Source: Candidatus Doudnabacteria bacterium | Lineage (GTDB): Bacteria > Patescibacteriota > Doudnabacteria > UBA920 > O2-02-FULL-48-8 | Assembly (NCBI GenBank): GCA_037200925.1 | Contig: JBBCGO010000001.1 | Coordinates: 383,698 to 447,697 of the forward strand | Length of the DNA stretch: 64,000 bases | Direction of reading: 5' to 3' | Part shown: one piece after another, positions 1-64,000 of the stretch | Numbering within the stretch: position 1 is the stretch's first letter | How the letters are laid out: each line of letters starts with the position of its first letter | Made by a program: the position numbers and the translations under genes | The notes under the pieces: generated by a model | Seen by the model: the letters and a program-made list of their open reading frames with translations, nothing else | What the model was told of the DNA's origin: nothing | The model's database searches: none

Positions 1-935
1 AAAGTCGGTTCGATCACATATGGGATAAATTCTTTTTCAGTTGCCGGATCCTTGTATTTTAAGTTTGCCCCGGATAACTCAATATGGTTCTTGAGGTCAT
101 AATCAGTGCGGTTTGCAATTCCGGCCATCTCGTCCCAGCCGAACGGAAATTTGTAATACGTATCCACCGTGCGCTTGGAGTAGTGCGCCAGTTCATCTTT
201 CGGCAGTTCCACAGTTTTGATGTTTTCTTTTTTTAATCCAAGGTCTTTTAGAAAAAATTCCTGCTGATATTTGAGCCATTCGTCAAAAGCTTTATCGTCT
301 TCTCCCGGCGCGACAAAATATTCCAATTCCGCGATCGTAAATTCCTTCGTGCGGAAAATCGAGTTACCCGTCGTAATTTCGTTCCGGAAAGCCCTACCGA
401 TCTGCGCGATGCCAAACGGCAGTTTGCGGCGCATGGATTCCAAAACCAGTTTAAAATCCGTGAACATGGTCTGCGCAGTTTCCCCGCGCAGATAAACCGT
501 GGATTTGTCATCTTCCGTCGTTCCGATAAATGTTTTGAACAGTAAATTAAAATTTTTCGGTTCGGTCCATTCTACAGATTTGCCCTTATGTGTCTGTTCA
601 TGTGCCGCGATCTCAGCAGGCTTGTCAGCGCGAAAACGCATGTGGCAGATCTTGCATTCCACGAGCGGATCGCTGAAATTCTTGATGTGCCCCGACGCTT
701 CCCAGACTTTCGGATTCATGATTATCGGGCCCCGCAGTCCGACCATGTCCGCCCTTTGCTGAACCATTTTTTTCCACCACACATAGCCGATATTATTTAT
801 CAATTCCGTTCCCAGCGGCCCGTAATCATAGCTGTTGGCCAGTCCCCCGTAAATTTCCGAGCCGGGAAATATAAAACCCCGCCTTTTTGCGAGCGAGATT
901 ATTTTGTCCATCAGGTCATTTTCTTGTTTTTTCAT
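1..935 (-). CDS. glyQS: Glycine--tRNA ligase (class II, single-chain alpha2 type), N-terminal about 311 aa; C-terminus lies beyond the window start
   Basis: Minus-strand translation from ATG at 935 reads MKKQENDLMDKIISLAKRRGFIFPGSEIYGGLANSYDYGPLGTELINNIGYVWWKKMVQ..., a typical GlyRS N-terminus. It is missing from the ORF track because there is no in-window stop. The track ORFs 271..495, 499..762 and 588..1013 are antisense to it. Confidence 0.85.
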   Translation of the reverse strand, partial: MKKQENDLMDKIISLAKRRGFIFPGSEIYGGLANSYDYGPLGTELINNIGYVWWKKMVQQRADMVGLRGPIIMNPKVWEASGHIKNFSDPLVECKICHMRFRADKPAEIAAHEQTHKGKSVEWTEPKNFNLLFKTFIGTTEDDKSTVYLRGETAQTMFTDFKLVLESMRRKLPFGIAQIGRAFRNEITTGNSIFRTKEFTIAELEYFVAPGEDDKAFDEWLKYQQEFFLKDLGLKKENIKTVELPKDELAHYSKRTVDTYYKFPFGWDEMAGIANRTDYDLKNHIELSGANLKYKDPATEKEFIPYVIEPT

Positions 936-1081
936 GATTTTTTCAGCAACGCTGGATGTCCAGCTCCAGTTTCAAAAACTGGGGCTGGGCTGGATGCGCT
1001 GCCCTTTCTGTAGACAAATAGTAGCATAATTTTAGGATAAAAAAAAGAATCCCCTCACTGATGTAAGAAGATTAGTAGATG

Positions 1082-1435
1082 TCAATGCACTCGCACAGGA
1101 GTTGCCGGCGGCGTCTCTTCTTCCGAACAAACTATCAACACAGTCAGCTTCTTCGGCAGGGCCTGCATAAGATCGCGCAACTGATCTGACAAGTGATCAA
1201 ATGCCCGCTTGTCAGGGGGGAAAGGCGTCAGTGCCCTCAAATCAAGAATGATGCGTTTGCGGGATGCCGGCTTGTTATCTTTAATGGACTGGAGCACCTT
1301 GTCCAAGTCACTAACTGTGCTTGTGGCAGGATCATCGGTCAGAATCATCTGACCCTCACAGGTAATAGTAACGATCTGCCGTTTCCTATCTCGTTTATAG
1401 ACGACACTGACAGTGAGCTTCGGACTTTCGTCCAT
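1082..1435 (-). CDS. Small hypothetical protein with a STAS-like (anti-sigma-factor-antagonist-like) layout; start placed at the Met preceded by GGAGG
   Basis: ORF 1082..1453. An internal Met at 1435 is preceded by GGAGGA with about 7 nt spacing. The layout (beta-strand-rich N-terminus, RIILDLRALTPF, C-terminal LTVLIVCS) resembles SpoIIAA/STAS topology, but similarity is weak. Confidence 0.4.
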   Translation of the reverse strand: MDESPKLTVSVVYKRDRKRQIVTITCEGQMILTDDPATSTVSDLDKVLQSIKDNKPASRKRIILDLRALTPFPPDKRAFDHLSDQLRDLMQALPKKLTVLIVCSEEETPPATPVRVH

Positions 1436-1488
1436 GACCATTCCTCCGTTCATTCACATCATCATTAGGCAATCGATTGCTCACTATA

Positions 1489-2637
<1,149 letters not shown>

Positions 2638-2671
2638 TTAATGATTATACCAATTATGATACAATTTCAAC

Positions 2672-3268
2672 ATGAGCAATTACAAAATCTTTCTGGGATA
2701 CTTAGCTGTTGCGATCGAGCTGGCCAGCTATGCACCTTACTTCTGGGGTATCTACAAAGGAAAAATAAAACCTCATGCATTTACCTGGTTTGTTTGGGGA
2801 ACTCTTACCGGGATCGGATTTGTCGCTCAGATTCTTTCCGGAGCAGGTGCAGGCAGTTGGATCATGGCGCTCAATTCCATCTTCTGTTTCGCGATTGCGG
2901 GAATCGGCTTTCGGCAGAAGCACGTAAAATTCGTCTTGTTTGATTGGGTGGCGCTGGTCGGGGCTTTTTTAGCAATTGTATTTTGGAGGATTACGGATAA
3001 TCCGCTCACCGCCGTAGTTTTGATTTCCGTATCTGACGGAATCGGTCTTCTGCCCACCATACGCAAAGTTTATTATTTCCCGGATGAAGAGTCGATTTCT
3101 CCTTGGGCTTTAGGAATTCTTTATTATATTATTTCGCTTTTTGCACTACAATCCTTTACCATAACTACTTGGCTCTATCCCGCAGCGATCATCTTATTTG
3201 ATTCAATCTTCGTCCTGGAAGCAACTATCCGCCGAAGGCAATTTGCAAATAAACGTTTACAACTCTGA
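2672..3268 (+). CDS. Polytopic membrane protein, function unknown
   Basis: 198 aa, about 6 predicted hydrophobic helices, no recognisable motif. Confidence 0.5.
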   Translation: MSNYKIFLGYLAVAIELASYAPYFWGIYKGKIKPHAFTWFVWGTLTGIGFVAQILSGAGAGSWIMALNSIFCFAIAGIGFRQKHVKFVLFDWVALVGAFLAIVFWRITDNPLTAVVLISVSDGIGLLPTIRKVYYFPDEESISPWALGILYYIISLFALQSFTITTWLYPAAIILFDSIFVLEATIRRRQFANKRLQL

Positions 3269-3311
3269 AGAGATCTAATAAACTATTCTGTGTTATGCGA
3301 GAGGAGGACAC

Positions 3312-3503
3312 TTGCCGCCAACTGACCGCGACCTGATCAATTCCGTCAACAACAAGCTCATCTCCCGCAAGGTTCGAGAAAAATTCATCAGGCAGATCAT
3401 GAACCAATCCGATCTCGAACACTTCTCAGTTAGCGAAGGCCTGCCGCCCGAACTGCGCGAAGCCGCCAGCAAACGGTTGGCGGAACTACGTCAGCAATCC
3501 TAA
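3312..3503 (+). CDS. Small hypothetical protein with TTG start
   Basis: 63 aa ORF. A strong RBS GAGGAGGA at 3301-3308 sits 3 nt upstream of TTG at 3312. An intrinsic terminator follows it. Confidence 0.45.
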   Translation: MPPTDRDLINSVNNKLISRKVREKFIRQIMNQSDLEHFSVSEGLPPELREAASKRLAELRQQS

Positions 3504-3508
3504 GGTTT

Positions 3509-3538
3509 ACAGCCGGACATTTGCCTGGCTTTTTTTAT
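3509..3538 (+). terminator. Intrinsic terminator (imperfect stem plus T8)
   Basis: agccggacatttgcctggct followed by tttttttt. Confidence 0.45.
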
Positions 3539-3649
3539 TTGAAAAAAACACCTGAAACAATTTCCCGTCTGGCTCGTATAAATGAGTACAGAGTTAGTGA
3601 TCGAACTAATTCCTTCTAAATTAATAAATCCTTTTCAACATTACAACAT

Positions 3650-4636
3650 ATGTCTAACAAATATCGTTTGCTTTTAGCTGCAAGTTTAATGGGAAGTTTG
3701 GCTCTGGCAGCGCCGGCATTTGCCCAAGGCCCCCAAGGTATAGGCCGCGTGGGTCATATGGGCATGATGCGCGGCAATGGCGTATTCGGTTCAGTCACCG
3801 CAATTAGCGGCAACAATTTGACTGTGGCCAGCAAAATGAGGCCGATGGCCAACACTACAACAACTTCCGCAACCTACACAGTAGATGCCACCAATGCCAC
3901 GGTGACTAAAAACGGTGCAGCATCTACCGTTTCAAACATCGCCGTGGGTGATATGGTTATGGTCCAGGGAACAGTGAACGGAACGAGCGTCATTGCTACA
4001 AAAATCAACGACGGAATAATGATGAGAAAACCCGGCGTGTTTGGCACCGTTGCTACAATTAACGGCAACACCTTGACCGTCACAAGCAAGGTTTGGTCAA
4101 AGGGAAATACCTCGGCTGCCACATCTACTACCTACACTGTAGACGACACCAATGCCACTGTCACCAAAAACGGTGCAGCATCTTCCGTTTCAAACATTGC
4201 AGTCGGTGATACTGTCATGGTCCAGGGAACCGTGAACGGCACAAGTATCACGGCTACCGCGATTAATGACGGAATGCCTCCACGTCCGAATAAGGGACAA
4301 AACCCGCTCATTGAGGGCAATGGCCAGCCGGTCATCGCCGGCACAGTGAGCGCCATCAACGGCAATACTTTAACCGTTGCGAACAAAAACGTCACTTACA
4401 CTGTGGATGCTACCAGCGCCACAGTAACGAAAAACAATGCGGCCTCTGCTGTTTCAAGCATCGCAGTCAATGACAGCGTGATCGTTCAAGGAACAACCAA
4501 TGGCACCAATGTTACCGCCTCTTCCATAACGGATCATTCAGCATCTACAACCACTTCAGCAAACGGCACAACCAATCAGCACCTCGGATTCTTTGGCAGT
4601 ATCGGCAACTTCTTCAAACACCTCTTCGGATTCTAA
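3650..4636 (+). CDS. Secreted protein with three tandem roughly 83-aa repeats (beta-rich, DUF-type)
   Basis: Signal peptide MSNKYRLLLAASLMGSLALAAPAFA. The unit ...ISGNNLTV..K......TYTVDATNATVTKNGAASTVSNIAVGDMVMVQGTVNGTSVIATKINDG occurs 3 times, at about 3780-4020, 4030-4270 and 4320-4530. Confidence 0.7.
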   Translation: MSNKYRLLLAASLMGSLALAAPAFAQGPQGIGRVGHMGMMRGNGVFGSVTAISGNNLTVASKMRPMANTTTTSATYTVDATNATVTKNGAASTVSNIAVGDMVMVQGTVNGTSVIATKINDGIMMRKPGVFGTVATINGNTLTVTSKVWSKGNTSAATSTTYTVDDTNATVTKNGAASSVSNIAVGDTVMVQGTVNGTSITATAINDGMPPRPNKGQNPLIEGNGQPVIAGTVSAINGNTLTVANKNVTYTVDATSATVTKNNAASAVSSIAVNDSVIVQGTTNGTNVTASSITDHSASTTTSANGTTNQHLGFFGSIGNFFKHLFGF

Positions 4637-4656
4637 TAATTAATCCCAAATAAAAA

Positions 4657-4688
4657 ACAGCCTCCATAGAGCGGCTGTTTTTTATTTG
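4657..4688. terminator. Bidirectional intrinsic terminator between convergent genes
   Basis: aaaaaacagcctccatagagcggctgtttttt, with A and T tracts on both sides. Confidence 0.7.
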
Positions 4689-4696
4689 AAGTTCAG

Positions 4697-5206
4697 TTAT
4701 TTAACTAAGGCAGCGATTTGCTCGGCTACGTTTTCAGGAGCTAAGTTGTTGGTGTCTATAATTGTTGTATGATGCCCCTCGCATTCTTTTCTCAGAATAT
4801 CTGAAAAATACACATTATCAGCTATGAATTTTTCTAGTAGTTTACCAGAAACTTTTTCGATAACCGCAACGCTATGCGGGCTCTGATATCTTTTCGCCAA
4901 CCGCTGTTTGATCGTGTCGTGGTCTGCATCGAGCAAAATAAATTCAATTGATTCATTGCCTGCGATCTCACTGGGCCGGGCAAAACCGCAAATCAGAGTA
5001 GTAATGTTATTTTTAATATTTTGCAAACCTAAATCTACCCAGTGTTTGGTTTCTTCTATCCGCCATTGGCGATCAACGTTATCCGGTACGCCGCGTTCAT
5101 CGAAATCATGCAATTCGAAATCTGGACCAAGCAAAGATTTCAGAGGTGCCATTACCGAGGTTTTTCCCGCTCCGTTTACACCCGTAATAAAAATTATCTT
5201 TTTCAT
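4697..5206 (-). CDS. P-loop NTPase / small nucleotide-kinase-like (AAA_18/AAA_33-like) protein
   Basis: 169 aa. Walker A GVNGAGKTS at residues 9-17, and a Walker-B-like hydrophobic stretch plus D (ILLDAD). Confidence 0.65.
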   Translation of the reverse strand: MKKIIFITGVNGAGKTSVMAPLKSLLGPDFELHDFDERGVPDNVDRQWRIEETKHWVDLGLQNIKNNITTLICGFARPSEIAGNESIEFILLDADHDTIKQRLAKRYQSPHSVAVIEKVSGKLLEKFIADNVYFSDILRKECEGHHTTIIDTNNLAPENVAEQIAALVK

Positions 5207-5215
5207 ATTAAACTG

Positions 5216-5620
5216 CTACTTCCCTCTCGCCCGTCTTTTCGTCTCAGCCTTCCTGACCTCCGCTTCATCCATGCCGAAATGATGGGCGATCTCATGCCAG
5301 ACGGTATCTTTGACCATTTGCTTGATCCTATCGGGCTCGACAGCTATGCGCAAAATCGGCCCGCGGAAGATCGTGATCTTGTCCGGGAGGACAGCCGTAT
5401 AATTTGCGCCGCGTCTGCTCTGCGGCACGCCTTCATACAAGCCCAAAAGAGTCCTGCCATGGACAAGATTATGTTTTTGTATCTGTTCGGGATTCGGCTC
5501 CTGCTCGATCACGATAGCCACATTATTCAGCAGATCCAAAAACTTCTGAGGAATGGCCTCAATCCCATCATTGACCAATTGTTCAAACTCTTCGTCGTTC
5601 ATGCTGTCGATTCTTTTCAA
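5216..5620 (-). CDS. Zincin-like metallopeptidase family protein (DUF1025/COG3824-type)
   Basis: 134 aa. LLGLYEGVP, LPDKITIFRGPI and the HEIAHHFG metal-binding motif match that family's signature. Confidence 0.7.
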   Translation of the reverse strand: MKRIDSMNDEEFEQLVNDGIEAIPQKFLDLLNNVAIVIEQEPNPEQIQKHNLVHGRTLLGLYEGVPQSRRGANYTAVLPDKITIFRGPILRIAVEPDRIKQMVKDTVWHEIAHHFGMDEAEVRKAETKRRARGK

Positions 5621-5856
5621 ATACCTAATTCTTTGAGTTGCTCCTGAACATCGACTTTATCCATTTGAAGAGTATCCAAAGTCTCCTTAAGCGAGCTTAT
5701 CTGAGGCGAATTAGCATCTTTTTCCTCAACTCTGTGCAATTCTGCCAATGTATCCGTTATCATGATCTCCAACTCCATTTGGCGCGCTAACAATCTTTTT
5801 ATGTCTGGATTATTTTCTGGATTTTCCATAATATTTTTTAATTCTATGGTAATCAT
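5617..5856 (-). CDS. Small coiled-coil protein, unknown function; its stop overlaps the downstream gene start by 4 bp (ATGA)
   Basis: 79 aa, heptad-like acidic and Leu-rich sequence, translationally coupled to 5216..5620. Confidence 0.45.
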   Translation of the reverse strand: MITIELKNIMENPENNPDIKRLLARQMELEIMITDTLAELHRVEEKDANSPQISSLKETLDTLQMDKVDVQEQLKELGI

Positions 5857-5936
5857 ATCAAAAACCCGGGAAAGTAGACAAGCTAAAAAGAAAATAATAT
5901 AGTTACTCTGTTCACACTTTCCCCAGGAGGAGAACT

Positions 5937-6326
5937 ATGTTAGCGTTCGTCAGCGCACCCGCCGCCCCGCTAACCCGCACACCCGTACGACTGACCCTCG
6001 AAGAGGAGGTCGAAGCCGCAGGACTCCGAGTCATACCGATCGATCGTGTCCGTGCCTTCCAAGCCCGCATCAAGCGCGAATGGGAGGCGATGGATATCTC
6101 CTACCGCGGTGATTGGGAAAAAGTGCCTGACGTCCAGATCACGGCACTCCAGCCGCCTGCTGACATCGTCAGCGACATCGCGCGCGCCAGCGAGATTCCG
6201 CGTTCGCAAGTTCACGCCGAACGATTCAAATACGATCCGTTCGTGTTCATCACGCGACGCAAGCGCGGCCGCGCGACCGAAGTCGTATGCTTCGCGTACT
6301 GGAACGCGCCGGGTTTCGTTCCCTAA
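5937..6326 (+). CDS. Hypothetical protein encoded by a conspicuously GC-rich ORF
   Basis: 129 aa. RBS CAGGAGGAG at 5923-5931. Codon third positions are dominated by G/C, unlike the AT-richer neighbours. Confidence 0.5.
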   Translation: MLAFVSAPAAPLTRTPVRLTLEEEVEAAGLRVIPIDRVRAFQARIKREWEAMDISYRGDWEKVPDVQITALQPPADIVSDIARASEIPRSQVHAERFKYDPFVFITRRKRGRATEVVCFAYWNAPGFVP

Positions 6327-6345
6327 GGCCTACAACACTCCATAA

Positions 6346-6380
6346 GGTGCTGATCTCCAATCAGCGCCTCGTTTTTTTTA
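6346..6380 (+). terminator. Intrinsic terminator of 5937..6326
   Basis: ggtgctgatctccaatcagcgcc followed by T8. Confidence 0.6.
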
Positions 6381-6384
6381 TTAG

Positions 6385-6412
6385 AAAAAAGCGATCGTCC
6401 GAAGACGACCGC
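6385..6412 (-). terminator. Intrinsic terminator of 6422..6820 (minus strand)
   Basis: Minus strand reads gcggtcgtcttcggacgatcgc followed by ttttttct. Confidence 0.6.
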
Positions 6413-6421
6413 CACAACAAA

Positions 6422-6820
6422 CTACTTGAGCATTGAGCCTGCTCTTGCCAGTTTCCTCTTCATCGACTGCAGAGCCTTGGCGCCTTTGATCTGCTGTTCA
6501 TAGAAGATGATCATGTCCCGTGCCGCTTGTTGCCAGCTGACCAGAGGACTTGCATTCCTTTGGTTTGTCTTACAGCTTTTCGCGTCGCCTACAGGAAAAA
6601 ATACGACTATCTGCGGATCGCGCTCTCCCGCCAGACCCATATAGTCGCAGACCAGAACCCTGTAATCCGGCCGAATAACATCAACTCTTCCCAGTTTGTT
6701 TTCGTGAACGAAATCCGCAAGCGGGTTGAGGAAGCTGCTCTGTATTTCCCCGGCCGTCTGCAGCCAGTCCGCAGGCTCAAACTGCTCCGGCACCGATATG
6801 CTCAAAGTAAGCTCGCTCAT
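6422..6820 (-). CDS. Hypothetical protein
   Basis: 132 aa ORF with its own terminator. No recognisable motif. Confidence 0.45.
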   Translation of the reverse strand: MSELTLSISVPEQFEPADWLQTAGEIQSSFLNPLADFVHENKLGRVDVIRPDYRVLVCDYMGLAGERDPQIVVFFPVGDAKSCKTNQRNASPLVSWQQAARDMIIFYEQQIKGAKALQSMKRKLARAGSMLK

Positions 6821-6926
6821 CTAGAAAGTCCTCCTTCAGGCAACCAAGCATATCAAAAACAACCATCTCATGTCAACGACTGAAATAAAAAAGCCGGCTC
6901 AATTACGAGCCGGCTTAATAATAATT

Positions 6927-9143
6927 TTAGTGTCTCCCGAAATGCCTGCCGTTGCCGTTGTCGCGCCGAGGGCCCCGGTCGTGCGGACGGTCGTCGATCG
7001 TCCCGCCTTCCGGCCGCGGGATCAAAACTTTGTGTGAAAGGTTGATCCGGCCCATGTGGTCTATTTCAACAACTTTGACTTCCAGTTCATCGCCGATCTT
7101 GACCACGTCTTCAACTGCTCCGACCCTGTGCCACGCCAATTCTGAGATATGGCACATGCCGTCATGGCCGGGAGTCAGTTCCACGAAAGCGCCGAAGTCC
7201 ATGATCCGCACGACTTTTCCTTTGAAGACTTCACCGATTTTAATTTCCCTGGTCAGATTATGGATTATTTCCAAAGCTTTTTTCATGCCTTCGGCATTGT
7301 TGGACGCCACCATGACCAAGCCCGAGTCTTCAATGTCTATTTTAACTCCTGTGTCGGCAATAATTTTATTGATAATTTTGCCGCCGGTGCCGATGACATC
7401 GCGGATCCTTTCGGGATTGATCTGCATGGTCTCGATCCTGGGCGCCAAAGGCGACATTTCCGCACGCGGCTTATCAATGGTTTTTTTCATGACATCCAGA
7501 ATATGCATGCGCCCGTCGCGGGCCTGCTTCAACGCCTGGTCCAGAATTTCCACAGTCAGACCCTTGGTCTTCACATCCATCTGCATGGCGGTAATGCCCT
7601 TTTCCGAACCAGTAACTTTAAAATCCATATCGCCGTTCGCATCTTCAATTCCCTGAATGTCGGTCAGAACTTTGAATTTACCGCTGCCTACATCCAGGAC
7701 CAAACCCATGGCCACGCCCCCGATCATAGTTTCTATCGGCACCCCGGCATCCATGAGAGCTAATGTGGAGCCGCAAGTTGAACCCATGGAAGTGGAACCG
7801 TTGGAGCCCAAAGCTTCGGACACCAGCCTTAACGTATACGGGAATTTTTCTTTTGGCGGCATGACAACTTCTACTGCGCGCTCAGCCAAGGCGCCGTGTC
7901 CCACTTCGCGCCGGCCCGGCCCCCGCATGGGAGCCACTTCTCCTACTGAATATCCCGGAAAATTGTAGTGATGGATATATCTTTTCACCGTGCCGTCCAC
8001 TGTAAAATCTTCCATGCCATCAAGGATCTGCGCATCGCCTGAGGAGCCGAGTGTCACTGTGGTCAGGATCTGTGTTTCACCGCGGTTAAATAAAGCCGAG
8101 CCGTGCGTACGGGGCAGGACACCGACTTCACAGGACACAGGCCGGGTGACATTCAGTTTTCTTTCATCAACGCGCAGTTCTTTTTCCAAAATGTTTGCGC
8201 GGACGATCTTCTTGGTCACCTTTTCCAGAGCTAGGTTCGTGTGAAGCTTGTGGTTCAAGGCGCGCTCCTCAGCGCCTTTATCTGCAAATACTTCGAGAAT
8301 ATGAGCATGGGTTTCTTCGCGCACAGCTTCGTTCTGCTTTTCGCGGATTTCTTTGGAGAAAGTGCCGTACAAGGCCTTTTGCAATTTATCTGTAGCGAAT
8401 TTTTCCACTTCAGCCAAAACCTTTTCATCGGCCAGTTCGCGCTTAACTTCCGCCTTGGCCTCACCTACCTGCTTGATAAGATCGTTTTGCAGTTTGATCA
8501 GGTCAGCCAGATGCGGCTGGGCAAATTTAATCGCAGCGATCATATCGTCTTCCGTGATCTGCTTAGCGCCCGCTTCCACCATCAGTATATGTTCCGCGGT
8601 GCCTGAGACCACGAGATCCAGATCGCCTCCTTCGCGCTCTTTATAAGAAGCGTTGAGAATGAACTGCCCTTTATCGCGTCCCACTCGCACCGCAGCCACC
8701 GGACCGTCAAACGGAATACGAGAAATGCTGAGAGCTGCTGACGCGGCATTGATCGCCACCACGTCCGGATCATTCACTTCATCAACAGAAAGAATAGTCG
8801 CCACGACCTGCACGTCGTTACGCATGCCGTCCGGAAACAAAGGACGGATCGTGCGGTCGATCAGGCGGCCGGAAAGAATTGCTTCGTCGGTTGCCCGGCC
8901 TTCGCGCTTGATAAACCTAGAGCCTTTGATCTTGCCTGCGGCATAAAGCCGTTCCTCATAGTCCACCAGCAACGGAAAATATTCCATGCCCTCGCGCAAA
9001 TTTTTGCTCATGACTGCCGTGGCCAAAACCACGGTGTCTCCAAGTTTGGCCAAAACAGAGCCGTCGGCCTGCAAAGCCAAAACGCCGGTTTCAAGAGAAA
9101 ATTTCTTGCCGGCTAGATCCAAACTAACATTACCTTTTTTCAT
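6927..9143 (-). CDS. pnp: Polyribonucleotide nucleotidyltransferase (PNPase)
   Basis: 738 aa. Two RNase PH-like domains, KH (GKIINKIIADTGVKIDI) and S1 (GEVFKGKVVRIMDFGAFVEL) domains, Gly/Arg-rich C-tail. It sits directly downstream of rpsO, as is classical. Confidence 0.95.
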   Translation of the reverse strand: MKKGNVSLDLAGKKFSLETGVLALQADGSVLAKLGDTVVLATAVMSKNLREGMEYFPLLVDYEERLYAAGKIKGSRFIKREGRATDEAILSGRLIDRTIRPLFPDGMRNDVQVVATILSVDEVNDPDVVAINAASAALSISRIPFDGPVAAVRVGRDKGQFILNASYKEREGGDLDLVVSGTAEHILMVEAGAKQITEDDMIAAIKFAQPHLADLIKLQNDLIKQVGEAKAEVKRELADEKVLAEVEKFATDKLQKALYGTFSKEIREKQNEAVREETHAHILEVFADKGAEERALNHKLHTNLALEKVTKKIVRANILEKELRVDERKLNVTRPVSCEVGVLPRTHGSALFNRGETQILTTVTLGSSGDAQILDGMEDFTVDGTVKRYIHHYNFPGYSVGEVAPMRGPGRREVGHGALAERAVEVVMPPKEKFPYTLRLVSEALGSNGSTSMGSTCGSTLALMDAGVPIETMIGGVAMGLVLDVGSGKFKVLTDIQGIEDANGDMDFKVTGSEKGITAMQMDVKTKGLTVEILDQALKQARDGRMHILDVMKKTIDKPRAEMSPLAPRIETMQINPERIRDVIGTGGKIINKIIADTGVKIDIEDSGLVMVASNNAEGMKKALEIIHNLTREIKIGEVFKGKVVRIMDFGAFVELTPGHDGMCHISELAWHRVGAVEDVVKIGDELEVKVVEIDHMGRINLSHKVLIPRPEGGTIDDRPHDRGPRRDNGNGRHFGRH

Positions 9144-9271
9144 TTGTTACCTTTTTTGTATCCGCAATTGTGGTTTGAAGCACAGAAGTTATAACAGTCG
9201 CCAATTCTTGGAAACTAATATAGCCTCTTTGCTGTCAGCACTCAGCGGAATTAATTATTTAAAGATCATTT

Positions 9272-9320
9272 GTAGTCAGCCGATTTATCGGCTCACGCAG
9301 CTCATAAATGAGCTGACTAC
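9272..9320 (-). promoter_or_regulatory. Nested inverted repeats in the rpsO-pnp intergenic region (candidate rpsO terminator / pnp leader RNase III processing hairpin)
   Basis: gtagtcagc...gctgactac (9272-9280 pairs with 9312-9320) encloses agccgatttatcggct (9278-9293) and cagctcataaatgagctg (9298-9315). Confidence 0.5.
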
Positions 9321-9327
9321 ACTTGTT

Positions 9328-9594
9328 CTACTTATTCAATTTTAACTTATCAGTCAGTTTATCCCAACGCTTCTCGTCCTCAGCCTTCAAATACCTCAAA
9401 AGCCTGCGCCTATTGCCCACCATTTTCAGCAAGCCCCGGCGGCTGTGATTGTCCTTTTTGTGCTCATTAAGGTGCTCGGAAACCTTCTCAATTTCGCGGG
9501 TCAATATCGCCACCTGGACCTCCGGGCTGCCGGTATCGTCCTTATGGACCTGGAACTTCTTGATGATCTGCCCTTTTTCCTTGGGAGTAAGCAT
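9328..9594 (-). CDS. rpsO: 30S ribosomal protein S15
   Basis: 88 aa: [70 protein letters not shown]. Confidence 0.95.
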
Positions 9595-9653
9595 TCATTG
9601 CCTTTCTTCACGCAATGGCTAGGAAAACGCCATTTGTGTCTTAATACTGGTTC

Positions 9654-9682
9654 ATTTTATCACTCCTTTAAAGACTTGGCAA
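9654..9682 (-). promoter_or_regulatory. Sigma70-type promoter for rpsO-pnp (minus strand TTGCCA-17-TAAAAT)
   Basis: Minus strand reads ttgcca agtctttaaaggagtga taaaat, about 55 nt upstream of the rpsO ATG. Confidence 0.55.
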
Positions 9683-9725
9683 GCCTATTTTGAGGCCTAT
9701 TATAAGGCTTATATTGACGTGGCTC

Positions 9726-9754
9726 TTGACAAAATCCCAATTTTAGTGTATAAT
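9726..9754 (+). promoter_or_regulatory. Consensus sigma70 promoter (TTGACA-17-TATAAT) for 9794..10672
   Basis: ttgaca aaatcccaattttagtg tataat, a perfect match to both hexamers with a 17-nt spacer. RBS caggagac at 9783-9790. Confidence 0.7.
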
Positions 9755-9793
9755 TATATATTAAGTTAATCTTATAACAAGTCAGGAGACCAA

Positions 9794-10672
9794 ATGACAA
9801 TATTTACATTCAAACTCAAAGTCGCTGCCGCTTCCCTATTTATAGGTGCGTTGCTTTTTGCAACTTCAATGCCTGCTTATGCCGACAGCAATTCGTTCAC
9901 AAACAATGTCTCGGCAAACTTCAGCGCAAATCCGGGCAACTGTAATGAATTGAATCCAAACGCTGCCAGTTCATTTACTTGGACTGCCAACATAGTAAAC
10001 AACGGCCCTGGCCATCTAACGGTCGTTAAAGCGTCTTTCCGCGATGATAAGGCCGGATGCGCTGCCACAAGCATAAACCTTGATCAAAGCTTGCTTGCAA
10101 TGAGCGGTCAATCTGATTATCCTGAAAATTCTACGGGCGTAGCTTCATTTACTTATAATACTTCAGCCGTAAAATGCGGACGCGTCCAGCTTGATGCAGG
10201 ATTCGTGGATGATTTCGGTCATCCGTTGGTCTTTATGGGTATCGTAGTTAACTACGGCGTGGATTGTGCTCCGGTTGTTGTTGCTCCAGCTCCGGCTCCT
10301 GCCCCAGTCGTAACTCCTCCCCCGGCTCCGGTCGTGGTTCCTCCTCCGGTTGTTGTTCCTCCGCCGGTTGTAATCCCGCCTCCAGTTGTCGTTGTTCCCC
10401 CGCCGGTTGTTGTTCCCCCGCCTTATGTCACTCCTTACGTAACTCCATATGTTCCGCCGTACGTGGCTCCTTATGTCACTCCATATGTGCCCCCTTACGT
10501 GGCCCCTTATCAGCCGCCGATCACACCTATAGTTGCAGGCGCAGTAACAACCTTCGTCGCTCCGAAAACAGGGGCGACATCGGATATAGTAATTGTGCTG
10601 GCAATCCTGACCACCTTGGGTTACCTGGCCTACAGAGTATACCGATCTAAAAAAATAGCGCTCGTAAGTTAA
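9794..10672 (+). CDS. Cell-surface protein with Pro-rich stalk and sortase-type C-terminal sorting signal
   Basis: Signal peptide MTIFTFKLKVAAASLFIGALLFATSMPAYA. Globular N-domain with Cys pairs. (PVVVPPP)n then (PYVTPYV)n repeats. C-terminal APKTG + hydrophobic segment IVIVLAILTTLGYLAY + basic tail RVYRSKK. Confidence 0.7.
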   Translation: MTIFTFKLKVAAASLFIGALLFATSMPAYADSNSFTNNVSANFSANPGNCNELNPNAASSFTWTANIVNNGPGHLTVVKASFRDDKAGCAATSINLDQSLLAMSGQSDYPENSTGVASFTYNTSAVKCGRVQLDAGFVDDFGHPLVFMGIVVNYGVDCAPVVVAPAPAPAPVVTPPPAPVVVPPPVVVPPPVVIPPPVVVVPPPVVVPPPYVTPYVTPYVPPYVAPYVTPYVPPYVAPYQPPITPIVAGAVTTFVAPKTGATSDIVIVLAILTTLGYLAYRVYRSKKIALVS

Positions 10673-10675
10673 AGC

Positions 10676-10706
10676 AAAAACCCGTCTTCTGAAGACGGGT
10701 TTTTTG
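10676..10706 (+). terminator. Intrinsic terminator
   Basis: aaaaacccgtcttctgaagacgggtttttt. Confidence 0.8.
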
Positions 10707-10794
10707 TTTGCAAAAATTTTGACTGTTTGTTTTCGGTTATATAATCTTTAGATAACTGATTCTGTTTGGTTAACTCCCATAAGAGGTACACTGC

Positions 10795-11016
10795 ATGTCT
10801 AAGAAATATCCGCAAAGTCGTTCGGAAAACAAATCGGAAATGCAACGCCGGCTTGCCCGGCTGGTAGTCCCGCAAAGACTGAAGGAGATCGAAGCGCGGG
10901 AAAAGCATTTCGCTTCGATCAGAAAAACTCTCAAGAAAGAGGAGCGACTGCTGAAGATTGAAAAAGCAGAGGTGCTCAAACTCGCACGCAAAAGCCGCTC
11001 CCGACGAAAGCGATAA
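10795..11016 (+). CDS. Small Lys/Arg-rich coiled-coil protein
   Basis: 73 aa, highly basic (RKSRSRRKR tail). Possible promoter TTGACT-15-TATAAT at 10719-10745. I prefer it over the overlapping antisense ORF 10669..11106. Confidence 0.4.
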   Translation: MSKKYPQSRSENKSEMQRRLARLVVPQRLKEIEAREKHFASIRKTLKKEERLLKIEKAEVLKLARKSRSRRKR

Positions 11017-11122
11017 GAGTCTTTCCAAACAATCAGTGATACCCAGCATTCGGAAAACCGGCGCTGGGATTTTTTTATTCCTTTTTGTTATACTATAGTC
11101 GTACAATCTTCGATATTATTCA

Positions 11123-12088
11123 TTGGGCGACATGACAGAAACAAAGAGCAAACTCCAAAAATACTCTCTCCAATTCCTTGAATACCTGGAAGTTGAACGC
11201 AATCGCTCTCGGCTGACTTTGCGCAACTACGACCATTATCTCAAAAGATTTGTGGATTTTTGCGCCAAGCAAGGAGTCACGGATCCTTCCGAAGTCGACC
11301 TGGAATTGGTCCGGTCTTATCGGCTTTTTTTGAACAGGCTGGCTGCGAAAGACAGACAGCTAAAAATCATCACGCAAAATTATCATTTGATCGCCTTGCG
11401 CAGTTTCCTGAAATATCTGGCCAAGCGGGACGTAAAATCCTTGGCTGCGGAAAAAATTGAATTGCCCAAAACTCCGGCCAGAACCGTGGAGTTCCTGGAT
11501 ATTGAAGATGTCGAACGGCTTATCAATGCAACTGACCAGGAAGACGATAAACTGACCAAATTGCGCGACCGCGCGATCCTTGAGATGCTTTTTTCCACAG
11601 GCCTTCGCATTTCAGAATTAGTAGCCATCAAGCGGGATAACCTCAATCTTAAACGAGGAGAATTTGCCGTGCGCGGAAAAGGGGATAAAATGCGCCTTGT
11701 TTTTCTTTCCAAAGAAGCTCTGGACCACCTGGCAAAATACCTGGATGAGCGCGAAGATAATTCCAAAGCCTTGTTCATCCGCCATGACGCCAAAGAATCC
11801 GTGGAAAAACAAATGGAATCCCTGTCAGAAAAGGCGTCCGGATTGACTGCCCGTACCATCCAGCGCATTATTAAAAAATATGCCAAACTCGCCGGTATCA
11901 TGAAAAAAATAACGCCGCACACTCTGCGGCACTCATTTGCAACCGACCTGCTGACCAATGGCGCGGACCTTCGGTCCGTGCAGGAGCTCCTAGGCCATTC
12001 TTCTATTTCAACCACGCAGATCTATACGCATCTGACCAATAAAAGATTACGTGATGTGTACGAAAAATACCACCGCGACGGGAAATAG
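11123..12088 (+). CDS. Tyrosine site-specific recombinase, XerC/XerD family
   Basis: 321 aa. N-terminal core-binding domain. C-terminal catalytic motifs ...RDRAILEMLFSTGLRISEL..., HTLRHSFATDLL, LGHSSISTTQIYTHL (R-K-H-R-H-Y set). Confidence 0.85.
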   Translation: MGDMTETKSKLQKYSLQFLEYLEVERNRSRLTLRNYDHYLKRFVDFCAKQGVTDPSEVDLELVRSYRLFLNRLAAKDRQLKIITQNYHLIALRSFLKYLAKRDVKSLAAEKIELPKTPARTVEFLDIEDVERLINATDQEDDKLTKLRDRAILEMLFSTGLRISELVAIKRDNLNLKRGEFAVRGKGDKMRLVFLSKEALDHLAKYLDEREDNSKALFIRHDAKESVEKQMESLSEKASGLTARTIQRIIKKYAKLAGIMKKITPHTLRHSFATDLLTNGADLRSVQELLGHSSISTTQIYTHLTNKRLRDVYEKYHRDGK

Positions 12089-12124
12089 GGTATACTGAAA
12101 ATATAACAAACCCCAGGAGGCCTT

Positions 12125-12508
12125 ATGCAACGATTGGTTGCGGTCTATGCATCACTCGGAGCGAGCGCTGCATACAACGTCAGTGATATAGCTGATCTGG
12201 TGCTCGGGGAAAGCTTTCCGATCGAGTTCATCGGGACGTTTCAGGCATCTGACCAGATCAGGCAGCGCGTCCAACAAGGCATTCAATACAAAATGATCCT
12301 GTTGATCCCTTCGATGGACGAACTTACCGATGCCACCCGGCTGCTGGAAAAGCTGAAAACGGACCCGGAAACAAGGTCCATCCCCTGCATATTTGCCGGG
12401 CTTGATCTGGGCACGGACAGCGACTCCTGCGAGAACACAGAGGACGAAAGCAGTCCGGAAGTTAGGGCCTCTGCAATCCTATCGTCTGCTCCGCGTAGAA
12501 TGAACTAA
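12125..12508 (+). CDS. Hypothetical protein (faintly receiver-domain-like), acidic C-tail
   Basis: 127 aa. RBS aggagg at 12113-12118. No convincing motif. Confidence 0.4.
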   Translation: MQRLVAVYASLGASAAYNVSDIADLVLGESFPIEFIGTFQASDQIRQRVQQGIQYKMILLIPSMDELTDATRLLEKLKTDPETRSIPCIFAGLDLGTDSDSCENTEDESSPEVRASAILSSAPRRMN

Positions 12509-12554
12509 AAAGTGCCGGGAACTAACTAACCTGCGCACTTTTTCTTTTTGGATT

Positions 12555-14312
12555 TTATACTTTGACTGTTTCTTTGCTGGCTATCTGCTGCCGCCATAAT
12601 GCCGCGTACAACCCTTGCTGACGTAAAAGCTCGCCATGGTTTCCCTGCTCCACCAACAAACCTTTTTCCAAAACATAGATAGTGTCCGCATGCATGATAG
12701 TGGACAATCTGTGAGCCACCAGCACATTGATGGAACTTCGCTGTTGTTTTTCAATCTCACGGATGGTCTGCGTGATCTGCTCTTCAGTGATGGAATCCAG
12801 GCTTGAGGTAGCTTCATCAAAGATCAAAAGTTCGGGTTTACGAAGCAGCGCTCTTGCTATGGCCAACCGCTGTTTCTCGCCGCCTGAAAGTCTAAGGCCT
12901 CCCTCGCCGATCCTCGTATCAAGTCCTAGTCCTCCGCGAAGCAGCAAACTATCCGCTGCAGACGCTTTCAGAGCTTCTACGCAATCAGTATCTGAAGCCT
13001 TGGGGGACGCGAACAATAAATTCTCGCGGATCGTGCCGGCAAACAGCTGAGTGTCCTGCGCCACCAAGCCGATGCGGCTGCGGAATTTTTCCGTGTTTAG
13101 ATCTCTGATATCCACTCCAGCGAATTTGATGGTGCCGGCAGTCGGCTTATATAATCCCACGATCAGCTTGACCAAGGTGGTTTTGCCGCTCCCCGAGGGC
13201 CCTACGAACGCTACGGTCTGGCCGGCTTTGATCTCTACATTGATATTTTCCAGCGCCGGTTTGTCGCCTGTCTCATATTTGAAATCCACATTTTGAAATT
13301 TTATATCCGTGAGCTTTTTCACAGCGATCGGATGAGCCGGCTGTTTTTCAGGCTCGATCTTCAGGATCTGGTCCAGCCGGTCCAAACTGGCTTTCGCTTC
13401 CTGATACTGCTGGGCGACGTCGCCGAACTGTCCCAGCGGATTGAAGATCAGGAAAGAATAGAACAGCAATGAGAAAAACTGGCCGAACGTAATGCCGCCC
13501 GTAAATATCAGCCACAGCATCAGAAGCATCAGCCCTGACCTTAAGGCATTGATCGTCGTGCCCTGGATAAAACTGAACGTGCGGATAATTCTGATCTTTT
13601 CCAGTTCCAGAGTCAAAATTTTATTGTTGGTCTCATTCAAACGTTTAATTTCCTGGTTCTCGAGACCCAGGCTTTTTACCAATTCCACATTGCGGATCGT
13701 CTCTGTGGTGGATCCGGCCAAAGCTGCGGTTTCGTTGATTATCCTTTTTTGGGCGGCCTTGATCTTGCGGCTGATAAGGAAAGTCGTAATGCCTAAAATC
13801 GGGATCATGGCAAAGTAAACCGCGCCTACCATCCAGTTGACCCAGAACGCATAAATGATGACCAGCAGAATCCCGATCGTGGACAGAAACAAAATATTGA
13901 CAGTGCTGGTAATGAAGGCTTGGGCATCGAGCCTGGCCTGCTGAAGTTTTTGTAAAAATTCACCGCTGCGCTGGTCTTCAAAAACCGCATACGGAAGGGA
14001 AAAAGAATGCTGAACGCTGTGCGAATACATTTGCGTCCCGACTCTCTGCACCACGACATTGAGGTAATAATCCTGAAAATTTTTGGCTATCCTTGATACC
14101 AGAGCCACGCCCACATCGGCCAGCAGCAGCAAAATGATGCCGCGTAAAAATACGGAATGCGACAGAGTTGCAATTTTGCTTACGTAGTCATCTACAATGA
14201 TCCGGAAGATCTGGGGATCCAACATTGAAAACACCTGGTTGACCGTCGCCAGAGCGATGGTTGCACCAAGTAATTTTTTATATTTGGATAAGTATGACCA
14301 GAGGAGTTTCAT
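12555..14312 (-). CDS. ABC exporter, fused permease-ATPase (MsbA/multidrug-type)
   Basis: 585 aa. 6-TM N-domain. Walker A GPSGSGKTT, ABC signature LSGGEKQRLAIARAL, Walker B LLIFDEATSSLD. Confidence 0.9.
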   Translation of the reverse strand: MKLLWSYLSKYKKLLGATIALATVNQVFSMLDPQIFRIIVDDYVSKIATLSHSVFLRGIILLLLADVGVALVSRIAKNFQDYYLNVVVQRVGTQMYSHSVQHSFSLPYAVFEDQRSGEFLQKLQQARLDAQAFITSTVNILFLSTIGILLVIIYAFWVNWMVGAVYFAMIPILGITTFLISRKIKAAQKRIINETAALAGSTTETIRNVELVKSLGLENQEIKRLNETNNKILTLELEKIRIIRTFSFIQGTTINALRSGLMLLMLWLIFTGGITFGQFFSLLFYSFLIFNPLGQFGDVAQQYQEAKASLDRLDQILKIEPEKQPAHPIAVKKLTDIKFQNVDFKYETGDKPALENINVEIKAGQTVAFVGPSGSGKTTLVKLIVGLYKPTAGTIKFAGVDIRDLNTEKFRSRIGLVAQDTQLFAGTIRENLLFASPKASDTDCVEALKASAADSLLLRGGLGLDTRIGEGGLRLSGGEKQRLAIARALLRKPELLIFDEATSSLDSITEEQITQTIREIEKQQRSSINVLVAHRLSTIMHADTIYVLEKGLLVEQGNHGELLRQQGLYAALWRQQIASKETVKV

Positions 14313-14316
14313 GAGG

Positions 14317-14326
14317 TATAATTATA
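14317..14326. promoter_or_regulatory. Palindromic TATAATTATA element placed so that a -10 box is readable on both strands 6-8 nt from two divergent start codons (candidate leaderless divergent promoters)
   Basis: Plus strand: TATAAT 14317-14322, then tatagc, then ATG 14329. Minus strand: TATAAT (rc of 14321-14326), then tacctc, then ATG at 14312. The same ataattatagca motif recurs at 35901 and 51501. Confidence 0.3.
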
Positions 14327-14328
14327 GC

Positions 14329-14940
14329 ATGAGCTTAGCCACCTATAAAAAGAAACGGAAATTCAGCGAAACACCCGAACCTGAAGGCAAACCGATCAAA
14401 GCGAAAGGTGCCTTGCATTTTGTCGTGCAAAAACACCACGCCAGACAGCTGCATTATGACTTCCGCCTGGAACACGATGGGGTACTGGTAAGCTGGGCTG
14501 TGCCCAAAGGGCCATCATTGAAGCTTGCGGAAAAGCACCTGGCAATGAAGGTGGAGGACCATCCGGTTGATTACATGAAATTTGAAGGCAATATTCCGGC
14601 GGGCAATTACGGTGCAGGCTCGGTCATAGTCTGGGATTTTGGCACGTATTTAGCTCTTGGCACGAATTCAGTAGCGGACAGCGAGAAAGCTATCAAACAA
14701 GGACTGAGAGCCGGACAGGTCAAAGTCGTGCTCAGCGGCAAAAAGCTCCAAGGCGGGTTTGCCTTGATAAAACTGAAAAGCAACTGGGGCGGAAAAAATT
14801 CCTGGCTTTTGATCAAAGAAAAAGATTCTTTCGTAAAAAAAACCGACGTCACCAGGCAGGTTAAATCCGTCTTAAGCGGCAAAAGCCTTGCCCAGATCGC
14901 CAAAACAGATAAAGTTTGGAAATCGAATAAGAAAAAATGA
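14329..14940 (+). CDS. LigD-type 3'-phosphoesterase (PE) domain protein, stand-alone
   Basis: YKKKRKFSETPEP..FVVQKHHARQLHYDFRLE..WAVPKGPSL..HPVDYMKFEG.IP.G.YGAG.V..WD.G match the LigD PE domain. The track ORF begins at 14197, but 14197-14310 overlaps the divergent ABC gene. In-frame ATGs at 14311 and 14329 are more plausible starts. Confidence 0.8.
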   Translation: MSLATYKKKRKFSETPEPEGKPIKAKGALHFVVQKHHARQLHYDFRLEHDGVLVSWAVPKGPSLKLAEKHLAMKVEDHPVDYMKFEGNIPAGNYGAGSVIVWDFGTYLALGTNSVADSEKAIKQGLRAGQVKVVLSGKKLQGGFALIKLKSNWGGKNSWLLIKEKDSFVKKTDVTRQVKSVLSGKSLAQIAKTDKVWKSNKKK

Positions 14941-15863
14941 GAGTCCGCCACATCAAACCCATGCTGGCAACGCTGGTTGATAAGCCGTTTGACGCGGATG
15001 GCTGGCTGTTTGAGGTCAAATGGGACGGCTTCCGCGCCATCGCCGAAGTTGAAAATGATCGTGTTGAAATATATTCCAGAAATCTTCTGTCTTTCAACAA
15101 GCGGTTTTCGCCGATCATCAAAAGTTTGCAGGGACACAAATTAAAAGCCGTCCTGGACGGCGAGATCGTGATCTTGGACAGCCGCGGCAAATCGCGTTTC
15201 GAGCTTTTGCAGCATTACCAGCAAACCGGCAAAGGGAACCTGGTTTATTATGTCTTTGATCTCTTATTTCTCAACGGCAAGGACCTCCGAAGCCAGCCGC
15301 TGCTTGAACGAAAAAAACTTCTCAAAAAAATCCTGCCCCGGAATGCCCTTATAAAATATTCGGAGCACGTTTTGGACCACGGCAAAAAATTATACGAGAA
15401 GGCCAAAAAACAAACCTGGGAAGGCATCATGGCCAAAGATTACCAAAGTCCCTACCGTGCGGGCAAAAGAACCAAAGAATGGCAAAAGATCAAAAACCGC
15501 CCGCAACAGGAAGTGGTTATCGGCGGATTTACCAAGCCTTCCGGCAGCCGCAAAAAATTCGGCGCTTTAGTCATGGGTGTTTACGAGCGGGGTAAATTAC
15601 TATACATCGGACACGCCGGCACCGGGTTTGACGAACAAACTTTGAATTTGGTTTATAATAAACTAAAACCGCTGATCCAAAAAAACCCGGCATTTAAAAA
15701 TCCGCCGGAAACCCGCGGAGAAACCACCTGGGTCAAACCCAAACTGGTCGGCGAAGTGGCTTTCGAAGAATGGACAGAAGACGGACATATGCGACAGCCG
15801 GCTTTCCTGGGACTTAGGCCCGACAAAAAAGCAAGTGAAGTAAGAAAAGAACTGCCTAAATAA
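14937..15863 (+). CDS. ATP-dependent DNA ligase (LigD ligase domain), stand-alone
   Basis: 308 aa. Adenylation motif I EVKWDGFRA (KxDG), nucleotidyltransferase plus OB-fold layout. Its start overlaps the PE stop (ATGA). Confidence 0.85.
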   Translation: MRVRHIKPMLATLVDKPFDADGWLFEVKWDGFRAIAEVENDRVEIYSRNLLSFNKRFSPIIKSLQGHKLKAVLDGEIVILDSRGKSRFELLQHYQQTGKGNLVYYVFDLLFLNGKDLRSQPLLERKKLLKKILPRNALIKYSEHVLDHGKKLYEKAKKQTWEGIMAKDYQSPYRAGKRTKEWQKIKNRPQQEVVIGGFTKPSGSRKKFGALVMGVYERGKLLYIGHAGTGFDEQTLNLVYNKLKPLIQKNPAFKNPPETRGETTWVKPKLVGEVAFEEWTEDGHMRQPAFLGLRPDKKASEVRKELPK

Positions 15864-15864
15864 T

Positions 15865-16773
15865 ATGAAACAAGAAACCACTATCAAAATTGAGGGAAAA
15901 GTTCTCAAACTGACCAACCTGGACAAGGTCTTCTGGCCGAAAGAAAAATACACTAAAGGCGACGTCATCGATTATTATCAAAAGATCGCGCCATATATTC
16001 TGCCTTATCTTAAAAACCGGCCGGAATCTTTAAACCGCCACCCCAACGGCATTACAGGCAAAAATTTTTTCCAGAAAGACGTGGACCACATACCGCCTAA
16101 ATGGGCCAAGGTTGAAAATATCTATTCGGAATCCAACGATAAAGATATCCATTATTTGGTCTGCCAGGATAAGGCCACGCTGATCTATATGGCCAATCTT
16201 GGCTGCATAGAGATCAATCCGTGGAATTCCAGGATCGGCAAGCTGCATCATCCGGATTTTATGATCATTGACCTGGACCCGGAAAAAATTTCCTTTGACC
16301 AGGTTGTTGTAGTCGCCCAAACCGTGCACGAGGTTCTAAATTCATTAAAACTTCCAAGCTATTGCAAAACTTCGGGCGCAACCGGGTTGCATATCTATGT
16401 GCCTATGGGCGCCAAATATAATTACGACCAGGTCCGGCATCTGGCGCACCAGATCGTAATTTTGGTCAACAGCAAACTGCCGAACATCACTAGCCTGGAA
16501 CGCCATCCGGCGAAAAGGCAGGGGAAGGTTTACTTGGACTATCTGCAAAATAACAAAGGCCAGACTTTGGCTGTCGCCTACAGCGTCCGCCCTAAACCCG
16601 GGGCTACGGTTTCAACTCCTCTGGAATGGAAAGAAGTGAAAAAAGGCTTGAGCCCGCAGGATTTTAACATCAAAAATATTTTCGCGCGTTTGAAAAAGAA
16701 GGGCGACCTCTGGAAGCCGGTCTTGGGCAAAGGGATTGACCTGAAGTCTGTTTTAAAACGTATTGAAAAATAA
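15865..16773 (+). CDS. LigD primase-polymerase (Pol) domain protein, stand-alone
   Basis: 302 aa. IIDLDP, SGATGLHIYVP and YLDYLQN motifs of the archaeo-eukaryotic primase-type LigD polymerase domain. Begins 1 nt after the ligase stop. Confidence 0.85.
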   Translation: MKQETTIKIEGKVLKLTNLDKVFWPKEKYTKGDVIDYYQKIAPYILPYLKNRPESLNRHPNGITGKNFFQKDVDHIPPKWAKVENIYSESNDKDIHYLVCQDKATLIYMANLGCIEINPWNSRIGKLHHPDFMIIDLDPEKISFDQVVVVAQTVHEVLNSLKLPSYCKTSGATGLHIYVPMGAKYNYDQVRHLAHQIVILVNSKLPNITSLERHPAKRQGKVYLDYLQNNKGQTLAVAYSVRPKPGATVSTPLEWKEVKKGLSPQDFNIKNIFARLKKKGDLWKPVLGKGIDLKSVLKRIEK

Positions 16774-16806
16774 AAAATCCGCCTCAATACTTAAGATTGA
16801 AGCGGC
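16774..16806. terminator. Bidirectional terminator between convergent genes
   Basis: aaaaaatccgcctcaatacttaagattgaagcggcg. Confidence 0.55.
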
Positions 16807-16812
16807 GAGCAA

Positions 16813-17109
16813 CTAATCGAACGGGTCACCGTTTGGGTCTGCTTTGCCAAAGGTTCGATGGAAACCGTCGTAGCTACTCCTCAGAGCTTGAGCTTCGTCA
16901 CTGTCATACTCAGGGTCTTTCGGATTGTACTCGAAGGGCTGATCGTTTTCAGCAACGAAATTACGACACTCCGCGCATTCCTGCAGATGTTGTTTCAGTT
17001 CTGCCAGTCTTTCATCATCAATCCTGTCATCCAGGCCGCGAGCGAATTTGCGCAACAACGATTGGTTCAAGTCGCCCCAAACGCACTCCATCTTGAATTC
17101 CTCCTTCAC
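16813..17109 (-). CDS. Small zf-HC2-type (anti-sigma-factor-like) zinc-finger protein
   Basis: 98 aa. The HLQECAECRNF H-x3-C-x2-C motif is typical of the zinc fingers of RsrA/ChrR-type anti-sigma factors. No sigma factor gene is adjacent. Confidence 0.45.
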   Translation of the reverse strand: MKEEFKMECVWGDLNQSLLRKFARGLDDRIDDERLAELKQHLQECAECRNFVAENDQPFEYNPKDPEYDSDEAQALRSSYDGFHRTFGKADPNGDPFD

Positions 17110-17261
17110 GCCTATTTTCTCTTGTAACCCTTTTTTGTTCTAATTATGAATCTTACTCTACTTTGACCATTTTGTCAATACTAAAACAAAATAGCCTTTT
17201 CAGGCTCTTTCAAATTTTTTCTTTAGCGAGGGTGCTGCATAAAAAAGAATTCTGAGGCCGA

Positions 17262-17335
17262 AGTTGCATTACCGCAACGAGGCCGAGGACTTAGGCAATA
17301 AATTTGCGTCCAGCAATTTATTGCCGTCTTTTTTT
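17262..17335 (+). ncRNA. Candidate small structured RNA / orphan intrinsic terminator in a 240-bp intergenic gap
   Basis: Hairpin gttgc-attacc-gcaac (17262-17277). Then a perfect 11-bp stem ggcaataaatt/aatttattgcc (17294-17325) followed by gtcttttttt. This is oriented for the plus strand, where no protein-coding gene is upstream. Confidence 0.3.
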
Positions 17336-17351
17336 GCAGTGCCCGAGCGTC

Positions 17352-18473
17352 TTACTGCACAGTTACGCTGATCGTATACGGTTTGGCGACATTGCTGGCC
17401 GGCCAGTAGGGCGTGAACTGGAATGACTGGTTGGCGGTGAACGAAATTGTTTTTGATTGGCCGGCAAGTACGGTGCCGGAATTGACCACGCTGCTTCGGA
17501 AATCCAAGCCGCCGTAATAAACATTCGTGGCGCTGACATTGAATGTGATCTCAACAATTGTTCCGGCCGCAACAGAAATCACAGAAGGAGTGGCATTGCT
17601 GTCATCAGCAGAAATTGTAAAGGTTTTGATCGAGGGCGTCGGAGTTGGGGACGGATTTGGTGCTGGGGTCGGGCTCGGCGCCGGCGCAGGCGTGGGATTG
17701 GGTGTTGGACTGGGAGCAGGCGTTGGAGTTGAGCCGGTTACGCTTGCTGTGCTATTTGTTGAAGTGCTTGAAGTTGTTGTGATCGGTGCAAAACTGAAAC
17801 TGCTGAGAATTTTTTCATAATCCCCATCCGCCAGTTTGCCGTTGTCTTGCTTATCATATCCCTGGGAATAGCCGTCTACAAATATGTCATAGGAAGTGCC
17901 TTTGATGTAAGCATAGCGTTCAGGGCCTCCCTCGCCCGTACATGAAACTGAAGATACCGTTGCATTGGGGTTATTAATTTTATCTGCAGTGCATGCAGGT
18001 CCCTGGATTCCCGGATCGGCTGCAGGTTGCGGATGCAGAGCCAGATTGTATGACTGGTTAAAATAATCACTCGCCTGCTTCTGGATGGATGCGTCTTTAA
18101 GTGCCACCAAAACGAGTGTTCCCACATGAAAACCTTTTATCGGCGCGGCAGCAGTGCCCAGAGCTGAATTGCCGGAAATAGTGCCGGCTTTTACACCGGG
18201 CGGGTACTGCAGGCTGAAACCGTATTTGGCATTGTTATAAACCTTCCAATCAGCCGGAATTGGTGTAATATCCGGGGCCTGGCTGGTTTGATCCGGAGTC
18301 TGAGCGGGAGTAGTTTGGTCGGAAGGAGGGTTGGCAATCAGATCAGAGTTAGATTGTGCAACTGGGGAAGGTTTTTTGATCCTTTGGCGGATAACCAAAA
18401 AGCCGAACAGCAAAGCCGCCGCAGCCACGACCAGTATAACCACTAAAGTTGTGGACCCTTTCTGATTTTTCAT
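17352..18473 (-). CDS. Membrane-anchored/secreted protein with Pro/Thr-rich linker and C-terminal beta-rich domain
   Basis: 373 aa. N-terminal hydrophobic anchor. TPTPAPSPTPNPTPAPAPSPTPAPNPSPTPTPS linker. Confidence 0.6.
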   Translation of the reverse strand: MKNQKGSTTLVVILVVAAAALLFGFLVIRQRIKKPSPVAQSNSDLIANPPSDQTTPAQTPDQTSQAPDITPIPADWKVYNNAKYGFSLQYPPGVKAGTISGNSALGTAAAPIKGFHVGTLVLVALKDASIQKQASDYFNQSYNLALHPQPAADPGIQGPACTADKINNPNATVSSVSCTGEGGPERYAYIKGTSYDIFVDGYSQGYDKQDNGKLADGDYEKILSSFSFAPITTTSSTSTNSTASVTGSTPTPAPSPTPNPTPAPAPSPTPAPNPSPTPTPSIKTFTISADDSNATPSVISVAAGTIVEITFNVSATNVYYGGLDFRSSVVNSGTVLAGQSKTISFTANQSFQFTPYWPASNVAKPYTISVTVQ

Positions 18474-18532
18474 GATACTAGTTTAACATATGTGCTGCCT
18501 CAAGCGAAAGCTAAGGACTTTGAGCGGTAATT

Positions 18533-19078
18533 CTACGATTTTTTCATCACCAGAAAAATCCCGGCATAAGAAACGGCAAGCATGATGACCCAGGCGGCGA
18601 TGGCCATTTGCAGGGCCTTGTCTTCCCGTTTTTCCACTTCCCGAAGCGATCGGCCGGCTGCCACAAATTGGCCCGCATCATTCTTCACAGGTACGATCAC
18701 TAGAGCTTGTCTTACATCCGGTCGCGGCTGCCAAGTGACAAGGAATTCTCCGCGTTGTTTCGCTGTATCAAAAACTCCGGCCGGCGGGGTAGGGATCTTG
18801 CCGTCCAGCAGCGCATCAGACATGATCGGGTTCCCCTGCTTATCAAAAATTACCAGGTATGGACTGAGGCTTTTTGCGATGTCAATATTCTGAATTGAAA
18901 AATGCGGCTGACTGCCGGCTTGAACCTGTATTGCCGCATCTTCCGCCATCTGGATCTGGGGATCATTGGCAGTCTGGCGCAGATCCTGCTGGACTTCGGC
19001 GTATACCAACCCGCAAATGCAGAAAATGAGCACAAAAGCAACGGCGTAAGGAATGTAAGATCTTTGCATTTTAAGCAT
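18533..19078 (-). CDS. Hypothetical membrane protein (N- and C-terminal TM segments)
   Basis: 181 aa. Confidence 0.5.
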   Translation of the reverse strand: MLKMQRSYIPYAVAFVLIFCICGLVYAEVQQDLRQTANDPQIQMAEDAAIQVQAGSQPHFSIQNIDIAKSLSPYLVIFDKQGNPIMSDALLDGKIPTPPAGVFDTAKQRGEFLVTWQPRPDVRQALVIVPVKNDAGQFVAAGRSLREVEKREDKALQMAIAAWVIMLAVSYAGIFLVMKKS

Positions 19079-19117
19079 AAATAGATTTTACCAATATAAT
19101 AAAAAAAGTCCACCAAG

Positions 19118-20242
19118 TTATTCGCCTGGTGGAGGCAGTATGATCCCTTCGGGCTGGAAGATAGTCTTTCGCTCGCCCTCTTCCACGACGCCGACTTCTG
19201 TGATCGCGTGACCGACTTCTTTACCAATCCTTATAACGTCGTCGACTTGCGAAGGCGGTACGAACAGATACAGCCCCGCTCCATAGTTGAAGGTCTTCAG
19301 GCAGTCAAGCAGCGACACCCCGATCTCCCGCATGAATTTGAAAAGAGGAGGTACCTCCACCCAGGAATGGATCCGGTAGGTGTACGGCCTCTTGTCGAAT
19401 GCGATCTTGCCGACACCGTCGCCGGTGGCCGCAAGCAGCGCATGGATGTCGACTTTCTGCTCCAGCAGGTGTTCAACGAATTTCACGTGCGATTTGATCG
19501 GAATGAGGCATTCTTCACCAAGGGTTCTTCCCGTAGGAAGCTTTGTGAGAAACTGATCGGGAAGCTCGCCGCTGGTCGCCCTTTTGATGACCAGGGAAAT
19601 TCCGTTAGCTCCAAGGCCTGTAGATGGGTCAACGAGGATGCGGTCACCGGGTCTCAGGTCGCGCCCTGTGATGAGCCGGCGTTTCGGGGCGATGATGCCA
19701 GTGATCGAGCCGCTCAACGATGGCGCGCTCACGACCGGCGGCGCGGATTTGATCAGATACCGCAATGACGACGATTCGCCGGCCGGCAAAGCCATGCCGA
19801 CTTCCCGGCAAACCTCAACGCAGCCGCGCGCATAGTCCTCGCTTCTCTTTTCGTCAGTGAACCATTCGCTGTCGCCGCAAGCCACCTCGTCCGTCCAGAC
19901 GACCGGCATCGCGCCCTGCGAGATAACGTCGATCGCAATGATAAGAGCTGCGGCTCTGGCAACCACGTCGTAGTGGCTTTTGCCGGTGTTCTGATACATC
20001 CACTCCGCTATCCAGTTGAGATTGCCCAGGCCTTCCTGCGTCACGCACCACCAAGAGGTCAGTAGTCCCGAGTATTCAAAGACGGCGCCATGAGAATTGA
20101 GGACATCTTCGTTTACATAGACTTCCCGGCTGTTGGGGAAGTTGAGCGTCTGGCTTCCTGCTCGGATCATCGCCCGTTTGAAAGGCTCGATCTTGGTGTA
20201 GTCCACTCCGGCTGCCGCGTATTCGCCGCGCATCACACACAT
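19118..20242 (-). CDS. PurM-like / AIR-synthase-related protein
   Basis: 374 aa. AGVDY near the N-terminus. Its ...LRPGDRILVDPSTGLGANGISLVIK, ...VDIHALLAATGDG... and FNYGAGLYLFVP segments correspond to PurM's [35 protein letters not shown] and FNCGVGMIIAL. The N-terminal half is divergent. Confidence 0.6.
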   Translation of the reverse strand: MCVMRGEYAAAGVDYTKIEPFKRAMIRAGSQTLNFPNSREVYVNEDVLNSHGAVFEYSGLLTSWWCVTQEGLGNLNWIAEWMYQNTGKSHYDVVARAAALIIAIDVISQGAMPVVWTDEVACGDSEWFTDEKRSEDYARGCVEVCREVGMALPAGESSSLRYLIKSAPPVVSAPSLSGSITGIIAPKRRLITGRDLRPGDRILVDPSTGLGANGISLVIKRATSGELPDQFLTKLPTGRTLGEECLIPIKSHVKFVEHLLEQKVDIHALLAATGDGVGKIAFDKRPYTYRIHSWVEVPPLFKFMREIGVSLLDCLKTFNYGAGLYLFVPPSQVDDVIRIGKEVGHAITEVGVVEEGERKTIFQPEGIILPPPGE

Positions 20243-20375
20243 CCTTTCGAAAAAGGTCTATTGTCCCTGCTTTAGGTTTGGATAATAGTATAAGCAATAT
20301 AGCCTTTGGACACAAACAAAAAAAATCAAATCCAGTGTTTAGTCATGAGCATAGTCATGAGCAAATTATTTTAAT

Positions 20376-20405
20376 AAAAAACCTGACTGGATAACCCAAT
20401 CAGGT
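20376..20405 (-). terminator. Intrinsic terminator overlapping the purS stop
   Basis: Minus strand: acctgattgggttatccagtcaggt followed by tttttatt. Confidence 0.55.
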
Positions 20406-20696
20406 CTTGATCGTTTCAACGCTAATAATCTCGAAATCCTCCGTGACCGGGTTAGCCAGCATATCAGACCCAATTTTCTCGGCAGCCGCCCGGGCTTTTT
20501 TGGGCGTGATGTCTTCAAATCTGATCAGGAAAAGCTTGGCAAGGGCCACACCTGCAACCTGATGGTAACCCTGATTCGTCAGCCGGACGAGCATATCAGC
20601 TTTTTCAGGATCCGGCACTTCAGGCTTATAGCGCACCAACATCTGAACTAGGACCTGACGCGGCTTTTGAACGACTCCCCGGCCTGCCTTTGCCAT
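20400..20696 (-). CDS. purS: Phosphoribosylformylglycinamidine synthase subunit PurS
   Basis: 98 aa. ...LVRYKPEVPDPEKADMLVRLTNQGYHQVAGV...LANPVTEDFEIISVE matches the PurS fold signature (LANPVIEDYEI). Confidence 0.65.
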   Translation of the reverse strand: MAKAGRGVVQKPRQVLVQMLVRYKPEVPDPEKADMLVRLTNQGYHQVAGVALAKLFLIRFEDITPKKARAAAEKIGSDMLANPVTEDFEIISVETIKT

Positions 20697-20730
20697 GATT
20701 CTCCCTCCCCATACGGGATGGCATTATAAC

Positions 20731-20753
20731 AAAAAACTCCCCTTTCGGGGAGT
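20731..20753 (-). terminator. Intrinsic terminator
   Basis: Minus strand: actccccgaaaggggagt followed by tttttt. Confidence 0.65.
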
Positions 20754-20760
20754 CAACATA

Positions 20761-20973
20761 TTATCCGCGTTTAGGCTTGGAAAAAACATACAAATACAGG
20801 ATGTCCAAAATGCCTAAAGTGTTCACGATCAAAAGCACGACGAACCAAACAGGTTCATTGTTTTTGGCCGCTCTCCACAGCGCCAAGCCCTTCCAGACCA
20901 GGCTCCAGATGGCCAAGATCGAGATCACCGGAAGCCAGATTAAACTATGGTAATCAAGGGGATGAAATATCAT
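20761..20973 (-). CDS. Small two-TM membrane protein (DUF-type)
   Basis: 70 aa: MIFHPLDYHSLIWLPVISILAIWSLVWKGLALWRAAKNNEPVWFVVLLIVNTLGILDILYLYVF. Confidence 0.5.
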   Translation of the reverse strand: MIFHPLDYHSLIWLPVISILAIWSLVWKGLALWRAAKNNEPVWFVVLLIVNTLGILDILYLYVFSKPKRG

Positions 20974-20986
20974 ACTATTATGATAA

Positions 20987-21022
20987 CAAAAACAGCCTCA
21001 CTTGTGAAGCTGTTTTCTTTTT
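20987..21022. terminator. Bidirectional hairpin terminator
   Basis: aaaaacagcctcacttgtgaagctgttttcttttt. Confidence 0.55.
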
Positions 21023-21038
21023 CTACTTAAAGAGGTAA

Positions 21039-21266
21039 TTACATTTCACCCTTGCATTCCTTACACCGCTTGACGTGGGTCAAGGCTTCATAAATTGCCG
21101 AAAGGGCGATTAAAGCATAAATTATCTTTACCAAAGTCACATTCCAGCCCCAAGTAGCAATATCCATGTGCCAAATTGCCAAGCCCCAGTTGAGACCGCC
21201 AATCACCAAAAGGATGAAGGTCCACATGTGCAAACCCATATGTTTTCCTGACATTTTGTTTCTCAC
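21039..21266 (-). CDS. DUF378-family small membrane protein
   Basis: 75 aa. MGLHMWTFILLVIGGLNWGLAI is characteristic of DUF378. C-terminal CKEC. Confidence 0.6.
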   Translation of the reverse strand: MRNKMSGKHMGLHMWTFILLVIGGLNWGLAIWHMDIATWGWNVTLVKIIYALIALSAIYEALTHVKRCKECKGEM

Positions 21267-21386
21267 CCCCTCAAAGCGTTAGCTATTTACCCATAAAGTA
21301 TATGCCTGTTGAATTAGTTTGTAAAATAACCGGGCAATTGATAAAATGTAGAACTGGTTCCTGACATGTTCTTGGAGGAAAGGACG

Positions 21387-22661
21387 ATGAAAATTCTAAT
21401 ACTCGGCGCAGGCGGCCGCGAACACTCGGTTGGAAAAAAGCTGGCTGAAGAAGGACATGAGATCTATGCCGCGCCGGGCAATCCCGGCATCGCACAGATC
21501 GGCCGCTGCGTCACGGAGCTGGACGTCAAGGATCACAAGGCCGTGATCGACTACGTGAAATCCAATGGCATCGGCTTTACGTTCGTAGGCCCTGAAGCTC
21601 CTCTTGATGCGGGGATCGTCGATGACTTCGAGCGGTTTGGCCTGCCTATTTTCGGACCCACTAAGATGGCGGCTCAGATCGAAACGAGCAAAGAATTCTG
21701 CTGCACGCTGCTGGAGGCGGCAAACGTCCCGATCCCGGCAACCCTGTATTACAATAATTTCGCCGCCATGGAACAATCGGTCGCGGGCTCAAGCGGCGGG
21801 ATCGTGCTCAAAAAAAGCGGCTTGGCTGCGGGCAAAGGCGCGGAAGTTGTCCGCAACAGTACCGATTTGATCCCGGCATTGACCCGGCTCAAGAAACTCG
21901 GCGATGGCAGCTTTCTTGTCCAGACTATGGAAGAAGGTCCGGAGCTGTCATACTTCGTGCTTACTGACGGGACTGATTTCGTTTTCTTAGGCTCCGCTCA
22001 GGACTACAAGCCGTTGTATCCCGGCGGGCCGAACACCGGCGGCATGGGCGGTTTTGCGCCGCACCCGATTCTGACTTCAGAGCTTCAAAAGACCATCGAC
22101 GAGACGGTTGTTCGCCCGACGATCAAGGCCTTGGCGGAGGTCAGCCGGCCATACAAAGGCGTGCTGTACATTCAGCTCATGATCACCAAACGTGGGCCGG
22201 TGGTCATTGAGATCAATTGCCGATTCGGCGACCCTGAAGCGCAGCTGATCATGCCGCTTCTTAACTGCGAACTGCTGCCGCTGTTGCAGGCAACAACGAA
22301 GTCCGGTTTCTTGCGGATGATGGAGGCGAAGTTCAAACCATGGGTGTCAGTCGGAATCGTCATGGCGTCTGAAGGCTATCCGGACGATCCAAAAACAGGC
22401 CGGTTCATCACAGGACTCGACCGCGAACCGGGGCCGAATGACCCCAATCACTACGCTTACGTGTACCATGCCGGTACGAAAATGGTGGAAGACCAGCTCG
22501 TAACTTCGGGCGGACGCGTGCTGACGGTTGTGGGCACAGACTCAGAGTACGAAATGGCCAAGAACATGGCCATGATGGCAGTGAGCCTGATCTGGTTCGA
22601 GGGTGAACAGTACCGGCCGGATGTCGGGAACGAAGCGATCGCAGCGCAGGCTGCGACCTGA
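21387..22661 (+). CDS. purD: Phosphoribosylamine--glycine ligase (GAR synthetase)
   Basis: MKILILGAGGREHSVGKKLAEEGHEIYAAPGNPG..., ATP-grasp fold. RBS GGAGGA at 21374-21379, 7 nt before ATG 21387 (the track ORF starts 21 nt earlier). Confidence 0.9.
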   Translation: MKILILGAGGREHSVGKKLAEEGHEIYAAPGNPGIAQIGRCVTELDVKDHKAVIDYVKSNGIGFTFVGPEAPLDAGIVDDFERFGLPIFGPTKMAAQIETSKEFCCTLLEAANVPIPATLYYNNFAAMEQSVAGSSGGIVLKKSGLAAGKGAEVVRNSTDLIPALTRLKKLGDGSFLVQTMEEGPELSYFVLTDGTDFVFLGSAQDYKPLYPGGPNTGGMGGFAPHPILTSELQKTIDETVVRPTIKALAEVSRPYKGVLYIQLMITKRGPVVIEINCRFGDPEAQLIMPLLNCELLPLLQATTKSGFLRMMEAKFKPWVSVGIVMASEGYPDDPKTGRFITGLDREPGPNDPNHYAYVYHAGTKMVEDQLVTSGGRVLTVVGTDSEYEMAKNMAMMAVSLIWFEGEQYRPDVGNEAIAAQAAT

Positions 22662-22694
22662 CATCGCTCTCCCAGGTCATTTCTGCTCTCACAA

Positions 22695-22733
22695 AAAGAC
22701 GCTCAGTATTAAACACTGGCGTCTTATTTTTTT
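22695..22733 (+). terminator. Intrinsic terminator of purD
   Basis: agacgctcagtattaaacactggcgtct followed by tatttttttt. Confidence 0.6.
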
Positions 22734-22905
22734 AAATATCCTATTCTCTGGGCTTTTGGCGGTACGGCAGCATCATCTTGCCGCAGTTGCAGTTTTGTTT
22801 GTGATCTTCCCGCCACTTTTCTTTTTGCTGCTCAGTTCCTTTCTCGGGAAAAGGATGTTGCTCATGCCACTTGGTATTCATAGTTTACTAAAAATATTTA
22901 TAATT

Positions 22906-24411
22906 TTACTTTCTGACGAAAACCAAAGCATTCGGAAGCAACCTGCCGGGTCCTGTCTTATAAACCCCATTATAGACCATGGCAGCAGATCCCCCGCCAT
23001 CAAGATTAAACGCATTATCAGCTCCAAGCGCCTGCATGATGTAGGCCAGGTCAAACACGGTTGCTGAGTGGGCTATTACCGCATATAGGGTCTGGCCAGT
23101 GAGGCCCAAACCTCCGCGGTCGCTTTTCACGGTGCGCTGCTTATCGTCAAGCGTGCTTTCTACGACCACGATCTGGCCATTCTGCACCAGCAGGGGTTCA
23201 TTGGAAATTCCGGCAGTGATGGGTAAATTTGCAGAGATGAGGTCTTTATATTGATTGAAAAAATGCGCTGTTCCTGAAGTATCAAAAGCCAAAAACGGCA
23301 TGTCTTCTTTAATATTATTATGGGCGTTGATCATCTTGTTCAGGCGGGAGTTATAAACTTTCCAGTAAAATGAATTGGTCTTGCCCGCGCATTCAGGATA
23401 ACTTGTCGGACAAAAATATGAACCATGGATGCCGGCAAATCCCTGGTTCTGATTGACAAAATCGATCAGGGATTTTACCTGGCAATTATTAAGGCAGTCA
23501 TTATCGTCAGCAGTATCAGTGACAACTTTGACCTGACTCGCATCAGCCGTCAGAATATCGACTGAGAAATTCCCGCGGCTCGTAGCCACGGTCTTTCTCT
23601 CATATGTAACCGCGGGTGCCGGCCCGCAGATAGTCCCGTTGTCGGCATAACCCAGAGTGGATGCCACCACTGCATTCTGCAAATTATATCCGAAATTGAT
23701 AAAACAAGCGGTGGAAGGAAAAGATCTTTTGCCCATGCCTTCGATGACCCAAATAACTCCCCCGTCATTGATCAAGGACCCGGAACGATAAGACAGCAAT
23801 GACCCGGCCGGTTTGGCCAGATCATTGGCATTGGCAGGCACGACCTCGGAAAAATTAAGCCCCCAGGAATTCAAAAGTGCAATTGAAGGAACACCTTGTC
23901 TCTGCGTGTCGGTCATGTACCAGACCGTGCCTGTGCCGTCAATCACGAACGAGCCGGAAAGGTGCGCTTCCGCTGCGGATGCGATGACCTGGCCCACGGG
24001 CAAGTTCAAAGTTCCGACTTTTGCCTGGCTGAATTTAAATCCCTGCCCCAGGAAAGCATCCTGCGAGACAAAGCCGTGCTTTGTGCCGCCCGAAACCTGG
24101 TAGCCCACACCCTGCTCCAGGAATAACCGCCCGTCGCCCCAGGCAATGACCGTGTGAGGCAAAGCCAGATCATCAGATGTCGCGGGCGCTGCCTGGGCAA
24201 AGCTGTACCGGTAAGAAAAATATTTTTCAGGGGTATCGAATCCCTCCAAAGCCTGCCCGTTATCGCTGATGCGGTAGATCGTGCCCTGAGAGATCACCAC
24301 GCTTCCGTGAGGATGCAGGAAGGTCGCCGCGCGGGCTGTGCGGACAAAAAACAGACAAATCAAAAGACTTCCGAAAAAAATTGAAGTCTTTAATAAATGT
24401 TCATTTTTCAT
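22906..24411 (-). CDS. Secreted phosphodiester glycosidase family protein (NAGPA-like C-terminal domain)
   Basis: Signal peptide MKNEHLLKTSIFFGSLLICLFFVRTARA. C-terminal ...AFNLDGGGSAAMVYNG... is typical of the phosphodiester glycosidase domain. I chose the start at the Met 90 nt inside the track ORF, to avoid overlapping the doxX gene. Confidence 0.6.
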   Translation of the reverse strand: MKNEHLLKTSIFFGSLLICLFFVRTARAATFLHPHGSVVISQGTIYRISDNGQALEGFDTPEKYFSYRYSFAQAAPATSDDLALPHTVIAWGDGRLFLEQGVGYQVSGGTKHGFVSQDAFLGQGFKFSQAKVGTLNLPVGQVIASAAEAHLSGSFVIDGTGTVWYMTDTQRQGVPSIALLNSWGLNFSEVVPANANDLAKPAGSLLSYRSGSLINDGGVIWVIEGMGKRSFPSTACFINFGYNLQNAVVASTLGYADNGTICGPAPAVTYERKTVATSRGNFSVDILTADASQVKVVTDTADDNDCLNNCQVKSLIDFVNQNQGFAGIHGSYFCPTSYPECAGKTNSFYWKVYNSRLNKMINAHNNIKEDMPFLAFDTSGTAHFFNQYKDLISANLPITAGISNEPLLVQNGQIVVVESTLDDKQRTVKSDRGGLGLTGQTLYAVIAHSATVFDLAYIMQALGADNAFNLDGGGSAAMVYNGVYKTGPGRLLPNALVFVRK

Positions 24412-24425
24412 AAACCTGTTGGGTT

Positions 24426-24974
24426 TTATTTCCTGAAAGCCGCCCCCTTCTGCCAAGGAGTTCCCAGAGCCGGCAAAACATACATGTCCAACCCATACCA
24501 ACCGGCTACGCGCCAGGCCAGGATCAAAAACAATCCAAGCAATGCCAATAACGGATTAGTGCTGGTCGTTCCTGCAAACAGATAATTTAAGTTCATAAAT
24601 GTGCCGAAGAAAGCGGCAATACCGGTAAATAAGCCCAATATTAAGGCAACTCCGACAAGCAATTCTCCGTAAGCAACCAAATATGAAAAGAAAACGGTGT
24701 GGTGGAGTGCGAATCCGCTGATAAACGAACCATACCAGCCCGAAACACTAGGATGAGCGCCAGTAGTTTTGGCCAAAGCGCCATTTAAGAATCCGGCAAT
24801 GGCTGTTCCTGCTTTCGGACCGACCCAGGTCACATCATGAATTTTTTCCCAGCCCGGGACGATCCATTCGTAGCCCACATAAAGTCGCACAAGCAACCAA
24901 AACCAAGCCATTCTGGTGTCCGCAAAAATGAACCTCGCAAATGGCGGTTCTGCAAACTCAATATTCTTTTGCAT
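24426..24974 (-). CDS. DoxX/DoxD-family membrane protein
   Basis: 182 aa. ARFIFADTRMAWFWLLVRLYVGYEWI... with 4 TM helices is typical of the DoxX family. Confidence 0.7.
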   Translation of the reverse strand: MQKNIEFAEPPFARFIFADTRMAWFWLLVRLYVGYEWIVPGWEKIHDVTWVGPKAGTAIAGFLNGALAKTTGAHPSVSGWYGSFISGFALHHTVFFSYLVAYGELLVGVALILGLFTGIAAFFGTFMNLNYLFAGTTSTNPLLALLGLFLILAWRVAGWYGLDMYVLPALGTPWQKGAAFRK

Positions 24975-25024
24975 ATTTTTTTTTATTTCTTAATTATTTT
25001 GAACCTTTAATTAATTATATCAGA

Positions 25025-25513
25025 TTATTGCGTGACTGTAACGATTCCCTGCATATATGGATGGATGGAACAATGGTAATTAAAAGCACCAATTGTGTTG
25101 AAGGTAAAAGAATAGGTCTGATTGGTTGAAAGATTCGAGCTGGCGGGACCTCCATTATCGCCGATTACCGTATGAACAGCTGAATCCTTGTTGGTCCAGA
25201 CGACAGTATCGCCCTTTCTGATCATGATGGAAGTAGGGGTGAAGGCAAAGTTCTGGATAGAAATATAATGAGTTGTCGGTGCAATTACATGCGGCGGCTG
25301 CGGACCCGGAGCAGGAGTCGGCGCAGGGGTTGGTGAGGGTGCCGGGTTTGGAGTGGATGGAGCGACCACATTCAGCGGCTGCGGACCTGGATTCGGAATT
25401 GGCATTGGTGCGGGCGTTGGGTTGGGTGTTTGAGTGGTGGTGGTTTGATTACAAGCAGCAGCCAAAAACGCAACTGTACCAATAGCAATTACAAACTTAT
25501 ATTTAATATTCAT
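25025..25513 (-). CDS. Cupredoxin (type-1 blue copper, plastocyanin/amicyanin-like) lipoprotein
   Basis: Lipobox LAAAC. Pro-rich linker. Copper ligands H(TVI)...C-x2-H-x2-M (YHCSIHPYMQG). Confidence 0.8.
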   Translation of the reverse strand: MNIKYKFVIAIGTVAFLAAACNQTTTTQTPNPTPAPMPIPNPGPQPLNVVAPSTPNPAPSPTPAPTPAPGPQPPHVIAPTTHYISIQNFAFTPTSIMIRKGDTVVWTNKDSAVHTVIGDNGGPASSNLSTNQTYSFTFNTIGAFNYHCSIHPYMQGIVTVTQ

Positions 25514-25525
25514 ATTTTTTGCTTT

Positions 25526-25705
25526 TTAATATCCGCCGGGGCTCGGAGACGGGGTTGGCATCGGCGTTGGAGCCGGCATTGGGTTGCCGGGAGCCGGCGA
25601 CGGCGATGGCATGGCAGCTGGAGTTGTTGAGCTGGTGCTATTGCAGGCCGCGGCCAAAAACGCAACTGCTCCGATTGCAATCAAAATTTTAAATTTTATA
25701 TTCAT
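25526..25705 (-). CDS. Truncated paralog of the cupredoxin leader (lipoprotein signal peptide plus Pro/Ser linker only)
   Basis: MNIKFKILIAIGAVAFLAAACNSTSSTTPAAMPSPSPAPGNPMPAPTPMPTPSPSPGGY followed by a stop. The first 20 aa are near-identical to 25025..25513. The track ORF is extended upstream through the next copy in another frame. Confidence 0.45.
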   Translation of the reverse strand: MNIKFKILIAIGAVAFLAAACNSTSSTTPAAMPSPSPAPGNPMPAPTPMPTPSPSPGGY

Positions 25706-25723
25706 ATATTTATTTTTAATATC

Positions 25724-25847
25724 CGCTGGGGGATGGGGATGGCGACGGTGTGCTGCCGGTTGTTGTCGTTGAACCAGTACTGTTGCATGATGCTGCCAAA
25801 AGAGCAACCGCAGCTATCGCAATGACCAGCTTGTATTTGATATTCAT
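25724..25847 (-). CDS. Second truncated paralog of the cupredoxin leader (41 aa, below the ORF-track size cutoff)
   Basis: Minus translation MNIKYKLVIAIAAVALLAASCNSTGSTTTTGSTPSPSPSPSGY followed by a stop. Same intergenic context (ttaaaaa.aaa.atATGAATAT.AAAT) as the other two copies. Confidence 0.4.
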
Positions 25848-25895
25848 CTTTGTTTCTTTATTTAATTATTAGCAAATATATTATAACATAACAGG

Positions 25896-27140
25896 CTATT
25901 TTTTGGAAAAAAAGATGTTTTTGAATGCGCCACCGAAAAATTCTTCCATATAATCCAGCCCCTTGCCGCTGATCTGCTTTATCGAAGGTATGCGTTTCGG
26001 ATCGTACAAATTAATATAACGATTCTTTTTGCCAAGTATCTGATCGCGCACGATCATGGCCGAAATTGCCGAATAGGTCATGCCATTGCCGGAAAATCCC
26101 GTAACTACGAATGTGTGCGGCATGATCTCGCCTATTAAGCCAAGCCCGTCCGACGGTTCCAGAATGTCACCTGACCATTTGCGCGTTATTTTATATTTAT
26201 TGCCGCCCAAAACGGTTTTTATATATTTTTCCAGAGCATTAAAGCTTTTATCAGGACTCACTTTAATTTCCTTGCGGTTATCCTCACCTCCCGCGATCAT
26301 CCGGTCAAAAACGCCAAAACTGTCGATCCGGAAATAATGATAAGGATTATGCATATCAAGGTACATGCCTTCGGGAATCAGTCCCTTGGCAATTTCAAGT
26401 TCGTAGACGTAAGTGACGTACATGCCTTTTTTAAAGCGCGTGCCCTGGTTGGTAAACGGCTTATATGTGGCAATTAAAACATTTTTCGCCGAGACCCGGC
26501 CTGTTTTGGTTTTTAGGGTCAGGCCTTCAATTGCCAAAACTTCCGAATTGGTAAATATCTTCGCTCCCAAAGACTCAGCCGCACCGGCCAATCCTTGCGC
26601 GAACTTGATCGGATGGAACATGGCCTGTTTCGAAACTTTCAGAAAGCCGGAATTCCTAAAATTTAATTTGCTGCCTTCTTTTGAAAGTTCAGCCTCAAAT
26701 CCTGATTTTTTTACGGCTCCATACTCCCCTCTGAGTTCTTCAAATTCCTTTTGGTCTTGGGCGTAAGTATAGATCGGAACAACCTTAAACTCGCATTCGA
26801 TGTTTTCTTTCTGAACAATTTGAGCAATCAGATCAATGGCGTCTTGCCCGGATCCCCAGACCAGTTTTGCTTTATTCGGGCCGAAAAGCTTGACCAGCTC
26901 GGCAAATGAGCTGTCAATCAGTTTTGTAATAAAAGCGGTTGTGTACATTGTGGTAGCCTGCAGGATCTTTTCATCCTTTTCCAAAACTACAACCTTCAAC
27001 CCCGCTTTGGCCAAAAAATAGGCATTGAAAATGCCCGCAAGGCCCCCGCCGATAATTGCCACATCAGCTTCAATATTCTTGGCAAGCTTTGGATAATTTT
27101 TACTCTGCTTCAGCCCCCAACTTGATTCTTCTTTTATCAT
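25896..27140 (-). CDS. FAD-dependent oxidoreductase (DAO family)
   Basis: 414 aa. N-terminal Rossmann motif VAIIGGGLAGIFNAYFLAKAGLKVVVLEKDE. Confidence 0.75.
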   Translation of the reverse strand: MIKEESSWGLKQSKNYPKLAKNIEADVAIIGGGLAGIFNAYFLAKAGLKVVVLEKDEKILQATTMYTTAFITKLIDSSFAELVKLFGPNKAKLVWGSGQDAIDLIAQIVQKENIECEFKVVPIYTYAQDQKEFEELRGEYGAVKKSGFEAELSKEGSKLNFRNSGFLKVSKQAMFHPIKFAQGLAGAAESLGAKIFTNSEVLAIEGLTLKTKTGRVSAKNVLIATYKPFTNQGTRFKKGMYVTYVYELEIAKGLIPEGMYLDMHNPYHYFRIDSFGVFDRMIAGGEDNRKEIKVSPDKSFNALEKYIKTVLGGNKYKITRKWSGDILEPSDGLGLIGEIMPHTFVVTGFSGNGMTYSAISAMIVRDQILGKKNRYINLYDPKRIPSIKQISGKGLDYMEEFFGGAFKNIFFSKK

Positions 27141-28030
27141 ATTTTCTCCCCTAAAAAATAAGAATAACGCAAAAAACCGATATCAAAACCGACTTTTACA
27201 TAAATGGCTGAAGGAAATTGCTCTTTGATGAGTTTTATTCCGGCCGAGCCCAATGTCATTTCTTTCCAGATCATCTTTGGCAGGTCTTTTAAGGACAGTT
27301 CTTTGACCGCTTTTAATCCGTTTTCATAGCCAAGTTCCCAATTCTTTCTTGTTTTGCCGTTCAGATCTTCCGTTTCTATTATCTTTAAGCCGTACTTTTT
27401 AAAATATTTTTTGTAATTTTCCGGCGTTTCCAGGCTTGGCACCGCCCAATATTCCATAAAAGGATAAAGCACAAGTTCCTCCTGGACCGGATTAAGCCCG
27501 GTTTGTTTGCACCAGTCTATAAGCAGGAACCTGCCGCCTGGCCGCAAAATTTTGGAAATTTTTTTTATAGCCAGCTCTTTATCCGGCAAATAGCATGCGG
27601 CGTCCATGTAAACAACGGCGTCAAAACTCTCACCTAGTCCGTCGATTTTCATTATATCATGCTGCTTGAACTTCAGGTTTGGTTTTTTATAACGCTTTGT
27701 ATGCGATAATTGCGATCTTGATATGTCGATCCCCAGGACATTGCCCTTGGTATTGGATGCCAAAAGATCAGAAAATCCGCCGCGGCCGCAGGCCAATTCC
27801 AGGATGTTCTCAGCATTTTTAACTTTCAAAGCCTTCAGGTATTTTTCATGGGTGTATCGGAAGGCTTCATCCCAGGTTTCTTTTTCGTTCCTGAAAATCG
27901 CAAAGTGAAAAAAATCATTCCAATACTCCGCGTACAAGTCGCTGACCGCGGCAAACATTTTTTCCATGCTGACCGCATAGTGCAGTTTAAAATATTTAAA
28001 ATCCTGCTTGTAAGTGTTTGTTTCCTGCAT
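27137..28030 (-). CDS. Class I SAM-dependent methyltransferase
   Basis: 297 aa. Motif I LELACGRGGF. Post-I acidic residue and motif III (ILRPGGRFLLIDW). Confidence 0.75.
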   Translation of the reverse strand: MQETNTYKQDFKYFKLHYAVSMEKMFAAVSDLYAEYWNDFFHFAIFRNEKETWDEAFRYTHEKYLKALKVKNAENILELACGRGGFSDLLASNTKGNVLGIDISRSQLSHTKRYKKPNLKFKQHDIMKIDGLGESFDAVVYMDAACYLPDKELAIKKISKILRPGGRFLLIDWCKQTGLNPVQEELVLYPFMEYWAVPSLETPENYKKYFKKYGLKIIETEDLNGKTRKNWELGYENGLKAVKELSLKDLPKMIWKEMTLGSAGIKLIKEQFPSAIYVKVGFDIGFLRYSYFLGEKI

Positions 28031-28042
28031 AATCCCGTTTGA

Positions 28043-29104
28043 TCACTTTACCAGCTTTTTATATAATTCAAGATAACTTTTCACCATTTTTTCGGCTGAA
28101 AAATTTTGCGCCACCCACGCCCGGCAATCCTTTCTTCGGATCAGATCTATTTTGCCGACTGCCTTGATCATTTCATCTTTATTCCGGACGACAAAGCCTG
28201 TCCTGCCGTTTTTCACCAATTCCGGCACCGATCCCTGGTCGTAAGCGATCACCGGCGTGCCGCATGCCATGGCTTCCACCATGACCAGACCGAACGGCTC
28301 AGCCCATTTTATGGGGAACAGCAGCGCTGACGCGTTTTTATAATATTTAACTTTTTGGTATTTATCCGCTTCCCCGGCGTAGACAATATCTTTTCCGTTG
28401 ATATGCCTCTTCACGTTTTTTTCGTAATATTCACGGTCCGACGGATCGATTTTTGCGACAATGATCAATTTTTTCCTTACCGATCTTGCCACACTGATCG
28501 CATCCAGAATTCCTTTGACCGCAGTGATCCTGCCCAAAAAAAGCAAATAATCTTCGGGTTTCGCCTCAAATTCAAACTCATCCATATTAATGCCGTTATA
28601 AATTACCTGGGCTTTTTTAAAAAAAGGCAGATTGTGCCTGTGGTTATGGCTTATGAACACATAATTAAAATCCCAAAGCTCTTTGTGGGATTTATAAAAA
28701 GCGATATGTTCGGGCAGGTCCGTGCGGTTATGGAATGTCGACAGGAAAGGGACTTTGATCTGGCTCATCAAATTGAAATCCAAACCGGCTGTAGCCAAAT
28801 TTGCCACGATGGGTTCATAATGAAAATGAACCAGATCATATTCATTTTGCAGCCTGATGATATCAAAAAATTCATTGACCTCCCATTTGCGGTTGGCGCT
28901 TAAATCCTGAACTGTCGGAAAAGGCGCGGACTCCACAACCCGGATATGCGCATTATCAAATTTTGAGCCGCGGCTGGCAAAGACATCAACAGAATGGCCT
29001 TTTTTCGCCAATCCTTCGGAGAGTGCCGACACAATTTGCTCGATGCCGCCGTATTTTTTGGGCGGCACCGTGTTCATTACGGGAACTATCTGGGCTATTT
29101 TCAT
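28043..29104 (-). CDS. Glycosyltransferase family 4 (GT-B, retaining)
   Basis: 353 aa. C-terminal FPIKWAEPFGLVMVEAMACGTPVIAYDQGSVPELV (E-x7-E-like GT4 signature). Confidence 0.85.
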   Translation of the reverse strand: MKIAQIVPVMNTVPPKKYGGIEQIVSALSEGLAKKGHSVDVFASRGSKFDNAHIRVVESAPFPTVQDLSANRKWEVNEFFDIIRLQNEYDLVHFHYEPIVANLATAGLDFNLMSQIKVPFLSTFHNRTDLPEHIAFYKSHKELWDFNYVFISHNHRHNLPFFKKAQVIYNGINMDEFEFEAKPEDYLLFLGRITAVKGILDAISVARSVRKKLIIVAKIDPSDREYYEKNVKRHINGKDIVYAGEADKYQKVKYYKNASALLFPIKWAEPFGLVMVEAMACGTPVIAYDQGSVPELVKNGRTGFVVRNKDEMIKAVGKIDLIRRKDCRAWVAQNFSAEKMVKSYLELYKKLVK

Positions 29105-30135
29105 TTGTTTCTGTTTACTAACTGTTCGTACAATTTGGAATAGTTTTCCGCCATAATTTTTCTGTCAAAGCGCTTTTCCGCTGCCAAGCGGCAGGTGTTC
29201 CGGTCGATCTGGTCGATCTTGGGAATATATGAGAGGAATTTGGAAAAATTCGGCGCCACAAAACCTGTTTTGTTGTGGTCTATGATCTCCGGCACTGAGC
29301 CTTGATTAAGAGCGATGACCGGAGTTCCGCAAGCCAATGATTCCACCAGCACCAAACCGAATGCTTCGCTCCATCGGATCGGGAAAAGCGTGGCGCGGGC
29401 GTTTGCATACAATGCGCTTTTCTGTTTGAGCCCCACTTCGCCCACAAATTTGATTTGCTTGCCGTCCGCATAGCGCATTATTTTATTGCGGACAAATGCC
29501 TGGTCCCTGATCTCCCCGGCGATGATCAATTTTTGTTTAAGTTTCCGGGCCGCCAAAACCGCAAGATCGGCGCCTTTTTCCGGCGTCAGTGAGCCGATGA
29601 AAAGCAGATAATCCCGTTTGGGATTCTTCAAAACCTTATAATCGTCCAGGTTTATGCCGTGATAAATTGTTTTTACCCAATTTAAGTAAGGCGTGATCTT
29701 TCTTTGAGCATTGCTGATGGATACAAAAGCGTTTTTTTTGAAGGCCTTGGCCAGATAAGGAAAATCCGGACTGGCACTGCTGTGGATAGTGCTCACGATC
29801 GGCTGTTTGATCAAAGGCGAGAATGCGAGGAATTGAAAACCAAGGTGGTTGTGAATGACATCAAACTCCGAGATCCTTTTGAAAACTTCCGCGTATTCCA
29901 AGAATTCATAAGGCATGATGCCGGACCAGGAAAATCCTCCCGCAAGCTCATACATGGTTTTCGGGATGACTTTTACCAGGCGGCCGCGAGTGTGCGATCC
30001 GCCGCAGGCAAAAACAGTGACCTGATGGCCCATCCTTGATAGTGACTGCTCCAGATCTGAAACAACTAATTCAGATCCGGCATATTTCTTAGGCGGAACT
30101 GTTTTCCACAACGGAGCTAGCTGAGCTATTTTCAT
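29101..30135 (-). CDS. Glycosyltransferase family 4 (GT-B)
   Basis: 344 aa. FPIRWSEAFGLVLVESLACGTPVIALNQGSVPEII. Paralogous to 28043..29104. Confidence 0.85.
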   Translation of the reverse strand: MKIAQLAPLWKTVPPKKYAGSELVVSDLEQSLSRMGHQVTVFACGGSHTRGRLVKVIPKTMYELAGGFSWSGIMPYEFLEYAEVFKRISEFDVIHNHLGFQFLAFSPLIKQPIVSTIHSSASPDFPYLAKAFKKNAFVSISNAQRKITPYLNWVKTIYHGINLDDYKVLKNPKRDYLLFIGSLTPEKGADLAVLAARKLKQKLIIAGEIRDQAFVRNKIMRYADGKQIKFVGEVGLKQKSALYANARATLFPIRWSEAFGLVLVESLACGTPVIALNQGSVPEIIDHNKTGFVAPNFSKFLSYIPKIDQIDRNTCRLAAEKRFDRKIMAENYSKLYEQLVNRNK

Positions 30136-31594
30136 ACTTTTTTAGTTTTTGCTCTATCTCGCTTAATAATAGCGCAGATTTTAGTTTTGTAGTAGTCGTT
30201 TCATAATAGACGTAAAAAACGGAAAAACATAATATAGCAATGAGAAACAATGGAAAAGAATAATATTCCCCTCTTAAGGCAAATGCGATTCCCAGAACTA
30301 ATGCCAAAGTCCCGACGCAAATTTCCCAAAGAGTATTTTTAATAACGCTCGGCATTTTGGGAAGTATGAATTTATTGGTCCGCTCAAAATACGCTACCCT
30401 GTCAAAAAAAGGCTTAAACAGCATTATTGCATACGTCCAGCTCATTCCGGTATGTACGAGAAACGCCCGGACAATATTCTTGAAAGGGTATTTTTTTGCA
30501 TAAAGAACAATAAAGGACATCAGTTTGATAAAATGAAACAGAACCAGACTGAATGCGGAAAGCAGAACTATAAAATCCACAGTAGGGTTTCTGCTTATAA
30601 CATTGGCATAAACCAGCAAGGATAAAATTATAAGCGCGGCTATCGGCAACAATGTAAAATTGACCCATGCCAGAAAGCTTCCGATAATTCCGATCTTTTG
30701 TTTGATCTTTAACTTGCTTAGCAAAATTTTTCTGAGATTTTTCCTTAAAATCGTTATATTGCCGTCCGCCCATCTGGATTTTTGTTTTTTATAAGATTCC
30801 AAATCGTACGGCATAAGCCCCGTTCCCATTATCTTATTTACAAAAACTCCCTTGTAGTTGCTTAGGGCGATTTTTAAGCCGACGTCGGCATCCTCGGTGA
30901 TGCTGGAATTGTCGTACGGACCGACCTTGGATAATATTTCTGTTTTAAAAACCGTCAAAGTCCCGGTTGCACTGACAAAACCAAACCGATTTGCAGCTTT
31001 CATGTAAGTATCAAAAAAATGCTTGTATTCCAAAAAAACTCCGAAATTTTCGGCGCCCACATTCATATACGCTTGGGGAAATTGAACAAATGCCACGCTG
31101 GGATCGCTGAAATAAGCCAGCGCCTCTTTTATAAAATCGGGTTTGATTTCGTAATCCGAATCAATTGTGGAAGTATATTCCGAATTTTTGTCGGTTTTTG
31201 TGCCTAAATAGTTTAGCGCCCCCGCCTTAAACCCTGAAAGTTTTTCGATATGAAAAAATTTAAATTTATCGCCAAGTGTGCTGCAAAATTTTTTAACCGG
31301 CACCCATATATCAGTGTCTTTAGTATTATTATCCAAAAGCAAAACTTCGAAATTGGGATAATCAAGGCGGCTTAGGGATATGAGGCTATTTTTCAACAAC
31401 GCCGGCGGCTCATTATAAGCGGCAATATGGATCGAAACCAAAGAACTATCCTGATTTGTTTTAATTTTCAGATTTGCCGCGGGAGACAAAAGGGAATAAA
31501 AAAACTGCAAAAATACATGCAAAATCAAGAGCAGGAAATTAACAACAATTAAAACTGCCAAAATAAAAAGGATTACCGAGCCTGTAATTTCCAT
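30089..31594 (-). CDS. Processive family-2 glycosyltransferase (membrane-integrated synthase; cellulose/chitin/PNAG-synthase-like)
   Basis: 501 aa. N-terminal TM. DxD-type motifs (LLDNNTKD, IDSDY). TED (SITEDADVG). QxxRW (KQKSRWADG). Multiple C-terminal TM helices. Confidence 0.8.
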   Translation of the reverse strand: MEITGSVILFILAVLIVVNFLLLILHVFLQFFYSLLSPAANLKIKTNQDSSLVSIHIAAYNEPPALLKNSLISLSRLDYPNFEVLLLDNNTKDTDIWVPVKKFCSTLGDKFKFFHIEKLSGFKAGALNYLGTKTDKNSEYTSTIDSDYEIKPDFIKEALAYFSDPSVAFVQFPQAYMNVGAENFGVFLEYKHFFDTYMKAANRFGFVSATGTLTVFKTEILSKVGPYDNSSITEDADVGLKIALSNYKGVFVNKIMGTGLMPYDLESYKKQKSRWADGNITILRKNLRKILLSKLKIKQKIGIIGSFLAWVNFTLLPIAALIILSLLVYANVISRNPTVDFIVLLSAFSLVLFHFIKLMSFIVLYAKKYPFKNIVRAFLVHTGMSWTYAIMLFKPFFDRVAYFERTNKFILPKMPSVIKNTLWEICVGTLALVLGIAFALRGEYYSFPLFLIAILCFSVFYVYYETTTTKLKSALLLSEIEQKLKKYENSSASSVVENSSA

Positions 31595-31690
31595 TAAAAT
31601 TTGTACGATCGCATGATGAATGTAAGCAGGTTACTCCGAAAATAGCCGCGTTTTCTTCAGTATATTTATTGCTTTTAGTTATCCTGATTA

Positions 31691-31728
31691 TACCAAAAAA
31701 TCGCTTTTTTGGCGATTTTTTTTGCGTT
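31691..31728 (-). promoter_or_regulatory. Composite element, copy 1 of 3: intrinsic terminator hairpin (aaaaaatcgc/gcgatttttt) immediately followed on the minus strand by an extended -10 TGGTATAAT
   Basis: Plus sequence gattataccaaaaaatcgcttttttggcgattttttttg. Minus strand reads hairpin, then ttttttGGTATAATc. Lies between the VOC gene stop and the GT2 gene start. Confidence 0.5.
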
Positions 31729-31732
31729 CAGA

Positions 31733-32110
31733 TTATTTTACGGTTTGTCCCAAGGCCAGAATATTGCCTTCGGAATCCTTGAACCAGGCGCTTTTCCACT
31801 TATCCATAATCGCAACCCCATTGACTGTTTTCATCTCGGGCATGTCGTATTCTTCAAACACCACGCCGCGGGCCCGCAGTTCCTTCATTTCTGCGTCCAG
31901 GTCATCCACTTGGAAACTCGCCTGCGTGTGCTCAACAGTTACAGGCGGCCTCTGGTAAAGAAAGATCTCAGTCCCGCCTCCGCACTTAAAACTTGCTCCT
32001 CCTGGCATTGGCGCATCTTCCTTCAGGTCCAGTTTTTCCGTATAAAATTTTCTGGCCCGTTCAAGATCTGCGGCAGGCAAAACCGCGGTTACTTTTGCGT
32101 TGCTTAACAT
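31733..32110 (-). CDS. VOC-family (glyoxalase/bleomycin-resistance/dioxygenase fold) protein
   Basis: 125 aa. Pattern typical of small VOC proteins. Confidence 0.65.
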   Translation of the reverse strand: MLSNAKVTAVLPAADLERARKFYTEKLDLKEDAPMPGGASFKCGGGTEIFLYQRPPVTVEHTQASFQVDDLDAEMKELRARGVVFEEYDMPEMKTVNGVAIMDKWKSAWFKDSEGNILALGQTVK

Positions 32111-32155
32111 AAATTTTAAAATTAATGCTTATAATATAATTACTATAAATAATCT

Positions 32156-34525
32156 TTATGTTTTAAGCAAGCGGCTTTGGTTTGCGATATTTTCCAATCT
32201 GGAAAATCTTTTCGCAACCAAATACTGAGCGATGGCGCAAAGGACGAACAAGATCGCGATCGGGGCCGTATTCACTCCGGATAAATGCGTGATGTCAAAA
32301 AATTTGGTCGCCAAGGGGATTTGAAAAACCGCCCACAAAGTGACAATTTCGAACACGGCAAATCCGGATAACATCATTTTTTGAGTGCGCGAAGTAAAGC
32401 CCTGATATACGCTCGGCGTGAATATCAGGAACAAAAAAGCCAGAACAATATAGGCAAGCACAACAAGCGTGTTCGACTCTGCTATTTTTAAATATTTCGG
32501 ACTCATGAAAAATATTACCCCCAGAGCCAAAGCTTGAAAGACGGCGCTAAATAGCGCAAACGGCAAAACCCGGCGCAAAAACGATTTGGCCACACTTATC
32601 CGGAGTTCCGCAGCTGGCCTAATGGCCCAATAAAAAATCAGCACGCTGGGCAGTCCGATCGTAAAATAATCCATCAAAGTAATATTCAAGGGAGTGAGCG
32701 GGAAAATATATCCGAAAATGCTAAGGATAACGAAAATAAAAAAACCTAAGATCACCTGATTGAAGAACAGGCTGGACAGGATCTCAATATTCCGTATAAT
32801 ATTTTCTGCGCGCTTCACTCCTTCCGGCAGCGCTGAAAAACTGTTGTTGATGAGGACCACGGCCGCAAGTCTTCTTGTCGCTGGTGCTCCGTCAAACATG
32901 GCGATGCCCAGATCTGATTTTTTTATGGCCAGAGCGTCATTCACCCCATCCCCGACCATGGCGGTAAATCCGGATTTTTTGAAGCCGGTGATGATCTTTT
33001 CTTTCTGTTCAGGATTGATCCTGGCGAAGATGGTATAATCGGAAGTTTTTTTGTCAAAATCATCCTCTGACCATTCCTCTATTTCAAGCCCGGTAATGAT
33101 CGCGTCCGCATTTTTAATTCCGGCCAAGACCGTTACTGCGTGAACGGTGGCGGGATTATCCCCGGAAATCACGCGGATGACCGTTCCCCGGTCCTGAAAA
33201 AAACTGACCACATCCTTGATCCCCGGCCGAAGGTTATTAAAAAAAACAAAGACTGCGACCAATGAAAGTTTCGCCTGTATCAGGTCAGTGGGCAGCACGC
33301 GGCCTTTCTTTCTGGCAACGCATAGCAGGCGCTTGCCGTCGCGGGCGTGCGTTTCCAAAAGCTCCTTCAGCCATTTCTGTTCTTCCTCTGAACAATGCGG
33401 TAAAAAAATATCCGGGCCTCCGACCAAAATTACCTCGTCTTCTGCGCCTTTTTTAGCCAGAACGGCCCCATACTTCCTTAAAGAAGAAAATGGGATGGAT
33501 TGGGCCTTCGATGCCGCGTAATCGCCGCCGATAAATTTTTTGACCGCACGAATGGTTTCCGACGAATCGTCTGATGCCCGCAAGTAAGCGATCGTCTGCT
33601 CTTCCGCTTCTTTTTTTATAATCCCGGTTGGCACAAACATATTTTCGACCACCAGGATATTTTCAGTCAGAGTGCCGGTTTTGTCTATGCAAAGATTCTT
33701 GATCCGCCCAAGTTTTTCAGTGGCGTTGATCTCCTGGAGCAAAACATGTTTTCGCAAAAGACTGACTGCGCCATACGCGAATAAAATGGTCGTGGCCAGG
33801 ATCAAACCCTGCGGCACGAGCATGCTGGCGAGCGCTCCCACATTCTTGACGATGCTCACTATCCCCTGATCAACTATGCTCCCGCGCGCGATAACGAATA
33901 TCAGAACGAGCATCAGCAGATAGCCCGTATACCTGATCACCGTATTTATCGAACGCTGGATGGGACTGTAGTTAGTTGAGTACTTTTTGATATTTTTGGT
34001 CATTTGCGAGATCCGGCTGTCGGCAACCGGCGTTTCAACCCGCAGCACTCCCACACCTGCGGTAACAATGCCCCCGGCCAGCACTTTCTCTCCGGAGGAT
34101 TTAGCAAACGAATTCGATTCTCCGGTAAGAAGCGCGGTATTTACTTCCAAACCGTGCGCGGAAAGCAGGATCCCGTCGCACGGGATCTGGTCACCGAGCG
34201 CAAGCTTGATACGATCATTCTTCTGAATATTGTCGGTAAGTACGGACTCCTGTGTTCCGTTTGAATTCAGGCGGACATAATGCAAAGCGGTGAGCAATTG
34301 CAGCTTTTCCAACGCCAGCAAAGCGCGCACTTCCTGGACGATGCCGATCAGAACCGCGGTAGATATGGCCAATGCAAAGAAAAATCCCGCCTGGGTCTGA
34401 TGAAATACAAGCAGGATTATCACAACAGCATAAATGATTATGTTCGTGAACGAAAGAACATTGCGAAAAATGATCGGACCGAGATCTTTGAGTATATTTT
34501 TTATAAAATCAAATATTTTATCCAT
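32156..34525 (-). CDS. P-type cation-transporting ATPase
   Basis: 789 aa. Phosphorylation site CIDKTGTLTEN, hinge MVGDGVNDALAIKKSDLGIAM, TGES-like actuator (LTGES), 8-10 TM helices. Confidence 0.9.
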   Translation of the reverse strand: MDKIFDFIKNILKDLGPIIFRNVLSFTNIIIYAVVIILLVFHQTQAGFFFALAISTAVLIGIVQEVRALLALEKLQLLTALHYVRLNSNGTQESVLTDNIQKNDRIKLALGDQIPCDGILLSAHGLEVNTALLTGESNSFAKSSGEKVLAGGIVTAGVGVLRVETPVADSRISQMTKNIKKYSTNYSPIQRSINTVIRYTGYLLMLVLIFVIARGSIVDQGIVSIVKNVGALASMLVPQGLILATTILFAYGAVSLLRKHVLLQEINATEKLGRIKNLCIDKTGTLTENILVVENMFVPTGIIKKEAEEQTIAYLRASDDSSETIRAVKKFIGGDYAASKAQSIPFSSLRKYGAVLAKKGAEDEVILVGGPDIFLPHCSEEEQKWLKELLETHARDGKRLLCVARKKGRVLPTDLIQAKLSLVAVFVFFNNLRPGIKDVVSFFQDRGTVIRVISGDNPATVHAVTVLAGIKNADAIITGLEIEEWSEDDFDKKTSDYTIFARINPEQKEKIITGFKKSGFTAMVGDGVNDALAIKKSDLGIAMFDGAPATRRLAAVVLINNSFSALPEGVKRAENIIRNIEILSSLFFNQVILGFFIFVILSIFGYIFPLTPLNITLMDYFTIGLPSVLIFYWAIRPAAELRISVAKSFLRRVLPFALFSAVFQALALGVIFFMSPKYLKIAESNTLVVLAYIVLAFLFLIFTPSVYQGFTSRTQKMMLSGFAVFEIVTLWAVFQIPLATKFFDITHLSGVNTAPIAILFVLCAIAQYLVAKRFSRLENIANQSRLLKT

Positions 34526-34590
34526 GAAACATCAAAATTTTTTTTATTTCAACTCTATTTATGCCTTAAGCTAAGGCGGACGGGATATAT

Positions 34591-34633
34591 AAATTATATC
34601 AAAAAATCGCCTTTTCGGCGATTTTTTTAAAAT
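34591..34633 (-). promoter_or_regulatory. Composite element, copy 2: perfect 11-bp-stem terminator (aaaaaatcgcc-ttttc-ggcgatttttt) plus minus-strand extended -10 TGATATAAT
   Basis: aaattatatcaaaaaatcgccttttcggcgattttttt, between the L,D-transpeptidase stop and the P-type ATPase start. Confidence 0.55.
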
Positions 34634-34658
34634 CTTATTATAGAAACTGCGATCCGGC

Positions 34659-35810
34659 TCAATGCGCCAGTTTCTGTTGCAATGCATCAAGCAGTATTTT
34701 TAGGTTGCTTATGGTAGTTTGAGCCCCTGCCGCATCTTTTGTATTAAGGCTGCCAATGAGTTTCGCGGTTTCGGTTTGGATCGCCTCAGCTGCAATAGCA
34801 TTATTTGCATCCGGATTTACACTAGATTGAACCGGCAAACCCGCTTGCTGCCCAATGGCTGGATTGATCGTCGCAGCTCCGGCTACCAAACCCTTATTTA
34901 CCTCGGAAAGTTTTTGTAAAGCCTTGGCGCTCAATCCAGGAGTCGTCACGCTCAATTTTTCTGACTGGAAGGATGTGCCGCCTGATGCGTTGTCTGCAAA
35001 AACTTCAAACTGATACACGGTATCGGGGGTTAAGCCGGTGACTTCATATTTAGGCTCTGTGGTTGTGGCGATCAGGACACTGTCCTGATAAATTTGATAA
35101 CCCGTAACGCCATTGGGATCTAAAGCCGCGTTCCAGGAGATCGTAAGCGAACTGCTTGCAACTTTGGATGCGACAATGACTCCCGGAGGCGTCGGATAAA
35201 TAGCAGCGCTCATATTCGGCAACGTGTATAAAGAATCCGCAATGATGGTGATATTTGTTCCTTCATCAGCCCAGTTATAAAGCCCTTCCATATCGCCGTA
35301 CGAAACGTTGATGCAGCCGTGGCTCATAGGATGGCCAAAATTGTGGTGCCAGAATGCCCCGTGAATATAGTAATTCAAAGGGCCTGTTTTGAACATCAAA
35401 TTCCATTTGGTATTGGGAAAGCTGTATGTCGCCCCATTGTAGTTAACGGTCGGTTTTTTCTTTAAGACAGTATATTCGCCGGGCGGGGTTGGCGTTGCAG
35501 GAAGGCCGCTGGAGATCCTAAACTCACCCGCGAGCTTATCACCTTCCATGTACACCAAAGTTTGGTCCTTCAGGCTGACATAAATGTGTTTTTCCGGAAC
35601 AACCGCTGGCTGCTCGGGCGGGATCATCGGCGGTACGCTTACATCAGCGTTTACGGTTTGAATTCCCAGAACAAGCAATGAAGGATCTGAATAAGCGGAA
35701 ATAATTAAAGTCGATATACTGATTCCCAAAAAGCATATCACGCCAAAAGCAAATATAGTGTTGATTTTCGTTGTGAAAAACGACACGATGGAGGAATAAA
35801 ATTTATCCAT
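34659..35810 (-). CDS. L,D-transpeptidase (YkuD domain) fused to a fibronectin type III domain and C-terminal extension
   Basis: 383 aa. N-terminal TM. YkuD catalytic block HGAFWHHNFGHPMSHGCINV. FN3-like SSLTISWNAALDPNGVTGYQIYQDSVL...YQFEVFADNASG. Confidence 0.8.
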   Translation of the reverse strand: MDKFYSSIVSFFTTKINTIFAFGVICFLGISISTLIISAYSDPSLLVLGIQTVNADVSVPPMIPPEQPAVVPEKHIYVSLKDQTLVYMEGDKLAGEFRISSGLPATPTPPGEYTVLKKKPTVNYNGATYSFPNTKWNLMFKTGPLNYYIHGAFWHHNFGHPMSHGCINVSYGDMEGLYNWADEGTNITIIADSLYTLPNMSAAIYPTPPGVIVASKVASSSLTISWNAALDPNGVTGYQIYQDSVLIATTTEPKYEVTGLTPDTVYQFEVFADNASGGTSFQSEKLSVTTPGLSAKALQKLSEVNKGLVAGAATINPAIGQQAGLPVQSSVNPDANNAIAAEAIQTETAKLIGSLNTKDAAGAQTTISNLKILLDALQQKLAH

Positions 35811-35903
35811 TAAGTTGAGTTCTTATTTAGTTGTTTTTTTGTTTTCGCCTATATGGCGGACAACCTTTTTGTTTCGAAATCAGTCCTTTTTGACCTTACT
35901 ATA

Positions 35904-35932
35904 ATTATAGCACAGAAAAGAAAAAAAATCAA
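35904..35932 (-). promoter_or_regulatory. Promoter TTGATT-17-TGCTATAAT (minus strand) for the L,D-transpeptidase gene. The upstream terminator of the M15 gene sits at 35928-35950
   Basis: Minus strand: cttgattttttttcttttctgtgctataattat. Hairpin atcaagtacctttagcgcttgat plus T8 immediately upstream. Confidence 0.5.
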
Positions 35933-35973
35933 GTACCTTTAGCGCTTGATTTTATGAGCTAAATAAGACTGGT

Positions 35974-36570
35974 TTAAAAATCAGGCGCGCCGCAAGCTTT
36001 CAGGCCGCTGAGGGTTAGCGGTTTATTATCTTGGGCCAATATATCCATGATCGGGCATGGGAGCGAAAGTGGCGGCGGCCTCATGCCATCTGCAAATTGA
36101 TCCGTCGAAAGGCCTGCTCTATGTTCAAAATGAGGAGGGTCAACCTGTTCAAGCCCGCAGTACGTACCTATCTTTGCAAGTTTATCAAAATCAATATCAT
36201 AACCATTCCACCGGTCGACGACATCAACGGCAAAACCATAGTTGTGAAGGCTTTTCCCCGGCTCAGCCCAGCTGATAATATGTCCGTCGACCGTTCGTCC
36301 CGAATTATAGATGGCCAACTGATCTTCTAAACTACGAAAGCCTGATGTGATCCGTAACGTATAGCCATATGCTGCCGCAACCGGGATAAAACATTCATTG
36401 ATTTGTGTTGAAAAGTTAGGGTCCAGAGCCGTTGGCACAACAATACTCTCTCCTAAAACCATTTTGGCGTGTTTTCCGTTTTGCGAAATGAAAAAAGATC
36501 CGGCGATTATACAGATTAAAAGCAAGGCTGATGCGATAAGATAATAATTTATTTTATCTTCGAGATTCAT
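35974..36570 (-). CDS. Peptidase M15 family D-Ala-D-Ala carboxypeptidase (VanY-like)
   Basis: 198 aa. N-terminal TM. Zn ligand blocks SGFRS...HNYGFAVDV...PPHFEH. Confidence 0.75.
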   Translation of the reverse strand: MNLEDKINYYLIASALLLICIIAGSFFISQNGKHAKMVLGESIVVPTALDPNFSTQINECFIPVAAAYGYTLRITSGFRSLEDQLAIYNSGRTVDGHIISWAEPGKSLHNYGFAVDVVDRWNGYDIDFDKLAKIGTYCGLEQVDPPHFEHRAGLSTDQFADGMRPPPLSLPCPIMDILAQDNKPLTLSGLKACGAPDF

Positions 36571-36585
36571 GAGTATTAATATTCT

Positions 36586-38217
36586 TTAACCGAATGTAAA
36601 CGTGAATGCTTCAAAGCCCGCCGCAGGAATGGTAATTTCTATCGTATGATCAGTATAATCGGCTGAATCAAAAAGCGTATATAGCTCAGAAGCACCGACC
36701 ATCACATCAGGCTGGGTCTTGCCGTCCACCGTAATGCTGATCTTTTGCGGCGTTGGGCTGTCTGCCACAATATGCACTTTGCCGGAATGGAACTTCAGCC
36801 TGATCTTACCGCTGGGTTTTGTCATCGTGATCTTATCGGAGCTGAACTGCCAAGCGCCTGACAAGGCAAAATCATTCAGATCCAAATTACTCGGGAAACT
36901 GTAATTCGTTTCCTTGCTTGAAGGCTGCTGCTGGGAAGTTAAATTAGCAAGCCGGTCAGTTCCGAAATACATTTCCGGCGAGCCGATTCCCGAAAGGTCC
37001 TGGCCCGGCTCATTCAGCGATTCCGTTCCCAGCCCCAGCAGGGTCCGGATGGCGTTTTCCATTTTATCATAATTCCCTTCGCCGAAGTCAAAGTAGACGA
37101 CATTGCCGTTCTGGTCGATCAGATACTCTGCGGGCCAATACTGATTCGAGTAGGCATTCCAAGTCGCCAATTCATTATCCTGTGCCACCGGATAATTTAT
37201 TTTGAACCGCTTGATCGCATCCGCTACATTGGCCGTGTCTTTTTCAAACTCAAACTCCGGCGAATGGACGCCCACGACAACAAACCCTTTGTCTTTATAA
37301 GTGTCATACCATTTGGTGACAAACGGCAGGGTCCGGATGCAGTTGATGCAGCTGTAGGTCCAGAAATCTATCAGCACCACTTTGCCTTTAAGTTCCTTCA
37401 TTGTCAGCGGGTCTGAATTCAGCCAATGGTCAATGCCGGTAAATTCAGGAGACGGCCCGTAATTTTTAATATCAACTGCTGTACCATTTGATCGGTTTGG
37501 ATTATTATTTGGCACGAGCTTGCTTTCCAGTGTTGAGGTCGGGAATATATTGGCAAGCTGATTCTCTATCTGGATATCAAAATTATAATACATGGCCACA
37601 GCCAGAAGAATGATCAATATTCCAAAAATTCTCTGGAGCAGGACCGAGTATTTGGCTATTCCGCGGATCTTCGTGGTCACAGCCTGACTGGCGTAAGCGA
37701 TGATCAGCATCGGTATCCCCGCTCCGATAGCATATGCTGCTAGAAGCACCAAAGATCTGACGAAATTTGCCTGCAGGGCTATCAGGGTCAGTATTGCGCC
37801 CAATACAGGGCCTGCACACGGCGTCCACACAACACCCAGGGTCATTCCGAGTATAAATCCGCCCAGATTGTCACTGCGCAGTTTTCCGGCTTGGCTGGCG
37901 CGATTGATGACGCCATTCAATCGCATAGTCAGAAGTTCAAACGGCTTTGACCAGATCATGAATACGCCGAAAATTCCCAAAAGAACGATCGCCGAGTTGC
38001 GCAAGATGTTCGGATTCAGTCCCAAATGCCTGGTCAGGTAGGACAAAAAAACGCCCAAAACGGCGAATACGATGACGAATCCGGAAACAATATATAACGG
38101 TCTTGTTTTGCTGGTATGGCCTATGGATGTGCCGAGCAGAACCGGGAGCAAAGGCAAAATACAAGGCGCTCCTATCGTCAGAACGCCTGCTAAAATCGCA
38201 AATAATATCTGGATCAT
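36586..38217 (-). CDS. DipZ-like thiol-disulfide oxidoreductase: CcdA/DsbD transmembrane domain plus thioredoxin-fold (CxxC) domain plus C-terminal beta-rich domain
   Basis: 543 aa. 6-8 TM with conserved Cys (GAPCILP, TPCAGP). TlpA-like LIDFWTYSCINCIRTLP. Confidence 0.8.
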   Translation of the reverse strand: MIQILFAILAGVLTIGAPCILPLLPVLLGTSIGHTSKTRPLYIVSGFVIVFAVLGVFLSYLTRHLGLNPNILRNSAIVLLGIFGVFMIWSKPFELLTMRLNGVINRASQAGKLRSDNLGGFILGMTLGVVWTPCAGPVLGAILTLIALQANFVRSLVLLAAYAIGAGIPMLIIAYASQAVTTKIRGIAKYSVLLQRIFGILIILLAVAMYYNFDIQIENQLANIFPTSTLESKLVPNNNPNRSNGTAVDIKNYGPSPEFTGIDHWLNSDPLTMKELKGKVVLIDFWTYSCINCIRTLPFVTKWYDTYKDKGFVVVGVHSPEFEFEKDTANVADAIKRFKINYPVAQDNELATWNAYSNQYWPAEYLIDQNGNVVYFDFGEGNYDKMENAIRTLLGLGTESLNEPGQDLSGIGSPEMYFGTDRLANLTSQQQPSSKETNYSFPSNLDLNDFALSGAWQFSSDKITMTKPSGKIRLKFHSGKVHIVADSPTPQKISITVDGKTQPDVMVGASELYTLFDSADYTDHTIEITIPAAGFEAFTFTFG

Positions 38218-38223
38218 TAAATA

Positions 38224-38259
38224 AATTATATCAAAAAACCGCCATTTTGGCGATCTTTG
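38224..38259 (-). promoter_or_regulatory. Composite element, copy 3: (degenerate) terminator hairpin plus minus-strand extended -10 TGATATAAT
   Basis: aattatatcaaaaaaccgccattttggcgatctttg. The first 16 nt are identical to copy 2. Confidence 0.4.
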
Positions 38260-38270
38260 TTCAATTCTTT

Positions 38271-39671
38271 TTAAACTTCAAAACTTTCCAGCAGCTTTGG
38301 AATGGTGATCTTGAAATCAGGATGACCTTGCTCCAGAATTTCTTTCAGCGCTTCGGCTTGCGGCAGTTCGGTGTGGACCAAAAATAAATTCTTCAGGCCC
38401 TGGATATTTTTTATATAATCTTTCAAAAAATCCTGATCCCCGTGCGCGCTGAATTCGTTCATGGTAATAACGCGAGCGCGAATATTTAAACTGGAACCCA
38501 AAATTTGTATGGGACTTTCACCGTGATGTATTTTCCGGCCAAGCGTGCCCTCGGCCTGATATCCTGTGATCAAGATCGTATTTTTCGGATCTTCAATATT
38601 GTTCTTCAAATGATGAAGGATGCGGCCGCCTTCCATCATTCCTGAAGAGGATATGATGATGAATGGCCCGGGTCTGGTATTCAAAGCCTTGGATTCTTCC
38701 ACCGTATGAATATACTGCAAATTTTTGAATGCCAGAGGCAGTTCATTTTTGCTGAAAAAATCCTGATCGGTCTCAGCGTCAAAATCTTCTTCGTGCTTGG
38801 CAAAAACTTCGCTGATGTTCAGCGCCAGCGGGCTGTCAACGAATATGGGAATGTCCTGGACGATCTTCCGGTCCGTCAGATCATGCAGAATATACACCAA
38901 TTCCTGCGTCCGGCCCAGAGCGAATGCCGGAATGATGATCTTGCCGCGGTTTTTGATGGCGAAATCTATGACTTCGCGCAGCTGGCCGGCAGCATCAGAC
39001 AAAGGTTTGTGTTTGGTCCCTCCGTAAGTTGCCTCGCTGATCAGAACATCGGAATTTTCCTGTACAGGCTCCGGGTCATGCAGGATCGGCGCTCCCGGCT
39101 GGCCTATATCACCGGTATAAGCCAAACCTCTGATAGTATCGTTCTCCTTGATCTCAAGATAAGTAATTGCGGATCCTAAAATATGGCCCGCGTCGTAAAA
39201 TTTAAACCGGATGCGGTCATTGATCTGGGTCCATTGCCCGGTTAAACGAAAATACGGGACGATCTCAAAATACTGGAAGATATTTTCAGCCTCTTCTTTC
39301 GTGTACATGACGCCGGGACTGGGAATTCCCGGGTGATTCTGAGCGTATTTGGAATCCATGGACTGGACCATGGCGCTGTCGATCAAAATAAATTTGGCGA
39401 TATCTGCCGTGGCACCGGTGCAATAAATTTTTCCTTTGAATCCGTTCTTTACTAGAATGGGCAGCATGCCGCAATGATCCGCATGAGCATGCGATAAAAT
39501 AACGCAGTCAATAGTCTTGGCATCAAAAGGCAAGGTCTGATGTTCCGGATCCCCGCCGGTGTGTTCGCCCTGCTGCAAACCGCAATCCAAAAGTATTCTG
39601 GATCCTTGCGTTTCGAGCAAATGTTTGGAACCGGTGACAGTTTGCGCCGCGCCGTAAAAAGTTATTTTCAT
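38271..39671 (-). CDS. MBL-fold beta-CASP family hydrolase (RNA-metabolising metallo-beta-lactamase)
   Basis: 466 aa. HAHADH motif (ILSHAHADHCG). beta-CASP insert and C-terminal RNA-specificity-type region. Confidence 0.8.
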   Translation of the reverse strand: MKITFYGAAQTVTGSKHLLETQGSRILLDCGLQQGEHTGGDPEHQTLPFDAKTIDCVILSHAHADHCGMLPILVKNGFKGKIYCTGATADIAKFILIDSAMVQSMDSKYAQNHPGIPSPGVMYTKEEAENIFQYFEIVPYFRLTGQWTQINDRIRFKFYDAGHILGSAITYLEIKENDTIRGLAYTGDIGQPGAPILHDPEPVQENSDVLISEATYGGTKHKPLSDAAGQLREVIDFAIKNRGKIIIPAFALGRTQELVYILHDLTDRKIVQDIPIFVDSPLALNISEVFAKHEEDFDAETDQDFFSKNELPLAFKNLQYIHTVEESKALNTRPGPFIIISSSGMMEGGRILHHLKNNIEDPKNTILITGYQAEGTLGRKIHHGESPIQILGSSLNIRARVITMNEFSAHGDQDFLKDYIKNIQGLKNLFLVHTELPQAEALKEILEQGHPDFKITIPKLLESFEV

Positions 39672-39674
39672 ATT

Positions 39675-42600
39675 TTACTCTTTAATGTCCCCTCCCGTAC
39701 TAGGAAAACTGGGTACTTGTCCAGAATTGTTCATTTGAACAATGGGTCCTTGGGGGAGCAGCAGATCCAGGCTGTTGGCAGGGAGCACGTCTTTGAATTG
39801 ATAGCCATAGGAGTAGAAGACTGCTTCAGACGGAAAACCATACCGAAGATCAGTGCCCAGAAGATATACGGTTCCCTGATTAAGAATCAAAGCTCCTACC
39901 GGGTGCCTGATGTTGGAAGAAAGGATGGATTCCCCTTCAGGAATAGCACTCGTGTCTGCTCGTATGACATTGGATAGTTTGTATCCTAGGGCTGTGAATA
40001 CGGCCATAGAGACAAAAGGACGTTTAAAGCCCTGGGACATGACATAGATCACCCCATGGTCCAGCAGAAGAGAGCCGTCTGATGTTAGGGTATTGGAAGC
40101 CTGCTGATTCGTACCTGGTGGTACATATGGGGCACAACAGGTTGGGCCTCCTCCGCCAGAAGGTGGAGGTGGAGGCGGAGGGGGCGGAGTTGAACCACCG
40201 AAATTCCAGTTGATATTGCCTCCCCCATCAATACAATTGGTACAGGTGACCACGGATGTAGCATGAGATGAGGATACGGAGAGATATGATAGAACACTTG
40301 AACCTTGGGAGTCTAGATTCCAGGCAGAGGAACCTGTGGTGAATTTCTGGATGCGGCCGTTGTTGGCATCTGCGACATAAATATTACCGGAGTGGTCCAT
40401 TGTAATACCTAGCGGAACAGCAAACTGGCCATCGCCCGAACCAGGTATCCCGCTCTGACATCCGGAGGTGCAAATTTGAAACGCATTTGTTGTTCCATCT
40501 TGAACACCCCAGCCGAATGTGAGGAGTAAATTACCCGAAGGGTCGAATTTCTCAATGCGGTTGTTTTGGATGTTGGCGACATAAATATTATTTGATGAGT
40601 CAATTGCAATACCTTGGGGATCGATAAACTGTCCATAGCCCCCACCTTCCGAACCAGCCTGGCATCCGGATGTGCAGATCTCAAACTGATCTGCTCCATC
40701 CTGCACTCCCCAGCCGATGGTATACTCAAAGACCGGCTCACCCGTGTTCAGAGAAAATTTCTGGATGCGGCTATTGTCAGAATCTGTGACATAGATATTA
40801 TTGAACGAGTCAATTGCAAGGAATGCTGGCTCATTGAACTGGCCGGCATCCGAACCTCGTATCCCACCCTGGCATCCGGAGGTGCAAATTTGAAACGCAT
40901 TTGTTGTTCCATCTTGAACACCCCAGCCGAAGGTGGAAAGAAAAGCACCGTCAGGGTCAAATTTCTGGATGCGGTTATTGCTAGCATCTACAACATAAAT
41001 GTTGCCCGAAGAGTCAAATACAATTCCTTGAGGATACTCAAATTGCCCATCGCCGGAACCTTCGGTTCCCCATTGAGTTACAAATCCTTCACCGGAATTG
41101 AATACCTCAATACGATGATTACTGCTATCCGTGACATAAATATTATTGGAAGAGTCAATTGCAATACCTCCGGGAACTAAGAATTGGCCGTCACCGCTGC
41201 CGCCAATCCCAGTTTGACAGCCCGATGTGCAGATCTCAAACTGATCTGCTCCAGTTTGTACTCCCCAGCCGAAGGTGGAAAGGAAATTGCCGGAAGGGTC
41301 AAATTTCTGGATGCGGCTATTTCCTTGATCCACGACATAAATATTACCTGAAGAGTCATTTGCAATGCCTATAGGATTATTTAATTCTCCTTCTGGGCTA
41401 CTATTGCCGAACTTTGAGAGAAAATTCTCTGAAGGATCAAATTTCTCGATACGTATGCCGCTGTCCGCAACATAAATATTGCCGGAAGCATCAACCGTAA
41501 CACCTACAGGTAAACTTGTCTGCCCCTCGCCCCCTGGCACATCTGGGTCATCGGCGGGTATCCCAGCCTGGCAGCCGGATGTGCAAATCTGAAATTCTTC
41601 TGTTCCGTCCAGCACTCCCCAGCCGAAAGTAGATTGAAAGGCGCCATTAGAACCAAATACCTGAATGCGACTATTGCCATAATCTGCAACATAAATATTA
41701 TCTGAGGAGTCGGTTGTAATACCGCCGGATGCATTGAATTGTCCGGCACCTGGGCCGGATATCCCGGCCTGACATCCTGACGTGCAGGTTTGGAATGCAT
41801 TTGCACCAGTCTGCACCCCCCAGCCAAAGGTAGATTGAAAGGCGCCCGAAGTATTAAATTTCTGGATACGGCTATTGTCGTTGTCTGCAACATAAATATT
41901 ATCTGAGGAGTCAATGGCTATATAATAAGGATGCTTTAATTGGCCATCGCCTGAGCCAAAACTTCCCCATGCGGAAATAAAGTGGCCGTCGGGACCAAAT
42001 TTCTGGATGCGATTATTGCCGGCATCAGAAATATAGACATTGCCTGAAGAATCGGCCGCAACACTAATACCGCCAGACCCGTCAAATTGGCCGGGACCGG
42101 AGCCTGCTATTCCGGCCTGACAGTTTGAATTACAGACTTGGAATGCAGGTGTTCCATCCAGCACCCCCCAACCAAAGGTTTTAATGAAAGTACCGGCGGA
42201 TGTGAATTCCTGGACGCGATTAGTATCTACTATGTAAATATTATTAGAGGAATCAACTATAATACCGCCGGGCGCATCGAATTGGCCGTCTCCCGTGCCG
42301 AAACTTCCCCATTTGATAATAAAATTGCCGGAAGGATCAAATTTCTGGATGCGGTTATTGTTAACATCTACGGCGTAAATATTTCCTGAGGAGTCATGCG
42401 CAATGCCTGTGATCTGGCTAAAATTTCCATCAACGGTATTGCTTCCTATACCAAACTTCGAAGCAAACACAGGCTGACCGGTGCCGGGTGCATGGTTCAA
42501 AGTCAGTAATCCCGTAGAAACACCAGTCAGAGTAAGTGTGCCTGTGACAGTTGTAGTATTAGCAGGGTCAAAGGATAAGGTGTCTGCAATGGTTGTGATC

Positions 42601-45600
42601 TTGGTTAAGTTATAGAAAGTATTGGAACCAAGTATGGTTTGGTTGGTTCCTGTGAGGATAACTGTGGAGGTATCGGCATGCAATTCGCCGTTATTGGTAA
42701 GGTTCCCTGAGATATTGAATGTGTTTGTACCCAGATGTAAGGCGCCCCCATCTGAGATGGTGATATCATCGATGGATTGATCATTGGTTAATGTAACTTC
42801 ATTATTTATCGTGGCGGAATCCAGATAAGTTGGATAATCAATACCCGCGATCCCGGGAGAAGTATTGCCCCAGGTAGCCCCATCATTCCAATTGCCGTCT
42901 TGTACAGAAGTAAAAGAAGAAGGAACCAATACGGTTACAAAGTTCCAGTTGATGTTCCCTCCTTCATCAGTACAATTGGTACAAGTGACGGCAGATGCCG
43001 AGTGAGATGAAGATACGGAAAGATATGATAGTGCGCTGGATCCTGAAGAGTTTAGATTCCAGGTATCGGCAGAGGTGGTGAATTTTTGGGTGTAAACATA
43101 AATATTATTTAATGGGTCAACCGCTATGATCCCAGGTTCTGAGAACTGGCCATCACCCGCGAAACCATTTATTCCACCCTGACATCCGGAGAAACAAGTC
43201 TCAAAATGATTTGCTCCATCCAGCACGCCCCAGCCGAATGTGAGAAGGAAATGGCCTGCTGGGTCAAGTTTCTGGATACGGCTGCTTTGACTGTCGCTGA
43301 CATAAAGGTTGCCCGATGAGTCGATGGCAATACCTTGAGGACCATTAAGCTCACCATCACCCATACCGGCTATTCCAGCCTGGCAATTGGATGTACAAGA
43401 CTCCCACATATTTGCGCCAGTTTGTACTCCCCAGCCGAAAGTGGAGAGAAACGTGCCCGAGGAATCAAATTTCTGGATGCGATTATTGAAATTATCCGGG
43501 ACATAAACATTATTAGAAGAATCAACCGCTACACTGTTAAGCCCGCTAAACTCACTTTCGCTTGTGCCGGGACTTCCCCATTTGGTAACGAAGTTGCCGG
43601 AAGGGCCGAATTTCTCGATGCGGGTATTCCCGTTATCTGCAACATAAAGATTGCCGAATGAGTCGAAGACCATAGCCTGAGAATTATTAAATTGGCCATC
43701 GCCTGAACCAACTATTCCACCCTGGCATCCGGAGGTACAGATCTCAAATTGATTTGCTCCATCCTGCACTCCCCAGCCGAAAGTGGAAAGGAAATGACCT
43801 CCCGAGTCAAATTTTTCAATACGGCTGTTTAGATTTCCGGCATCACTAACGTATATGTTACCCAGGGTGTCGGTTGTAATACCCTGAGGAAGATTGAATT
43901 GCCCGTCACCCGAACCTGCTAAGCCAACCTGACATCCGGAGGTACAGATCTCAAATTGATTTGCTCCATCCTGCACTCCCCAGCCAAAGGTAAAGAGGAA
44001 ATGGCCTGACGGATCAAATTTCTGGATGCGGTCACTGAAACTGTCTGCAACATAAAAATTTCCTGAAGCGTCGGCTCTTATGCCTCCGGCTTGATTTATT
44101 ACGCCTTCCGCTTGGTTATCGCCGAATATTGAGAGGAAATTACCCGAAGGATCAAATATCTTGACTCTGTAATTGTTCGAGTCCGTGACGTAAACTTTGC
44201 CGGAAGAGTCGGTTGAAATACCTGCGGGGGAAAAAACAAAAAAACTGTCACCGGAGGGAGGACTTTCCCACTCGGTGAAAAAACTGCCGTCAGAGTGAAA
44301 TTTCTCTATGCGGGCATTATTACCGGCCCAATCAGCAACATAAATATCGCCCGCTTGATCAACTGTAATAACCTGGGGATTAGAAAACTGGTCCAGACCA
44401 TCTCCTGTAATTCCAGCCAGGCAAGGCGTTGTTAAGTTTGTACAGATCTCAAAATGATTTGCTCCATCCTGTACTCCCCATCCGAAGGTGGACAGGAAAG
44501 TGCCGGCCGAATCAAATTTCTCAACTCGATAGTTGCCGTTATCGATTACGTAGAGATCATCTGATGAATCAATGGCGATGCCTAAGGGCTGATTAAACTC
44601 GCCATCGCCAGAGCCAATACTTCCCCACTGGGAAATGTAATTACCCGCAGAGTCAAATTTCTGGATACGATTATTGTTAGTATCTGTCACATAAAGAAAG
44701 TCGTCAGATGAGTCGATGGTAATGCCTGAAGGCTGATTAAACTCGCCATCGCCAGAGCCAATACTTCCCCACTGGGAAATGTAATTACCGGAAGAATCGA
44801 ATTTTTCGATACGATTATTGCCACTATCTACAACGTAGACATCAGAAGCGTCAGCAGTAGTTGTAATACCGGTAACACTATCAAACTGCCCATTGTCTGT
44901 GCCACCACCTCCCCATCTCGTAATGAAGTTGCCTGAGTGGTCAAGTTTCTGGATGTAATTATTGGAGTCATCCGCCACGTAGAAGTTACCCAAAGAATCG
45001 GTGGCAATGGCAGTCGGCGACTGAAAATTTCCACCAACCGAAAATGTATCAATCCCGATCCTGGAATCAAAAACAGGGCCATTGCTGGGTGAATGATTAA
45101 CAGTCAGCAGTCCCGTAGAAACTCCGGTAAGGGTCAGTGTGCCTGTGACGGTAGTAGTATTAGCCGGATCAAAGGAAAGAGTGTCTGCAACAGTTGTGAT
45201 TTTGGTTAAGTTATAAAAGTTATTATTTCCCAGTATTGTCTGGTTGCTGCCTGTAAGGATAACATGGGAAGTGCCGGCATTCAGGGTGCCGTTATTAGTA
45301 AAGTTCCCGGAGACAGAGAAAACGCGTGTTCCCAGATCTAAAGTGCCGCCATCTGAGATAGTGATATCGTGGACGGATCGGTCTTGTGTTAGTGTTACGT
45401 TGTTTTCTATAGTCGCATCATCTGTCGGACCTGGAAAATCAACCCCAATGACTCCGGGAGAGGTATTGCCCCAGGTAGCTCCGTCATTCCAGTTCCCGTC
45501 CTGCGCGGAGGTGAAAGAGGAGGCAAAAGCTTTATGGGGAGCCAGAATAGCCAAAGCAAAAAAAACCGCCAGCAAAAAAGGCATTGCTGGAAAAAATTTC

Positions 45601-45626
45601 AATCGTGTTTTTGTTTCAGGCCCCAT
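39675..45626 (-). CDS. Giant secreted NHL-repeat (multi-beta-propeller) protein with poly-Pro hinge and conserved C-terminal domain
   Basis: 1983 aa. Signal peptide. More than 40 NHL-type blades (recurring ..YV.D..N.RIQKFD..G.F...FG..G...G.F..P.GIA.D..). Cys-containing TSGCQ insertions. PPPPPPPPPSGGGGPTCCAPY then an approximately 230-aa C-terminal domain. Confidence 0.85.
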   Translation of the reverse strand: MGPETKTRLKFFPAMPFLLAVFFALAILAPHKAFASSFTSAQDGNWNDGATWGNTSPGVIGVDFPGPTDDATIENNVTLTQDRSVHDITISDGGTLDLGTRVFSVSGNFTNNGTLNAGTSHVILTGSNQTILGNNNFYNLTKITTVADTLSFDPANTTTVTGTLTLTGVSTGLLTVNHSPSNGPVFDSRIGIDTFSVGGNFQSPTAIATDSLGNFYVADDSNNYIQKLDHSGNFITRWGGGGTDNGQFDSVTGITTTADASDVYVVDSGNNRIEKFDSSGNYISQWGSIGSGDGEFNQPSGITIDSSDDFLYVTDTNNNRIQKFDSAGNYISQWGSIGSGDGEFNQPLGIAIDSSDDLYVIDNGNYRVEKFDSAGTFLSTFGWGVQDGANHFEICTNLTTPCLAGITGDGLDQFSNPQVITVDQAGDIYVADWAGNNARIEKFHSDGSFFTEWESPPSGDSFFVFSPAGISTDSSGKVYVTDSNNYRVKIFDPSGNFLSIFGDNQAEGVINQAGGIRADASGNFYVADSFSDRIQKFDPSGHFLFTFGWGVQDGANQFEICTSGCQVGLAGSGDGQFNLPQGITTDTLGNIYVSDAGNLNSRIEKFDSGGHFLSTFGWGVQDGANQFEICTSGCQGGIVGSGDGQFNNSQAMVFDSFGNLYVADNGNTRIEKFGPSGNFVTKWGSPGTSESEFSGLNSVAVDSSNNVYVPDNFNNRIQKFDSSGTFLSTFGWGVQTGANMWESCTSNCQAGIAGMGDGELNGPQGIAIDSSGNLYVSDSQSSRIQKLDPAGHFLLTFGWGVLDGANHFETCFSGCQGGINGFAGDGQFSEPGIIAVDPLNNIYVYTQKFTTSADTWNLNSSGSSALSYLSVSSSHSASAVTCTNCTDEGGNINWNFVTVLVPSSFTSVQDGNWNDGATWGNTSPGIAGIDYPTYLDSATINNEVTLTNDQSIDDITISDGGALHLGTNTFNISGNLTNNGELHADTSTVILTGTNQTILGSNTFYNLTKITTIADTLSFDPANTTTVTGTLTLTGVSTGLLTLNHAPGTGQPVFASKFGIGSNTVDGNFSQITGIAHDSSGNIYAVDVNNNRIQKFDPSGNFIIKWGSFGTGDGQFDAPGGIIVDSSNNIYIVDTNRVQEFTSAGTFIKTFGWGVLDGTPAFQVCNSNCQAGIAGSGPGQFDGSGGISVAADSSGNVYISDAGNNRIQKFGPDGHFISAWGSFGSGDGQLKHPYYIAIDSSDNIYVADNDNSRIQKFNTSGAFQSTFGWGVQTGANAFQTCTSGCQAGISGPGAGQFNASGGITTDSSDNIYVADYGNSRIQVFGSNGAFQSTFGWGVLDGTEEFQICTSGCQAGIPADDPDVPGGEGQTSLPVGVTVDASGNIYVADSGIRIEKFDPSENFLSKFGNSSPEGELNNPIGIANDSSGNIYVVDQGNSRIQKFDPSGNFLSTFGWGVQTGADQFEICTSGCQTGIGGSGDGQFLVPGGIAIDSSNNIYVTDSSNHRIEVFNSGEGFVTQWGTEGSGDGQFEYPQGIVFDSSGNIYVVDASNNRIQKFDPDGAFLSTFGWGVQDGTTNAFQICTSGCQGGIRGSDAGQFNEPAFLAIDSFNNIYVTDSDNSRIQKFSLNTGEPVFEYTIGWGVQDGADQFEICTSGCQAGSEGGGYGQFIDPQGIAIDSSNNIYVANIQNNRIEKFDPSGNLLLTFGWGVQDGTTNAFQICTSGCQSGIPGSGDGQFAVPLGITMDHSGNIYVADANNGRIQKFTTGSSAWNLDSQGSSVLSYLSVSSSHATSVVTCTNCIDGGGNINWNFGGSTPPPPPPPPPSGGGGPTCCAPYVPPGTNQQASNTLTSDGSLLLDHGVIYVMSQGFKRPFVSMAVFTALGYKLSNVIRADTSAIPEGESILSSNIRHPVGALILNQGTVYLLGTDLRYGFPSEAVFYSYGYQFKDVLPANSLDLLLPQGPIVQMNNSGQVPSFPSTGGDIKE

Positions 45627-45663
45627 AATAATTTAAGATGTGATCTATTAAAACTTCTTTGTT

Positions 45664-48600
45664 TTAGTTAGCGGGTCCCCCTCCCGTACTAGGAAAACTG
45701 GGTACTTGTCCAGAATTGTTCATTTGAACAATGGGTCCTTGGGGGAGCAGCAGATCCAGGCTGTTGGCAGGGAGCACGTCTTTGAATTGATAGCCATAGG
45801 AGTAGAAGACTACTTCAGACGGAAAACCGTACCGAAGATCAGTGCCCAGAAGATATACGGTTCCCTGATTAAGAATCAAAGCTCCTACCGGGTGCCTGAT
45901 GTTGGAAGAAAGGATGGATTCCCCTTCAGGAATAGCACTCGTGTCTGCTCGTATGACATTGGATAGTTTGTATCCTAGGGCTGTGAATACGGCCATAGAG
46001 ACAAAAGGACGTTTAAAGCCCTGGGACATGACATAGATCACCCCATGGTCCAGCAGAAGAGAGCCGTCTGATGTTAGGGTATTGGAAGCCTGCTGATTCG
46101 TACCTGGTGGTACATATGGGGCACAACAGGTTGGGCCTCCTCCGCCAGAAGGTGGAGGTGGAGGCGGAGGGGGCGGAGTTGAACCACCGAAATTCCAGTT
46201 GATATTGCCTCCCCCATCAATACAATTGGTGCAGGTGACCACGGATGTAGCATGAGATGAGGATACGGAGAGATATGATAGTACGCTTGAACCTTGGGAG
46301 TCTAGGGTCCAGGCAGAGGAACCTGTGGTGAATTTCTGAATGCGGCCGTTCCGAGTATCTGCAACATAGATACTACCGGAAGAGTCTATAGCAATACCGG
46401 AAATAAAGCTAAACTCTACATCGCCAGGGCCCCCGCTTCCCCATTGGGTAATGAAATTGCCTGAAGGATCAAATTTCTGGACGCGATTATTGTCTGCATC
46501 CGTAACATAGATATTACCGGAAGAGTCTATTGCAATGCCTTGCGGATTAGCAAGTTGGCCGTCATCTGAACCATATATCCCGGCCTGACAAGGTGTCGTT
46601 AGTTCTGTGCAAATTTCAAATTGATTTGCTCCATCCTGCACTCCCCAGCCGAAAGTGGAGAGGAAATTGCCATCAGAATCGAATTTCTCGATGCGGTTAT
46701 TGTCTATATCTGTGACATAAATATTACCGGAAGAGTCTGTTGCAATGCCTTGAAATGACTCAGAAGGTATGCTAAATTGTCCTTCACCTGAGCCGGGACT
46801 TCCCCACTGGAGAAGCAAATTGCCGGAAGGATCAAATTTTTCGACGCGATTATTTAGGGAATCTGCAACATAGATATTATCAGAAGAGTCAATTGCGATT
46901 CCTTGAGGTGAGTTGAACTGCCCGTCTCCTGAGCCGGGACTTCCCCACGAGGTAATCGTGTAGGAATTGCCGTTCGGGTGAAATTTCTGGATGCGATTAT
47001 TGTCGGTTTCTACAACATAGAGATTGTTTGATGAATCAAAAGCAAGACCTGTTGGACCGCTAAATTCCCCGTTGCCGGAACCTGGAATCCCGACATGACA
47101 GTTTAGTGTACAAATTTGAAACATATTTGCTCCATCCTGCACTCCCCAGCCAAAAGTGAGAAGAAAATTGCCTCCCGAGTCAAATTTCTGGATGCGGTTA
47201 TTAAAACTATCAGTGATGTAGATGTTGCCCGAGGCATCGAATGCAACATCACTGGGATAACCCAATGCTTTCTCCGGCGCCTTATTTACAAATTTCGAAA
47301 TGAAATTACCCGAAAAATCAAATTTCTGGATACCATTCTTTCCGTCATCCGAGACGTAGACAAAAGATGAGTCAGATGAAATAGTTACAGGACCCTGAAA
47401 TGCGCCTTCCTCTCCCGAATCAAGTCCGGCCCGACAAGGTATTGTTAATTCTGTGCAAACTTCAAATTGATTTGCTCCATCCTGCACTCCCCAGCCGAAT
47501 GTGAGCAGAAAACCACCAGCAGGGTTGAATTTCTGAACGCGATCATTAAAATAATCTGTGACATAAATGTCATTTGAAGAATCGGCATTAATTCCAGTAG
47601 GTCCTCCAAACTCGCTATCACCTGAACCATTACTTCCCCACTTGCCAAGAAAATTGCCTGCGGAATCAAATTTCTGGATGCGGTGATTGAAGTAATCGGC
47701 GACATAAATATTATTTAAATGGTCAACCGCAATGCCTTGAGGAAAATTAAATTCGTTGTCGGCAGTACCAAAAGTACCCCACTCGCTTTGAAAATTACCA
47801 GATGAATCAAATTTCTGGATGCGATTATTGCCGGAATCGGCGACATAGACATTACCGGAAGAGTCGGTTGCAATGCCTTGATATGTCTGATCAGGCATTT
47901 CAAACTGTCCGGGGCCGGAACCCTCGCTTCCCCACTGGGTAATATAATTGCCTGCCGAGTCAAATTTCTGGATGCGATTATTGCCGGAGTCGGCGACATA
48001 AATATTATTTAAATAGTCAACGGCAATGCCTTGAGGAAAATTAAATTCGCCGTCGCCTGAACCAAGCAACCCGGCATAACAACCGGTTAAAGTAGTGCAT
48101 GTTTGCAATTCAGGCGTCGTCCCATCTTGCACTCCCCAGCCGAATGCAAACAGAAAATTGTGGTTCGGATCAAATTTTTCAATGCGGTTATTCCAGCGAT
48201 CTAAGACGTACATATTATCGGAAGAGTCATTCGCAATAATTACGGGTGAATTGAGATTTCCTCCAAGTGAGAATACGTCTCTCCCGATATTTGAATCAAA
48301 GACAGGTTGACCCGCGCCTGGCGAATTGTTCACAGTCAGCAGTCCCGTAGAAACACCGGTAAGAGTAAGTGTGCCTGTGAGAGTGGTCGTATTGGCCGGG
48401 TCAAAGGAGAGAGTATCTGCAGTATTTGTGATTTTGGTTAAGTTATGGAAAGTATTAGGTCCAAGTATGGTTTGATTTGTGCCGTTGAGAACAACGGTAG
48501 AAGTTTGGGCGTTTAAAATGCCGTTATTGTTAAAGTTCCCTGAAACGAAGAAGGTGTTTGCTCCCAGATCTAAAGTGCCGCTGCCGGATATAGTGATATC

Positions 48601-51459
48601 ATGGACGGATTGATCTTGGGTCTGTGCTACTTCGTTTTCAATCGTTGCATCATCAATTGAGTTCGGATAATCAACACCGGCAGCTCCTGGTGATAGAAAA
48701 CCCCAGGTCGCTCCGTCATTCCAGTTGCCGTCTTGTACTGAGGTAAAAGATGCAGAGACATTTGGAATGAAAGTTGAACATACTGTAGTGACACCCGTCA
48801 CAACACCATATCCGGGAAAATTACTTGCACCTGGTGCGAAACAGGCATTACCATTGACGGTGCCGTAGTTGATGCTTGTACCCTTAAAGCTGGCATTACC
48901 GACGACAGAAGGATCCATAGTATAAAAATTTCCACTTGCATCATTGAAGGTGGGATTGCCGGTAACACTGCCTAAATTTTCACTTAAACCATTGAAAACG
49001 GGGTTGCCGTTGATAAATCCGTCGTTAGTGCTTGAATCATTGAAAATGGTATCGCCATTGATGGTGCCAAGGCTGAAGGCTGAATCATTGAAAGTAACAT
49101 CACCGGTGATAGTGGTACTATCATTGCGGCTTGTATCATTGAAGATAAACTGAGTGATCAGATTACCGCTCACATCTTGGGCTCTGCCGTTGACTCTTCC
49201 CCAAGTTTGACTGCCCGAAAGAGTGATTGCCCCGCCTGAAGCAGAAGTGAAAGTGGCATCTCCGGATACTAAACTCGGATTGTAACTGGAATCATTGAAC
49301 ACGGCATTCCCCGTAACAGTGCCGCTGTTGGTGCTTGAACCATTGAAAATGGTGTCGCCGGTAACAGTGCCTTGATTGTAGCTTGAATCATAGAAAATAG
49401 GATTGTTGGAGATAGTCGCAAAGTTCGCACTTTGATCCCTGAAGATAAACTGAGTGATCAGATTACCGCTCACATCTAGAGCCCTGCCATTAACTATTCC
49501 CCAAACTTGTTGACCGGTGAGAGTAACCAGACCGCCTGAAGCATAGGTGAACGTAGCATCGCCGGTCACGGTGCCTGCATTAGAGCTTGTATCATTGAAA
49601 ATAGGATTGCCGATTATATCAGTGTTGTTGGCGCTTGTATCATTAAAAACAGGATTGCCGGTAATAGTGCCGCTGTTTTGGCTTGTATCATTAAAAACAG
49701 GATTGCCGGAGATATCGGCGGAGTTGACGCTCGTATCGTTGAAAGTGGCAACGCCGGTGACAGTGCCGTTGTTGGAGCTGTTGTTGTTGAAAGTGGCATC
49801 GCCGGTGACAGTGCCGTTGTTCGTAAAGTCCCCTGATGACGAAAGAGTGTGTGCTGCGAGATTTAAAGTGCTGCCGGCAGAGACAGTGATGTCTTGGATG
49901 GATTGGTCTTGTGTCAGCGTCACTGTGTTTTCGACGGTCGCATTATCTGTGGGACCTGGAAAATCAGCACCGGCAACTCCGGGAGAGGTATTGCCCCAGG
50001 TCGCTCCGTCATTCCAATTGCCGTCTTGCACGGAAGTAAAAGATGTGGCAACTGGACTTATGATTTTCTGAATTGCTGCAGCAACATAACCGGCTAAAAT
50101 TCCGTATCCGGCATCGGTTGGATGAATGCCATCGTGATAATACGTTGTATCTGAATCTTCCCCGGGCTGACCCATCACGCTGCTCGATGCAATATCTGAA
50201 AGGCCGTCTGCAAAGCTCGGCCAATTAGCCCGAAGCAAGCTGTTAACAGTTTGTCTGTCTGCTTCGAACGTAGGGAGCGTAGGTTCGGTCCTGGGGAGTA
50301 TTGTATTTACAATTACTTTAAAACCGACCGCTCTCCTGGCCTGCGCGTACGAAACAATACGATTGTACGTTGTGATTGCATCTGCTCCAAAATGCAAATC
50401 ATTAGTCCCGCCCATCAGAGTCACAATATTAGTTGTATCCGCACCCAGAAATTCAGGATCAATTTGAGCAGGCGCATCGTTGATCATATCAAGTAGCGTT
50501 CGCGAAGATCCGCCCATATTTTGATAAGTTGGCCCAGGACCAAGAATGGCTTGCACCTGACTTGGATAATCTTGTCCCGTACTTGCCAGGTAACCCTGAG
50601 TTATGGAATCGCCGTCGAAAATAAGAAGAGGATTTGAGGGTATTGAAGCTATTCCATATTTGGCCATCAGGTAAGATTCAATTTGTCCGATCTGTACCCT
50701 AGATAGCGCACTGTTGTAAATAATAATTTCAGCTATATCGCCATGTAAATTATAACCGCCGCCGGAAATGGAACCGATCGTTAAGGCACCGCTCAAGCCT
50801 AAATTACCTGATGCCACACCGGGTTTTTCAGAACCGTTAAAGCGCAGCCGGGCATGCGTGCCATCATACGAGAAAGTTTCAATTGTGGGATCCGATATCA
50901 GGGCAGATCCCGGTGATGGCATGGCGACTTGTGTACGCGGCGCTGTAAGATTACCCGTCTGTGCCAAAATGGCGTTAGCACTATTACTGATACCGCCGCT
51001 GAACCAGGCAGCTCCCTGATTACTTGTGGTAAGCTCTAAATCTTCATCTGTTTTGGTCTGTACGATAAAAAACGTAAAACTCGTATCGAATGAAGAATCA
51101 AGAAATGAAGACGTATCCATATTTTGCGCCCCATTGAATCTAAGAACCGGATGACTATTTATAATATTAGTTTTATACGTGGGTCTGCTGCCTGCCGTTA
51201 ACTGTGTTGCGTTGTTTGCTCCTAAAGAACGGTCATTCCATTGTTGGACAGTGTCCCCATCAATTGCAGGGGTCGTGCCGTCTTTGGTAACTCCATTGGA
51301 TGCATCCATCCAAAGTTTAAGCCCGGAGATCTGATCAGGGGTAACCGCAAGAGCTTTATGCGGAGCCAGAATGGCCAAAGCAAAGAAAACCGCCAGCAAA
51401 AAAGGCATTGCTGGAAGAAATTTCAATGCTATTGAAATTAACTTATTATTTCCGGTCAA
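45664..51459 (-). CDS. Giant secreted multidomain protein: LamG-like, SGNH/GDSL hydrolase, Asn-rich beta-helix-like repeats, NHL-repeat propellers, then the same poly-Pro and C-terminal domain
   Basis: 1931 aa. GDSITQG...GGTNDL...DGIHPT (SGNH blocks I/III/V). About 11-aa periodic GNPVFNDTS.N.GT.TG repeats. More than 30 NHL blades. The last roughly 215 aa are about 98% identical at the nucleotide level to 39675..40330. Confidence 0.85.
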   Translation of the reverse strand: MTGNNKLISIALKFLPAMPFLLAVFFALAILAPHKALAVTPDQISGLKLWMDASNGVTKDGTTPAIDGDTVQQWNDRSLGANNATQLTAGSRPTYKTNIINSHPVLRFNGAQNMDTSSFLDSSFDTSFTFFIVQTKTDEDLELTTSNQGAAWFSGGISNSANAILAQTGNLTAPRTQVAMPSPGSALISDPTIETFSYDGTHARLRFNGSEKPGVASGNLGLSGALTIGSISGGGYNLHGDIAEIIIYNSALSRVQIGQIESYLMAKYGIASIPSNPLLIFDGDSITQGYLASTGQDYPSQVQAILGPGPTYQNMGGSSRTLLDMINDAPAQIDPEFLGADTTNIVTLMGGTNDLHFGADAITTYNRIVSYAQARRAVGFKVIVNTILPRTEPTLPTFEADRQTVNSLLRANWPSFADGLSDIASSSVMGQPGEDSDTTYYHDGIHPTDAGYGILAGYVAAAIQKIISPVATSFTSVQDGNWNDGATWGNTSPGVAGADFPGPTDNATVENTVTLTQDQSIQDITVSAGSTLNLAAHTLSSSGDFTNNGTVTGDATFNNNSSNNGTVTGVATFNDTSVNSADISGNPVFNDTSQNSGTITGNPVFNDTSANNTDIIGNPIFNDTSSNAGTVTGDATFTYASGGLVTLTGQQVWGIVNGRALDVSGNLITQFIFRDQSANFATISNNPIFYDSSYNQGTVTGDTIFNGSSTNSGTVTGNAVFNDSSYNPSLVSGDATFTSASGGAITLSGSQTWGRVNGRAQDVSGNLITQFIFNDTSRNDSTTITGDVTFNDSAFSLGTINGDTIFNDSSTNDGFINGNPVFNGLSENLGSVTGNPTFNDASGNFYTMDPSVVGNASFKGTSINYGTVNGNACFAPGASNFPGYGVVTGVTTVCSTFIPNVSASFTSVQDGNWNDGATWGFLSPGAAGVDYPNSIDDATIENEVAQTQDQSVHDITISGSGTLDLGANTFFVSGNFNNNGILNAQTSTVVLNGTNQTILGPNTFHNLTKITNTADTLSFDPANTTTLTGTLTLTGVSTGLLTVNNSPGAGQPVFDSNIGRDVFSLGGNLNSPVIIANDSSDNMYVLDRWNNRIEKFDPNHNFLFAFGWGVQDGTTPELQTCTTLTGCYAGLLGSGDGEFNFPQGIAVDYLNNIYVADSGNNRIQKFDSAGNYITQWGSEGSGPGQFEMPDQTYQGIATDSSGNVYVADSGNNRIQKFDSSGNFQSEWGTFGTADNEFNFPQGIAVDHLNNIYVADYFNHRIQKFDSAGNFLGKWGSNGSGDSEFGGPTGINADSSNDIYVTDYFNDRVQKFNPAGGFLLTFGWGVQDGANQFEVCTELTIPCRAGLDSGEEGAFQGPVTISSDSSFVYVSDDGKNGIQKFDFSGNFISKFVNKAPEKALGYPSDVAFDASGNIYITDSFNNRIQKFDSGGNFLLTFGWGVQDGANMFQICTLNCHVGIPGSGNGEFSGPTGLAFDSSNNLYVVETDNNRIQKFHPNGNSYTITSWGSPGSGDGQFNSPQGIAIDSSDNIYVADSLNNRVEKFDPSGNLLLQWGSPGSGEGQFSIPSESFQGIATDSSGNIYVTDIDNNRIEKFDSDGNFLSTFGWGVQDGANQFEICTELTTPCQAGIYGSDDGQLANPQGIAIDSSGNIYVTDADNNRVQKFDPSGNFITQWGSGGPGDVEFSFISGIAIDSSGSIYVADTRNGRIQKFTTGSSAWTLDSQGSSVLSYLSVSSSHATSVVTCTNCIDGGGNINWNFGGSTPPPPPPPPPSGGGGPTCCAPYVPPGTNQQASNTLTSDGSLLLDHGVIYVMSQGFKRPFVSMAVFTALGYKLSNVIRADTSAIPEGESILSSNIRHPVGALILNQGTVYLLGTDLRYGFPSEVVFYSYGYQFKDVLPANSLDLLLPQGPIVQMNNSGQVPSFPSTGGGPAN

Positions 51460-51501
51460 TTGTGTTTTTGTTTCAAGCCCAACTAATCACTTATTAATAT
51501 A

Positions 51502-51530
51502 ATTATAGCACATGGAAGAAAAAAAAGCAA
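51502..51530 (-). promoter_or_regulatory. Promoter TTGCTT-17-TGCTATAAT (minus strand) upstream of the giant-gene pair
   Basis: Minus: tcttgcttttttttcttccatgtgctataattat. Paralogous to the element at 35904-35932. Only 37 bp separate the two giant genes, so they are probably co-transcribed from here. Confidence 0.5.
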
Positions 51531-51555
51531 GAGGACGCCTTATTATCTTGGGAAA

Positions 51556-51585
51556 CAAAAAAACCAGCATTGCTGGCGTTTTTTG
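51556..51585. terminator. Bidirectional hairpin terminator
   Basis: aaaaaaaccagcattgctggcgtttttt. Confidence 0.6.
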
Positions 51586-51598
51586 CAGGAGCTAAGGG

Positions 51599-51928
51599 TT
51601 AATCCTCTTTTCTTAAACTCCGGATATAATTTTCAATTTCATTATCTTCGGTATCAAACTTCGATCCTTGAATCCTGCTTCCTATCAGCAAGTGATACAA
51701 CTGATAATCTTTGGCATCGGAGTGTTCTTTAACAAACTCCTGAGCAAATTTCTTTTTATTCAGATTTAATTGATCAAAATCAGAACGATCAGAAGCAGCA
51801 TTGGAATCGACCTCAGAAGCGGCCTTTGACAATATCGCCGCAAGCTCGTCGATCCGGGCTTGGTTTTCCGGACTTATGTCTTTTCTTTCCGGACTGTCTT
51901 CATGCTCAAAATCTCTTCGCTCTGGCAT
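51599..51928 (-). CDS. Acidic hypothetical protein
   Basis: 110 aa from MPERRDFEHEDS.... The track ORF 51599..52057 is over-extended upstream, into the next gene in another frame. Confidence 0.4.
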   Translation of the reverse strand: MPERRDFEHEDSPERKDISPENQARIDELAAILSKAASEVDSNAASDRSDFDQLNLNKKKFAQEFVKEHSDAKDYQLYHLLIGSRIQGSKFDTEDNEIENYIRSLRKED

Positions 51929-51945
51929 AAAATTTATAGTTGAGT

Positions 51946-52092
51946 TTAAGATGCTTTTTTCCCTCTGAGGAAATGCGCTATCAAAAATATAACTGCAATG
52001 ACGAGTATGATGTGTATGAACCCGCCCAGCAAATGCAAAAACAAACCCGCAACCCAAAGAACAATAAGTATTCCCGCTATTGTTAGAAGCAT
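51946..52092 (-). CDS. lmo0937-family small membrane protein (48 aa; below the ORF-track size cutoff)
   Basis: Minus translation MLLTIAGILIVLWVAGLFLHLLGGFIHIILVIAVIFLIAHFLRGKKAS matches the widespread about-47-aa two-helix family consensus (M.WTI.GIL.VLW..G....GG.IH.LLVIA.I.LI..L.RGRR). Confidence 0.6.
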   Translation of the reverse strand: MLLTIAGILIVLWVAGLFLHLLGGFIHIILVIAVIFLIAHFLRGKKAS

Positions 52093-52173
52093 AGATTCTT
52101 TTTAATTATGAAAACTTATTAATATTGTATACTAAACAAATCAAAATAACTATCCCGGCCGAATATTATAAAA

Positions 52174-53829
52174 TTAGCCTAGCGAATGTAATTGCTTGAA
52201 ATGTTCGTGGTGAAGTTTTAGCACTGACTCTGCGGTTACTTTCGGTGCCGACGGCAATTTGATTGAGACCAACAGCGCCAACAGGATAAATAATGTTCCA
52301 AACCCGAGTGCTGACCTGGTCGCGTCTACTGTTGCCTGGTGGCTGATCGAAATTATTTCGCCTCCGATCGATTGCGGGATCGCGCCGCCCAAATTCGCTC
52401 CGCTGCCAAACTCAATGTTTGAAGACTGTGCAGTCACCGCCTGCGCAACTGTTGGTTTTATATCCTGCGGTATGACCAAGCTTTTATTGACGCCGCTGAT
52501 CAGATTGGCTGATAAAGCCGAGATCAGGATCGCGCCAAGGATCGCCGAACCAAGCGTTTGGCCCAAGGACCGGATGGTGCTGTTCACTCCCGAAGCTTCG
52601 CCTGACTGCTCCACGGAAACCGCGGACAAAGTCAGGTTGCTGGCTTGGCCGAATATCAAACCCACACCAAGTCCGAACAAAGCAAATCCCGGAGCCATGG
52701 CCCAGGCGCTGGCGCCGACATGCAGGCTTTGGCGCAGAATAAAAAACGCGATCGCATCAAGGATAATGCCGAATTGGATTATCCTTTTGGGCGTTGTGAA
52801 TTTGCTGATCCAAGTGGAAAGCGGGGCGCCGACCAAAATTACGATCGTCATCGGTATCATGGCAATACCCGTCTGGATCGGATTGAAGCTTAAGACAGAC
52901 TGCAGATAGACCGGGACCGAAAAACTTAAGCCCGCCTGCCCCAGAGCCAGAATGCCCGAAACCACCGAACCCGTGATAAATGTGGAGTTTTTGAATAAAT
53001 TCAAAGAAACAAGGGGTGTGCGCCCGGACAACTCGCGGATATTTTCCCACCAGGCAAACACTCCCAAAATAATTATGCCGATCAGCATGAACAAAGGAGC
53101 GGCGGAGATCCCGCCCAAGTTTACGGTATGGTTAAAAATAACCAAAGGTGATACGGCGTGCAACCAGCCGTAAGTGGACGTCTGGATGAACCCGAACACC
53201 AAGGACAGCATTCCGAGAGCCGAAAGCAGGACGCCGACAATATCAATGCTCGGCGCTTCTTCAGTCTCGCGGTATTCTTTGATCAATACCGAGGACAGCA
53301 CCAGGATCGCCGCCACAACTACATTTATCCGGAATGCCCAGCGCCAGCTGTAGTTCGTGGTAAACCATCCGCCGATGACCGGCCCTAGAGCTGCCGCTCC
53401 GCCGATGATCCCGCCCCAGATCCCAAAAGCTATCTGCAGATCGCGGTCTTTGTAAGTCGATCTAAGCAGCGAGGCTGTGGCCGGCAGCATCAGGGCCGCG
53501 CCAATGCCTTCAACGATTGCCTCGCCCAGGATCATGAAGCCCACTGTATGTGCGATGGAAGTCATAAACGAGCCGACGGCAAAGATGATCGCGCCGATAA
53601 CGAACATTTTTTTCCGGCCGAACAGATCACCCAACCTTCCGCCGGTGATGGTGAAAGCGGACAGCATCAGTGCATACGCCGTGATGACCCACTGGATCTT
53701 TTGGATCGTGGTATGCAGATCGCCGATTATTGTGCGCAAAGTGACGTTCAGGATCGTGGTGTCCAGAATGATGATCGTCAGAGCCAAGCTCATGACCAAA
53801 AGCGGCACCCATTTGAGGAATTTATTCAT
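52174..53829 (-). CDS. MFS transporter, DHA2 (14-TMS drug:H+ antiporter, EmrB/QacA-like)
   Basis: 551 aa. N-terminal LDTTILNVTL...GRLGDLFGRKKMF signature. Confidence 0.85.
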   Translation of the reverse strand: MNKFLKWVPLLVMSLALTIIILDTTILNVTLRTIIGDLHTTIQKIQWVITAYALMLSAFTITGGRLGDLFGRKKMFVIGAIIFAVGSFMTSIAHTVGFMILGEAIVEGIGAALMLPATASLLRSTYKDRDLQIAFGIWGGIIGGAAALGPVIGGWFTTNYSWRWAFRINVVVAAILVLSSVLIKEYRETEEAPSIDIVGVLLSALGMLSLVFGFIQTSTYGWLHAVSPLVIFNHTVNLGGISAAPLFMLIGIIILGVFAWWENIRELSGRTPLVSLNLFKNSTFITGSVVSGILALGQAGLSFSVPVYLQSVLSFNPIQTGIAMIPMTIVILVGAPLSTWISKFTTPKRIIQFGIILDAIAFFILRQSLHVGASAWAMAPGFALFGLGVGLIFGQASNLTLSAVSVEQSGEASGVNSTIRSLGQTLGSAILGAILISALSANLISGVNKSLVIPQDIKPTVAQAVTAQSSNIEFGSGANLGGAIPQSIGGEIISISHQATVDATRSALGFGTLFILLALLVSIKLPSAPKVTAESVLKLHHEHFKQLHSLG

Positions 53830-53832
53830 AGA

Positions 53833-54261
53833 TTATTTAGTGAGGTTATCGGTTAATTCTTTCAGCAAAAACAGCAGTTGTCCCTGTTTTTCCTTTGACA
53901 GTTTTTTAAATGCCTGGTTTAAAAGATCAGTAGGATGGTCTTTGATAATATGTTTGAGCAGTGCTTTGCCTTTTACGGTCAAACTCAGCTGGATCTTCCG
54001 CCTGTCCTGCTTGTCCGCATGGCGCGATATCATTCCTTTTTTCTGCAATTCATCAATATAAGGAACCAAGGAAGGCGATCTTATTCCGAGCTTCTTTGCG
54101 ATATCAGCCAGGGTTATGGGACTGTATTTAAGAATCGAAAGCACTCCATACTGAAAAGGCGTGATGGAAATGCCCGCCTCAGTAAACTGGCGCTCGATAT
54201 CGGCTTTGGCCTGTTTTACCAGGCTAAACAGCAATAATTTTAATGATTTGGATTCAGCCAT
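53833..54261 (-). CDS. MarR-family transcriptional regulator
   Basis: 142 aa winged HTH (ITLADIAKKLGIRSPSLVPYIDELQKKGMISRHADKQDRRKIQLSLT). Adjacent to and co-oriented with the MFS gene. Confidence 0.85.
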   Translation of the reverse strand: MAESKSLKLLLFSLVKQAKADIERQFTEAGISITPFQYGVLSILKYSPITLADIAKKLGIRSPSLVPYIDELQKKGMISRHADKQDRRKIQLSLTVKGKALLKHIIKDHPTDLLNQAFKKLSKEKQGQLLFLLKELTDNLTK

Positions 54262-54388
54262 AATATTCGCTAAATTGATTAGCTACCTAATTATAAGCCA
54301 CCTAACGAATTCTGTCAAGGGGCAAACAAAAAACAGCCCGATCGACGGACTCTTAAGCATTTACATCAACATTTTGGGCAGATGCGAA

Positions 54389-63477: not shown

Positions 63478-64000
63478 CTAACTATAGCTTAATCCAATTC
63501 CGCTTTTGCTAATGTCCTTTGTTGGGGTGCCCGATGGGGCTCTAGCCACCACTTTCCTGTGTGCGACGAATAATGGTTTGAAATCGTCGTGCGGTTCTAT
63601 GGCTACAACCTTTTGATCCTGCACCCAAATTCGTTTAATTGTTGTTTGTATCCACTCACGCTTTTCTTCCATATCTATCGTGTGCCAGAATTGTTTGAAG
63701 TCCTTGAGGAATTTTTCAGTCTTTTTTGTATATTCAGCTTCCTTAAGTTTACCATTATTATTTACTAACCCCAAACTTTCGTATTTTTTCAGCTCGCTAT
63801 TGATGTCCTTGATTTGCTGTAGGTATTCAGCTTCTGTGAGTTCTTCGGTATTCTGCCATTGAAAGTTTACTTTTTTCTTTCTGGCCTGCAACTTATCTAC
63901 GATCGAGGTGTCCTTCACTGATTGGCTGGCTTGCTTAAATAAATCCTTGAGCTTGGATAACGTATGCTCAATAATATCTGAGGGTATATTAAACCCCTCC
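63478..64000 (-). CDS. Hypothetical protein, C-terminal part (the reading frame stays open to the window end; the GTG at 63918 used by the track is probably internal)
   Basis: Minus frame reads ...EGFNIPSDIIEHTLSKLKDLFKQASQSVKDTSIVDKLQARKKK... with no stop before 64000. The coiled-coil-rich C-terminus and the ...IKRIWVQDQKVVAIE... tail are faintly reminiscent of large serine recombinase C-terminal regions. Confidence 0.35.
   Translation of the reverse strand, partial: EGFNIPSDIIEHTLSKLKDLFKQASQSVKDTSIVDKLQARKKKVNFQWQNTEELTEAEYLQQIKDINSELKKYESLGLVNNNGKLKEAEYTKKTEKFLKDFKQFWHTIDMEEKREWIQTTIKRIWVQDQKVVAIEPHDDFKPLFVAHRKVVARAPSGTPTKDISKSGIGLSYS

Follow-up and report, generated by a model that had tools for sequence, protein, structure and literature searches.

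The PE-Lig-Pol locus and its flanks

The window, by which is meant the whole 64-kb stretch of DNA that was analysed, comes from a Candidatus Doudnabacteria MAG. At 14329-16773 it carries three intact, back-to-back genes for a LigD-type 3'-phosphoesterase (PE), an NHEJ-type ATP-dependent DNA ligase (Lig) and a LigD primase-polymerase of the AEP family (Pol), which are already in GenBank as MEJ0021413-15. All three are stand-alone and lie on the plus strand: PE (14329..14940, 203 aa; PF13298, TIGR02777), Lig (14937..15863, 308 aa; PF01068 and PF04679, TIGR02779) and Pol (15865..16773, 302 aa; PF21686, TIGR02778). The stop codon of PE and the start codon of Lig share the ATGA at 14937-14940, and the Lig stop and the Pol start are 1 nt apart. 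The PE reading frame is open from 14197 and ends at 14940; its likely start, judged by conservation in relatives, is the ATG at 14329 (MSLATYKKKR), and an alternative start at 14311 is that of the 209-aa GenBank call and of the original prediction.

Divergent from PE, an ABC transporter gene of 585 aa (12555..14312, minus strand; PF00664 and PF00005) bounds the Ku deletion described below on its left side and is the synteny anchor. In relatives, its orthologue adjoins Ku on the upstream side of Ku. The ABC start codon is separated from the PE start codon by a 16-bp junction, GAGGTATAATTATAGC (14313..14328). On the other side, Pol is followed by a convergent zf-HC2 gene (16813-17109, minus strand), and the gap that separates the two is occupied by a terminator-like site, a G+C-rich hairpin with a 10-bp stem at 16779..16805. 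The T-run of this hairpin lies solely on its minus-strand side.

Putative promoter and transcription

A promoter-like site was located at 14294..14322 on the plus strand, with a -35 of ATGACC, a 17-nt spacer and a -10 of TATAAT; the promoter scan gave 10/12 matches on both strands. Six nucleotides lie between the end of the -10 box and the PE ATG, a spacing that fits a leaderless mRNA. The surrounding TATAATTATA (14317-14326) is palindromic and also provides, on the minus strand, a -10 for the ABC gene. Relative to the PE ATG, TATAAT occupies precisely -12..-7 in the window and in the loci L002, L006, L005 and L018, with TAGAAT in L010. Since the box is common to Ku-plus and Ku-minus loci, its conservation, together with the consensus match, suggests that PE, Lig and Pol have their own promoter. 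In L010, PE-Lig-Pol must be transcribed without Ku because three opposite-strand genes intervene between Ku and PE. Transcription probably stops at the hairpin 16779..16805.

Conservation of the three catalytic modules

PE matches PF13298 at 6.5e-42 with 142.5 bits (cutoff 31.1) and TIGR02777 with 206.1 bits (cutoff 144). Its best PDB match is 2LJ6/3N9B, and the phosphoesterase of Methanocella paludicola (5DMP) is matched at 4.9e-41. In the active site of P. aeruginosa PE (PMC8656161), Mn is bound by the triad His42, His48 and Asp50, and phosphate by Arg52, His84 and Tyr88. All six residues are conserved, since H36, H42, D44, R46, H78 and Y82 of the window protein align to H42, H48, D50, R52, H84 and Y88. 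Profile and active site alike assign PE to the PF13298/TIGR02777 family, and an Mn-dependent 3'-phosphatase and 3'-ribonucleoside resection activity, as is typical of that family, is predicted for it.

Lig scores 327.8 bits against TIGR02779 (cutoff 227.75), and PF01068 and PF04679 represent its nucleotidyltransferase and OB domains. The NHEJ-ligase domain model is the sole ligase model that it passed above cutoff, and its best PDB match is 1VS0, the ligase domain of M. tuberculosis LigD (4.9e-50). Motif I contains K28 in KWDG; motifs III, IIIa, IV, V and VI, whose naming we take from established ligase knowledge, are also present as LDGEIV, YYVFD, EGIMAK, WQKIK and RQPAFLGLRPDK. Both the profile and the motifs place Lig among NHEJ ATP-dependent ligase domains (TIGR02779).

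Pol matches PF21686 at 3.9e-94 with 315.4 bits (cutoff 27.4) and TIGR02778 with 251.2 bits (cutoff 214.7). Its best PDB match is 5DMU, the NHEJ polymerase of Methanocella paludicola (2.1e-64), and its match to Prim-PolC 6SA0 (7.8e-41) is weaker. Alignment to 5DMU and 6SA0 identified the catalytic D136, D138 and D225 as well as SGATGLH at 170-176, including H176. The profiles, the aspartates and the SGxxGLH motif assign Pol to the LigD primase-polymerases (PF21686/TIGR02778).

At the level of sequence, the matches of PE, Lig and Pol to solved structures are unambiguous. With 26 Ku-linked relatives as the reference, near-invariant columns were retained at 61/61 positions in PE, 59/62 in Lig and 75/75 in Pol. 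The original prediction had described three separate genes with coupled junctions and intact catalytic motifs, and it is borne out throughout: domain profiles are above cutoffs with stop codons between the ORFs, the ORF coordinates show the ATGA overlap of PE with Lig and the 1-nt distance from Lig to Pol as claimed, and the active-site residues of all three modules were found on alignment.

Absence of Ku and the deletion at its ancestral site

In the usual account, bacterial NHEJ relies on two partners, Ku and LigD. In the 64-kb window, the Ku of a close relative, used as a tblastn query, aligned no better than E = 0.14, at a position within the ABC gene. All six-frame ORFs were also searched (--max) with an HMM built from 120 Ku sequences, which found nothing at E<=10, and Pfam over nearly all window ORFs gave no Ku match. 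No Ku was found in the extra flank of 5.7 kb past the left end and 9.5 kb past the right end (~15 kb). These searches agree with the original prediction that the 64 kb hold no Ku-like ORF. A Ku gene just outside the window, which had been named as the finding that would count against it, did not appear in the added flank, and the choice that it posed between a Ku-independent role and a distant Ku was the right question. Ku linked to the LigD genes, as in two-component NHEJ, is absent from the 64 kb and the 15 kb of flank.

Ku lies directly upstream in the syntenic relatives L003, L005, L006, L007, L010, L013-L018 and others. In L007, the nearest Ku-bearing relative, 964 bp (7501-8464) separate the ABC and PE start codons, made up of a 172-bp intergenic region, a 783-bp Ku gene and a 9-bp spacer, against the 16 bp of the window; in L002, the other Ku-less locus, the distance is 81 bp. 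Judged by this synteny, the junction at 14313..14328 is the deletion scar of the intergenic region and the Ku gene, and the window lost its Ku secondarily, by deletion at precisely the ancestral position, and does not represent an original Ku-less design.

An unlikely alternative is conventional NHEJ with an unlinked Ku, relocated or foreign, which would reside elsewhere in the genome and work with the split LigD proteins. Several relatives with full 10-kb flanks, among them L025, L054, L079, L083, L084 and L087, have no adjacent Ku either, and unlinked arrangements may therefore exist; the sequence search for Ku covered only ~79 kb, out of a genome no smaller than 964 kb; and strong purifying selection, as reported below, would be expected of a pathway that is still complete. 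Against this stands the removal of Ku exactly at its ancestral site. Moreover, a relocated orthologue, ~80% identical to the query, would rank among the best 120 Ku protein matches, which reach down to 60% identity and include Ku on many Pol-bearing contigs (478967, 44112, 195809, 385993 and 640683 bp, and others), but none of these 120 lies on the 964,444-bp source contig. The comparison leaves room for a divergent Ku of <60% identity or for one missing from the protein collection, which has gaps, PE, Lig and Pol of L006 being missing from its gene table. That a streamlined genome of ~1 Mb would carry a second Ku of foreign origin seems unlikely on general grounds.

Selection on the retained genes and erosion of the locus

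Estimates of dN/dS by NG86 between the window and L002 were 0.08 for Lig and 0.09 for Pol with dS >1, and those between the window and L007 were 0.06-0.15; these values are rough because dS is saturated in many pairs, and only comparisons inside the closest trio can be used, again roughly. On these rates, PE, Lig and Pol are under purifying selection. In a bootstrapped NJ tree, read together with synapomorphy counts, the window and L002 were sisters in 162/200 bootstraps. This grouping suggests that Ku was lost once, long ago, and that the other genes were retained for a long time afterwards. By raw distances, however, the window is closest to the Ku-bearing L007 and not to L002. With sister support only moderate, the Ku loss could be recent and independent, and the argument from long retention would then be weaker.

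Comparison of syntenic relatives indicates that the locus is eroding stepwise, from Ku-PE-Lig-Pol through PE-Lig-Pol to Pol only, the last state being that of L020 and L085. Missing gene calls at 2172-4620 of L006 might have pointed to pseudogenisation, but this reading was rejected, as the three ORFs are intact and only absent from the gene table. Such a series, visible down to Pol alone, would also fit a decaying remnant, in which the loss of Ku is recent, the pathway no longer works and the three genes are intact only for lack of time. The compatibility of the tree with an independent recent Ku loss points the same way, as do the changes S251P, P252A and N260R at near-invariant Lig positions, found in the window alone. 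Even so, decay is improbable: PE, Lig and Pol are uninterrupted by frameshifts or stops and retain every catalytic residue as well as 195/198 near-invariant columns, their dN/dS is low (about 0.06-0.15), and in the window lineage they are no more diverged than the neighbouring ABC gene. In addition, L002, Ku-less and at 17-30% protein divergence, still has PE, Lig and Pol, along with the same promoter box. A search for Ku-minus-specific substitutions at family-invariant positions, as the trace of a lost Ku interface, gave only the three Lig changes of the window and no pattern shared by the Ku-minus loci.

Origin of the split genes

Among 80 genome loci, PE~Lig~Pol is fused in 43, PE is separate from a fused Lig~Pol in 12, and all three genes are separate in 17, the last class comprising the window, nearly all of its closest relatives and a few loci that are more remote. 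The best match of the genome-contig scan, L012, is the same contig as L002. Where other Patescibacteria and Bacteroidota have a fused PE~Lig~Pol LigD, its Pol part is about 57-70% identical to the Pol of the window. Based on this series, a bacterial LigD with PE, Lig and Pol in one protein came apart by fission in steps, first into PE|Lig~Pol and then into PE|Lig|Pol. The cutoffs for full-length LigD were missed (for example, 290 and 276 bits against 373 for TIGR02776; 229-311 bits against 895 for NF004628), because each of the three genes matches just its own segment of the model.

The original prediction had likened the arrangement to that of some archaea. The likeness of layout stands, with separate PE, Lig and Pol in an operon, while archaeal descent does not: the named Pol homologues among the 120 matches listed are all bacterial, as are 80/80 genome loci. 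With the close homologues all bacterial, an archaeal horizontal origin was rejected. The archaeal layout is taken as convergent because the nearest homologues belong to Patescibacteria and Bacteroidota.

That one fused ligD gene was merely broken by assembly or sequencing errors is scarcely credible even though more distant relatives most often have the fused form, for the three-gene structure recurs in >10 independent assemblies (NCBI, JGI, ENA, Logan), well over 100 database proteins of ~300 aa are Pol-only, and the junctions are clean start/stop overlaps with no frameshifts within conserved sequence; a sequencing-error origin was rejected on this recurrence.

Proposed function

A model is proposed, which we consider moderately probable, that fission of LigD in the Doudnabacteria lineage produced a functional PE-Lig-Pol operon whose upstream Ku was deleted, and that the operon now serves as a Ku-independent module for end-healing, gap-filling and sealing. 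The operon would be transcribed alone as a leaderless mRNA, and translational coupling would operate at both gene boundaries, the ATGA overlap and the 1-nt gap. By analogy with characterised LigD systems, the three proteins may cooperate on damaged DNA: Pol would dock on the 5'-phosphate at a gap or break and fill in, with ribonucleotides preferred; PE would take off 3'-phosphates and trim ribonucleotide runs to a single 3'-ribonucleotide-OH; and Lig would seal last. Without Ku, the preferred substrates are predicted to be nicks, short gaps and 3'-blocked breaks, as in the excision repair by mycobacterial LigC/Prim-PolC, and a precedent for Ku-independent repair by such a ligase/Prim-Pol pair has been reported (PMC5663958). 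Inefficient microhomology-mediated end joining through polymerase-mediated synapsis may also occur. Efficient Ku-dependent NHEJ would not be expected, and LigD of characterised systems needs Ku for efficient end joining (PMC8656161, PMC9638933).

The chances are about even that this CPR genome of ~1 Mb has no Ku at all and yet maintains a complete LigD set under purifying selection. If so, a dedicated Ku-independent pathway would have been built from NHEJ enzymes, for example for RNA-patch gap repair or for the repair of 3'-blocked breaks. The syntenic locus would then offer a natural deletion series in which the Ku-independent role of each module can be compared directly.

Comparison with known systems

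The domain order PE-Lig-Pol of the Pseudomonas aeruginosa-type LigD equals the gene order in the window, but that LigD is one polypeptide that acts with Ku, whereas the window has three genes and no adjacent Ku. The operon of Methanocella paludicola (Ku, Lig, Pol and PE; 5DMU, 5DMP) likewise encodes PE, Lig and Pol separately (PMC4797286). It includes Ku, in contrast to the window locus, and its genes are archaeal whereas those of the window derive from bacterial fused LigDs.

Sharda et al. 2020 (PMC7719229) defined nonconventional NHEJ, in which LigD domains are split over proteins, and a "LigD only" class without Ku. As split LigD and "LigD-only" genomes are both published, the novelty here is modest: the locus is a well-documented example of known states and not a new kind of enzyme or system. 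It differs in that ~90% of the "LigD only" genomes of that survey are without POL and PE, whereas the window keeps all three activities, and in that its Ku loss can be pinned, through a Ku-bearing close relative, to a specific deletion. NHEJ was associated in the same survey with large genomes and slow growth, whereas the window belongs to a CPR genome of ~1 Mb. This streamlined genome has the whole LigD toolkit as three genes, with Ku lost by a datable deletion and the enzymes still under selection. The locus also illustrates clearly how a multidomain repair enzyme can be divided by gene fission, and together with its Ku-bearing and Pol-only relatives it provides a compact natural system for the roles of LigD modules without Ku.

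Mycobacterial LigC/Prim-PolC (PMC5663958, PMC7442782) combines a stand-alone ATP-dependent ligase with a likewise separate LigD-like primase-polymerase in Ku-free gap-filling and sealing. It is the functional model proposed for the window genes but is not orthologous to them, Pol being nearer to 5DMU and Lig falling under the NHEJ-ligase model. The window also has a PE gene, which the operon of the LigC system does not contain.

Three genes for the modules of LigD

The catalytic modules of LigD are encoded by three consecutive ORFs on the same strand, namely a LigD-type 3'-phosphoesterase (PE; ORF 14197-14940, likely start ATG 14329), an NHEJ-type ATP-dependent ligase (Lig; 14937-15863) and a LigD primase-polymerase (Pol; 15865-16773). 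At 14937-14940 an ATGA combines the stop of PE with the start of Lig, and between Lig and Pol there is a gap of 1 nt, so that the split and its coupled junctions are as the original prediction described them. Its span of 14311-16773 holds for three plus-strand genes up to 16773, but its start at 14311 is the GenBank call of 209 aa, and 14329 (MSLATYKKKR) is likelier by conservation of this start among relatives. L002, the homologous locus of another Ku-less Doudnabacteria MAG (GCA_039931165.1), has an in-frame stop shortly before the position matching 14329. The genes are recorded in GenBank as MEJ0021413-15 under names of NHEJ ligase or LigD N-terminal domain proteins, Pol being 100% identical to its entry there, and the Logan assembly SRR28211699 holds identical sequence.

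Domains were assigned with Pfam and NCBIfam profiles. PE is a LigD_N 3'-phosphoesterase (PF13298, 6.5e-42; TIGR02777, 206 bits against a cutoff of 144), Lig consists of ATP-dependent ligase adenylation and OB domains (PF01068, PF04679; TIGR02779 for NHEJ ligase, 328 bits against 228), and Pol is a LigD primase-polymerase (PF21686, 3.9e-94; TIGR02778, 251 bits against 215). The three proteins have every defining feature tested for their domain families. The locus is not a canonical single-chain LigD; on full-length LigD models each product spans its own segment only and scores under the cutoffs. The motifs had been predicted intact, and an alignment check for loss of catalytic residues found all active-site residues kept. 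PE H36, H42, D44, R46, H78 and Y82 align with P. aeruginosa H42, H48, D50, R52, H84 and Y88, as listed in PMC8656161; Lig has K28 in KWDG together with motifs III, IIIa, IV, V and VI; and Pol has D136, D138, D225 and SGATGLH.

Loss of Ku from the locus

The predicted absence of Ku from the 64 kb stood in three kinds of search. With the Ku of a close relative, tblastn of the window gave a best E of 0.14, within the divergent ABC transporter gene left of PE (12555-14312, minus strand); an HMM of 120 Ku proteins, run with filters off, had no match at E<=10 among the six-frame ORFs of at least 30 aa, and in most related loci the same HMM did recover Ku, at 1e-90 to 1e-144; Pfam scans of the window ORFs, new and precomputed, gave no Ku. 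Nor was a Ku seen immediately outside the window, the finding that the original prediction had named against itself, over the 5.7 kb of left flank and 9.5 kb of right flank covered by Logan extension. The locus is not a Ku-linked NHEJ locus.

Relatives have in common the order PNPase, S15, XerC-like recombinase, ABC transporter (minus strand), NHEJ genes and a secreted protein of 350-370 aa, and in most syntenic relatives Ku is directly upstream of PE. Ku-bearing relatives include L007/L008 (Pol 84% identical), L006 (a Doudnabacteria MAG), L003/L004, the contig of P0021, L005, L010/L011, L013-L018 and others. In L007 the ABC and PE start codons are separated by 964 bp (a 172-bp intergenic region, a 783-bp Ku gene and a 9-bp spacer), while they are 16 bp apart in the window (14313-14328) and 81 bp apart in L002. 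Compared in this way, the loci indicate that Ku was deleted from exactly this site between ABC and PE. Ku presence is the ancestral state, since most of 80 genome loci, fused-LigD outgroups included, have an upstream or adjacent Ku.

All 200 of 200 NJ bootstraps unite the window, L002 and L007 in one clade. Because the window and L002 group as sisters (162/200 NJ bootstraps; synapomorphies in the NHEJ genes counted at 7:3:0), the sequences favour one Ku loss, common to both. Two independent losses are possible as well, for raw distances place the window nearest to the Ku-bearing L007. In two further relatives, syntenic and Doudnabacteria-like, only an intact stand-alone Pol of 281-284 aa is left after loss of Ku, PE and Lig (L020 4806-5660; L085 6404-7249), and in it DLD and SGATGLH are intact. 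Three locus states are therefore seen, Ku-PE-Lig-Pol, PE-Lig-Pol and Pol only, and of the modules Pol seems to persist longest.

A Ku elsewhere in the genome is unlikely. The Ku of L003 was used as query against a collection of 5.8 billion proteins, and 120 matches were listed, down to 60% identity, many on contigs equal in length to those of Pol matches (478967, 44112, 195809, 385993, 640683 and 262407 bp, and others). Among the 120 listed, all at least 60% identical to the L003 Ku, none is on the 964,444-bp contig of the window's genes, whereas a relocated orthologue, expected at about 80% identity, should be among those listed. The genome may still have a Ku that is divergent, sits on a different contig of the assembly or is absent from the collection, whose gene table has gaps. 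In L006 (2191-4633; GCA_019659045.1) PE, Lig and Pol are intact yet missing from that table, so a missing gene call is not evidence of absence.

Selection on the retained genes

A remnant in decay, as which PE-Lig-Pol could also be regarded, is quite improbable. There are no stops or frameshifts in PE, Lig or Pol of the window, and dN/dS between the window and L002, both Ku-less, is 0.08 for Lig and 0.09 for Pol, values that are approximate because dS is saturated (>1). Against L007 it is 0.06-0.15, with dS likewise saturated and the values approximate. The near-invariant columns defined from 26 Ku-linked relatives are kept at 61 of 61 positions in PE, 59 of 62 in Lig and 75 of 75 in Pol. The ABC protein is 72-75% identical to outgroups in the window versus 79-83% in L007; by such comparison the window lineage is generally fast-evolving, and the deficit of its NHEJ proteins against outgroups is no larger than that of the ABC protein. 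The only near-invariant family positions altered in the window's proteins, S251P, P252A and N260R, cluster in one OB-domain loop of Lig (residues 250-260; 15684-15716), where the SPF motif becomes PAF and L002 has the consensus.

Origin of the split

A fused PE-Lig-Pol frame was found in 43 of the 80 genome loci, from Bacteroidota, Planctomycetota, Saccharibacteria and other Patescibacteria, some Doudnabacteria among them. PE is separate from a fused Lig-Pol in 12 loci, among them L013-L015, the next nearest to the clade of the window, and all three genes are separate in 17, which comprise the window, almost all of the relatives closest to it and a few loci farther off. The three-gene order is the domain order of LigD and, with fused and part-split loci alongside, this match indicates stepwise fission of a bacterial LigD. 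Within Patescibacteria, L013-L015 compared with L016, L017 and the window clade give a fission series from the fused frame through separate PE with fused Lig-Pol to three genes. That the split is an assembly artefact is next to inconceivable, as it recurs in many independent assemblies. Archaeal acquisition of the split genes was rejected on account of the bacterial fission series and the agreement of gene order with domain order.

Operonic split PE, Lig and Pol have already been described (PMC4797286), split LigD is a defined "nonconventional" class in PMC7719229, and LigD without Ku is also a published category. A complete Ku-less PE/Lig/Pol set is the rarer case, since about 90% of LigD-only genomes in the survey of PMC7719229 are without POL and PE. 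In the literature searched, where a single paper mentions LigD, end joining and Patescibacteria together, no description seems to exist of such a locus in a CPR genome of about 1 Mb, of the Ku deletion mapped here or of the erosion series across syntenic relatives.

Expression signals

The window, L002, L006, L005 and L018 have TATAAT at exactly -12 to -7 relative to the PE ATG, and L010, where three opposite-strand genes lie between Ku and PE, has TAGAAT. The surrounding sequence differs among these loci, and the box is kept with or without Ku upstream. This geometry fits a leaderless transcript from the PE ATG, so PE-Lig-Pol would already have been a transcription unit of its own, which would explain its expressibility after the Ku deletion. 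In the window, the -10 sits in a perfect palindrome, TATAATTATA (14317-14326), inside the 16-bp ABC-PE intergenic region. The palindrome gives a predicted -10 on both strands, 6 nt before the PE start and 8 nt before that of the divergent ABC gene; in a promoter scan each of the two scored 10/12 matches. Positions 14313-14328 may constitute a minimal bidirectional leaderless promoter, made or exposed by the Ku deletion. A Shine-Dalgarno-like motif is present in only 6 of the 52 predicted window genes, and TAnAAT occurs 5-7 nt before the ATG of several (starts 2672+, 14329+, 19078- and 38217-); the organism may often use leaderless mRNAs. Convergent to Pol is a small zf-HC2 (anti-sigma-like zinc finger) ORF (16813-17109, minus strand), with a hairpin at 16779-16805 in between.

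Proposed role without Ku

By analogy with characterised LigD systems (PMC4797286, PMC8656161), Pol would bind the 5'-phosphate at a gap or break and extend the 3' end, preferably with ribonucleotides; PE would take off 3'-phosphates and trim ribonucleotide tracts to one 3'-ribonucleotide; and Lig would seal after both. In the absence of Ku we lean towards a role in repairing nicks, short gaps and 3'-blocked breaks as the likeliest, and weak microhomology-mediated end joining would be possible too. The model for this is the mycobacterial LigC/Prim-PolC, a Ku-independent excision-repair complex (PMC5663958), to which Pol and Lig of the window are not orthologous.

About 3 kb beyond the left end of the window, on the Logan contig L092 (14557-15399), is an AP_endonuc_2 gene (PF01261, xylose isomerase-like / Endo IV superfamily), whose product, if of Endo IV type, could be a source of substrates for the PE-Lig-Pol module. 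Eukaryotic NHEJ employs a beta-CASP nuclease; the window encodes a beta-CASP metallo-beta-lactamase of 466 aa with an RMMBL domain (38271-39671, minus strand), most likely an RNA enzyme of RNase J/CPSF type.

Other features in and beside the window

Two adjacent giant genes on the minus strand (39675-45626 and 45664-51459) encode products of 1983 and 1931 aa with NHL / beta-propeller repeats throughout, one of them also with a GDSL lipase domain, which are probably large surface proteins. Immediately beyond the right end (63478-64000 and onwards, on a second Logan contig, L093 1-9983) comes a cluster for a serine recombinase, a Fic protein, an ADP-ribosylglycohydrolase, a DUF2779 protein and an AAA_11/AAA_12 helicase of 1519 aa that has a Top1-type zinc ribbon; in appearance it is a mobile element or defence island.

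Follow-up and report, generated by a model that had tools for sequence, protein, structure and literature searches.

Two small open reading frames, A and B, precede a cupredoxin gene, C, in a Candidatus Doudnabacteria bacterium and repeat its lipoprotein leader and Pro/Ser/Thr linker, and as judged from the DNA they are probably genuine small lipoprotein genes. The repeat anatomy, the lipobox and the cupredoxin fold are established in this analysis, and A and B look like ordinary small bacterial lipoproteins, not like an active repeat switch.

Three tandem reading frames with a common leader

The three ORFs lie on the minus strand at 25025-25860 of the window (the whole stretch of DNA that was analysed, 64,000 nt in length), and all open with the lipoprotein leader MNIK[YF]K…LAA[AS]C. 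The features of the locus, in the direction of reading, are as follows.

25896-27140, minus strand: DAO-type FAD-dependent oxidoreductase (Pfam DAO), 48 nt upstream of A
25880-25909, minus strand: predicted promoter-like site between the DAO stop and A (TTTCCA, 18 nt, TG-n-TATAAT)
25716-25847, minus strand: mini-ORF A, 43 aa, translation MNIKYKLVIAIAAVALLAASCNSTGSTTTTGSTPSPSPSPSGY and stop; leader residues 1-20, lipobox LAAS-C21
25706-25715, minus strand: A-B spacer, 10 nt, A-rich; the frame of B differs from that of A
25526-25705, minus strand: mini-ORF B, 59 aa, translation MNIKFKILIAIGAVAFLAAACNSTSSTTPAAMPSPSPAPGNPMPAPTPMPTPSPSPGGY and stop; lipobox LAAA-C21
25514-25525, minus strand: B-C spacer, 12 nt, A-rich; the frame of C is that of B
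25025-25513, minus strand: gene C, amicyanin-like cupredoxin, 162 aa
25451-25513, minus strand: lipoprotein leader of C, residues 1-21, with Cys21 (lipobox rule)
25274-25450, minus strand: Pro/Thr-rich linker of C, residues 22-80, predicted disordered (composition, AlphaFold model)
25025-25273, minus strand: type-1 copper domain of C, amicyanin/plastocyanin-like, residues 81-162 and stop (Pfam, structure model)
24426-24974, minus strand: DoxX-family membrane protein (Pfam DoxX), 50 nt downstream of C

The original prediction had described a triplication of the cupredoxin 5' end, and the feature is present as it was described: leader and linker occur three times, with the copper domain in the third copy only. 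A repeat search returned one repeat family in three copies of 86 nt (25434-25519, 25626-25711 and 25768-25853), with DNA identities of 76% and 66% to the reference copy. The array was not called by Tandem Repeats Finder because the copies are too diverged. The measured start-to-start spacing of the three ORFs is 192 and 142 nt, which replaces the repeat units of 170-180 bp first proposed; the length of 59 aa first given for B stands, and A has 43 aa and not 41.

The leaders of A, B and C are identical to each other at 16-18 of 22 residues. When ~58,600 stop-free stretches of 22 residues, drawn from all six frames across the 64 kb, were compared with the three leaders, no non-self match exceeded 9/22, and the similarity among the three exceeds chance. 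B pairs with C over the entire linker in the DNA alignment, with in-frame indels, while A and B end alike in G-Y-stop-AAAAA (GGA-TAT-TAA-AAA). In the best DNA alignment the GGY end of B falls near Pro-Pro-His-Val of C, about nine residues ahead of the folded domain; the end of A does not align at that position. Read-through at the stop between B and C, which have a common frame, was considered and rejected, as it would bury the second signal peptide and there is no sign of TAA recoding.

The authenticity of the array, on which the original prediction depended, is confirmed by a second assembly, in that the Logan assembly of run SRR28211699 is the same as the window base for base over 10,489 nt, all three copies included. 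An assembly artefact is ruled out by this identical assembly and by the divergence of the copies (66-76% DNA identity), since mis-assembly of repeats cannot yield copies so diverged.

Lipoprotein traits and selection on the leaders

The lipobox rule applied here, {DERK}(6)-[LIVMFWSTAG](2)-[LIVMFYSTAGCQ]-[AGS]-C with the Cys at 15-35, a charged n-region and a hydrophobic h-region, is that of PROSITE PS51257. It matches A, B, C and the leader of one relative, with the Cys at 21 and Lys at 4 and 6, and by this rule A and B are predicted substrates of Lgt and LspA; Pfam scans of ORFs within the window showed neither enzyme. The predicted mature peptide of A has 23 aa (C-NSTGSTTTTGSTPSPSPSPSGY), and that of B has 39 aa and is Pro/Ser/Thr-rich, with three Met-Pro and the ending GGY. 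The linkers of A and B measure 22 to 38 residues, contain no consecutive prolines and add no Cys to the lipobox Cys21. Lys and Arg are absent from the mature peptides, which would therefore escape tryptic proteomics. In Pfam searches, A and B gave nothing at E ≤ 0.01 except a low-complexity New_glue match under its cut-off.

Pairwise between the copies, the differences in the leader fall at codon position 3 in 14/20, 13/18 and 10/14 cases, and only 4-6 amino-acid changes are seen per 22 codons, such that amino-acid identity is 73-82% with lipobox and reading frames intact. By the Nei-Gojobori method, pS is 0.70-0.86 vs a pN of 0.08-0.14 in the leaders. When 22 codons per copy were simulated under a null of simple uniform mutation, so few amino-acid changes had P = 1e-4, <5e-5 and 4e-4, and 34-47% of the neutrally simulated sequences gained a stop codon within the 22 leader codons. 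These codon comparisons demonstrate purifying selection on the leaders of the mini-ORFs. At conserved residues, differing codons were as frequent as in random draws from the codon usage of the genome (9 observed to 9.2 drawn, 10 to 9.7 and 9 to 10.4); codon choice is as scrambled as random, which shows that the copies are old and that gene conversion has not kept them alike. The longest exact DNA runs common to copies are 8, 11 and 16 nt. Conservation peaks in the leader, the mature parts being of low complexity and unequal length, and therefore selection may be acting on something other than the mature peptide.

The idea of decaying duplications, put forward in the original prediction, is contradicted by the third-position bias, the low pN and the intact lipobox and frames. 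As non-functional remnants, A and B would be partial duplicates of the cupredoxin gene on their way to being pseudogene fragments, which would fit their lack of a copper domain, their absence from the output of any gene caller, and the failure to find homologues in protein collections or the arrangement at 80 other cupredoxin loci (see below). However, synonymous sites are saturated and yet the leaders remain 73-82% identical, with lipobox intact and frames open, and the neutral simulation (P ≤ 4e-4, with a stop gained in 34-47% of sequences) makes such decay quite unlikely.

The cupredoxin gene, its neighbours and its relatives

Gene C scores above the gathering thresholds of PF00127 (Copper-bind; 34 vs 21.2 bits) and PF13473 (Cupredoxin_1; 33 vs 27), and all 26 homologues compared retain its copper ligands H114, C148, H151 and M154. 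In the AlphaFold model, secondary structure is absent before residue 81, with a pLDDT of ~50-65 for residues 1-60, and the copper domain, which has a pLDDT of 95-98, begins at residue 81 beside His-Tyr (82-83). Foldseek ranked a Nitrosopumilus cupredoxin and amicyanins first (E ~1e-9), and phmmer against the PDB also returned amicyanins (E ~1e-11). The score of C against the amicyanin equivalog TIGR02657 is 51.6 bits vs a cut-off of 110.2, and C also falls below the halocyanin and plastocyanin equivalog cut-offs; by these scores, gene C is amicyanin-like but not an amicyanin equivalog. The cupredoxin itself is ordinary. It is like other tethered cupredoxins (amicyanin/plastocyanin, lipobox-anchored halocyanins) in its His-Cys-His-Met ligands, its cupredoxin fold of the Greek-key beta-sandwich type, its N-terminal anchor and its disordered linker, although most close homologues of C are anchored by a transmembrane helix and not by a lipobox. 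Where the locus differs is in its upstream leader-only copies, which are missing from every homologue examined.

The promoter-like site upstream of A has an extended -10 and 10/12 consensus matches in a consensus scan, and two related lineages have a box TGTTATAAT / TGTGATAAA equally far from the ATG. All three ORFs have A-rich starts without a Shine-Dalgarno sequence, as do ~30/36 other genes of the window, and between A and C the minus strand has no terminator-like site. We infer that the mini-ORFs would be co-transcribed with the cupredoxin and DoxX genes. A second promoter-like site was found by consensus scan at 25042-25014, ahead of DoxX, and from this arrangement the DoxX gene likely belongs to the transcription unit of C or is under its own promoter. 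A structured RNA or riboswitch is ruled out by a fold z-score of -0.77, which is not significant, and by the lack of an Rfam family, there being no Rfam match of note. The neighbouring genes encode glycosyltransferases, a methyltransferase, DAO, DoxX, NAGPA and purine functions. A link to a copper pump was rejected: the nearby P-type ATPase at 32156-34525, which has no CPC motif, does not belong to the copper pumps.

The exact sequences of A and B are absent from a 15-billion protein collection, so A was never called as a gene, and gene callers overlooked both in two assemblies. B was also compared exhaustively, by phmmer, with 1.84 billion representatives and had no homologue there; the search returned only one junk match and P0122, a lipoprotein of 145 aa whose leader is similar but whose body is unrelated. 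A profile of A and B gave nothing in a word-index search of a 5.8-billion protein collection, and a degenerate DNA pattern for MNIK[YF]KxxIAI retrieved a single unrelated lipoprotein from JGI metagenomes. Upstream ORFs resembling the cupredoxin N-terminus were found at 0/80 cupredoxin loci of other species (GTDB species representatives), and P0003, among the closest lipobox-bearing cupredoxins, is immediately preceded by a large gene and lacks mini-ORFs. In the literature on CPR lipoproteins and cupredoxins and on truncated leader duplications, nothing relevant was found.

The DAO gene is a conserved anchor, in that it precedes a leader ORF at loci L086-L088 and L095 and adjoins cupredoxin homologues at five other CPR loci. 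Among eight relatives examined through DAO synteny, the order of DAO and then leader ORF is retained only in the P0126 and P0128 lineages. The leader of one relative, MNIKYKVVIALCAVVLLAAACDSTSQ, is identical to A at 18/26 residues, and at synonymous sites its distance to A and B is smaller than the distances separating the three copies, which suggests that the duplication predates the split from that relative. In two related lineages, all of the available contigs (4/4; Logan k=31, MEGAHIT) stop inside the orthologous leader ORF.

Competing explanations and known systems

With A and B taken as small lipoprotein genes, an old tandem duplication would have copied the A-rich start region, leader and Pro/Ser/Thr linker of the cupredoxin gene; the duplicated module would have ended near the boundary between linker and domain, and the shortened copy would then have been duplicated once more. 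The promoter just downstream of DAO would drive transcription of all three ORFs, each being translated from its own A-rich start without a Shine-Dalgarno sequence, the usual type in this genome, with a spacing of 10-12 nt that would also permit re-initiation. Following the standard lipoprotein pathway, from which these steps are taken, Sec would export the products, Lgt would lipidate them at Cys21 and signal peptidase II would cleave them. This would leave two lipid-anchored peptides, of 23 residues from A and 39 from B, and a cupredoxin on a ~60-residue stalk, such that A and B may be described as "headless stalks", that is, extended and probably disordered Pro/Ser/Thr surface peptides ending in Gly-Tyr. 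A possible role of the mature peptides is that of a surface or glycan-bearing coat beside the glycosyltransferase cluster, or that of a partner of the cupredoxin or DoxX. The "expressed lipopeptides" of the original prediction are thus favoured as regards the peptides (pN 0.08-0.14 vs pS 0.70-0.86, lipobox, open frames, G-Y-stop), and their expression we infer.

One of the closest known parallels in form is provided by entericidin A/B of E. coli, which are small lipoproteins encoded as tandem paralogues. Like these, A and B are adjacent paralogues of ~40-60 codons with a lipobox signal peptide and a very short mature part. There is no sequence relationship, however: A and B have no Pfam or NCBIfam match above cut-off, none to the entericidin family PF08085, and 16.4 bits vs a cut-off of 50 for the PG1828 small lipoproteins (NF050142). 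In addition, the mature parts of entericidins are amphipathic helices as opposed to Pro/Ser/Thr low-complexity stalks, and A and B, unlike entericidins, arose from the 5' portion of the adjoining cupredoxin gene.

An extension of the lipoprotein reading, which we regard as speculative and of low probability, is that "MNIKYK…LAAAC + Pro/Ser/Thr stalk" is a conserved self-duplicating cassette behind DAO in a Doudnabacteria clade, with copies that vary between populations. The headless copies may then be a previously unseen family of tiny Gly-Tyr-ending surface lipopeptides, which may act with the tethered cupredoxin/DoxX redox pair or bear surface glycans. Copy number or sequence varying between populations would explain why the contigs of relatives break inside the leader. 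Alternatively, within the same cassette, the released signal peptides may be what is selected, by analogy with enterococcal lipoprotein-derived pheromones.

SecM, MifM and VemP are secretion-monitor leader peptides, and each resembles A and B in being a short ORF with an N-terminal targeting signal directly ahead of the next gene of an operon. On this model, A and B would be regulatory uORFs that count for their translation and membrane targeting and not for their mature products; they would couple or tune cupredoxin translation, by re-initiation across the 10-12 nt, or sense lipoprotein or Sec capacity. The very short spacers, the absence of Shine-Dalgarno sequences, the common strand and operon, and the proline-rich tails that end directly ahead of the next start codon are consistent with such a role, as is selection that is clearest on the leader with a linker variable in length (22-38 residues). 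As opposed to the known monitors, the downstream gene here is a cupredoxin and not secretion machinery, no known arrest motif was seen by inspection, A and B have no consecutive prolines, and there is no regulatory RNA structure for a stalled ribosome to remodel. Two copies in series are also hard to account for, and the linker composition and G-Y end have been kept, all of which leaves regulation by uORFs unlikely.

The original prediction also raised recombinational switching, whereby the leaders would recombine to change copy number or to turn the cupredoxin on and off in the manner of mycoplasma phase or antigenic variation. The direct tandem repeats with a common leader invite this comparison, as do the contigs of two related lineages, 4/4 of which break inside the leader as repeats or population heterogeneity would cause. 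The mycoplasma Vlp/Vsp/Vsa families are similarly adjacent genes with a common prolipoprotein leader and low-complexity surface regions in a small-genome, cell-dependent organism. However, those families are nearly identical in their 5' DNA, whereas A, B and C are 66-76% identical with scrambled codons, and their exact runs of 8, 11 and 16 nt are short for RecA-dependent exchange. Codon choice bears no trace of gene conversion, the two assemblies are identical, and no switch element of the mycoplasma kind, whether an invertible segment or a promoter tract of long poly-A, was found at the locus, which has no flanking inverted repeats and no long homopolymer in the promoter spacer. The nearest recombinase is a tyrosine integrase at 11123-12088, 13 kb off, and the NCBIfam mycoplasma variable-lipoprotein leader model (NF033817) gives 13.4 bits for A and 13.5 for B vs a cut-off of 22. 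Switching is therefore unsupported in this genome and very improbable as an account of the array, and recombination or copy-number change is still alive only for the relatives whose contigs end inside the leader.

Least probable of the rivals is that A and B are exported RiPP-like precursors, for example copper-binding or giving a Tyr-derived cofactor, that are matured with DoxX, the FAD oxidoreductase and the cupredoxin: a pair of small exported paralogues that both keep Gly-Tyr at the C-terminus, next to DoxX and in a copper-related context, does recall the bufferin/HvfA precursors, which likewise have Sec signal peptides and lie beside DoxX genes (PMC11626156), but there is no MNIO/DUF692, DUF2063, radical-SAM or other maturase within ~10 kb, A and B have no Cys beyond the lipobox Cys and thus no core cysteines, the similarity of DoxX to HvfX, a family of Cu-binding RiPP maturation, is weak (27.8 bits), generic and far under the cut-off of 80, and bufferin modification does not need DoxX (PMC11626156). 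Bufferin or RiPP identity was rejected for want of MNIO, DUF2063 and core cysteines.

Nothing at this locus indicates a new mechanism, and the mini-genes can be placed among the small lipoproteins, an established class. Since gene callers missed A and B in two assemblies, genes of this leader-only type may systematically escape annotation. Should A and B be expressed, the locus would be a clean case of a leader and linker duplicate surviving as new small genes, and two unannotated surface lipopeptides would be added to a CPR organism, a group whose envelopes and host-cell contact are poorly understood.

Two leader-and-stalk ORFs ahead of a cupredoxin gene

On the minus strand, from 25880 down to 25025, three consecutive ORFs lie in the order A, B, C, where A and B are mini-ORFs encoding a lipoprotein leader (N-terminal signal plus lipobox) with a Pro/Ser/Thr stalk, and C is the full-length cupredoxin gene. 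They belong to a same-strand run of GT2, GT4, GT4, a methyltransferase, a DAO-type FAD oxidoreductase (DAO), A, B, the cupredoxin, DoxX and a NAGPA-domain protein, in which the following features are discussed here:

25896-27140, minus, DAO-type FAD oxidoreductase, adjoining A and the cupredoxin
25716-25847, minus, mini-ORF A, 43 aa, MNIKYKLVIAIAAVALLAASCNSTGSTTTTGSTPSPSPSPSGY
25526-25705, minus, mini-ORF B, 59 aa, MNIKFKILIAIGAVAFLAAACNSTSSTTPAAMPSPSPAPGNPMPAPTPMPTPSPSPGGY
25025-25513, minus, gene C, 162 aa
24426-24974, minus, DoxX protein

A is separated from B by 10 nt and B from C by 12 nt; the frame of B is also that of C, and A is in another. A repeat search of the locus returned one direct repeat family with three copies of 86 nt, each running from the A-rich start region through the leader into the first mature codons (copies spaced by 192 and 142 nt; 76% and 66% identity to the reference copy). 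The ORFs and this family bear out the tandem triplication of the original prediction, which was right overall in its description and is corrected in its sizes, as A has 43 rather than 41 aa and the units are 142/192 nt rather than 170-180. The leaders match one another at 16-18 of 22 residues, and the best 22-residue match to any of them elsewhere in the six-frame translation of the 64-kb window reaches at most 9. All three copies were recovered unchanged when run SRR28211699 was assembled independently (Logan; identical across 10.5 kb), and between one in four and one in three bases differ from copy to copy, a divergence that repeat mis-assembly cannot generate; an assembly artefact is thus ruled out.

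Gene C encodes a tethered blue-copper protein of the ordinary kind, and its NCBI annotation (MEJ0021427.1, Candidatus Doudnabacteria MAG) is already cupredoxin. It scores above the Pfam cut-offs for Copper-bind and Cupredoxin_1, its copper ligands (H114, C148, H151, M154) are invariant in 26 homologues, and in its AlphaFold model a beta-sandwich predicted with confidence (pLDDT 95-98) begins at residue 81, after 80 unstructured N-terminal residues. Its nearest relatives by Foldseek and phmmer are amicyanins and a Nitrosopumilus cupredoxin, and its score lies under the amicyanin equivalog cut-off. B can be aligned to C over the entire linker with in-frame gaps, and ends beside the end of that linker, a few residues ahead of the folded domain; on this low-complexity alignment, the duplicated unit would fit a 'leader plus stalk' module.

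Selection on the leaders and the predicted products of A and B

Over 22 leader codons, the copies differ pairwise by 14-20 nt, 10-14 of them at third positions, and by only 4-6 amino acids. When equal numbers of substitutions were simulated neutrally, the mean was 9-12 amino-acid changes (probability of the observed number or fewer: A-B 1e-4, A-C <5e-5, B-C 4e-4), and about 34-47% of simulated sequences gained a stop codon. Nei-Gojobori proportions (pS 0.70-0.86, pN 0.08-0.14), together with codon choice at conserved residues, which differs between copies just as often as chance sampling from the codon usage of this genome would give (9 vs 9.2, 10 vs 9.7 and 9 vs 10.4), indicate that synonymous sites are saturated, so that the duplications are old and have undergone no recent gene conversion. 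The three leaders, those of A and B included, have therefore been retained by selection on the encoded peptide. The ending and downstream bases common to A and B (GGA TAT TAA AAA) indicate that the truncated form predates their separation.

All three leaders follow the lipobox rule of PROSITE PS51257 (Cys21, Lys4, Lys6). The products of A and B are predicted to be lipid-anchored peptides of 23 and 39 residues, 87-91% Pro, Ser, Thr, Gly, Ala and Asn with Gly-Tyr at the end: in effect, the cupredoxin stalk minus its head. Between the DAO stop and A, a site resembling a promoter, extended -10 included, is predicted, a similar TGTGATAAA box occurs at equal distance in two relatives, and no terminator-like site was found on the coding strand from A to C. 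In the A-C region, RNA structure was not significant (z = -0.77) and Rfam gave no meaningful match. Shine-Dalgarno motifs are rare in this genome, with only A/T-rich sequence upstream of about 30 of 36 long ORFs, as is also the case for A, B and C. A Shine-Dalgarno-like motif was seen in only about 6 of the 36 in the window, and several long ORFs carry TATAAT-like boxes 10-20 nt from the ATG, which hints that mRNA leaders are very short or absent.

Gene neighbourhood and related loci

DAO homologues adjoin cupredoxin homologues in five further CPR loci (L042, L024, L018, L008, L064) from Paceibacterota, Saccharibacteria and Nomurabacteria, with 38% identity in three, suggesting that the two work as a pair in different CPR lineages. 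The DoxX protein matches the HvfX family of copper-binding RiPP maturation weakly (27.8 bits, cut-off 80). Bufferins are defined by MNIO and DUF2063 genes and core cysteines, whereas this locus has none of these, and a copper-binding RiPP reading was dropped.

A and B are absent from all protein collections searched. The only significant match to B is P0122, a 145-aa lipoprotein of another metagenome (L084 649-1086), which agrees with B in the leader and the first residues of the mature part (MKLKYKIVISLAAVTLLAAACNKTNSTTPAAS; 55% over 38 aa) and continues into an unrelated body without a Pfam domain, hinting that the leader module may be reused ahead of different cargo. Leader-only ORFs occur at 0 of 80 cupredoxin loci in other species, where most cupredoxins are anchored by a transmembrane helix, not a lipobox. 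A search anchored on the DAO gene found two related lineages (DAO 69% identical) with the same layout of DAO, short gap and leader ORF, beginning MNIKYKVVIALCAVVLLAAACDSTSQ in L086-L088 and MSIKYKIAILLSAVV in L095; the remaining DAO relatives examined were not syntenic:

L086 5288-5365, leader ORF after DAO
L087 3739-3816, leader ORF after DAO
L088 3156-3233, leader ORF after DAO
L095 4240-4285, leader ORF after DAO

In L095, a DoxX-like gene (2368-2871; 31% identity, E 6e-10) lies directly upstream of DAO, so the three genes, DoxX, DAO and the leader ORF, stay linked. All four contigs of these two lineages (Logan, MEGAHIT) stop 15-26 codons into the leader ORF, which is suggestive, short of proof, of repeats or population heterogeneity there. 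The L086 leader has fewer synonymous differences than saturation predicts (6 vs 9.4 from A, 4 vs 8.1 from B); these small numbers suggest that the triplication may be older than the split from that species.

Elsewhere in the window, a second lipoprotein (55524-56018, minus; 164 aa, MKKIIFLVLGLGLLAAACNSQTAAPNPSS…) shares the LAAACN lipobox and has a Pro/Ser/Thr linker, but its n/h-region differs and it hits no Pfam domain. Adjacent giant proteins (39675-45626 and 45664-51459, minus; 1983 and 1931 aa), rich in NHL/beta-propeller repeats and one with a GDSL lipase domain, are probably large surface proteins. A phage-integrase-family tyrosine recombinase (11123-12088, plus) near an ATP-dependent DNA ligase and LigD primase-polymerase gene pair (14937-16773, plus) may mark a mobile-element edge or NHEJ-type repair module. 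Upstream of the glycosyltransferase cluster lie a DsbD/CcdA-redoxin-thioredoxin fusion protein (36586-38217, minus) and a P-type ATPase (32156-34525, minus), rejected as a copper pump as it lacks the CPC motif.

Probable small lipoprotein genes from an old partial duplication

The selection signal, intact lipobox and open frames favour expressed lipopeptides among the readings originally proposed, and contradict decaying duplications. A recombination switch is unlikely in this genome, where the longest exact runs common to two copies are 8, 11 and 16 nt, the repeat search found no inverted repeats flanking the array, and the assemblies agree. On the best-supported reading, A and B are rather probably genuine small lipoprotein genes missed by annotation, which go back to an old partial duplication in tandem and were kept by selection. 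As such genes, they could supply a surface or glycan-bearing stalk layer, or a partner of the cupredoxin/DoxX pair, or selection could act mainly on the leader, via translation/targeting coupling or a signal-peptide-derived product. They belong to known categories, small lipoproteins and retained partial duplicates, rather than to a new kind of system.

Follow-up and report, generated by a model that had tools for sequence, protein, structure and literature searches.

Two adjacent NHL-propeller genes in a Candidatus Doudnabacteria contig predicted to encode modular surface proteins with putative wall-binding repeats

In the window, the whole 64,000-nucleotide stretch of DNA analysed here, two very long genes, A and B, lie side by side on one strand. 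The locus raises the question of what kind of protein these genes encode, how such proteins might be held on the cell and what they might contact there. The favoured reading, held with a little better than even confidence, is that A and B encode paralogous, Sec-exported, modular cell-surface proteins. These would be wall-tethered propeller platforms, to which A adds an SGNH tip.

The gene pair and its probable transcription unit

The genes, their export signals and their immediate surroundings are as follows.

45664..51459, minus strand: gene A, 1931 aa, TTG start, uninterrupted ORF
39675..45626, minus strand: gene B, 1983 aa, ATG start, uninterrupted ORF
51346..51459, minus strand: A residues 1-38, predicted Sec-type signal peptide (rule-based reading)
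45522..45626, minus strand: B residues 1-35, predicted signal peptide, KAFA followed by SS (rule-based reading)
51502..51530, minus strand: candidate promoter of the unit, TTGCTT-N17-TGcTATAAT with an extended -10, read from the sequence
38271..39671, minus strand: gene for a beta-CASP metallo-beta-lactamase-fold protein, starting 3 bp past the B stop

The earlier note described two co-oriented, adjacent ORFs of about 1950 aa with a 37-bp gap, each with a signal peptide, in an organism with a small genome, and it placed a promoter at 51502-51530. This description stands. Both ORFs are intact, the DNA comes from a Candidatus Doudnabacteria contig of 964 kb, and the promoter site reads TTGCTT, a 17-nt spacer and TGcTATAAT. 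NCBI begins both proteins at internal ATG codons, which gives 1914 aa for A (start at 51408; MEJ0021442.1) and 1969 aa for B (MEJ0021441.1).

A and B each contain a single hydrophobic segment, at the N-terminus, with an AxA site after it. In A, the rule-based reading gives a K-containing n-region, a hydrophobic core and KALA followed by VT. No hydrophobic segment besides the signal peptide is present in either protein, so neither is transmembrane-anchored, and the LPXTG motif is absent from both, so neither is sortase-anchored. Both proteins are acidic (175-193 D+E versus 70-71 K+R), with a high content of Gly, Ser, Thr and Asn. Outside their ends, they share approximately 60% protein identity and have different architectures. 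Rfam and tRNA scans of the window gave no matches.

A and B are likely co-transcribed, because the gap between them is 37 bp, no terminator-like site was found in it and an extended -10 promoter lies upstream. The -35 hexamer of this promoter matches at three of six positions, and for this reason it was overlooked by a consensus scan. The upstream gene has a terminator-like hairpin at 51577-51563. The transcription unit probably also includes the beta-CASP gene, for which a functional link to A and B is not evident. A check of synteny in related metagenome bins had also been proposed. In a metagenome scan with the beta-CASP gene, none of the 80 loci recovered (47-58% identity) has NHL, anchor-repeat or DipZ neighbours. 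There is thus no conserved synteny among these loci, and synteny at such distance is uninformative.

Domain architecture of A and B

From the N-terminus to the C-terminus, the domains of A and then of B are as follows.

50635..51345, minus strand: A residues 39-275, ConA/LamG-like module, borderline (Laminin_G_3)
50065..50622, minus strand: A residues 280-465, SGNH/GDSL hydrolase (Pfam, PDB sequence alignment)
49825..50052, minus strand: A residues 470-545, first copy of the start of the "cap" (SFTSVQDGNWNDGATWG...), running into the 16-aa repeats
48760..49824, minus strand: A residues 546-900, approximately 22 Asn/Thr/Ser-rich 16-aa repeats (autocorrelation, Tandem Repeats Finder)
48322..48759, minus strand: A residues 901-1046, cap, predicted N-terminal part of a beta-solenoid-like host domain (AlphaFold2, hhalign)
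46330..48321, minus strand: A residues 1047-1710, 12 NHL blades, predicted to form two six-bladed propellers (Pfam, motif count, AlphaFold2)
46189..46329, minus strand: A residues 1711-1757, tail TTGSSAW...GGGNINWNF, predicted C-terminal part of the host domain (hhalign, BLASTP)
46075..46188, minus strand: A residues 1758-1795, Pro9/Gly-rich linker with a CC pair
45718..46074, minus strand: A residues 1796-1914, two repeats of ~58 aa of EccB/PlyCB type, putative wall-binding anchor
42939..45521, minus strand: B residues 36-896, unit 1 (cap 36-178, 12 NHL blades 179-849, tail 850-896)
40200..42926, minus strand: B residues 901-1809, unit 2 (cap 901-1046, 12 NHL blades 1047-1762, tail 1763-1809)
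39729..40199, minus strand: B residues 1810-1966, Pro9 linker and two EccB/PlyCB-type repeats

The earlier note read the pair as secreted NHL scaffolds with mosaic additions, having dozens of NHL blades with Cys-containing insertions in both proteins and a complete SGNH/GDSL catalytic set in A. The NHL and SGNH matches and the signal peptides bear this out. The Pfam NHL family (PF01436) matches A at E 3.6e-85 and B at 9e-144. By motif count there are 12 blades in A and 24 in B, which corresponds to two and four six-bladed propellers; the last of the 12 blades in unit 1 of B is truncated. Sixteen blades carry a Cys-pair loop of the form GWGVQDG..C..C (4 in A and 12 in B), and every Cys in the two proteins has a close partner Cys.

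AlphaFold models had been suggested for counting the propellers. The AlphaFold2 run covered A residues 566-1765, and residues 1050-1710, with 12 blades, have a pLDDT mostly above 85. In this model, six blades close into one propeller. In Foldseek searches, a single A propeller matches the NHL domains of TRIM71 and TRIM2 (275 aa) with a TMt of 0.87-0.90. The tandem-propeller protein LRP6 aligns with the A propellers over ~690 columns with a low TM-score. The B propellers, at 58-61% identity, are expected to have the same fold. Matches to "Pizza" PDB entries were rejected; they reflect a trivial P-x-G-x-x-V-D-x-x-G-T-V-Y hairpin resemblance, and no stretch passes alone.

Sequence profiles indicate that every array of 12 blades is an insertion nested in a beta-solenoid-like host domain and interrupts it. 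When the cap and tail are joined and compared with a contiguous family in hhalign, the probability is 98.8% (E 4e-17) and the alignment spans the splice point. The A tail alone has a BLASTP E value of 1e-14. The A cap is modelled with a pLDDT of 82-88 as triplets of short strands that recur every ~20 residues. The nested topology is read from sequence profiles only, because AlphaFold2 modelled the tail with low confidence and gave no usable structure. Neither this topology nor the C-terminal wall-binding-type repeats were mentioned in the earlier note.

The N-terminal extension of A begins with the LamG-like module. Its Laminin_G_3 (PF13385) score is 27.1 bits against a cut-off of 27.6, with only the C-terminal half of the profile covered. 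Five of ten homologous modules match Laminin_G_3, all weakly, and a PDB sequence search with the A module gave nothing meaningful. The A module is 63% identical to the N-terminus of a 969-aa LamG-like/SGNH/fn3 protein from a Pirellulales MAG.

The SGNH domain scores 63 bits against Lipase_GDSL_2 (PF13472; cut-off 32.9). Blocks I, II, III and V are present as GDSITQG (283), MGGS (315), GGTNDL (350) and DGIHPT (443). These supply the catalytic Ser (GDS, 283-285), Gly (MGGS), Asn (GGTND) and Asp-x-x-His (DGIHP). The blocks align with those of solved GDSL proteins in sequence matches (PDB 4ppy, 4iyj, 4hf7 and 9hi5), including the GNS/GTND/DGVHP of 9hi5 and its designed variants (9hi4/9hi6). By sequence, the domain is an active-site-complete predicted esterase. 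Assignment to AxeA1 (NCBIfam) was rejected at 21 bits against a cut-off of 700. In the genome-contig scan, the LamG-like/SGNH cassette is the sole match in other phyla, and no related gene pair was found.

The Asn-rich tract of A has a consensus of roughly GNPVFNDTSxNxGTVT and is closed by a Cys873-Cys894 pair. It had been described as an 11-residue periodic tract typical of beta-helix stalks; the actual period is 16. The autocorrelation peaks at lag 16 (0.346, against 0.106 at lag 11), and Tandem Repeats Finder gives a period of 48 bp. A 16-residue period might resemble that of ice-nucleation or antifreeze solenoids. No ice-nucleation or antifreeze family in Pfam matches A, even at E<=10, and a PDB sequence search with the tract gave no match. 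The AlphaFold2 model provides no information here on a beta-helix or any other fold (pLDDT ~27; 25-45 over tract and tail). The sole Pfam match is Bflower_2 (37.1 against a cut-off of 38), a family that describes a hairpin-repeat barrel and not a solenoid (PMC10584680).

Proposed wall anchoring, proposed role and alternatives

In structural models, the ~58-aa repeats that close A and B have an EccB/PlyCB-type fold, a small beta-sheet plus a helix like repeats R1-R4 of EccB. After EccB, their fold neighbours are endolysin cell-wall-binding domains and PlyCB. A and B have no match to PF05108 in Pfam, and PDB sequence searches with the repeats gave nothing meaningful; one family member, P0140, matches PF05108 with 39.3 bits against 27. 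An exhaustive search gives 3,831 cluster representatives. The repeat is C-terminal in 109 of the 152 proteins examined, usually in four copies, and its carriers include subtilases, Ig/fn3 stalks and a NAGPA glycosidase. Two more secreted proteins within the window carry it. The members with a named source are all from Doudnabacteria and are all annotated "hypothetical protein". When ten members were scanned against Pfam, most had no match over the repeat region. No paper connecting CPR bacteria with EccB-type repeats or NHL proteins turned up in literature searches. The Pro9 run was considered as a site of slip-strand phase variation, and this was rejected, because the Pro codons are mixed and the run is therefore not a slippage tract.

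In the sister proteins P0022, P0084, P0057, P0129 and P0004, the same cap-NHL-tail-linker core is followed by PG_binding_1. Because of this swap and the distribution of the module, the repeats are regarded as putative wall binders, and A and B are probably tethered to the cell wall by them. A generic retention module of this kind is part of the explanation that, taken whole, is given slightly more credence than not.

The mechanism inferred from these features, including wall binding, orientation on the cell, esterase substrate, attachment role and co-transcription, would be the following. After export, the two C-terminal repeats would hold A and B on peptidoglycan or a wall polymer, most likely that of the producer cell. 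The Pro9/Gly linker would act as a spacer, and the rest of each protein would project outward as one (A) or two (B) host domains, each with a nested pair of NHL propellers. The propellers would act as ligand-binding platforms, many of their blades stiffened by the short disulfide loops. A would extend further, via the ~22 16-residue repeats, to a distal LamG-like module and SGNH esterase. Whatever surface the propellers contact, be it a host cell envelope or a polymer of plant or fungal origin in deadwood, this tip could bind a glycan or lipid there and remove its O-acyl groups. The proteins may plausibly serve in attachment to a host or substrate. Epibiotic growth of the sole genetically tractable CPR bacterium depends on several adhesins and envelope proteins whose domains bind or degrade polysaccharides (PMC10633639).

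It is equally conceivable that the anchor recognises a host's wall and not that of the producer. In the fuller form of this alternative, a minor possibility, the repeats are endolysin-type binders of the host wall, and A and B serve as proteins for grappling or attack that are set free or only loosely retained. The SGNH domain would then de-O-acetylate host peptidoglycan or wall glycans for access. The endolysin-type and PlyCB neighbours of the repeat would fit this role, as would the SGNH fold, since SGNH esterases include glycan O-acetylesterases. The host dependence of CPR bacteria is also in its favour (PMC10633639). However, the module occurs on many unrelated secreted proteins of this genome and lineage (subtilases, Ig-repeat stalks, a NAGPA glycosidase), a distribution typical of self-retention modules. 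The PG_binding_1 domain at the same position in the sister proteins and the lack of a muralytic domain in A or B also argue against it.

It is unlikely that A and B are structural, S-layer-like coat proteins with no specific ligand, whose propeller arrays would build a protective, hydrated outer layer. Such a coat would account for the acidic Gly/Ser/Thr/Asn-rich composition, the wall-binding-type module and the rigid repeat architecture. It would, however, have little use for an SGNH active site or a lectin-like module. The mosaic, lineage-specific architecture, for which no conserved orthologue was found, and the presence of two diverged paralogues instead of one dominant coat gene are also not what a coat would have.

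Because Pfam SGL, Vgb_lyase, Arylesterase and Phytase-like and NCBIfam ScyF also match, the propellers might instead be enzymes of the lactonase, lyase or strictosidine-synthase kind, which would make A and B multi-catalytic extracellular enzymes and not adhesins. This is quite unlikely. All of these models are from the six-bladed propeller clan that also includes NHL, and their matches are far weaker than that of NHL; repetition of 6-14 stretches inflates the whole-protein scores. Vgb_lyase scores 42.2 in A and 50.1 in B against a cut-off of 50.

The near-identical ends of the two genes, reported earlier as 98% identical, are present with identities that differ between the ends. At the 3' ends, 721 bp are shared at 96.9%, including a core of ~640 bp with four mismatches (99.4%), within which the linker and repeats of B fall. 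At the 5' ends, 81 bp are shared at 93.8%. Along the pair, identity jumps abruptly from ~50-70% to 99.4%, which suggests that gene conversion has kept the ends alike. The pair would have arisen by tandem duplication, with the unit of B duplicated again internally, and conversion would hold the leader and anchor ends near-identical. The ~640-bp block could mislead a short-read assembler into a mis-joined or collapsed repeat, but an artefact is very improbable given a 964-kb contig from a PacBio HiFi co-assembly (PMC11613949), two intact ORFs that differ widely outside their ends and a GC content that shows no break.

Within the favoured reading of A and B as wall-tethered surface proteins, the pair makes up 1.2% of a ~1 Mb genome, and A and B are therefore plausible candidates for host or substrate recognition by CPR/Patescibacteria in Doudnabacteria. 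Of wider use is the C-terminal EccB/PlyCB-type repeat, which marks many secreted proteins of the lineage. If it binds the wall, it would give a simple sequence tag with which to predict the surface proteome of CPR bacteria, and it informs the unproven idea that EccB contacts peptidoglycan. In other respects, A and B add one more case of domains shuffled on an NHL scaffold that is very common.

A bolder extension, with a small chance of being right, is that the anchor repeat is a general wall-targeting module of Doudnabacteria and related CPR bacteria, with A and B as its largest cargo, host-reaching fibres with an O-acyl-stripping tip. Disulfide-stiffened propeller fibres would then reach from the epibiont wall to the host cell. 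The distal lectin-like and SGNH tip would strip host O-acyl groups and so establish or feed attachment. Converted ends and diverged middles would vary the binding surface and keep export and anchoring constant.

Comparison with known systems

The earlier note did not recognise the architecture as a described family. This is overstated, since NCBI already names both proteins "6-bladed beta-propeller" and at E<=1e-10 there are more than 2,431 matching multi-NHL proteins. Several proteins that are unnamed or generically named in their sources share the cap-NHL-tail core. P0022, P0084, P0057 and P0129 have, like A and B, the cap (…DGNWNDGATWG…), ~12 NHL blades, the GWGVQDG..C..C loops, the tail (…GGNTNW.F) and a Pro/Gly linker with a wall-binding module. 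Their C-terminal module is PG_binding_1; in A and B this place is taken by EccB-type repeats. They are also shorter (744-1484 aa versus ~1950 aa) and lack the LamG-like/SGNH/16-aa-repeat extension of A. The tandem paralogue arrangement is not present at the two loci inspected, although smaller NHL genes adjoin each other at L091.

Repeats R1-R4 of EccB from mycobacterial type VII secretion (PDB 3x3m, 4kk7, 5cyu and 7nps) and the A/B anchor are both tandem, extramembrane units of ~55-58 aa with a sheet and a helix. Unlike EccB, A and B have no EccB core domain, transmembrane helix or T7SS genes, and each is a secreted protein that carries its two copies of the repeat at the C-terminus. For EccB itself, wall binding is likewise hypothetical (PMC4769845).

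The SGNH domain of A shares all four catalytic blocks with SGNH acylhydrolases (Bacteroides "putative acylhydrolase", 4ppy/4iyj/4hf7). Unlike the solved SGNH/GDSL proteins, it is fused to a propeller scaffold of ~1,450 aa. The LamG-like and SGNH pair is 63% and 49% identical to the protein encoded at 9917-12826 of the Pirellulales locus L002.

The NHL domains of TRIM71, TRIM2, Brat and teneurin share the six-bladed propeller fold (TMt 0.87-0.90 for TRIM71 and TRIM2). The eukaryotic domains are single propellers, intracellular and RNA- or protein-binding or part of the teneurin ectodomain, and they lack the disulfide loops and the nesting seen in A and B.

ScyF (NF035926) is likewise an NHL propeller protein, and the whole-protein scores of A (386) and B (763) exceed its cut-off of 350. 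The assignment was rejected; each score is the sum of 6-14 partial matches, and the match is a false equivalog because it is driven by these repeated stretches. ScyF is a single propeller of ~376 aa with PEP-CTERM, encoded in a scytonemin gene cluster. A and B, in contrast, have no PEP-CTERM or C-terminal hydrophobic segment, no scytonemin genes, no cyanobacterial context and unrelated neighbours. Taken together, A and B combine domains in an unusual way and belong to a common class of modular surface proteins of bacteria.

The gene pair and its neighbourhood

The giant secreted NHL proteins A and B are encoded by uninterrupted ORFs on the minus strand, 37 bp apart, which agrees with the tandem, co-oriented pair first described.

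45664-51459, minus strand: A, uninterrupted ORF, 1931 aa from TTG
39675-45626, minus strand: B, uninterrupted ORF, 1983 aa from ATG
39729-40370 (B) and 45718-46360 (A), approximate, minus strand: near-identical 3' blocks found by DNA comparison

Both products are named 'MAG: 6-bladed beta-propeller [Candidatus Doudnabacteria bacterium]' by NCBI, which places both starts at an internal Met, that of 'MPFLLAVFF'. Here the longer versions are preferred because they gain a Lys/Arg-containing n-region; no other result is affected. An identical ORF B product is found in one NCBI record, on contig JBBCBH010000057.1 (964,444 bp) of assembly GCA_037975565.1. JBBCBH is a deadwood metagenome, co-assembled from PacBio HiFi reads (PMC11613949). 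This record places the organism in the CPR/Patescibacteria and its genome size at about 1 Mb, in line with the small genome assumed in the earlier note. GC across A and B is 0.44-0.48, the same as in the flanks. The window contains no tRNA genes or Rfam matches.

The two proteins are about 60% identical over their shared unit. In the DNA, identity rises abruptly, from about 50-70% to 99.4%, in the final ~640 bp (4 mismatches). This block spans the segment C-terminal to the NHL array (tail), the linker and the C-terminal repeats (putative anchor), and ends about 12 codons ahead of the stop codons, where divergence resumes. In the leader region identity is 94%, and the likeness continues upstream of the start codons. 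Near-identical ends and diverged middles fit a tandem duplication followed by gene conversion at both ends. Assembly collapse is implausible because A and B have different middles, by sequence as well as by architecture, and because HiFi reads underlie the contig.

Upstream of A, a terminator-like hairpin (51577-51563) is followed just downstream by a candidate extended -10 promoter, recognised by sequence (51502-51530, minus strand; TTGCTT-N17-TGcTATAAT). No terminator-like site was found in the 37-bp gap, and the next gene starts 3 bp past the B stop. Given this promoter and spacing, A, B and the beta-CASP gene are likely to share a single transcript. The downstream stretch, 27137-31594 and 34659-36570, is rich in cell-envelope functions.

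38271-39671, minus strand: beta-CASP metallo-beta-lactamase-fold gene
36586-38217, minus strand: DipZ/DsbD-type membrane thiol-disulfide transporter that contains thioredoxin domains; second gene downstream of B
27137-31594 and 34659-36570, minus strand: three glycosyltransferases and a methyltransferase; a YkuD L,D-transpeptidase-fn3 fusion; a VanY-type D-Ala-D-Ala carboxypeptidase

Around beta-CASP homologues (47-58% identity) in 80 metagenome loci there is no synteny and there are no NHL neighbours, and no closer relative was found among species-representative genomes.

Propellers, host domain and additional modules

The dozens of NHL-type blades reported from the sequence are supported by Pfam NHL matches (E 3.6e-85 in A, 9e-144 in B). 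By motif, A has 12 blades and B has 23 and one truncated, making 24 in two arrays of 12. In an AlphaFold2 model of A residues 566-1765 (47-sequence alignment), pLDDT is mostly >85 in the NHL region. In Foldseek, the propellers match single six-bladed NHL domains (TRIM71, TRIM2) with TMt 0.87-0.90, and an alignment of about 690 columns, with a low TM-score, is obtained to tandem-propeller LRP6 structures. On this model and these matches, A contains two six-bladed propellers and, by homology, B contains four.

Each array is bounded by an N-terminal cap (SFTSVQDGNWNDGATWG…LTLTGVSTGLLTVN) and a tail (…SSAWTLDSQGSS…GGGNINWNF). Cap and tail form one contiguous domain in the 248-aa proteins P0014-P0019, which make up one family. 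Once the propellers are removed, the joined cap and tail sequence aligns through the junction without a break (BLASTP E 1e-14; hhalign probability 98.8%, E 4e-17, 144 columns). This alignment indicates that the 12-blade arrays are insertions in a loop of the host domain. The tail is modelled at low confidence and the nesting is based on sequence evidence only. The cap is modelled with pLDDT 82-88 and has short-strand triplets about every 20 residues, consistent with a three-sided solenoid. The metagenomic P0014-P0019 proteins (~248 aa) offer a view of the host domain without propeller insertion. In these, the uninterrupted cap and tail precede a hydrophobic C-terminal segment and a basic tail (…VPLLGPVAL…SGQRWL.R), an end that resembles a sorting signal.

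The complete SGNH/GDSL catalytic set attributed to A holds. The Lipase_GDSL_2 match reaches 63 bits (cut-off 32.9), and GDS(283), GGTND(350) and DGIHP(443) align block for block with the solved GDSL proteins 4ppy, 4iyj, 4hf7 and 9hi5, making the hydrolase assignment solid. The LamG-like module is borderline: its Laminin_G_3 score, 27.1, is just under the 27.6 cut-off, and 5/10 homologous modules also match weakly. The LamG-like and SGNH modules together behave as a cassette that recurs in other proteins. In a Pirellulales MAG, a 969-aa protein (L002, CAWIRC010000001.1, 9917-12826) has a LamG-like module and an SGNH domain, 63% and 49% identical to those of A, followed by fn3, and Bacteroidales giant proteins have several LamG-like copies. 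The 969-aa protein adjoins an integrase, a reverse-transcriptase-like ORF and a prepilin-type protein. Together, this protein and its neighbours suggest that the cassette moves between phyla.

The Asn-rich tract of A (residues 546-900) is real, with a period of 16 residues, not the 11 first proposed. The autocorrelation peaks at lag 16 (0.346, compared with 0.106 at lag 11), and Tandem Repeats Finder gives a 48-bp period. AlphaFold2 pLDDT is about 27, and no PDB sequence relative was found. The sole profile match, just under cut-off, is to the beta-flower family PF21785, a hairpin-repeat barrel and not a solenoid (PMC10584680). A partial cap copy precedes the tract, and cap rungs and tract repeats look alike (…VSGNFNNNGIL… vs …SSGDFTNNGTVTG…). 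For these reasons an amplified solenoid coil is the preferred, unproven reading.

Export and the putative EccB/PlyCB-type anchor

Both proteins have a single hydrophobic segment, N-terminal and followed by an AxA site, as expected from the signal peptides noted earlier. Inspection of both sequences revealed no LPXTG motif or C-terminal hydrophobic tail. The Cys-containing insertions correspond to GWGVQDG...C(x3-6)C in 16 blades (4 in A, 12 in B). Roughly one in four of the 120 best NHL homologues has this loop too, which makes it a recurrent blade variant. Close pairs, 22 in the two proteins combined, take in 14/14 Cys of A and 30/30 Cys of B, the pattern expected of extracytoplasmic disulfides. 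It is conceivable that the DipZ/DsbD-type protein forms or isomerises these loops.

The C-termini consist of a Pro9/Gly linker and two ~58-aa repeats. Only four relatives came up in a word-indexed search; with an exhaustive profile search the number is 3,831 cluster representatives at E<=0.001, of them 1,788 at E<=1e-10. In the 152 proteins examined, four copies are present in 84 and three in 43, and the repeats are C-terminal in 109. Partner domains are typical extracellular ones (subtilase, CarboxypepD_reg, fn3, bacterial Ig). All source-named members are 'hypothetical protein' of Candidatus Doudnabacteria. The anchor model (AlphaFold2, 36 sequences) has a mean pLDDT of 84, with a core >95, and a strand-strand-strand-helix-strand topology, twice. 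The first eleven Foldseek matches are all EccB1, EccB3 or EccB5 (probability 0.54-0.99, at least 0.85 in the first ten), and one family member (P0140) exceeds the Pfam EccB cut-off. EccB1 repeats have been likened to the wall-binding protein PlyCB, with a clear caution from the authors that EccB is not proven to bind peptidoglycan (PMC4769845).

In architecture, P0022, P0084, P0057, P0129 and the fragment P0004 come closest to A and B: they share the cap-NHL-tail-linker core and end with PG_binding_1 instead of the EccB-type anchor. The repeat also occurs on two further secreted proteins of the window.

22906-24501, minus strand: secreted NAGPA-domain (phosphodiester-glycosidase) protein, 531 aa, four EccB-type copies followed by NAGPA
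56103-58739, minus strand: secreted 878-aa 'hypothetical protein WDN47_02570', about seven Asn/Ser-rich ~95-aa repeats and two C-terminal EccB-type copies

Both observations support a retention role for the anchor, and the repeat looks like a general retention tag of the organism's secreted proteins. It is also possible that the anchor targets the host wall. The repeat family, which lacks annotation, is the most useful by-product of the analysis.

Proposed role and comparison with other NHL proteins

The best-supported reading is that A and B would be wall-tethered binding scaffolds projecting outward, with a distal esterase in addition in A. A structural coat is possible, as are catalytic propellers. 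A and B could plausibly serve in attaching the CPR bacterium to deadwood polymers or a host cell. Epibiotic growth of Southlakia requires adhesins and envelope proteins that contain polysaccharide-binding or -degrading domains (PMC10633639).

The ScyF 'equivalog' score (NCBIfam NF035926; 386 bits in A and 763 in B, cut-off 350) is produced by summing over propeller repeats, an artefact that exemplifies repeat-driven false naming. The view that this is not a described family goes too far, given the NCBI name '6-bladed beta-propeller' and the 2,431 proteins that match one cap-NHL-tail unit at E<=1e-10 among 8,000 candidates scored. These are mostly 700-1,500 aa, with add-ons that include PG_binding_1, SLH, PKD, fn3, cadherin-like and Big domains. 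This makes large secreted multi-NHL mosaics a common and mostly uncharacterised class. On an ENA contig (L091, 4986-10235), P0057, a cap-NHL-tail-PG_binding_1 protein, directly follows a 252-aa NHL gene near a 655-aa NHL/Ig protein, so NHL surface-gene clusters occur elsewhere too. Particular to A and B are their size (two and four propellers), their tandem, gene-converted pairing, the EccB-type anchor where relatives have PG_binding_1, and the nested propeller arrangement, the last of these also found in some other metagenomic proteins; particular to A is the extension of LamG-like module, SGNH domain and 16-aa repeats.

Follow-up and report, generated by a model that had tools for sequence, protein, structure and literature searches.

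The locus described here raises the question of how two neighbouring genes that differ along most of their length came to end in almost the same sequence. Both encode giant secreted proteins of an uncultured Candidatus Doudnabacteria bacterium (Patescibacteria). The source is a single-contig metagenome-assembled genome (MAG) of 964,444 bp, termed 'nearly finished', which was produced with hifiasm-meta as a co-assembly of four samples from PacBio HiFi reads with a mean length of 18,340 bp (PMC11613949). The window analysed is a 64-kb stretch of this contig, and positions in it are given in Table 1. The genes flanking the pair are ordinary housekeeping genes. Exact-protein look-ups placed the gene A product on one contig per gene call and the 1,914-aa gene B product on two, each contig being 964,444 bp long. 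No clearly independent assembly was found, the records being probably the co-assembly and MAG deposits of one sequence, and the neighbouring beta-CASP protein had no record.

Gene A encodes 1,983 aa from the ATG at 45626 (NCBI MEJ0021441.1, named '6-bladed beta-propeller', has 1,969 aa from the ATG at 45584). Its product consists of a signal peptide, Head1, an NHL array, Tail1, Head2, a further NHL array, Tail2, a poly-Pro linker, and a C-terminal domain (CTD). Gene B encodes 1,931 aa from the TTG at 51459 (NCBI MEJ0021442.1 has 1,914 aa from the ATG at 51408). Its product contains a signal peptide, an unassigned N-terminal region, a GDSL/SGNH hydrolase domain (Pfam Lipase_GDSL_2, E 6.8e-17), Head1, and short Asn/Thr-rich repeats, followed by Head2, an NHL array, a Tail, the poly-Pro linker, and the CTD. 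Both are NHL repeat beta-propeller proteins with multiple matches to PF01436 above the gathering score of 20 bits, comprising 17 stretches in A (461 bits, E 9e-144) and 10 in B (276 bits, E 3.6e-85).

Table 1. Features of the gene pair and its surroundings, in positions of the 64-kb window.
Feature	Position	Strand	Basis or remark
Beta-CASP/metallo-beta-lactamase protein gene	38271-39671		Directly downstream of gene A; start 39671
Gene A, giant NHL-repeat secreted protein	39675..45626	(-)	ORF list, translation, Pfam, module positions
Gene B, giant secreted protein	45664..51459	(-)	ORF list, translation, Pfam, module positions
Dissimilar tip of gene A (stop and the 4 codons before it)	39675..39688	(-)	Just upstream of the beta-CASP gene
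3' near-identical tract, gene A copy	39689..40349	(-)	661 nt, 7 differences from B copy; dS 0.00-0.03
3' near-identical tract, gene B copy	45678..46338	(-)	blastn 98.9% over 661 nt vs A copy
Perfectly identical core, 401 nt	A 39841..40241; B 45830-46230	(-)	Perfect-run analysis
Tail1, older internal Tail module copy, mid gene A	42939..43088	(-)	blastn 77.9% over 149 nt; 77-78% identical to tract start
Junction between homologous units, 42 nt	45636..45677	(-)	Divergent end of gene B (4 codons and stop), then spacer before gene A leader
5' homologous block, A copy	45523..45635	(-)	Leader and signal-peptide coding, ends at AxA cleavage site; gapped local alignment
5' homologous block, B copy	51347..51493	(-)	Carries a 33-nt insertion, 51429-51461, between ATTGA repeats
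Promoter-like site for gene B	51502..51530	(-)	TTGCTT, 17 nt, TGcTATAAT; read by eye
Terminator-like hairpin upstream of the promoter-like site	51563-51577		Terminator scan; fold -13.9 kcal/mol, z -3.6
CTD paralog, C-terminus of unrelated 878-aa secreted protein	56145..56495	(-)	tblastn E 6e-16; 39% aa identity
CTD-type repeats in 531-aa protein with NAGPA domain	23629..24330	(-)	tblastn 28-41% aa identity; Pfam NAGPA

The initial annotation had described about 650 bp of near-identical sequence at the 3' ends of both genes. The length holds; the copies are spaced 5,989 nt apart and their alignment needs no gaps. The limits given (39675-40330 and 45664-46320) were some 14-20 nt off at each end, and they took in the stop and the last four codons, which are dissimilar (GDIKE in A vs GGPAN, 45664-45677, in B, each followed by the stop). 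Compared ungapped at an offset of 5989, nearly all 25-nt windows between 39700 and 40349 match at 25/25, and past 40349 the successive windows match at only 18, 19, 13, and 13 of 25; the identity continues weakly to 40361 via a conserved NHL motif. The claim of a handful of substitutions followed by abrupt divergence is thus borne out. The substitutions lie at 39823, 39840, 40242, 40293, 40296, 40317, and 40318 and read T/C, C/T, T/C, T/A, T/C, and AT/CC on the coding strand. Four are synonymous, the two adjacent ones together change N>T, and one changes A>V. The tract forms the terminal 11% of each gene and codes for the closing part of the final NHL repeat, the Tail module with its CxxC, a PPPPPPPPP-SGGGG linker, and the two-repeat CTD. 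It is the sole long repeat at ≥95% identity in the 64-kb window.

Outside the tract the genes are far less similar. The alignable second halves, which are collinear from Head2 onward, share 64.4% identity over 2,289 nt, and against this background the binomial probability of seven or fewer differences in 661 nt is ~1e-112. Codon alignment gives a dS of 0.4 to saturated over ~2.3 kb of collinear sequence vs 0.00-0.03 in the last 220 codons; the NHL arrays just upstream of the tract range from 0.64 to saturated and the window straddling the boundary is at 0.42. There is one sharp breakpoint near 40361, with a maximum chi-square of 284 vs 16.6 for the best of 300 permutations. The pairwise comparison that had been proposed, run here as best-match, codon-alignment, and breakpoint analyses, hence reveals clearly non-uniform divergence. 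Divergence in the tract is far below that of the flanking homologous sequence (98.9% vs 64.4% identity) and its synonymous sites are homogenised, as expected of a gene-conversion tract. As the synonymous sites are identical too, protein-level selection is ruled out as the cause of the identity, and the collinearity places the tract within pre-existing homology.

The interiors differ as the initial annotation had stated. Head modules of A and B are 70-79% identical. The NHL units average 56-64% whether compared within or between the genes, one pair reaching 86%, and their positions in A and B do not correspond. Homogenisation inside the NHL arrays was rejected since their units are equally similar within and between genes. 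Homogenisation is specific to the gene ends.

The 5' ends and leaders had also been reported as similar. An ungapped comparison and MAFFT had suggested otherwise, finding just 81 nt alike (94%) and the leaders unrelated, but this was overturned by gapped local alignment, in which A 45635-45523 and B 51493-51347 agree at 103 of 113 aligned nt (91%) with indels of 33 nt and 1 nt. The block begins approximately where transcription of gene B is predicted to start and ends at the signal-peptidase site, and its longest perfect run is 31 nt. Over the 27 signal-peptide codons pS is 0.20 vs 0.43-0.88 in the NHL arrays. The recent concerted evolution of the termini that had been proposed is supported, the 5' block being older than the 3' tract. 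The promoter-like site upstream of the block may serve as the promoter of gene B. No equivalent site was found for gene A, which is probably co-transcribed with B.

Diverged bodies, a near-identical last 0.66 kb, and similar starts are the ordinary signature of recent gene conversion, and recent, probably repeated, conversion between old tandem paralogs is, with good confidence, the best explanation of this locus. B and A would descend from an old tandem duplication of a gene for a giant secreted NHL-repeat protein, the homologous unit running from about the transcription start to a point 13 nt short of the stop codon. Between the bodies, nucleotide identity has fallen to ~64%, the synonymous sites are saturated, the NHL repeats have been reshuffled, and the N-terminal modules differ. 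Recent non-reciprocal homologous recombination between the two copies would then have homogenised the final 661 nt, later than the 5' leader and signal-peptide block. The upstream edge of the tract lies within the final NHL repeat, at its conserved NGRIQKF motif, and the downstream edge where the homology of the two units stops. It may be that the constant ends tolerate homogenisation while the exposed propeller arrays stay different.

The distribution of the remaining differences points to more than one event. The perfect runs along the tract measure 134, 16, 401, 50, 2, 20, 0, and 31 nt, so that the differences are concentrated towards the two ends of the tract and flank a 401-nt core, which suggests at least two nested conversion events and ongoing concerted evolution. 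The probability of a longest run of at least 401 nt given seven random differences in 661 nt is 0.011, in a spacing test that is post hoc. With Tail1 as outgroup, derived changes fall at two sites in A and three in B, and this split indicates that both copies diverged after the last homogenisation. As a perfect direct repeat that keeps its codon phase, the 401-nt core also offers a good substrate for homologous recombination, and ongoing deletion or shuffling at the locus, as the initial annotation had suggested, is plausible.

A rather unlikely alternative is that a Tail-linker-CTD cassette was copied once onto the other gene, which formerly ended differently, and was joined at the conserved NHL motif. 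The upstream boundary does coincide exactly with the nucleotide motif that is best conserved among the NHL repeats, whose units have no positional orthology between A and B, and other proteins carry the CTD as a mobile module joined to many different passenger domains. The 42-nt junction after the B tract is likewise without recognisable origin: it has no detectable homology to the sequence downstream of A or upstream of B, and a simple tandem-duplication model of the junction was rejected as these comparisons score below shuffled controls. However, the second halves are collinear from Head2 to the end, Tail modules are old in the family given the divergence of Tail1, and the unevenly spaced differences are better accounted for by repeated events than by a single one. 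A transfer of this kind would in any case be non-reciprocal recombination, differing from gene conversion in history and not in kind. It is unlikely, too, that the pair forms a two-cassette surface-variation locus, in which the leader and signal peptide at one end and the Tail-linker-anchor at the other act as homology arms while the ~5-kb exposed NHL bodies are regularly deleted, duplicated, or swapped. Conserved ends around a diverged exposed middle would suit this, as would the perfect core, the direct repeats in phase, between which a deletion would leave an intact gene with the B body, and the analogy with babA/babB chimeras (PMC3960876). Nonetheless, the full-length genes in the 64-kb window number just two, both with a signal peptide, and the window has no partial tract copies or silent donor cassettes of the kind that define antigenic or phase-variation systems (pilE/pilS, vls, bab-type). 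The 5' block, with its short perfect runs, is also a poor substrate, and concerted evolution alone accounts for the pattern. If variation did occur, cells of this Patescibacterium, which has a reduced genome and is probably host-attached and likely host-dependent, would differ in their surfaces, the population being a mixture of B-only, A-only, B+A, and chimeric types, and the homogenised ends would be kept because they enable switching.

Duplication of one real C-terminal region onto the neighbouring gene by the assembler is very unlikely, despite the co-assembly and the highly repetitive region. With a mean read length of 18 kb and copies 6 kb apart, single reads should span both. The seven distinguishing substitutions are unlike the homopolymer indels typical of HiFi errors, each copy keeps the reading frame and its junctions are clean, and the genome is a single contig. 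Constraint at the nucleotide level, by an RNA embedded in the tract, by an antisense gene, or by a promoter of the next gene downstream, or a repeat pair of a diversity-generating retroelement, is hardly tenable. Each tract does lie directly upstream of the start of the next gene, and promoter- and terminator-like consensus matches occur in both copies, as expected of identical sequence, but the promoter-like matches are no more numerous than in shuffled controls, and neither Rfam nor tRNA matches were found in the window. Template and variable repeat pairs of diversity-generating retroelements are several times shorter than the 661-nt tract, and such an element was rejected as the mismatches are not adenine-specific and no reverse transcriptase occurs among the annotated neighbours scanned. 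A mobile element or structured RNA was rejected on the same scans, which found no transposase either.

Gene conversion from a third copy was considered through the distribution of the CTD, which consists of two ~55-aa repeats. An exhaustive search of 1.84 billion representative proteins returned 1,648 matches, and among the 150 best of these only A and B exceed 60% identity to the CTD, which argues against a third donor copy. A near-identical copy elsewhere in the genome is thus disfavoured indirectly, the repeat search having covered 64 kb of the 964 kb. Within the window, the paralog in the 878-aa protein gives the background divergence of the CTD in this genome. A word-indexed protein search with the 225-aa tract product, in which the poly-proline run dominated the word candidates, gave no matches, and without this linker it returned two short fragments alone. 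No orthologous locus was found in genome and metagenome contig collections, where distant relatives share 34-53% aa identity, and all six longer relative loci examined lack long near-identical repeats.

The homogenised domain is itself of some interest, as it has no sequence match in Pfam or NCBIfam (E <= 5) or in PDB profile searches. Its AlphaFold model (pLDDT 90) is matched by Foldseek to the periplasmic repeats of EccB from the mycobacterial ESX/type VII secretion system (PDB 7nps, 3x3n, 5cyu, 4kk7; E 7.6e-5 to 5e-4, probability 0.98-1.0), with low TM-scores (0.28) because superposition is limited to the repeat units. Both comprise ~50-aa units of three strands and a helix, arranged in tandem outside the membrane. 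In contrast to EccB, whose architecture comprises an N-terminal transmembrane helix, a central domain, and four repeats, the CTD is appended to the C-terminus of secreted proteins and does not belong to a secretion machine, and membership of the EccB family was rejected as only the repeat-unit fold is common to both. Repeat R1 of EccB resembles the cell-wall-binding PlyCB (PMC4769845), and peptidoglycan binding is unproven even for EccB. The CTD is widespread, occurring in at least 1,648 protein clusters, mostly C-terminal on secreted proteins with varied passenger domains. Of 152 proteins (the 150 best representatives and two other matches), 119 have it no more than 60 aa from the C-terminus, and the passenger domains include Big_7, fn3, cohesin, FG-GAP, PA14, polysaccharide deacetylase, and CAP. 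We infer from this that the CTD may act as a cell-envelope anchor, and it is a candidate general surface-anchoring module of these bacteria.

Gene conversion is a well-known mechanism, and its action here would not surprise a specialist. Bacterial duplicates such as tufA/tufB in Salmonella and the rRNA operons are kept identical over the whole gene by this process. A/B resemble them in having homogenised synonymous sites and a mosaic of near-identity within older divergence, but are homogenised at the terminal 11% alone. The closest analogue is babA/babB of H. pylori. There, and in homA/homB (also sabA/sabB), the 3' segments of paralogous adhesin genes evolve in concert by RecA-dependent gene conversion (Pride & Blaser 2002, reviewed in PMC3960876). 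As in the bab genes, A and B are paralogous surface-protein genes with 5' and 3' ends more alike than the middle. In both, the 3' segment encoding the envelope-embedded or anchoring part is homogenised within the genome and the exposed middle, ligand-binding in bab, differs. Unlike the dispersed bab/hom loci, A and B are adjacent tandem genes for ~2,000-aa NHL propellers in a Patescibacterium, and their homogenised part is a soluble two-repeat domain instead of an outer-membrane beta-barrel. For H. pylori, chimeras and switching are on record, unlike for the A/B locus.

The locus offers a clean instance of partial gene conversion in the Candidate Phyla Radiation, seen in a genome assembled from long reads, and it suggests that homologous recombination acts on the giant surface-protein genes of these bacteria. 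To our knowledge, recombination in this group has been almost wholly a matter of inference. The constant module of these giant surface proteins would be formed by the signal peptide together with the C-terminal Tail-linker-domain. The arrays between them are far longer than a single NHL six-bladed propeller, and their best-scoring NCBIfam model is ScyF, a match that reflects the repeats and not orthology. Unlike in NHL-repeat six-bladed propellers, some blades hold Cys-containing inserts (FGWGVQDG...C...C).

Genes A and B, two neighbouring giant genes for NHL-repeat surface proteins, both lie on the minus strand with B upstream of A, separated by an intergenic gap of 37 nt and together spanning 39675-51459. 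Both products are named '6-bladed beta-propeller [Candidatus Doudnabacteria bacterium]' by NCBI and contain an NHL-repeat beta-propeller (Pfam NHL, E 9e-144 in A and 3.6e-85 in B), with B additionally carrying a GDSL/SGNH hydrolase domain (Pfam). A consists of a signal peptide, Head1, an NHL array, Tail1, Head2, an NHL array, Tail2, a poly-Pro linker, and a C-terminal two-repeat domain (CTD). B consists of a signal peptide, an unassigned N-terminal region, the SGNH domain, Head1, short Asn/Thr-rich repeats, Head2, an NHL array, one Tail, the poly-Pro linker, and the CTD. The closest Heads are those of the same rank, with 79% identity between the two copies of Head1 and 77% between those of Head2, so the two-Head layout is older than the A/B duplication. 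Tail1 of A has 77–78% nucleotide identity to the second Tail and is directly followed by the second Head; two complete Head-NHL-Tail units appear to have been joined in gene A by fusion or internal duplication. Between the Heads of B lies an extended stretch of brief repeats rich in Asn, Thr, and Ser (NDTS.N.G.I.G-type, ~14–15 aa), which has only a faint Pfam match (Bflower_2) and may form a beta-helix stalk. The neighbouring genes are ordinary, encoding an MFS transporter, MarR, a beta-CASP nuclease, a DsbD-like protein, VanY, YkuD, a P-type ATPase, PNPase, and purine-synthesis enzymes. Exact protein matches put the window on contig JBBCBH010000057.1 (964,444 bp), with the locus at roughly 47-59 kb of that record. 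A contig of the same length makes up the whole of a 'nearly finished' MAG from deadwood samples with 47.3% GC (supplementary table, PMC11613949), classified as p__Patescibacteria; c__Doudnabacteria; o__UBA920 (PMC11613949), with g__2-01-FULL-45-18 as GTDB genus.

Coordinates of the features of the A/B locus and of related sequences (window positions)
Feature	Position	Strand	Remarks
Gene A	39675-45626	minus	1,983 aa, from ATG 45626
Gene B	45664-51459	minus	1,931 aa, from TTG start
3' tract	A 39689-40349; B 45678-46338	minus	661 nt, seven substitutions
5' block	A 45635-45523; B 51493-51347	minus	gapped local alignment, 103/113 aligned positions identical
Putative extended -10 element of B	51510-51502		TGcTATAAT, read by eye
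Hairpin over conserved ATG	A 45569-45590; B 51393-51414	minus	CCAGCAA-N8-TTGCTGG, then U-run
Apparent Head-NHL-Tail units of A	42939-45536; 39689-42925
Tail1 of A	42939-43088
Asn/Thr/Ser-rich repeats of B	48800-49900		aa ~520-890
Tandem duplication in B	49130-49729		300 nt, 70% identity
High-identity NHL pairs	47621-47771 vs 47915-48065; 44557-44685 vs 44701-44829; 40423-40565 vs 40837-40979		84-87%
CTD copies	39678-40145 (A); 45667-46134 (B); 56145-56495; 23629-24330
Third secreted repeat protein	56103-58739	minus	878 aa

The near-identity of the 3' ends described in the initial annotation was borne out with slightly shifted coordinates. Shifted by a constant 5,989 nt, A and B agree at 25/25 positions in nearly all 25-nt windows between 39700 and 40349, and beyond this the match is chance-like. 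The stop codon and last four codons are wholly different, and the tract therefore ends 13 nt short of the stops. Four of its seven substitutions are synonymous, an adjacent pair changes N>T, and one changes A>V, leaving perfect runs of 134, 16, 401, 50, 2, 20, 0, and 31 nt. When each 60-mer of A was compared with its best match in B, 56–60/60 was reached only in the tract, apart from 56/60 in the signal-peptide block. Elsewhere the best matches fall to 28–55/60 and hop among non-corresponding NHL repeats of B, in line with the earlier observation that the interior repeats differ. NHL units show no homogenisation, with mean identities of 56–64% within and between genes alike. A few intragenic pairs stand at 84–87% against a general level of ~60%, which points to sporadic, recent duplications of units or to short conversion events within the arrays. 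The 64-kb window contains no further long repeat at ≥95% identity.

A and B are collinear from Head2 onward, and their second halves were compared by protein-guided codon alignment in 40-codon windows. Every window up to the tract has an amino acid identity of 0.37–0.82 and a dS of 0.4 to saturated, whereas dS is 0.00–0.03 in the last five. A maximum chi-square scan places a single breakpoint at 40361, where chi-square reaches 284; the highest value among 300 permutations was 16.6. The aligned background (2,289 nt) is 64.4% identical, and at that rate a 661-nt stretch would have no more than seven differences with a probability of ~1e-112. Divergence between the genes is thus sharply non-uniform, and the proposal of recent concerted evolution of the ends has the support that sequence data by themselves can give.

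Recent gene conversion between the two copies is the probable explanation, because collinear, synonymously saturated tandem paralogs share a sharply bounded end that is identical even at synonymous sites, as expected of non-reciprocal homologous recombination. Conversion would have been bounded upstream within the NGRIQKF motif, which at the nucleotide level is the best-conserved part of every NHL repeat, and downstream by the point where homology of the two duplicated units stops. With Tail1 as outgroup, the derived state at five variable Tail sites is found in B at three and in A at two, implying that both copies have drifted since the last homogenisation. The seven differences are unevenly spaced, a perfect run of at least 401 nt occurring in only 1.1% of random placements. 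This hints at repeated events, a later and shorter conversion having fallen inside an earlier one, but is only suggestive, as the spacing test was chosen post hoc. No close orthologous loci for a phylogenetic test were found in the genome and metagenome collections searched; the tract does show the low divergence relative to its flanks and the homogenised synonymous sites expected of conversion.

A single transfer of a Tail-linker-CTD cassette onto a gene with a different former end is unlikely, being a poorer fit to the collinearity, and would in any case be a variant of the same process. An assembly artefact is very improbable given that the copies lie 6 kb apart in a hifiasm-meta assembly of HiFi reads averaging 18,340 bp (PMC11613949) and are distinguished by substitutions. 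Nucleotide-level constraint or a diversity-generating retroelement is scarcely credible: an Rfam search gave no matches, the mismatches are not adenine-specific, and there is no reverse transcriptase among the neighbouring genes scanned. The locus could conceivably be in active use for surface variation, which is compatible with the data but quite unlikely. Recombination between the 3' tracts, which are direct repeats in the same codon phase, would excise 5,989 bp; the product would be an intact gene combining the body of B with the last four codons of A. Against this use, the window holds just two full-length copies and lacks silent cassettes, and the 5' block, the similar leader and signal-peptide region, is a weak substrate whose perfect runs do not exceed 31 nt.

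For gene conversion between A and B, the closest described case is that of babA/babB and homA/homB in Helicobacter pylori, where within-strain similarity of 3' segments was attributed to concerted evolution and chimeras arise by gene conversion (PMC3960876). Unlike these, A and B are adjacent in tandem, belong to a Patescibacteria host lineage, and share a soluble two-repeat domain as the homogenised module rather than a membrane barrel. For A and B the observations amount to the conversion pattern and no switching, in contrast to the H. pylori chimeras. A and B are a fresh example of a well-known process, and the locus offers a direct test of recombination in an uncultured lineage, for which long reads are already public (SRR28211698-SRR28211701).

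At the 5' ends, an ungapped comparison matches only 81 nt (94%). The initial annotation was nevertheless correct that the leaders are similar, because gapped local alignment extends the homology past these positions, across a 1-nt indel and a 33-nt insertion in B flanked by ATTGA repeats. The block starts about where transcription of B should begin, just downstream of the putative extended -10 element, which is itself preceded by a terminator-like hairpin. This element belongs to a putative promoter at about 51502-51530, from which B and A may be transcribed together. The other end of the block coincides with the AxA signal-peptidase motif, beyond which mature A and B begin with unrelated domains. 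Its pS of 0.20 (4 synonymous differences over ~20 synonymous sites) compares with 0.43–0.88 in the NHL arrays, with a tail probability between 0.02 and 6e-6, depending on which background is assumed. The signal-peptide block is younger than the gene bodies and older than the 3' tract.

The longest-ORF starts (ATG 45626 in A, TTG 51459 in B) are not common to both copies, one arising via the 1-nt indel and the other within the 33-nt insertion. Conserved candidates are TTG 45602/51426, giving MKF[F/L]PAMPFLL..., and ATG 45584/51408, with the ATGs chosen by NCBI. In both genes a hairpin followed by a U-run covers the conserved ATG, in a perfectly conserved portion of the block. At -12.2 and -18.9 kcal/mol over 56-nt regions (z -1.4 and -3.5), this hairpin folds only weakly, and it could be an attenuator, a start-codon-masking element, or a mere by-product of the PAMPFLLAVFF codons.

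The tract comprises 220 codons for the end of the last NHL repeat, a Tail of ~50 aa with CxxC, PPPPPPPPP-SGGGG, and a 156-aa C-terminal region of two ~55-aa repeats. Neither Pfam nor NCBIfam has a model that matches this CTD, even with the cut-off relaxed to E ≤ 5, and a PDB sequence search was likewise negative. An exhaustive search of 1.84 billion representative proteins found 1,648 relatives at E ≤ 1e-3; among the best 150, only A and B themselves exceed 60% identity to the query. Family members have two or three ~55-aa repeats, and the CTD sits at most 60 residues from the C-terminus in 119 of the 152 proteins examined (the best 150 representatives and two other matches). In a sample of 50, its passengers include many different extracellular domains, such as Big_7, fn3, cohesin, FG-GAP, PA14, polysaccharide deacetylase, and CAP. 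An AlphaFold model from 34 family members (mean pLDDT 90) predicts three strands, a helix, and a further short strand per repeat. Compared with PDB structures, the model scored best against periplasmic repeat domains of the ESX secretion protein EccB (E 7.6e-5 to 5e-4, probability 0.98–1.0), whose repeat was likened to the cell-wall-binding PlyCB by the authors of the EccB1 structure (PMC4769845). From its position, partners, and modelled fold we infer that the CTD attaches secreted proteins to the cell envelope, making it a candidate general surface-anchoring module of Patescibacteria. The analysis thereby delineates a widespread, unannotated C-terminal domain of their surface proteins.

Two further proteins in the window carry the CTD at 28–41% identity. 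One of them, a third secreted repeat protein, has five internal repeats of ~270 nt with 68–79% identity, weak Pfam matches to T2SS-T3SS_pil_N, and a CTD of the same type at its end.
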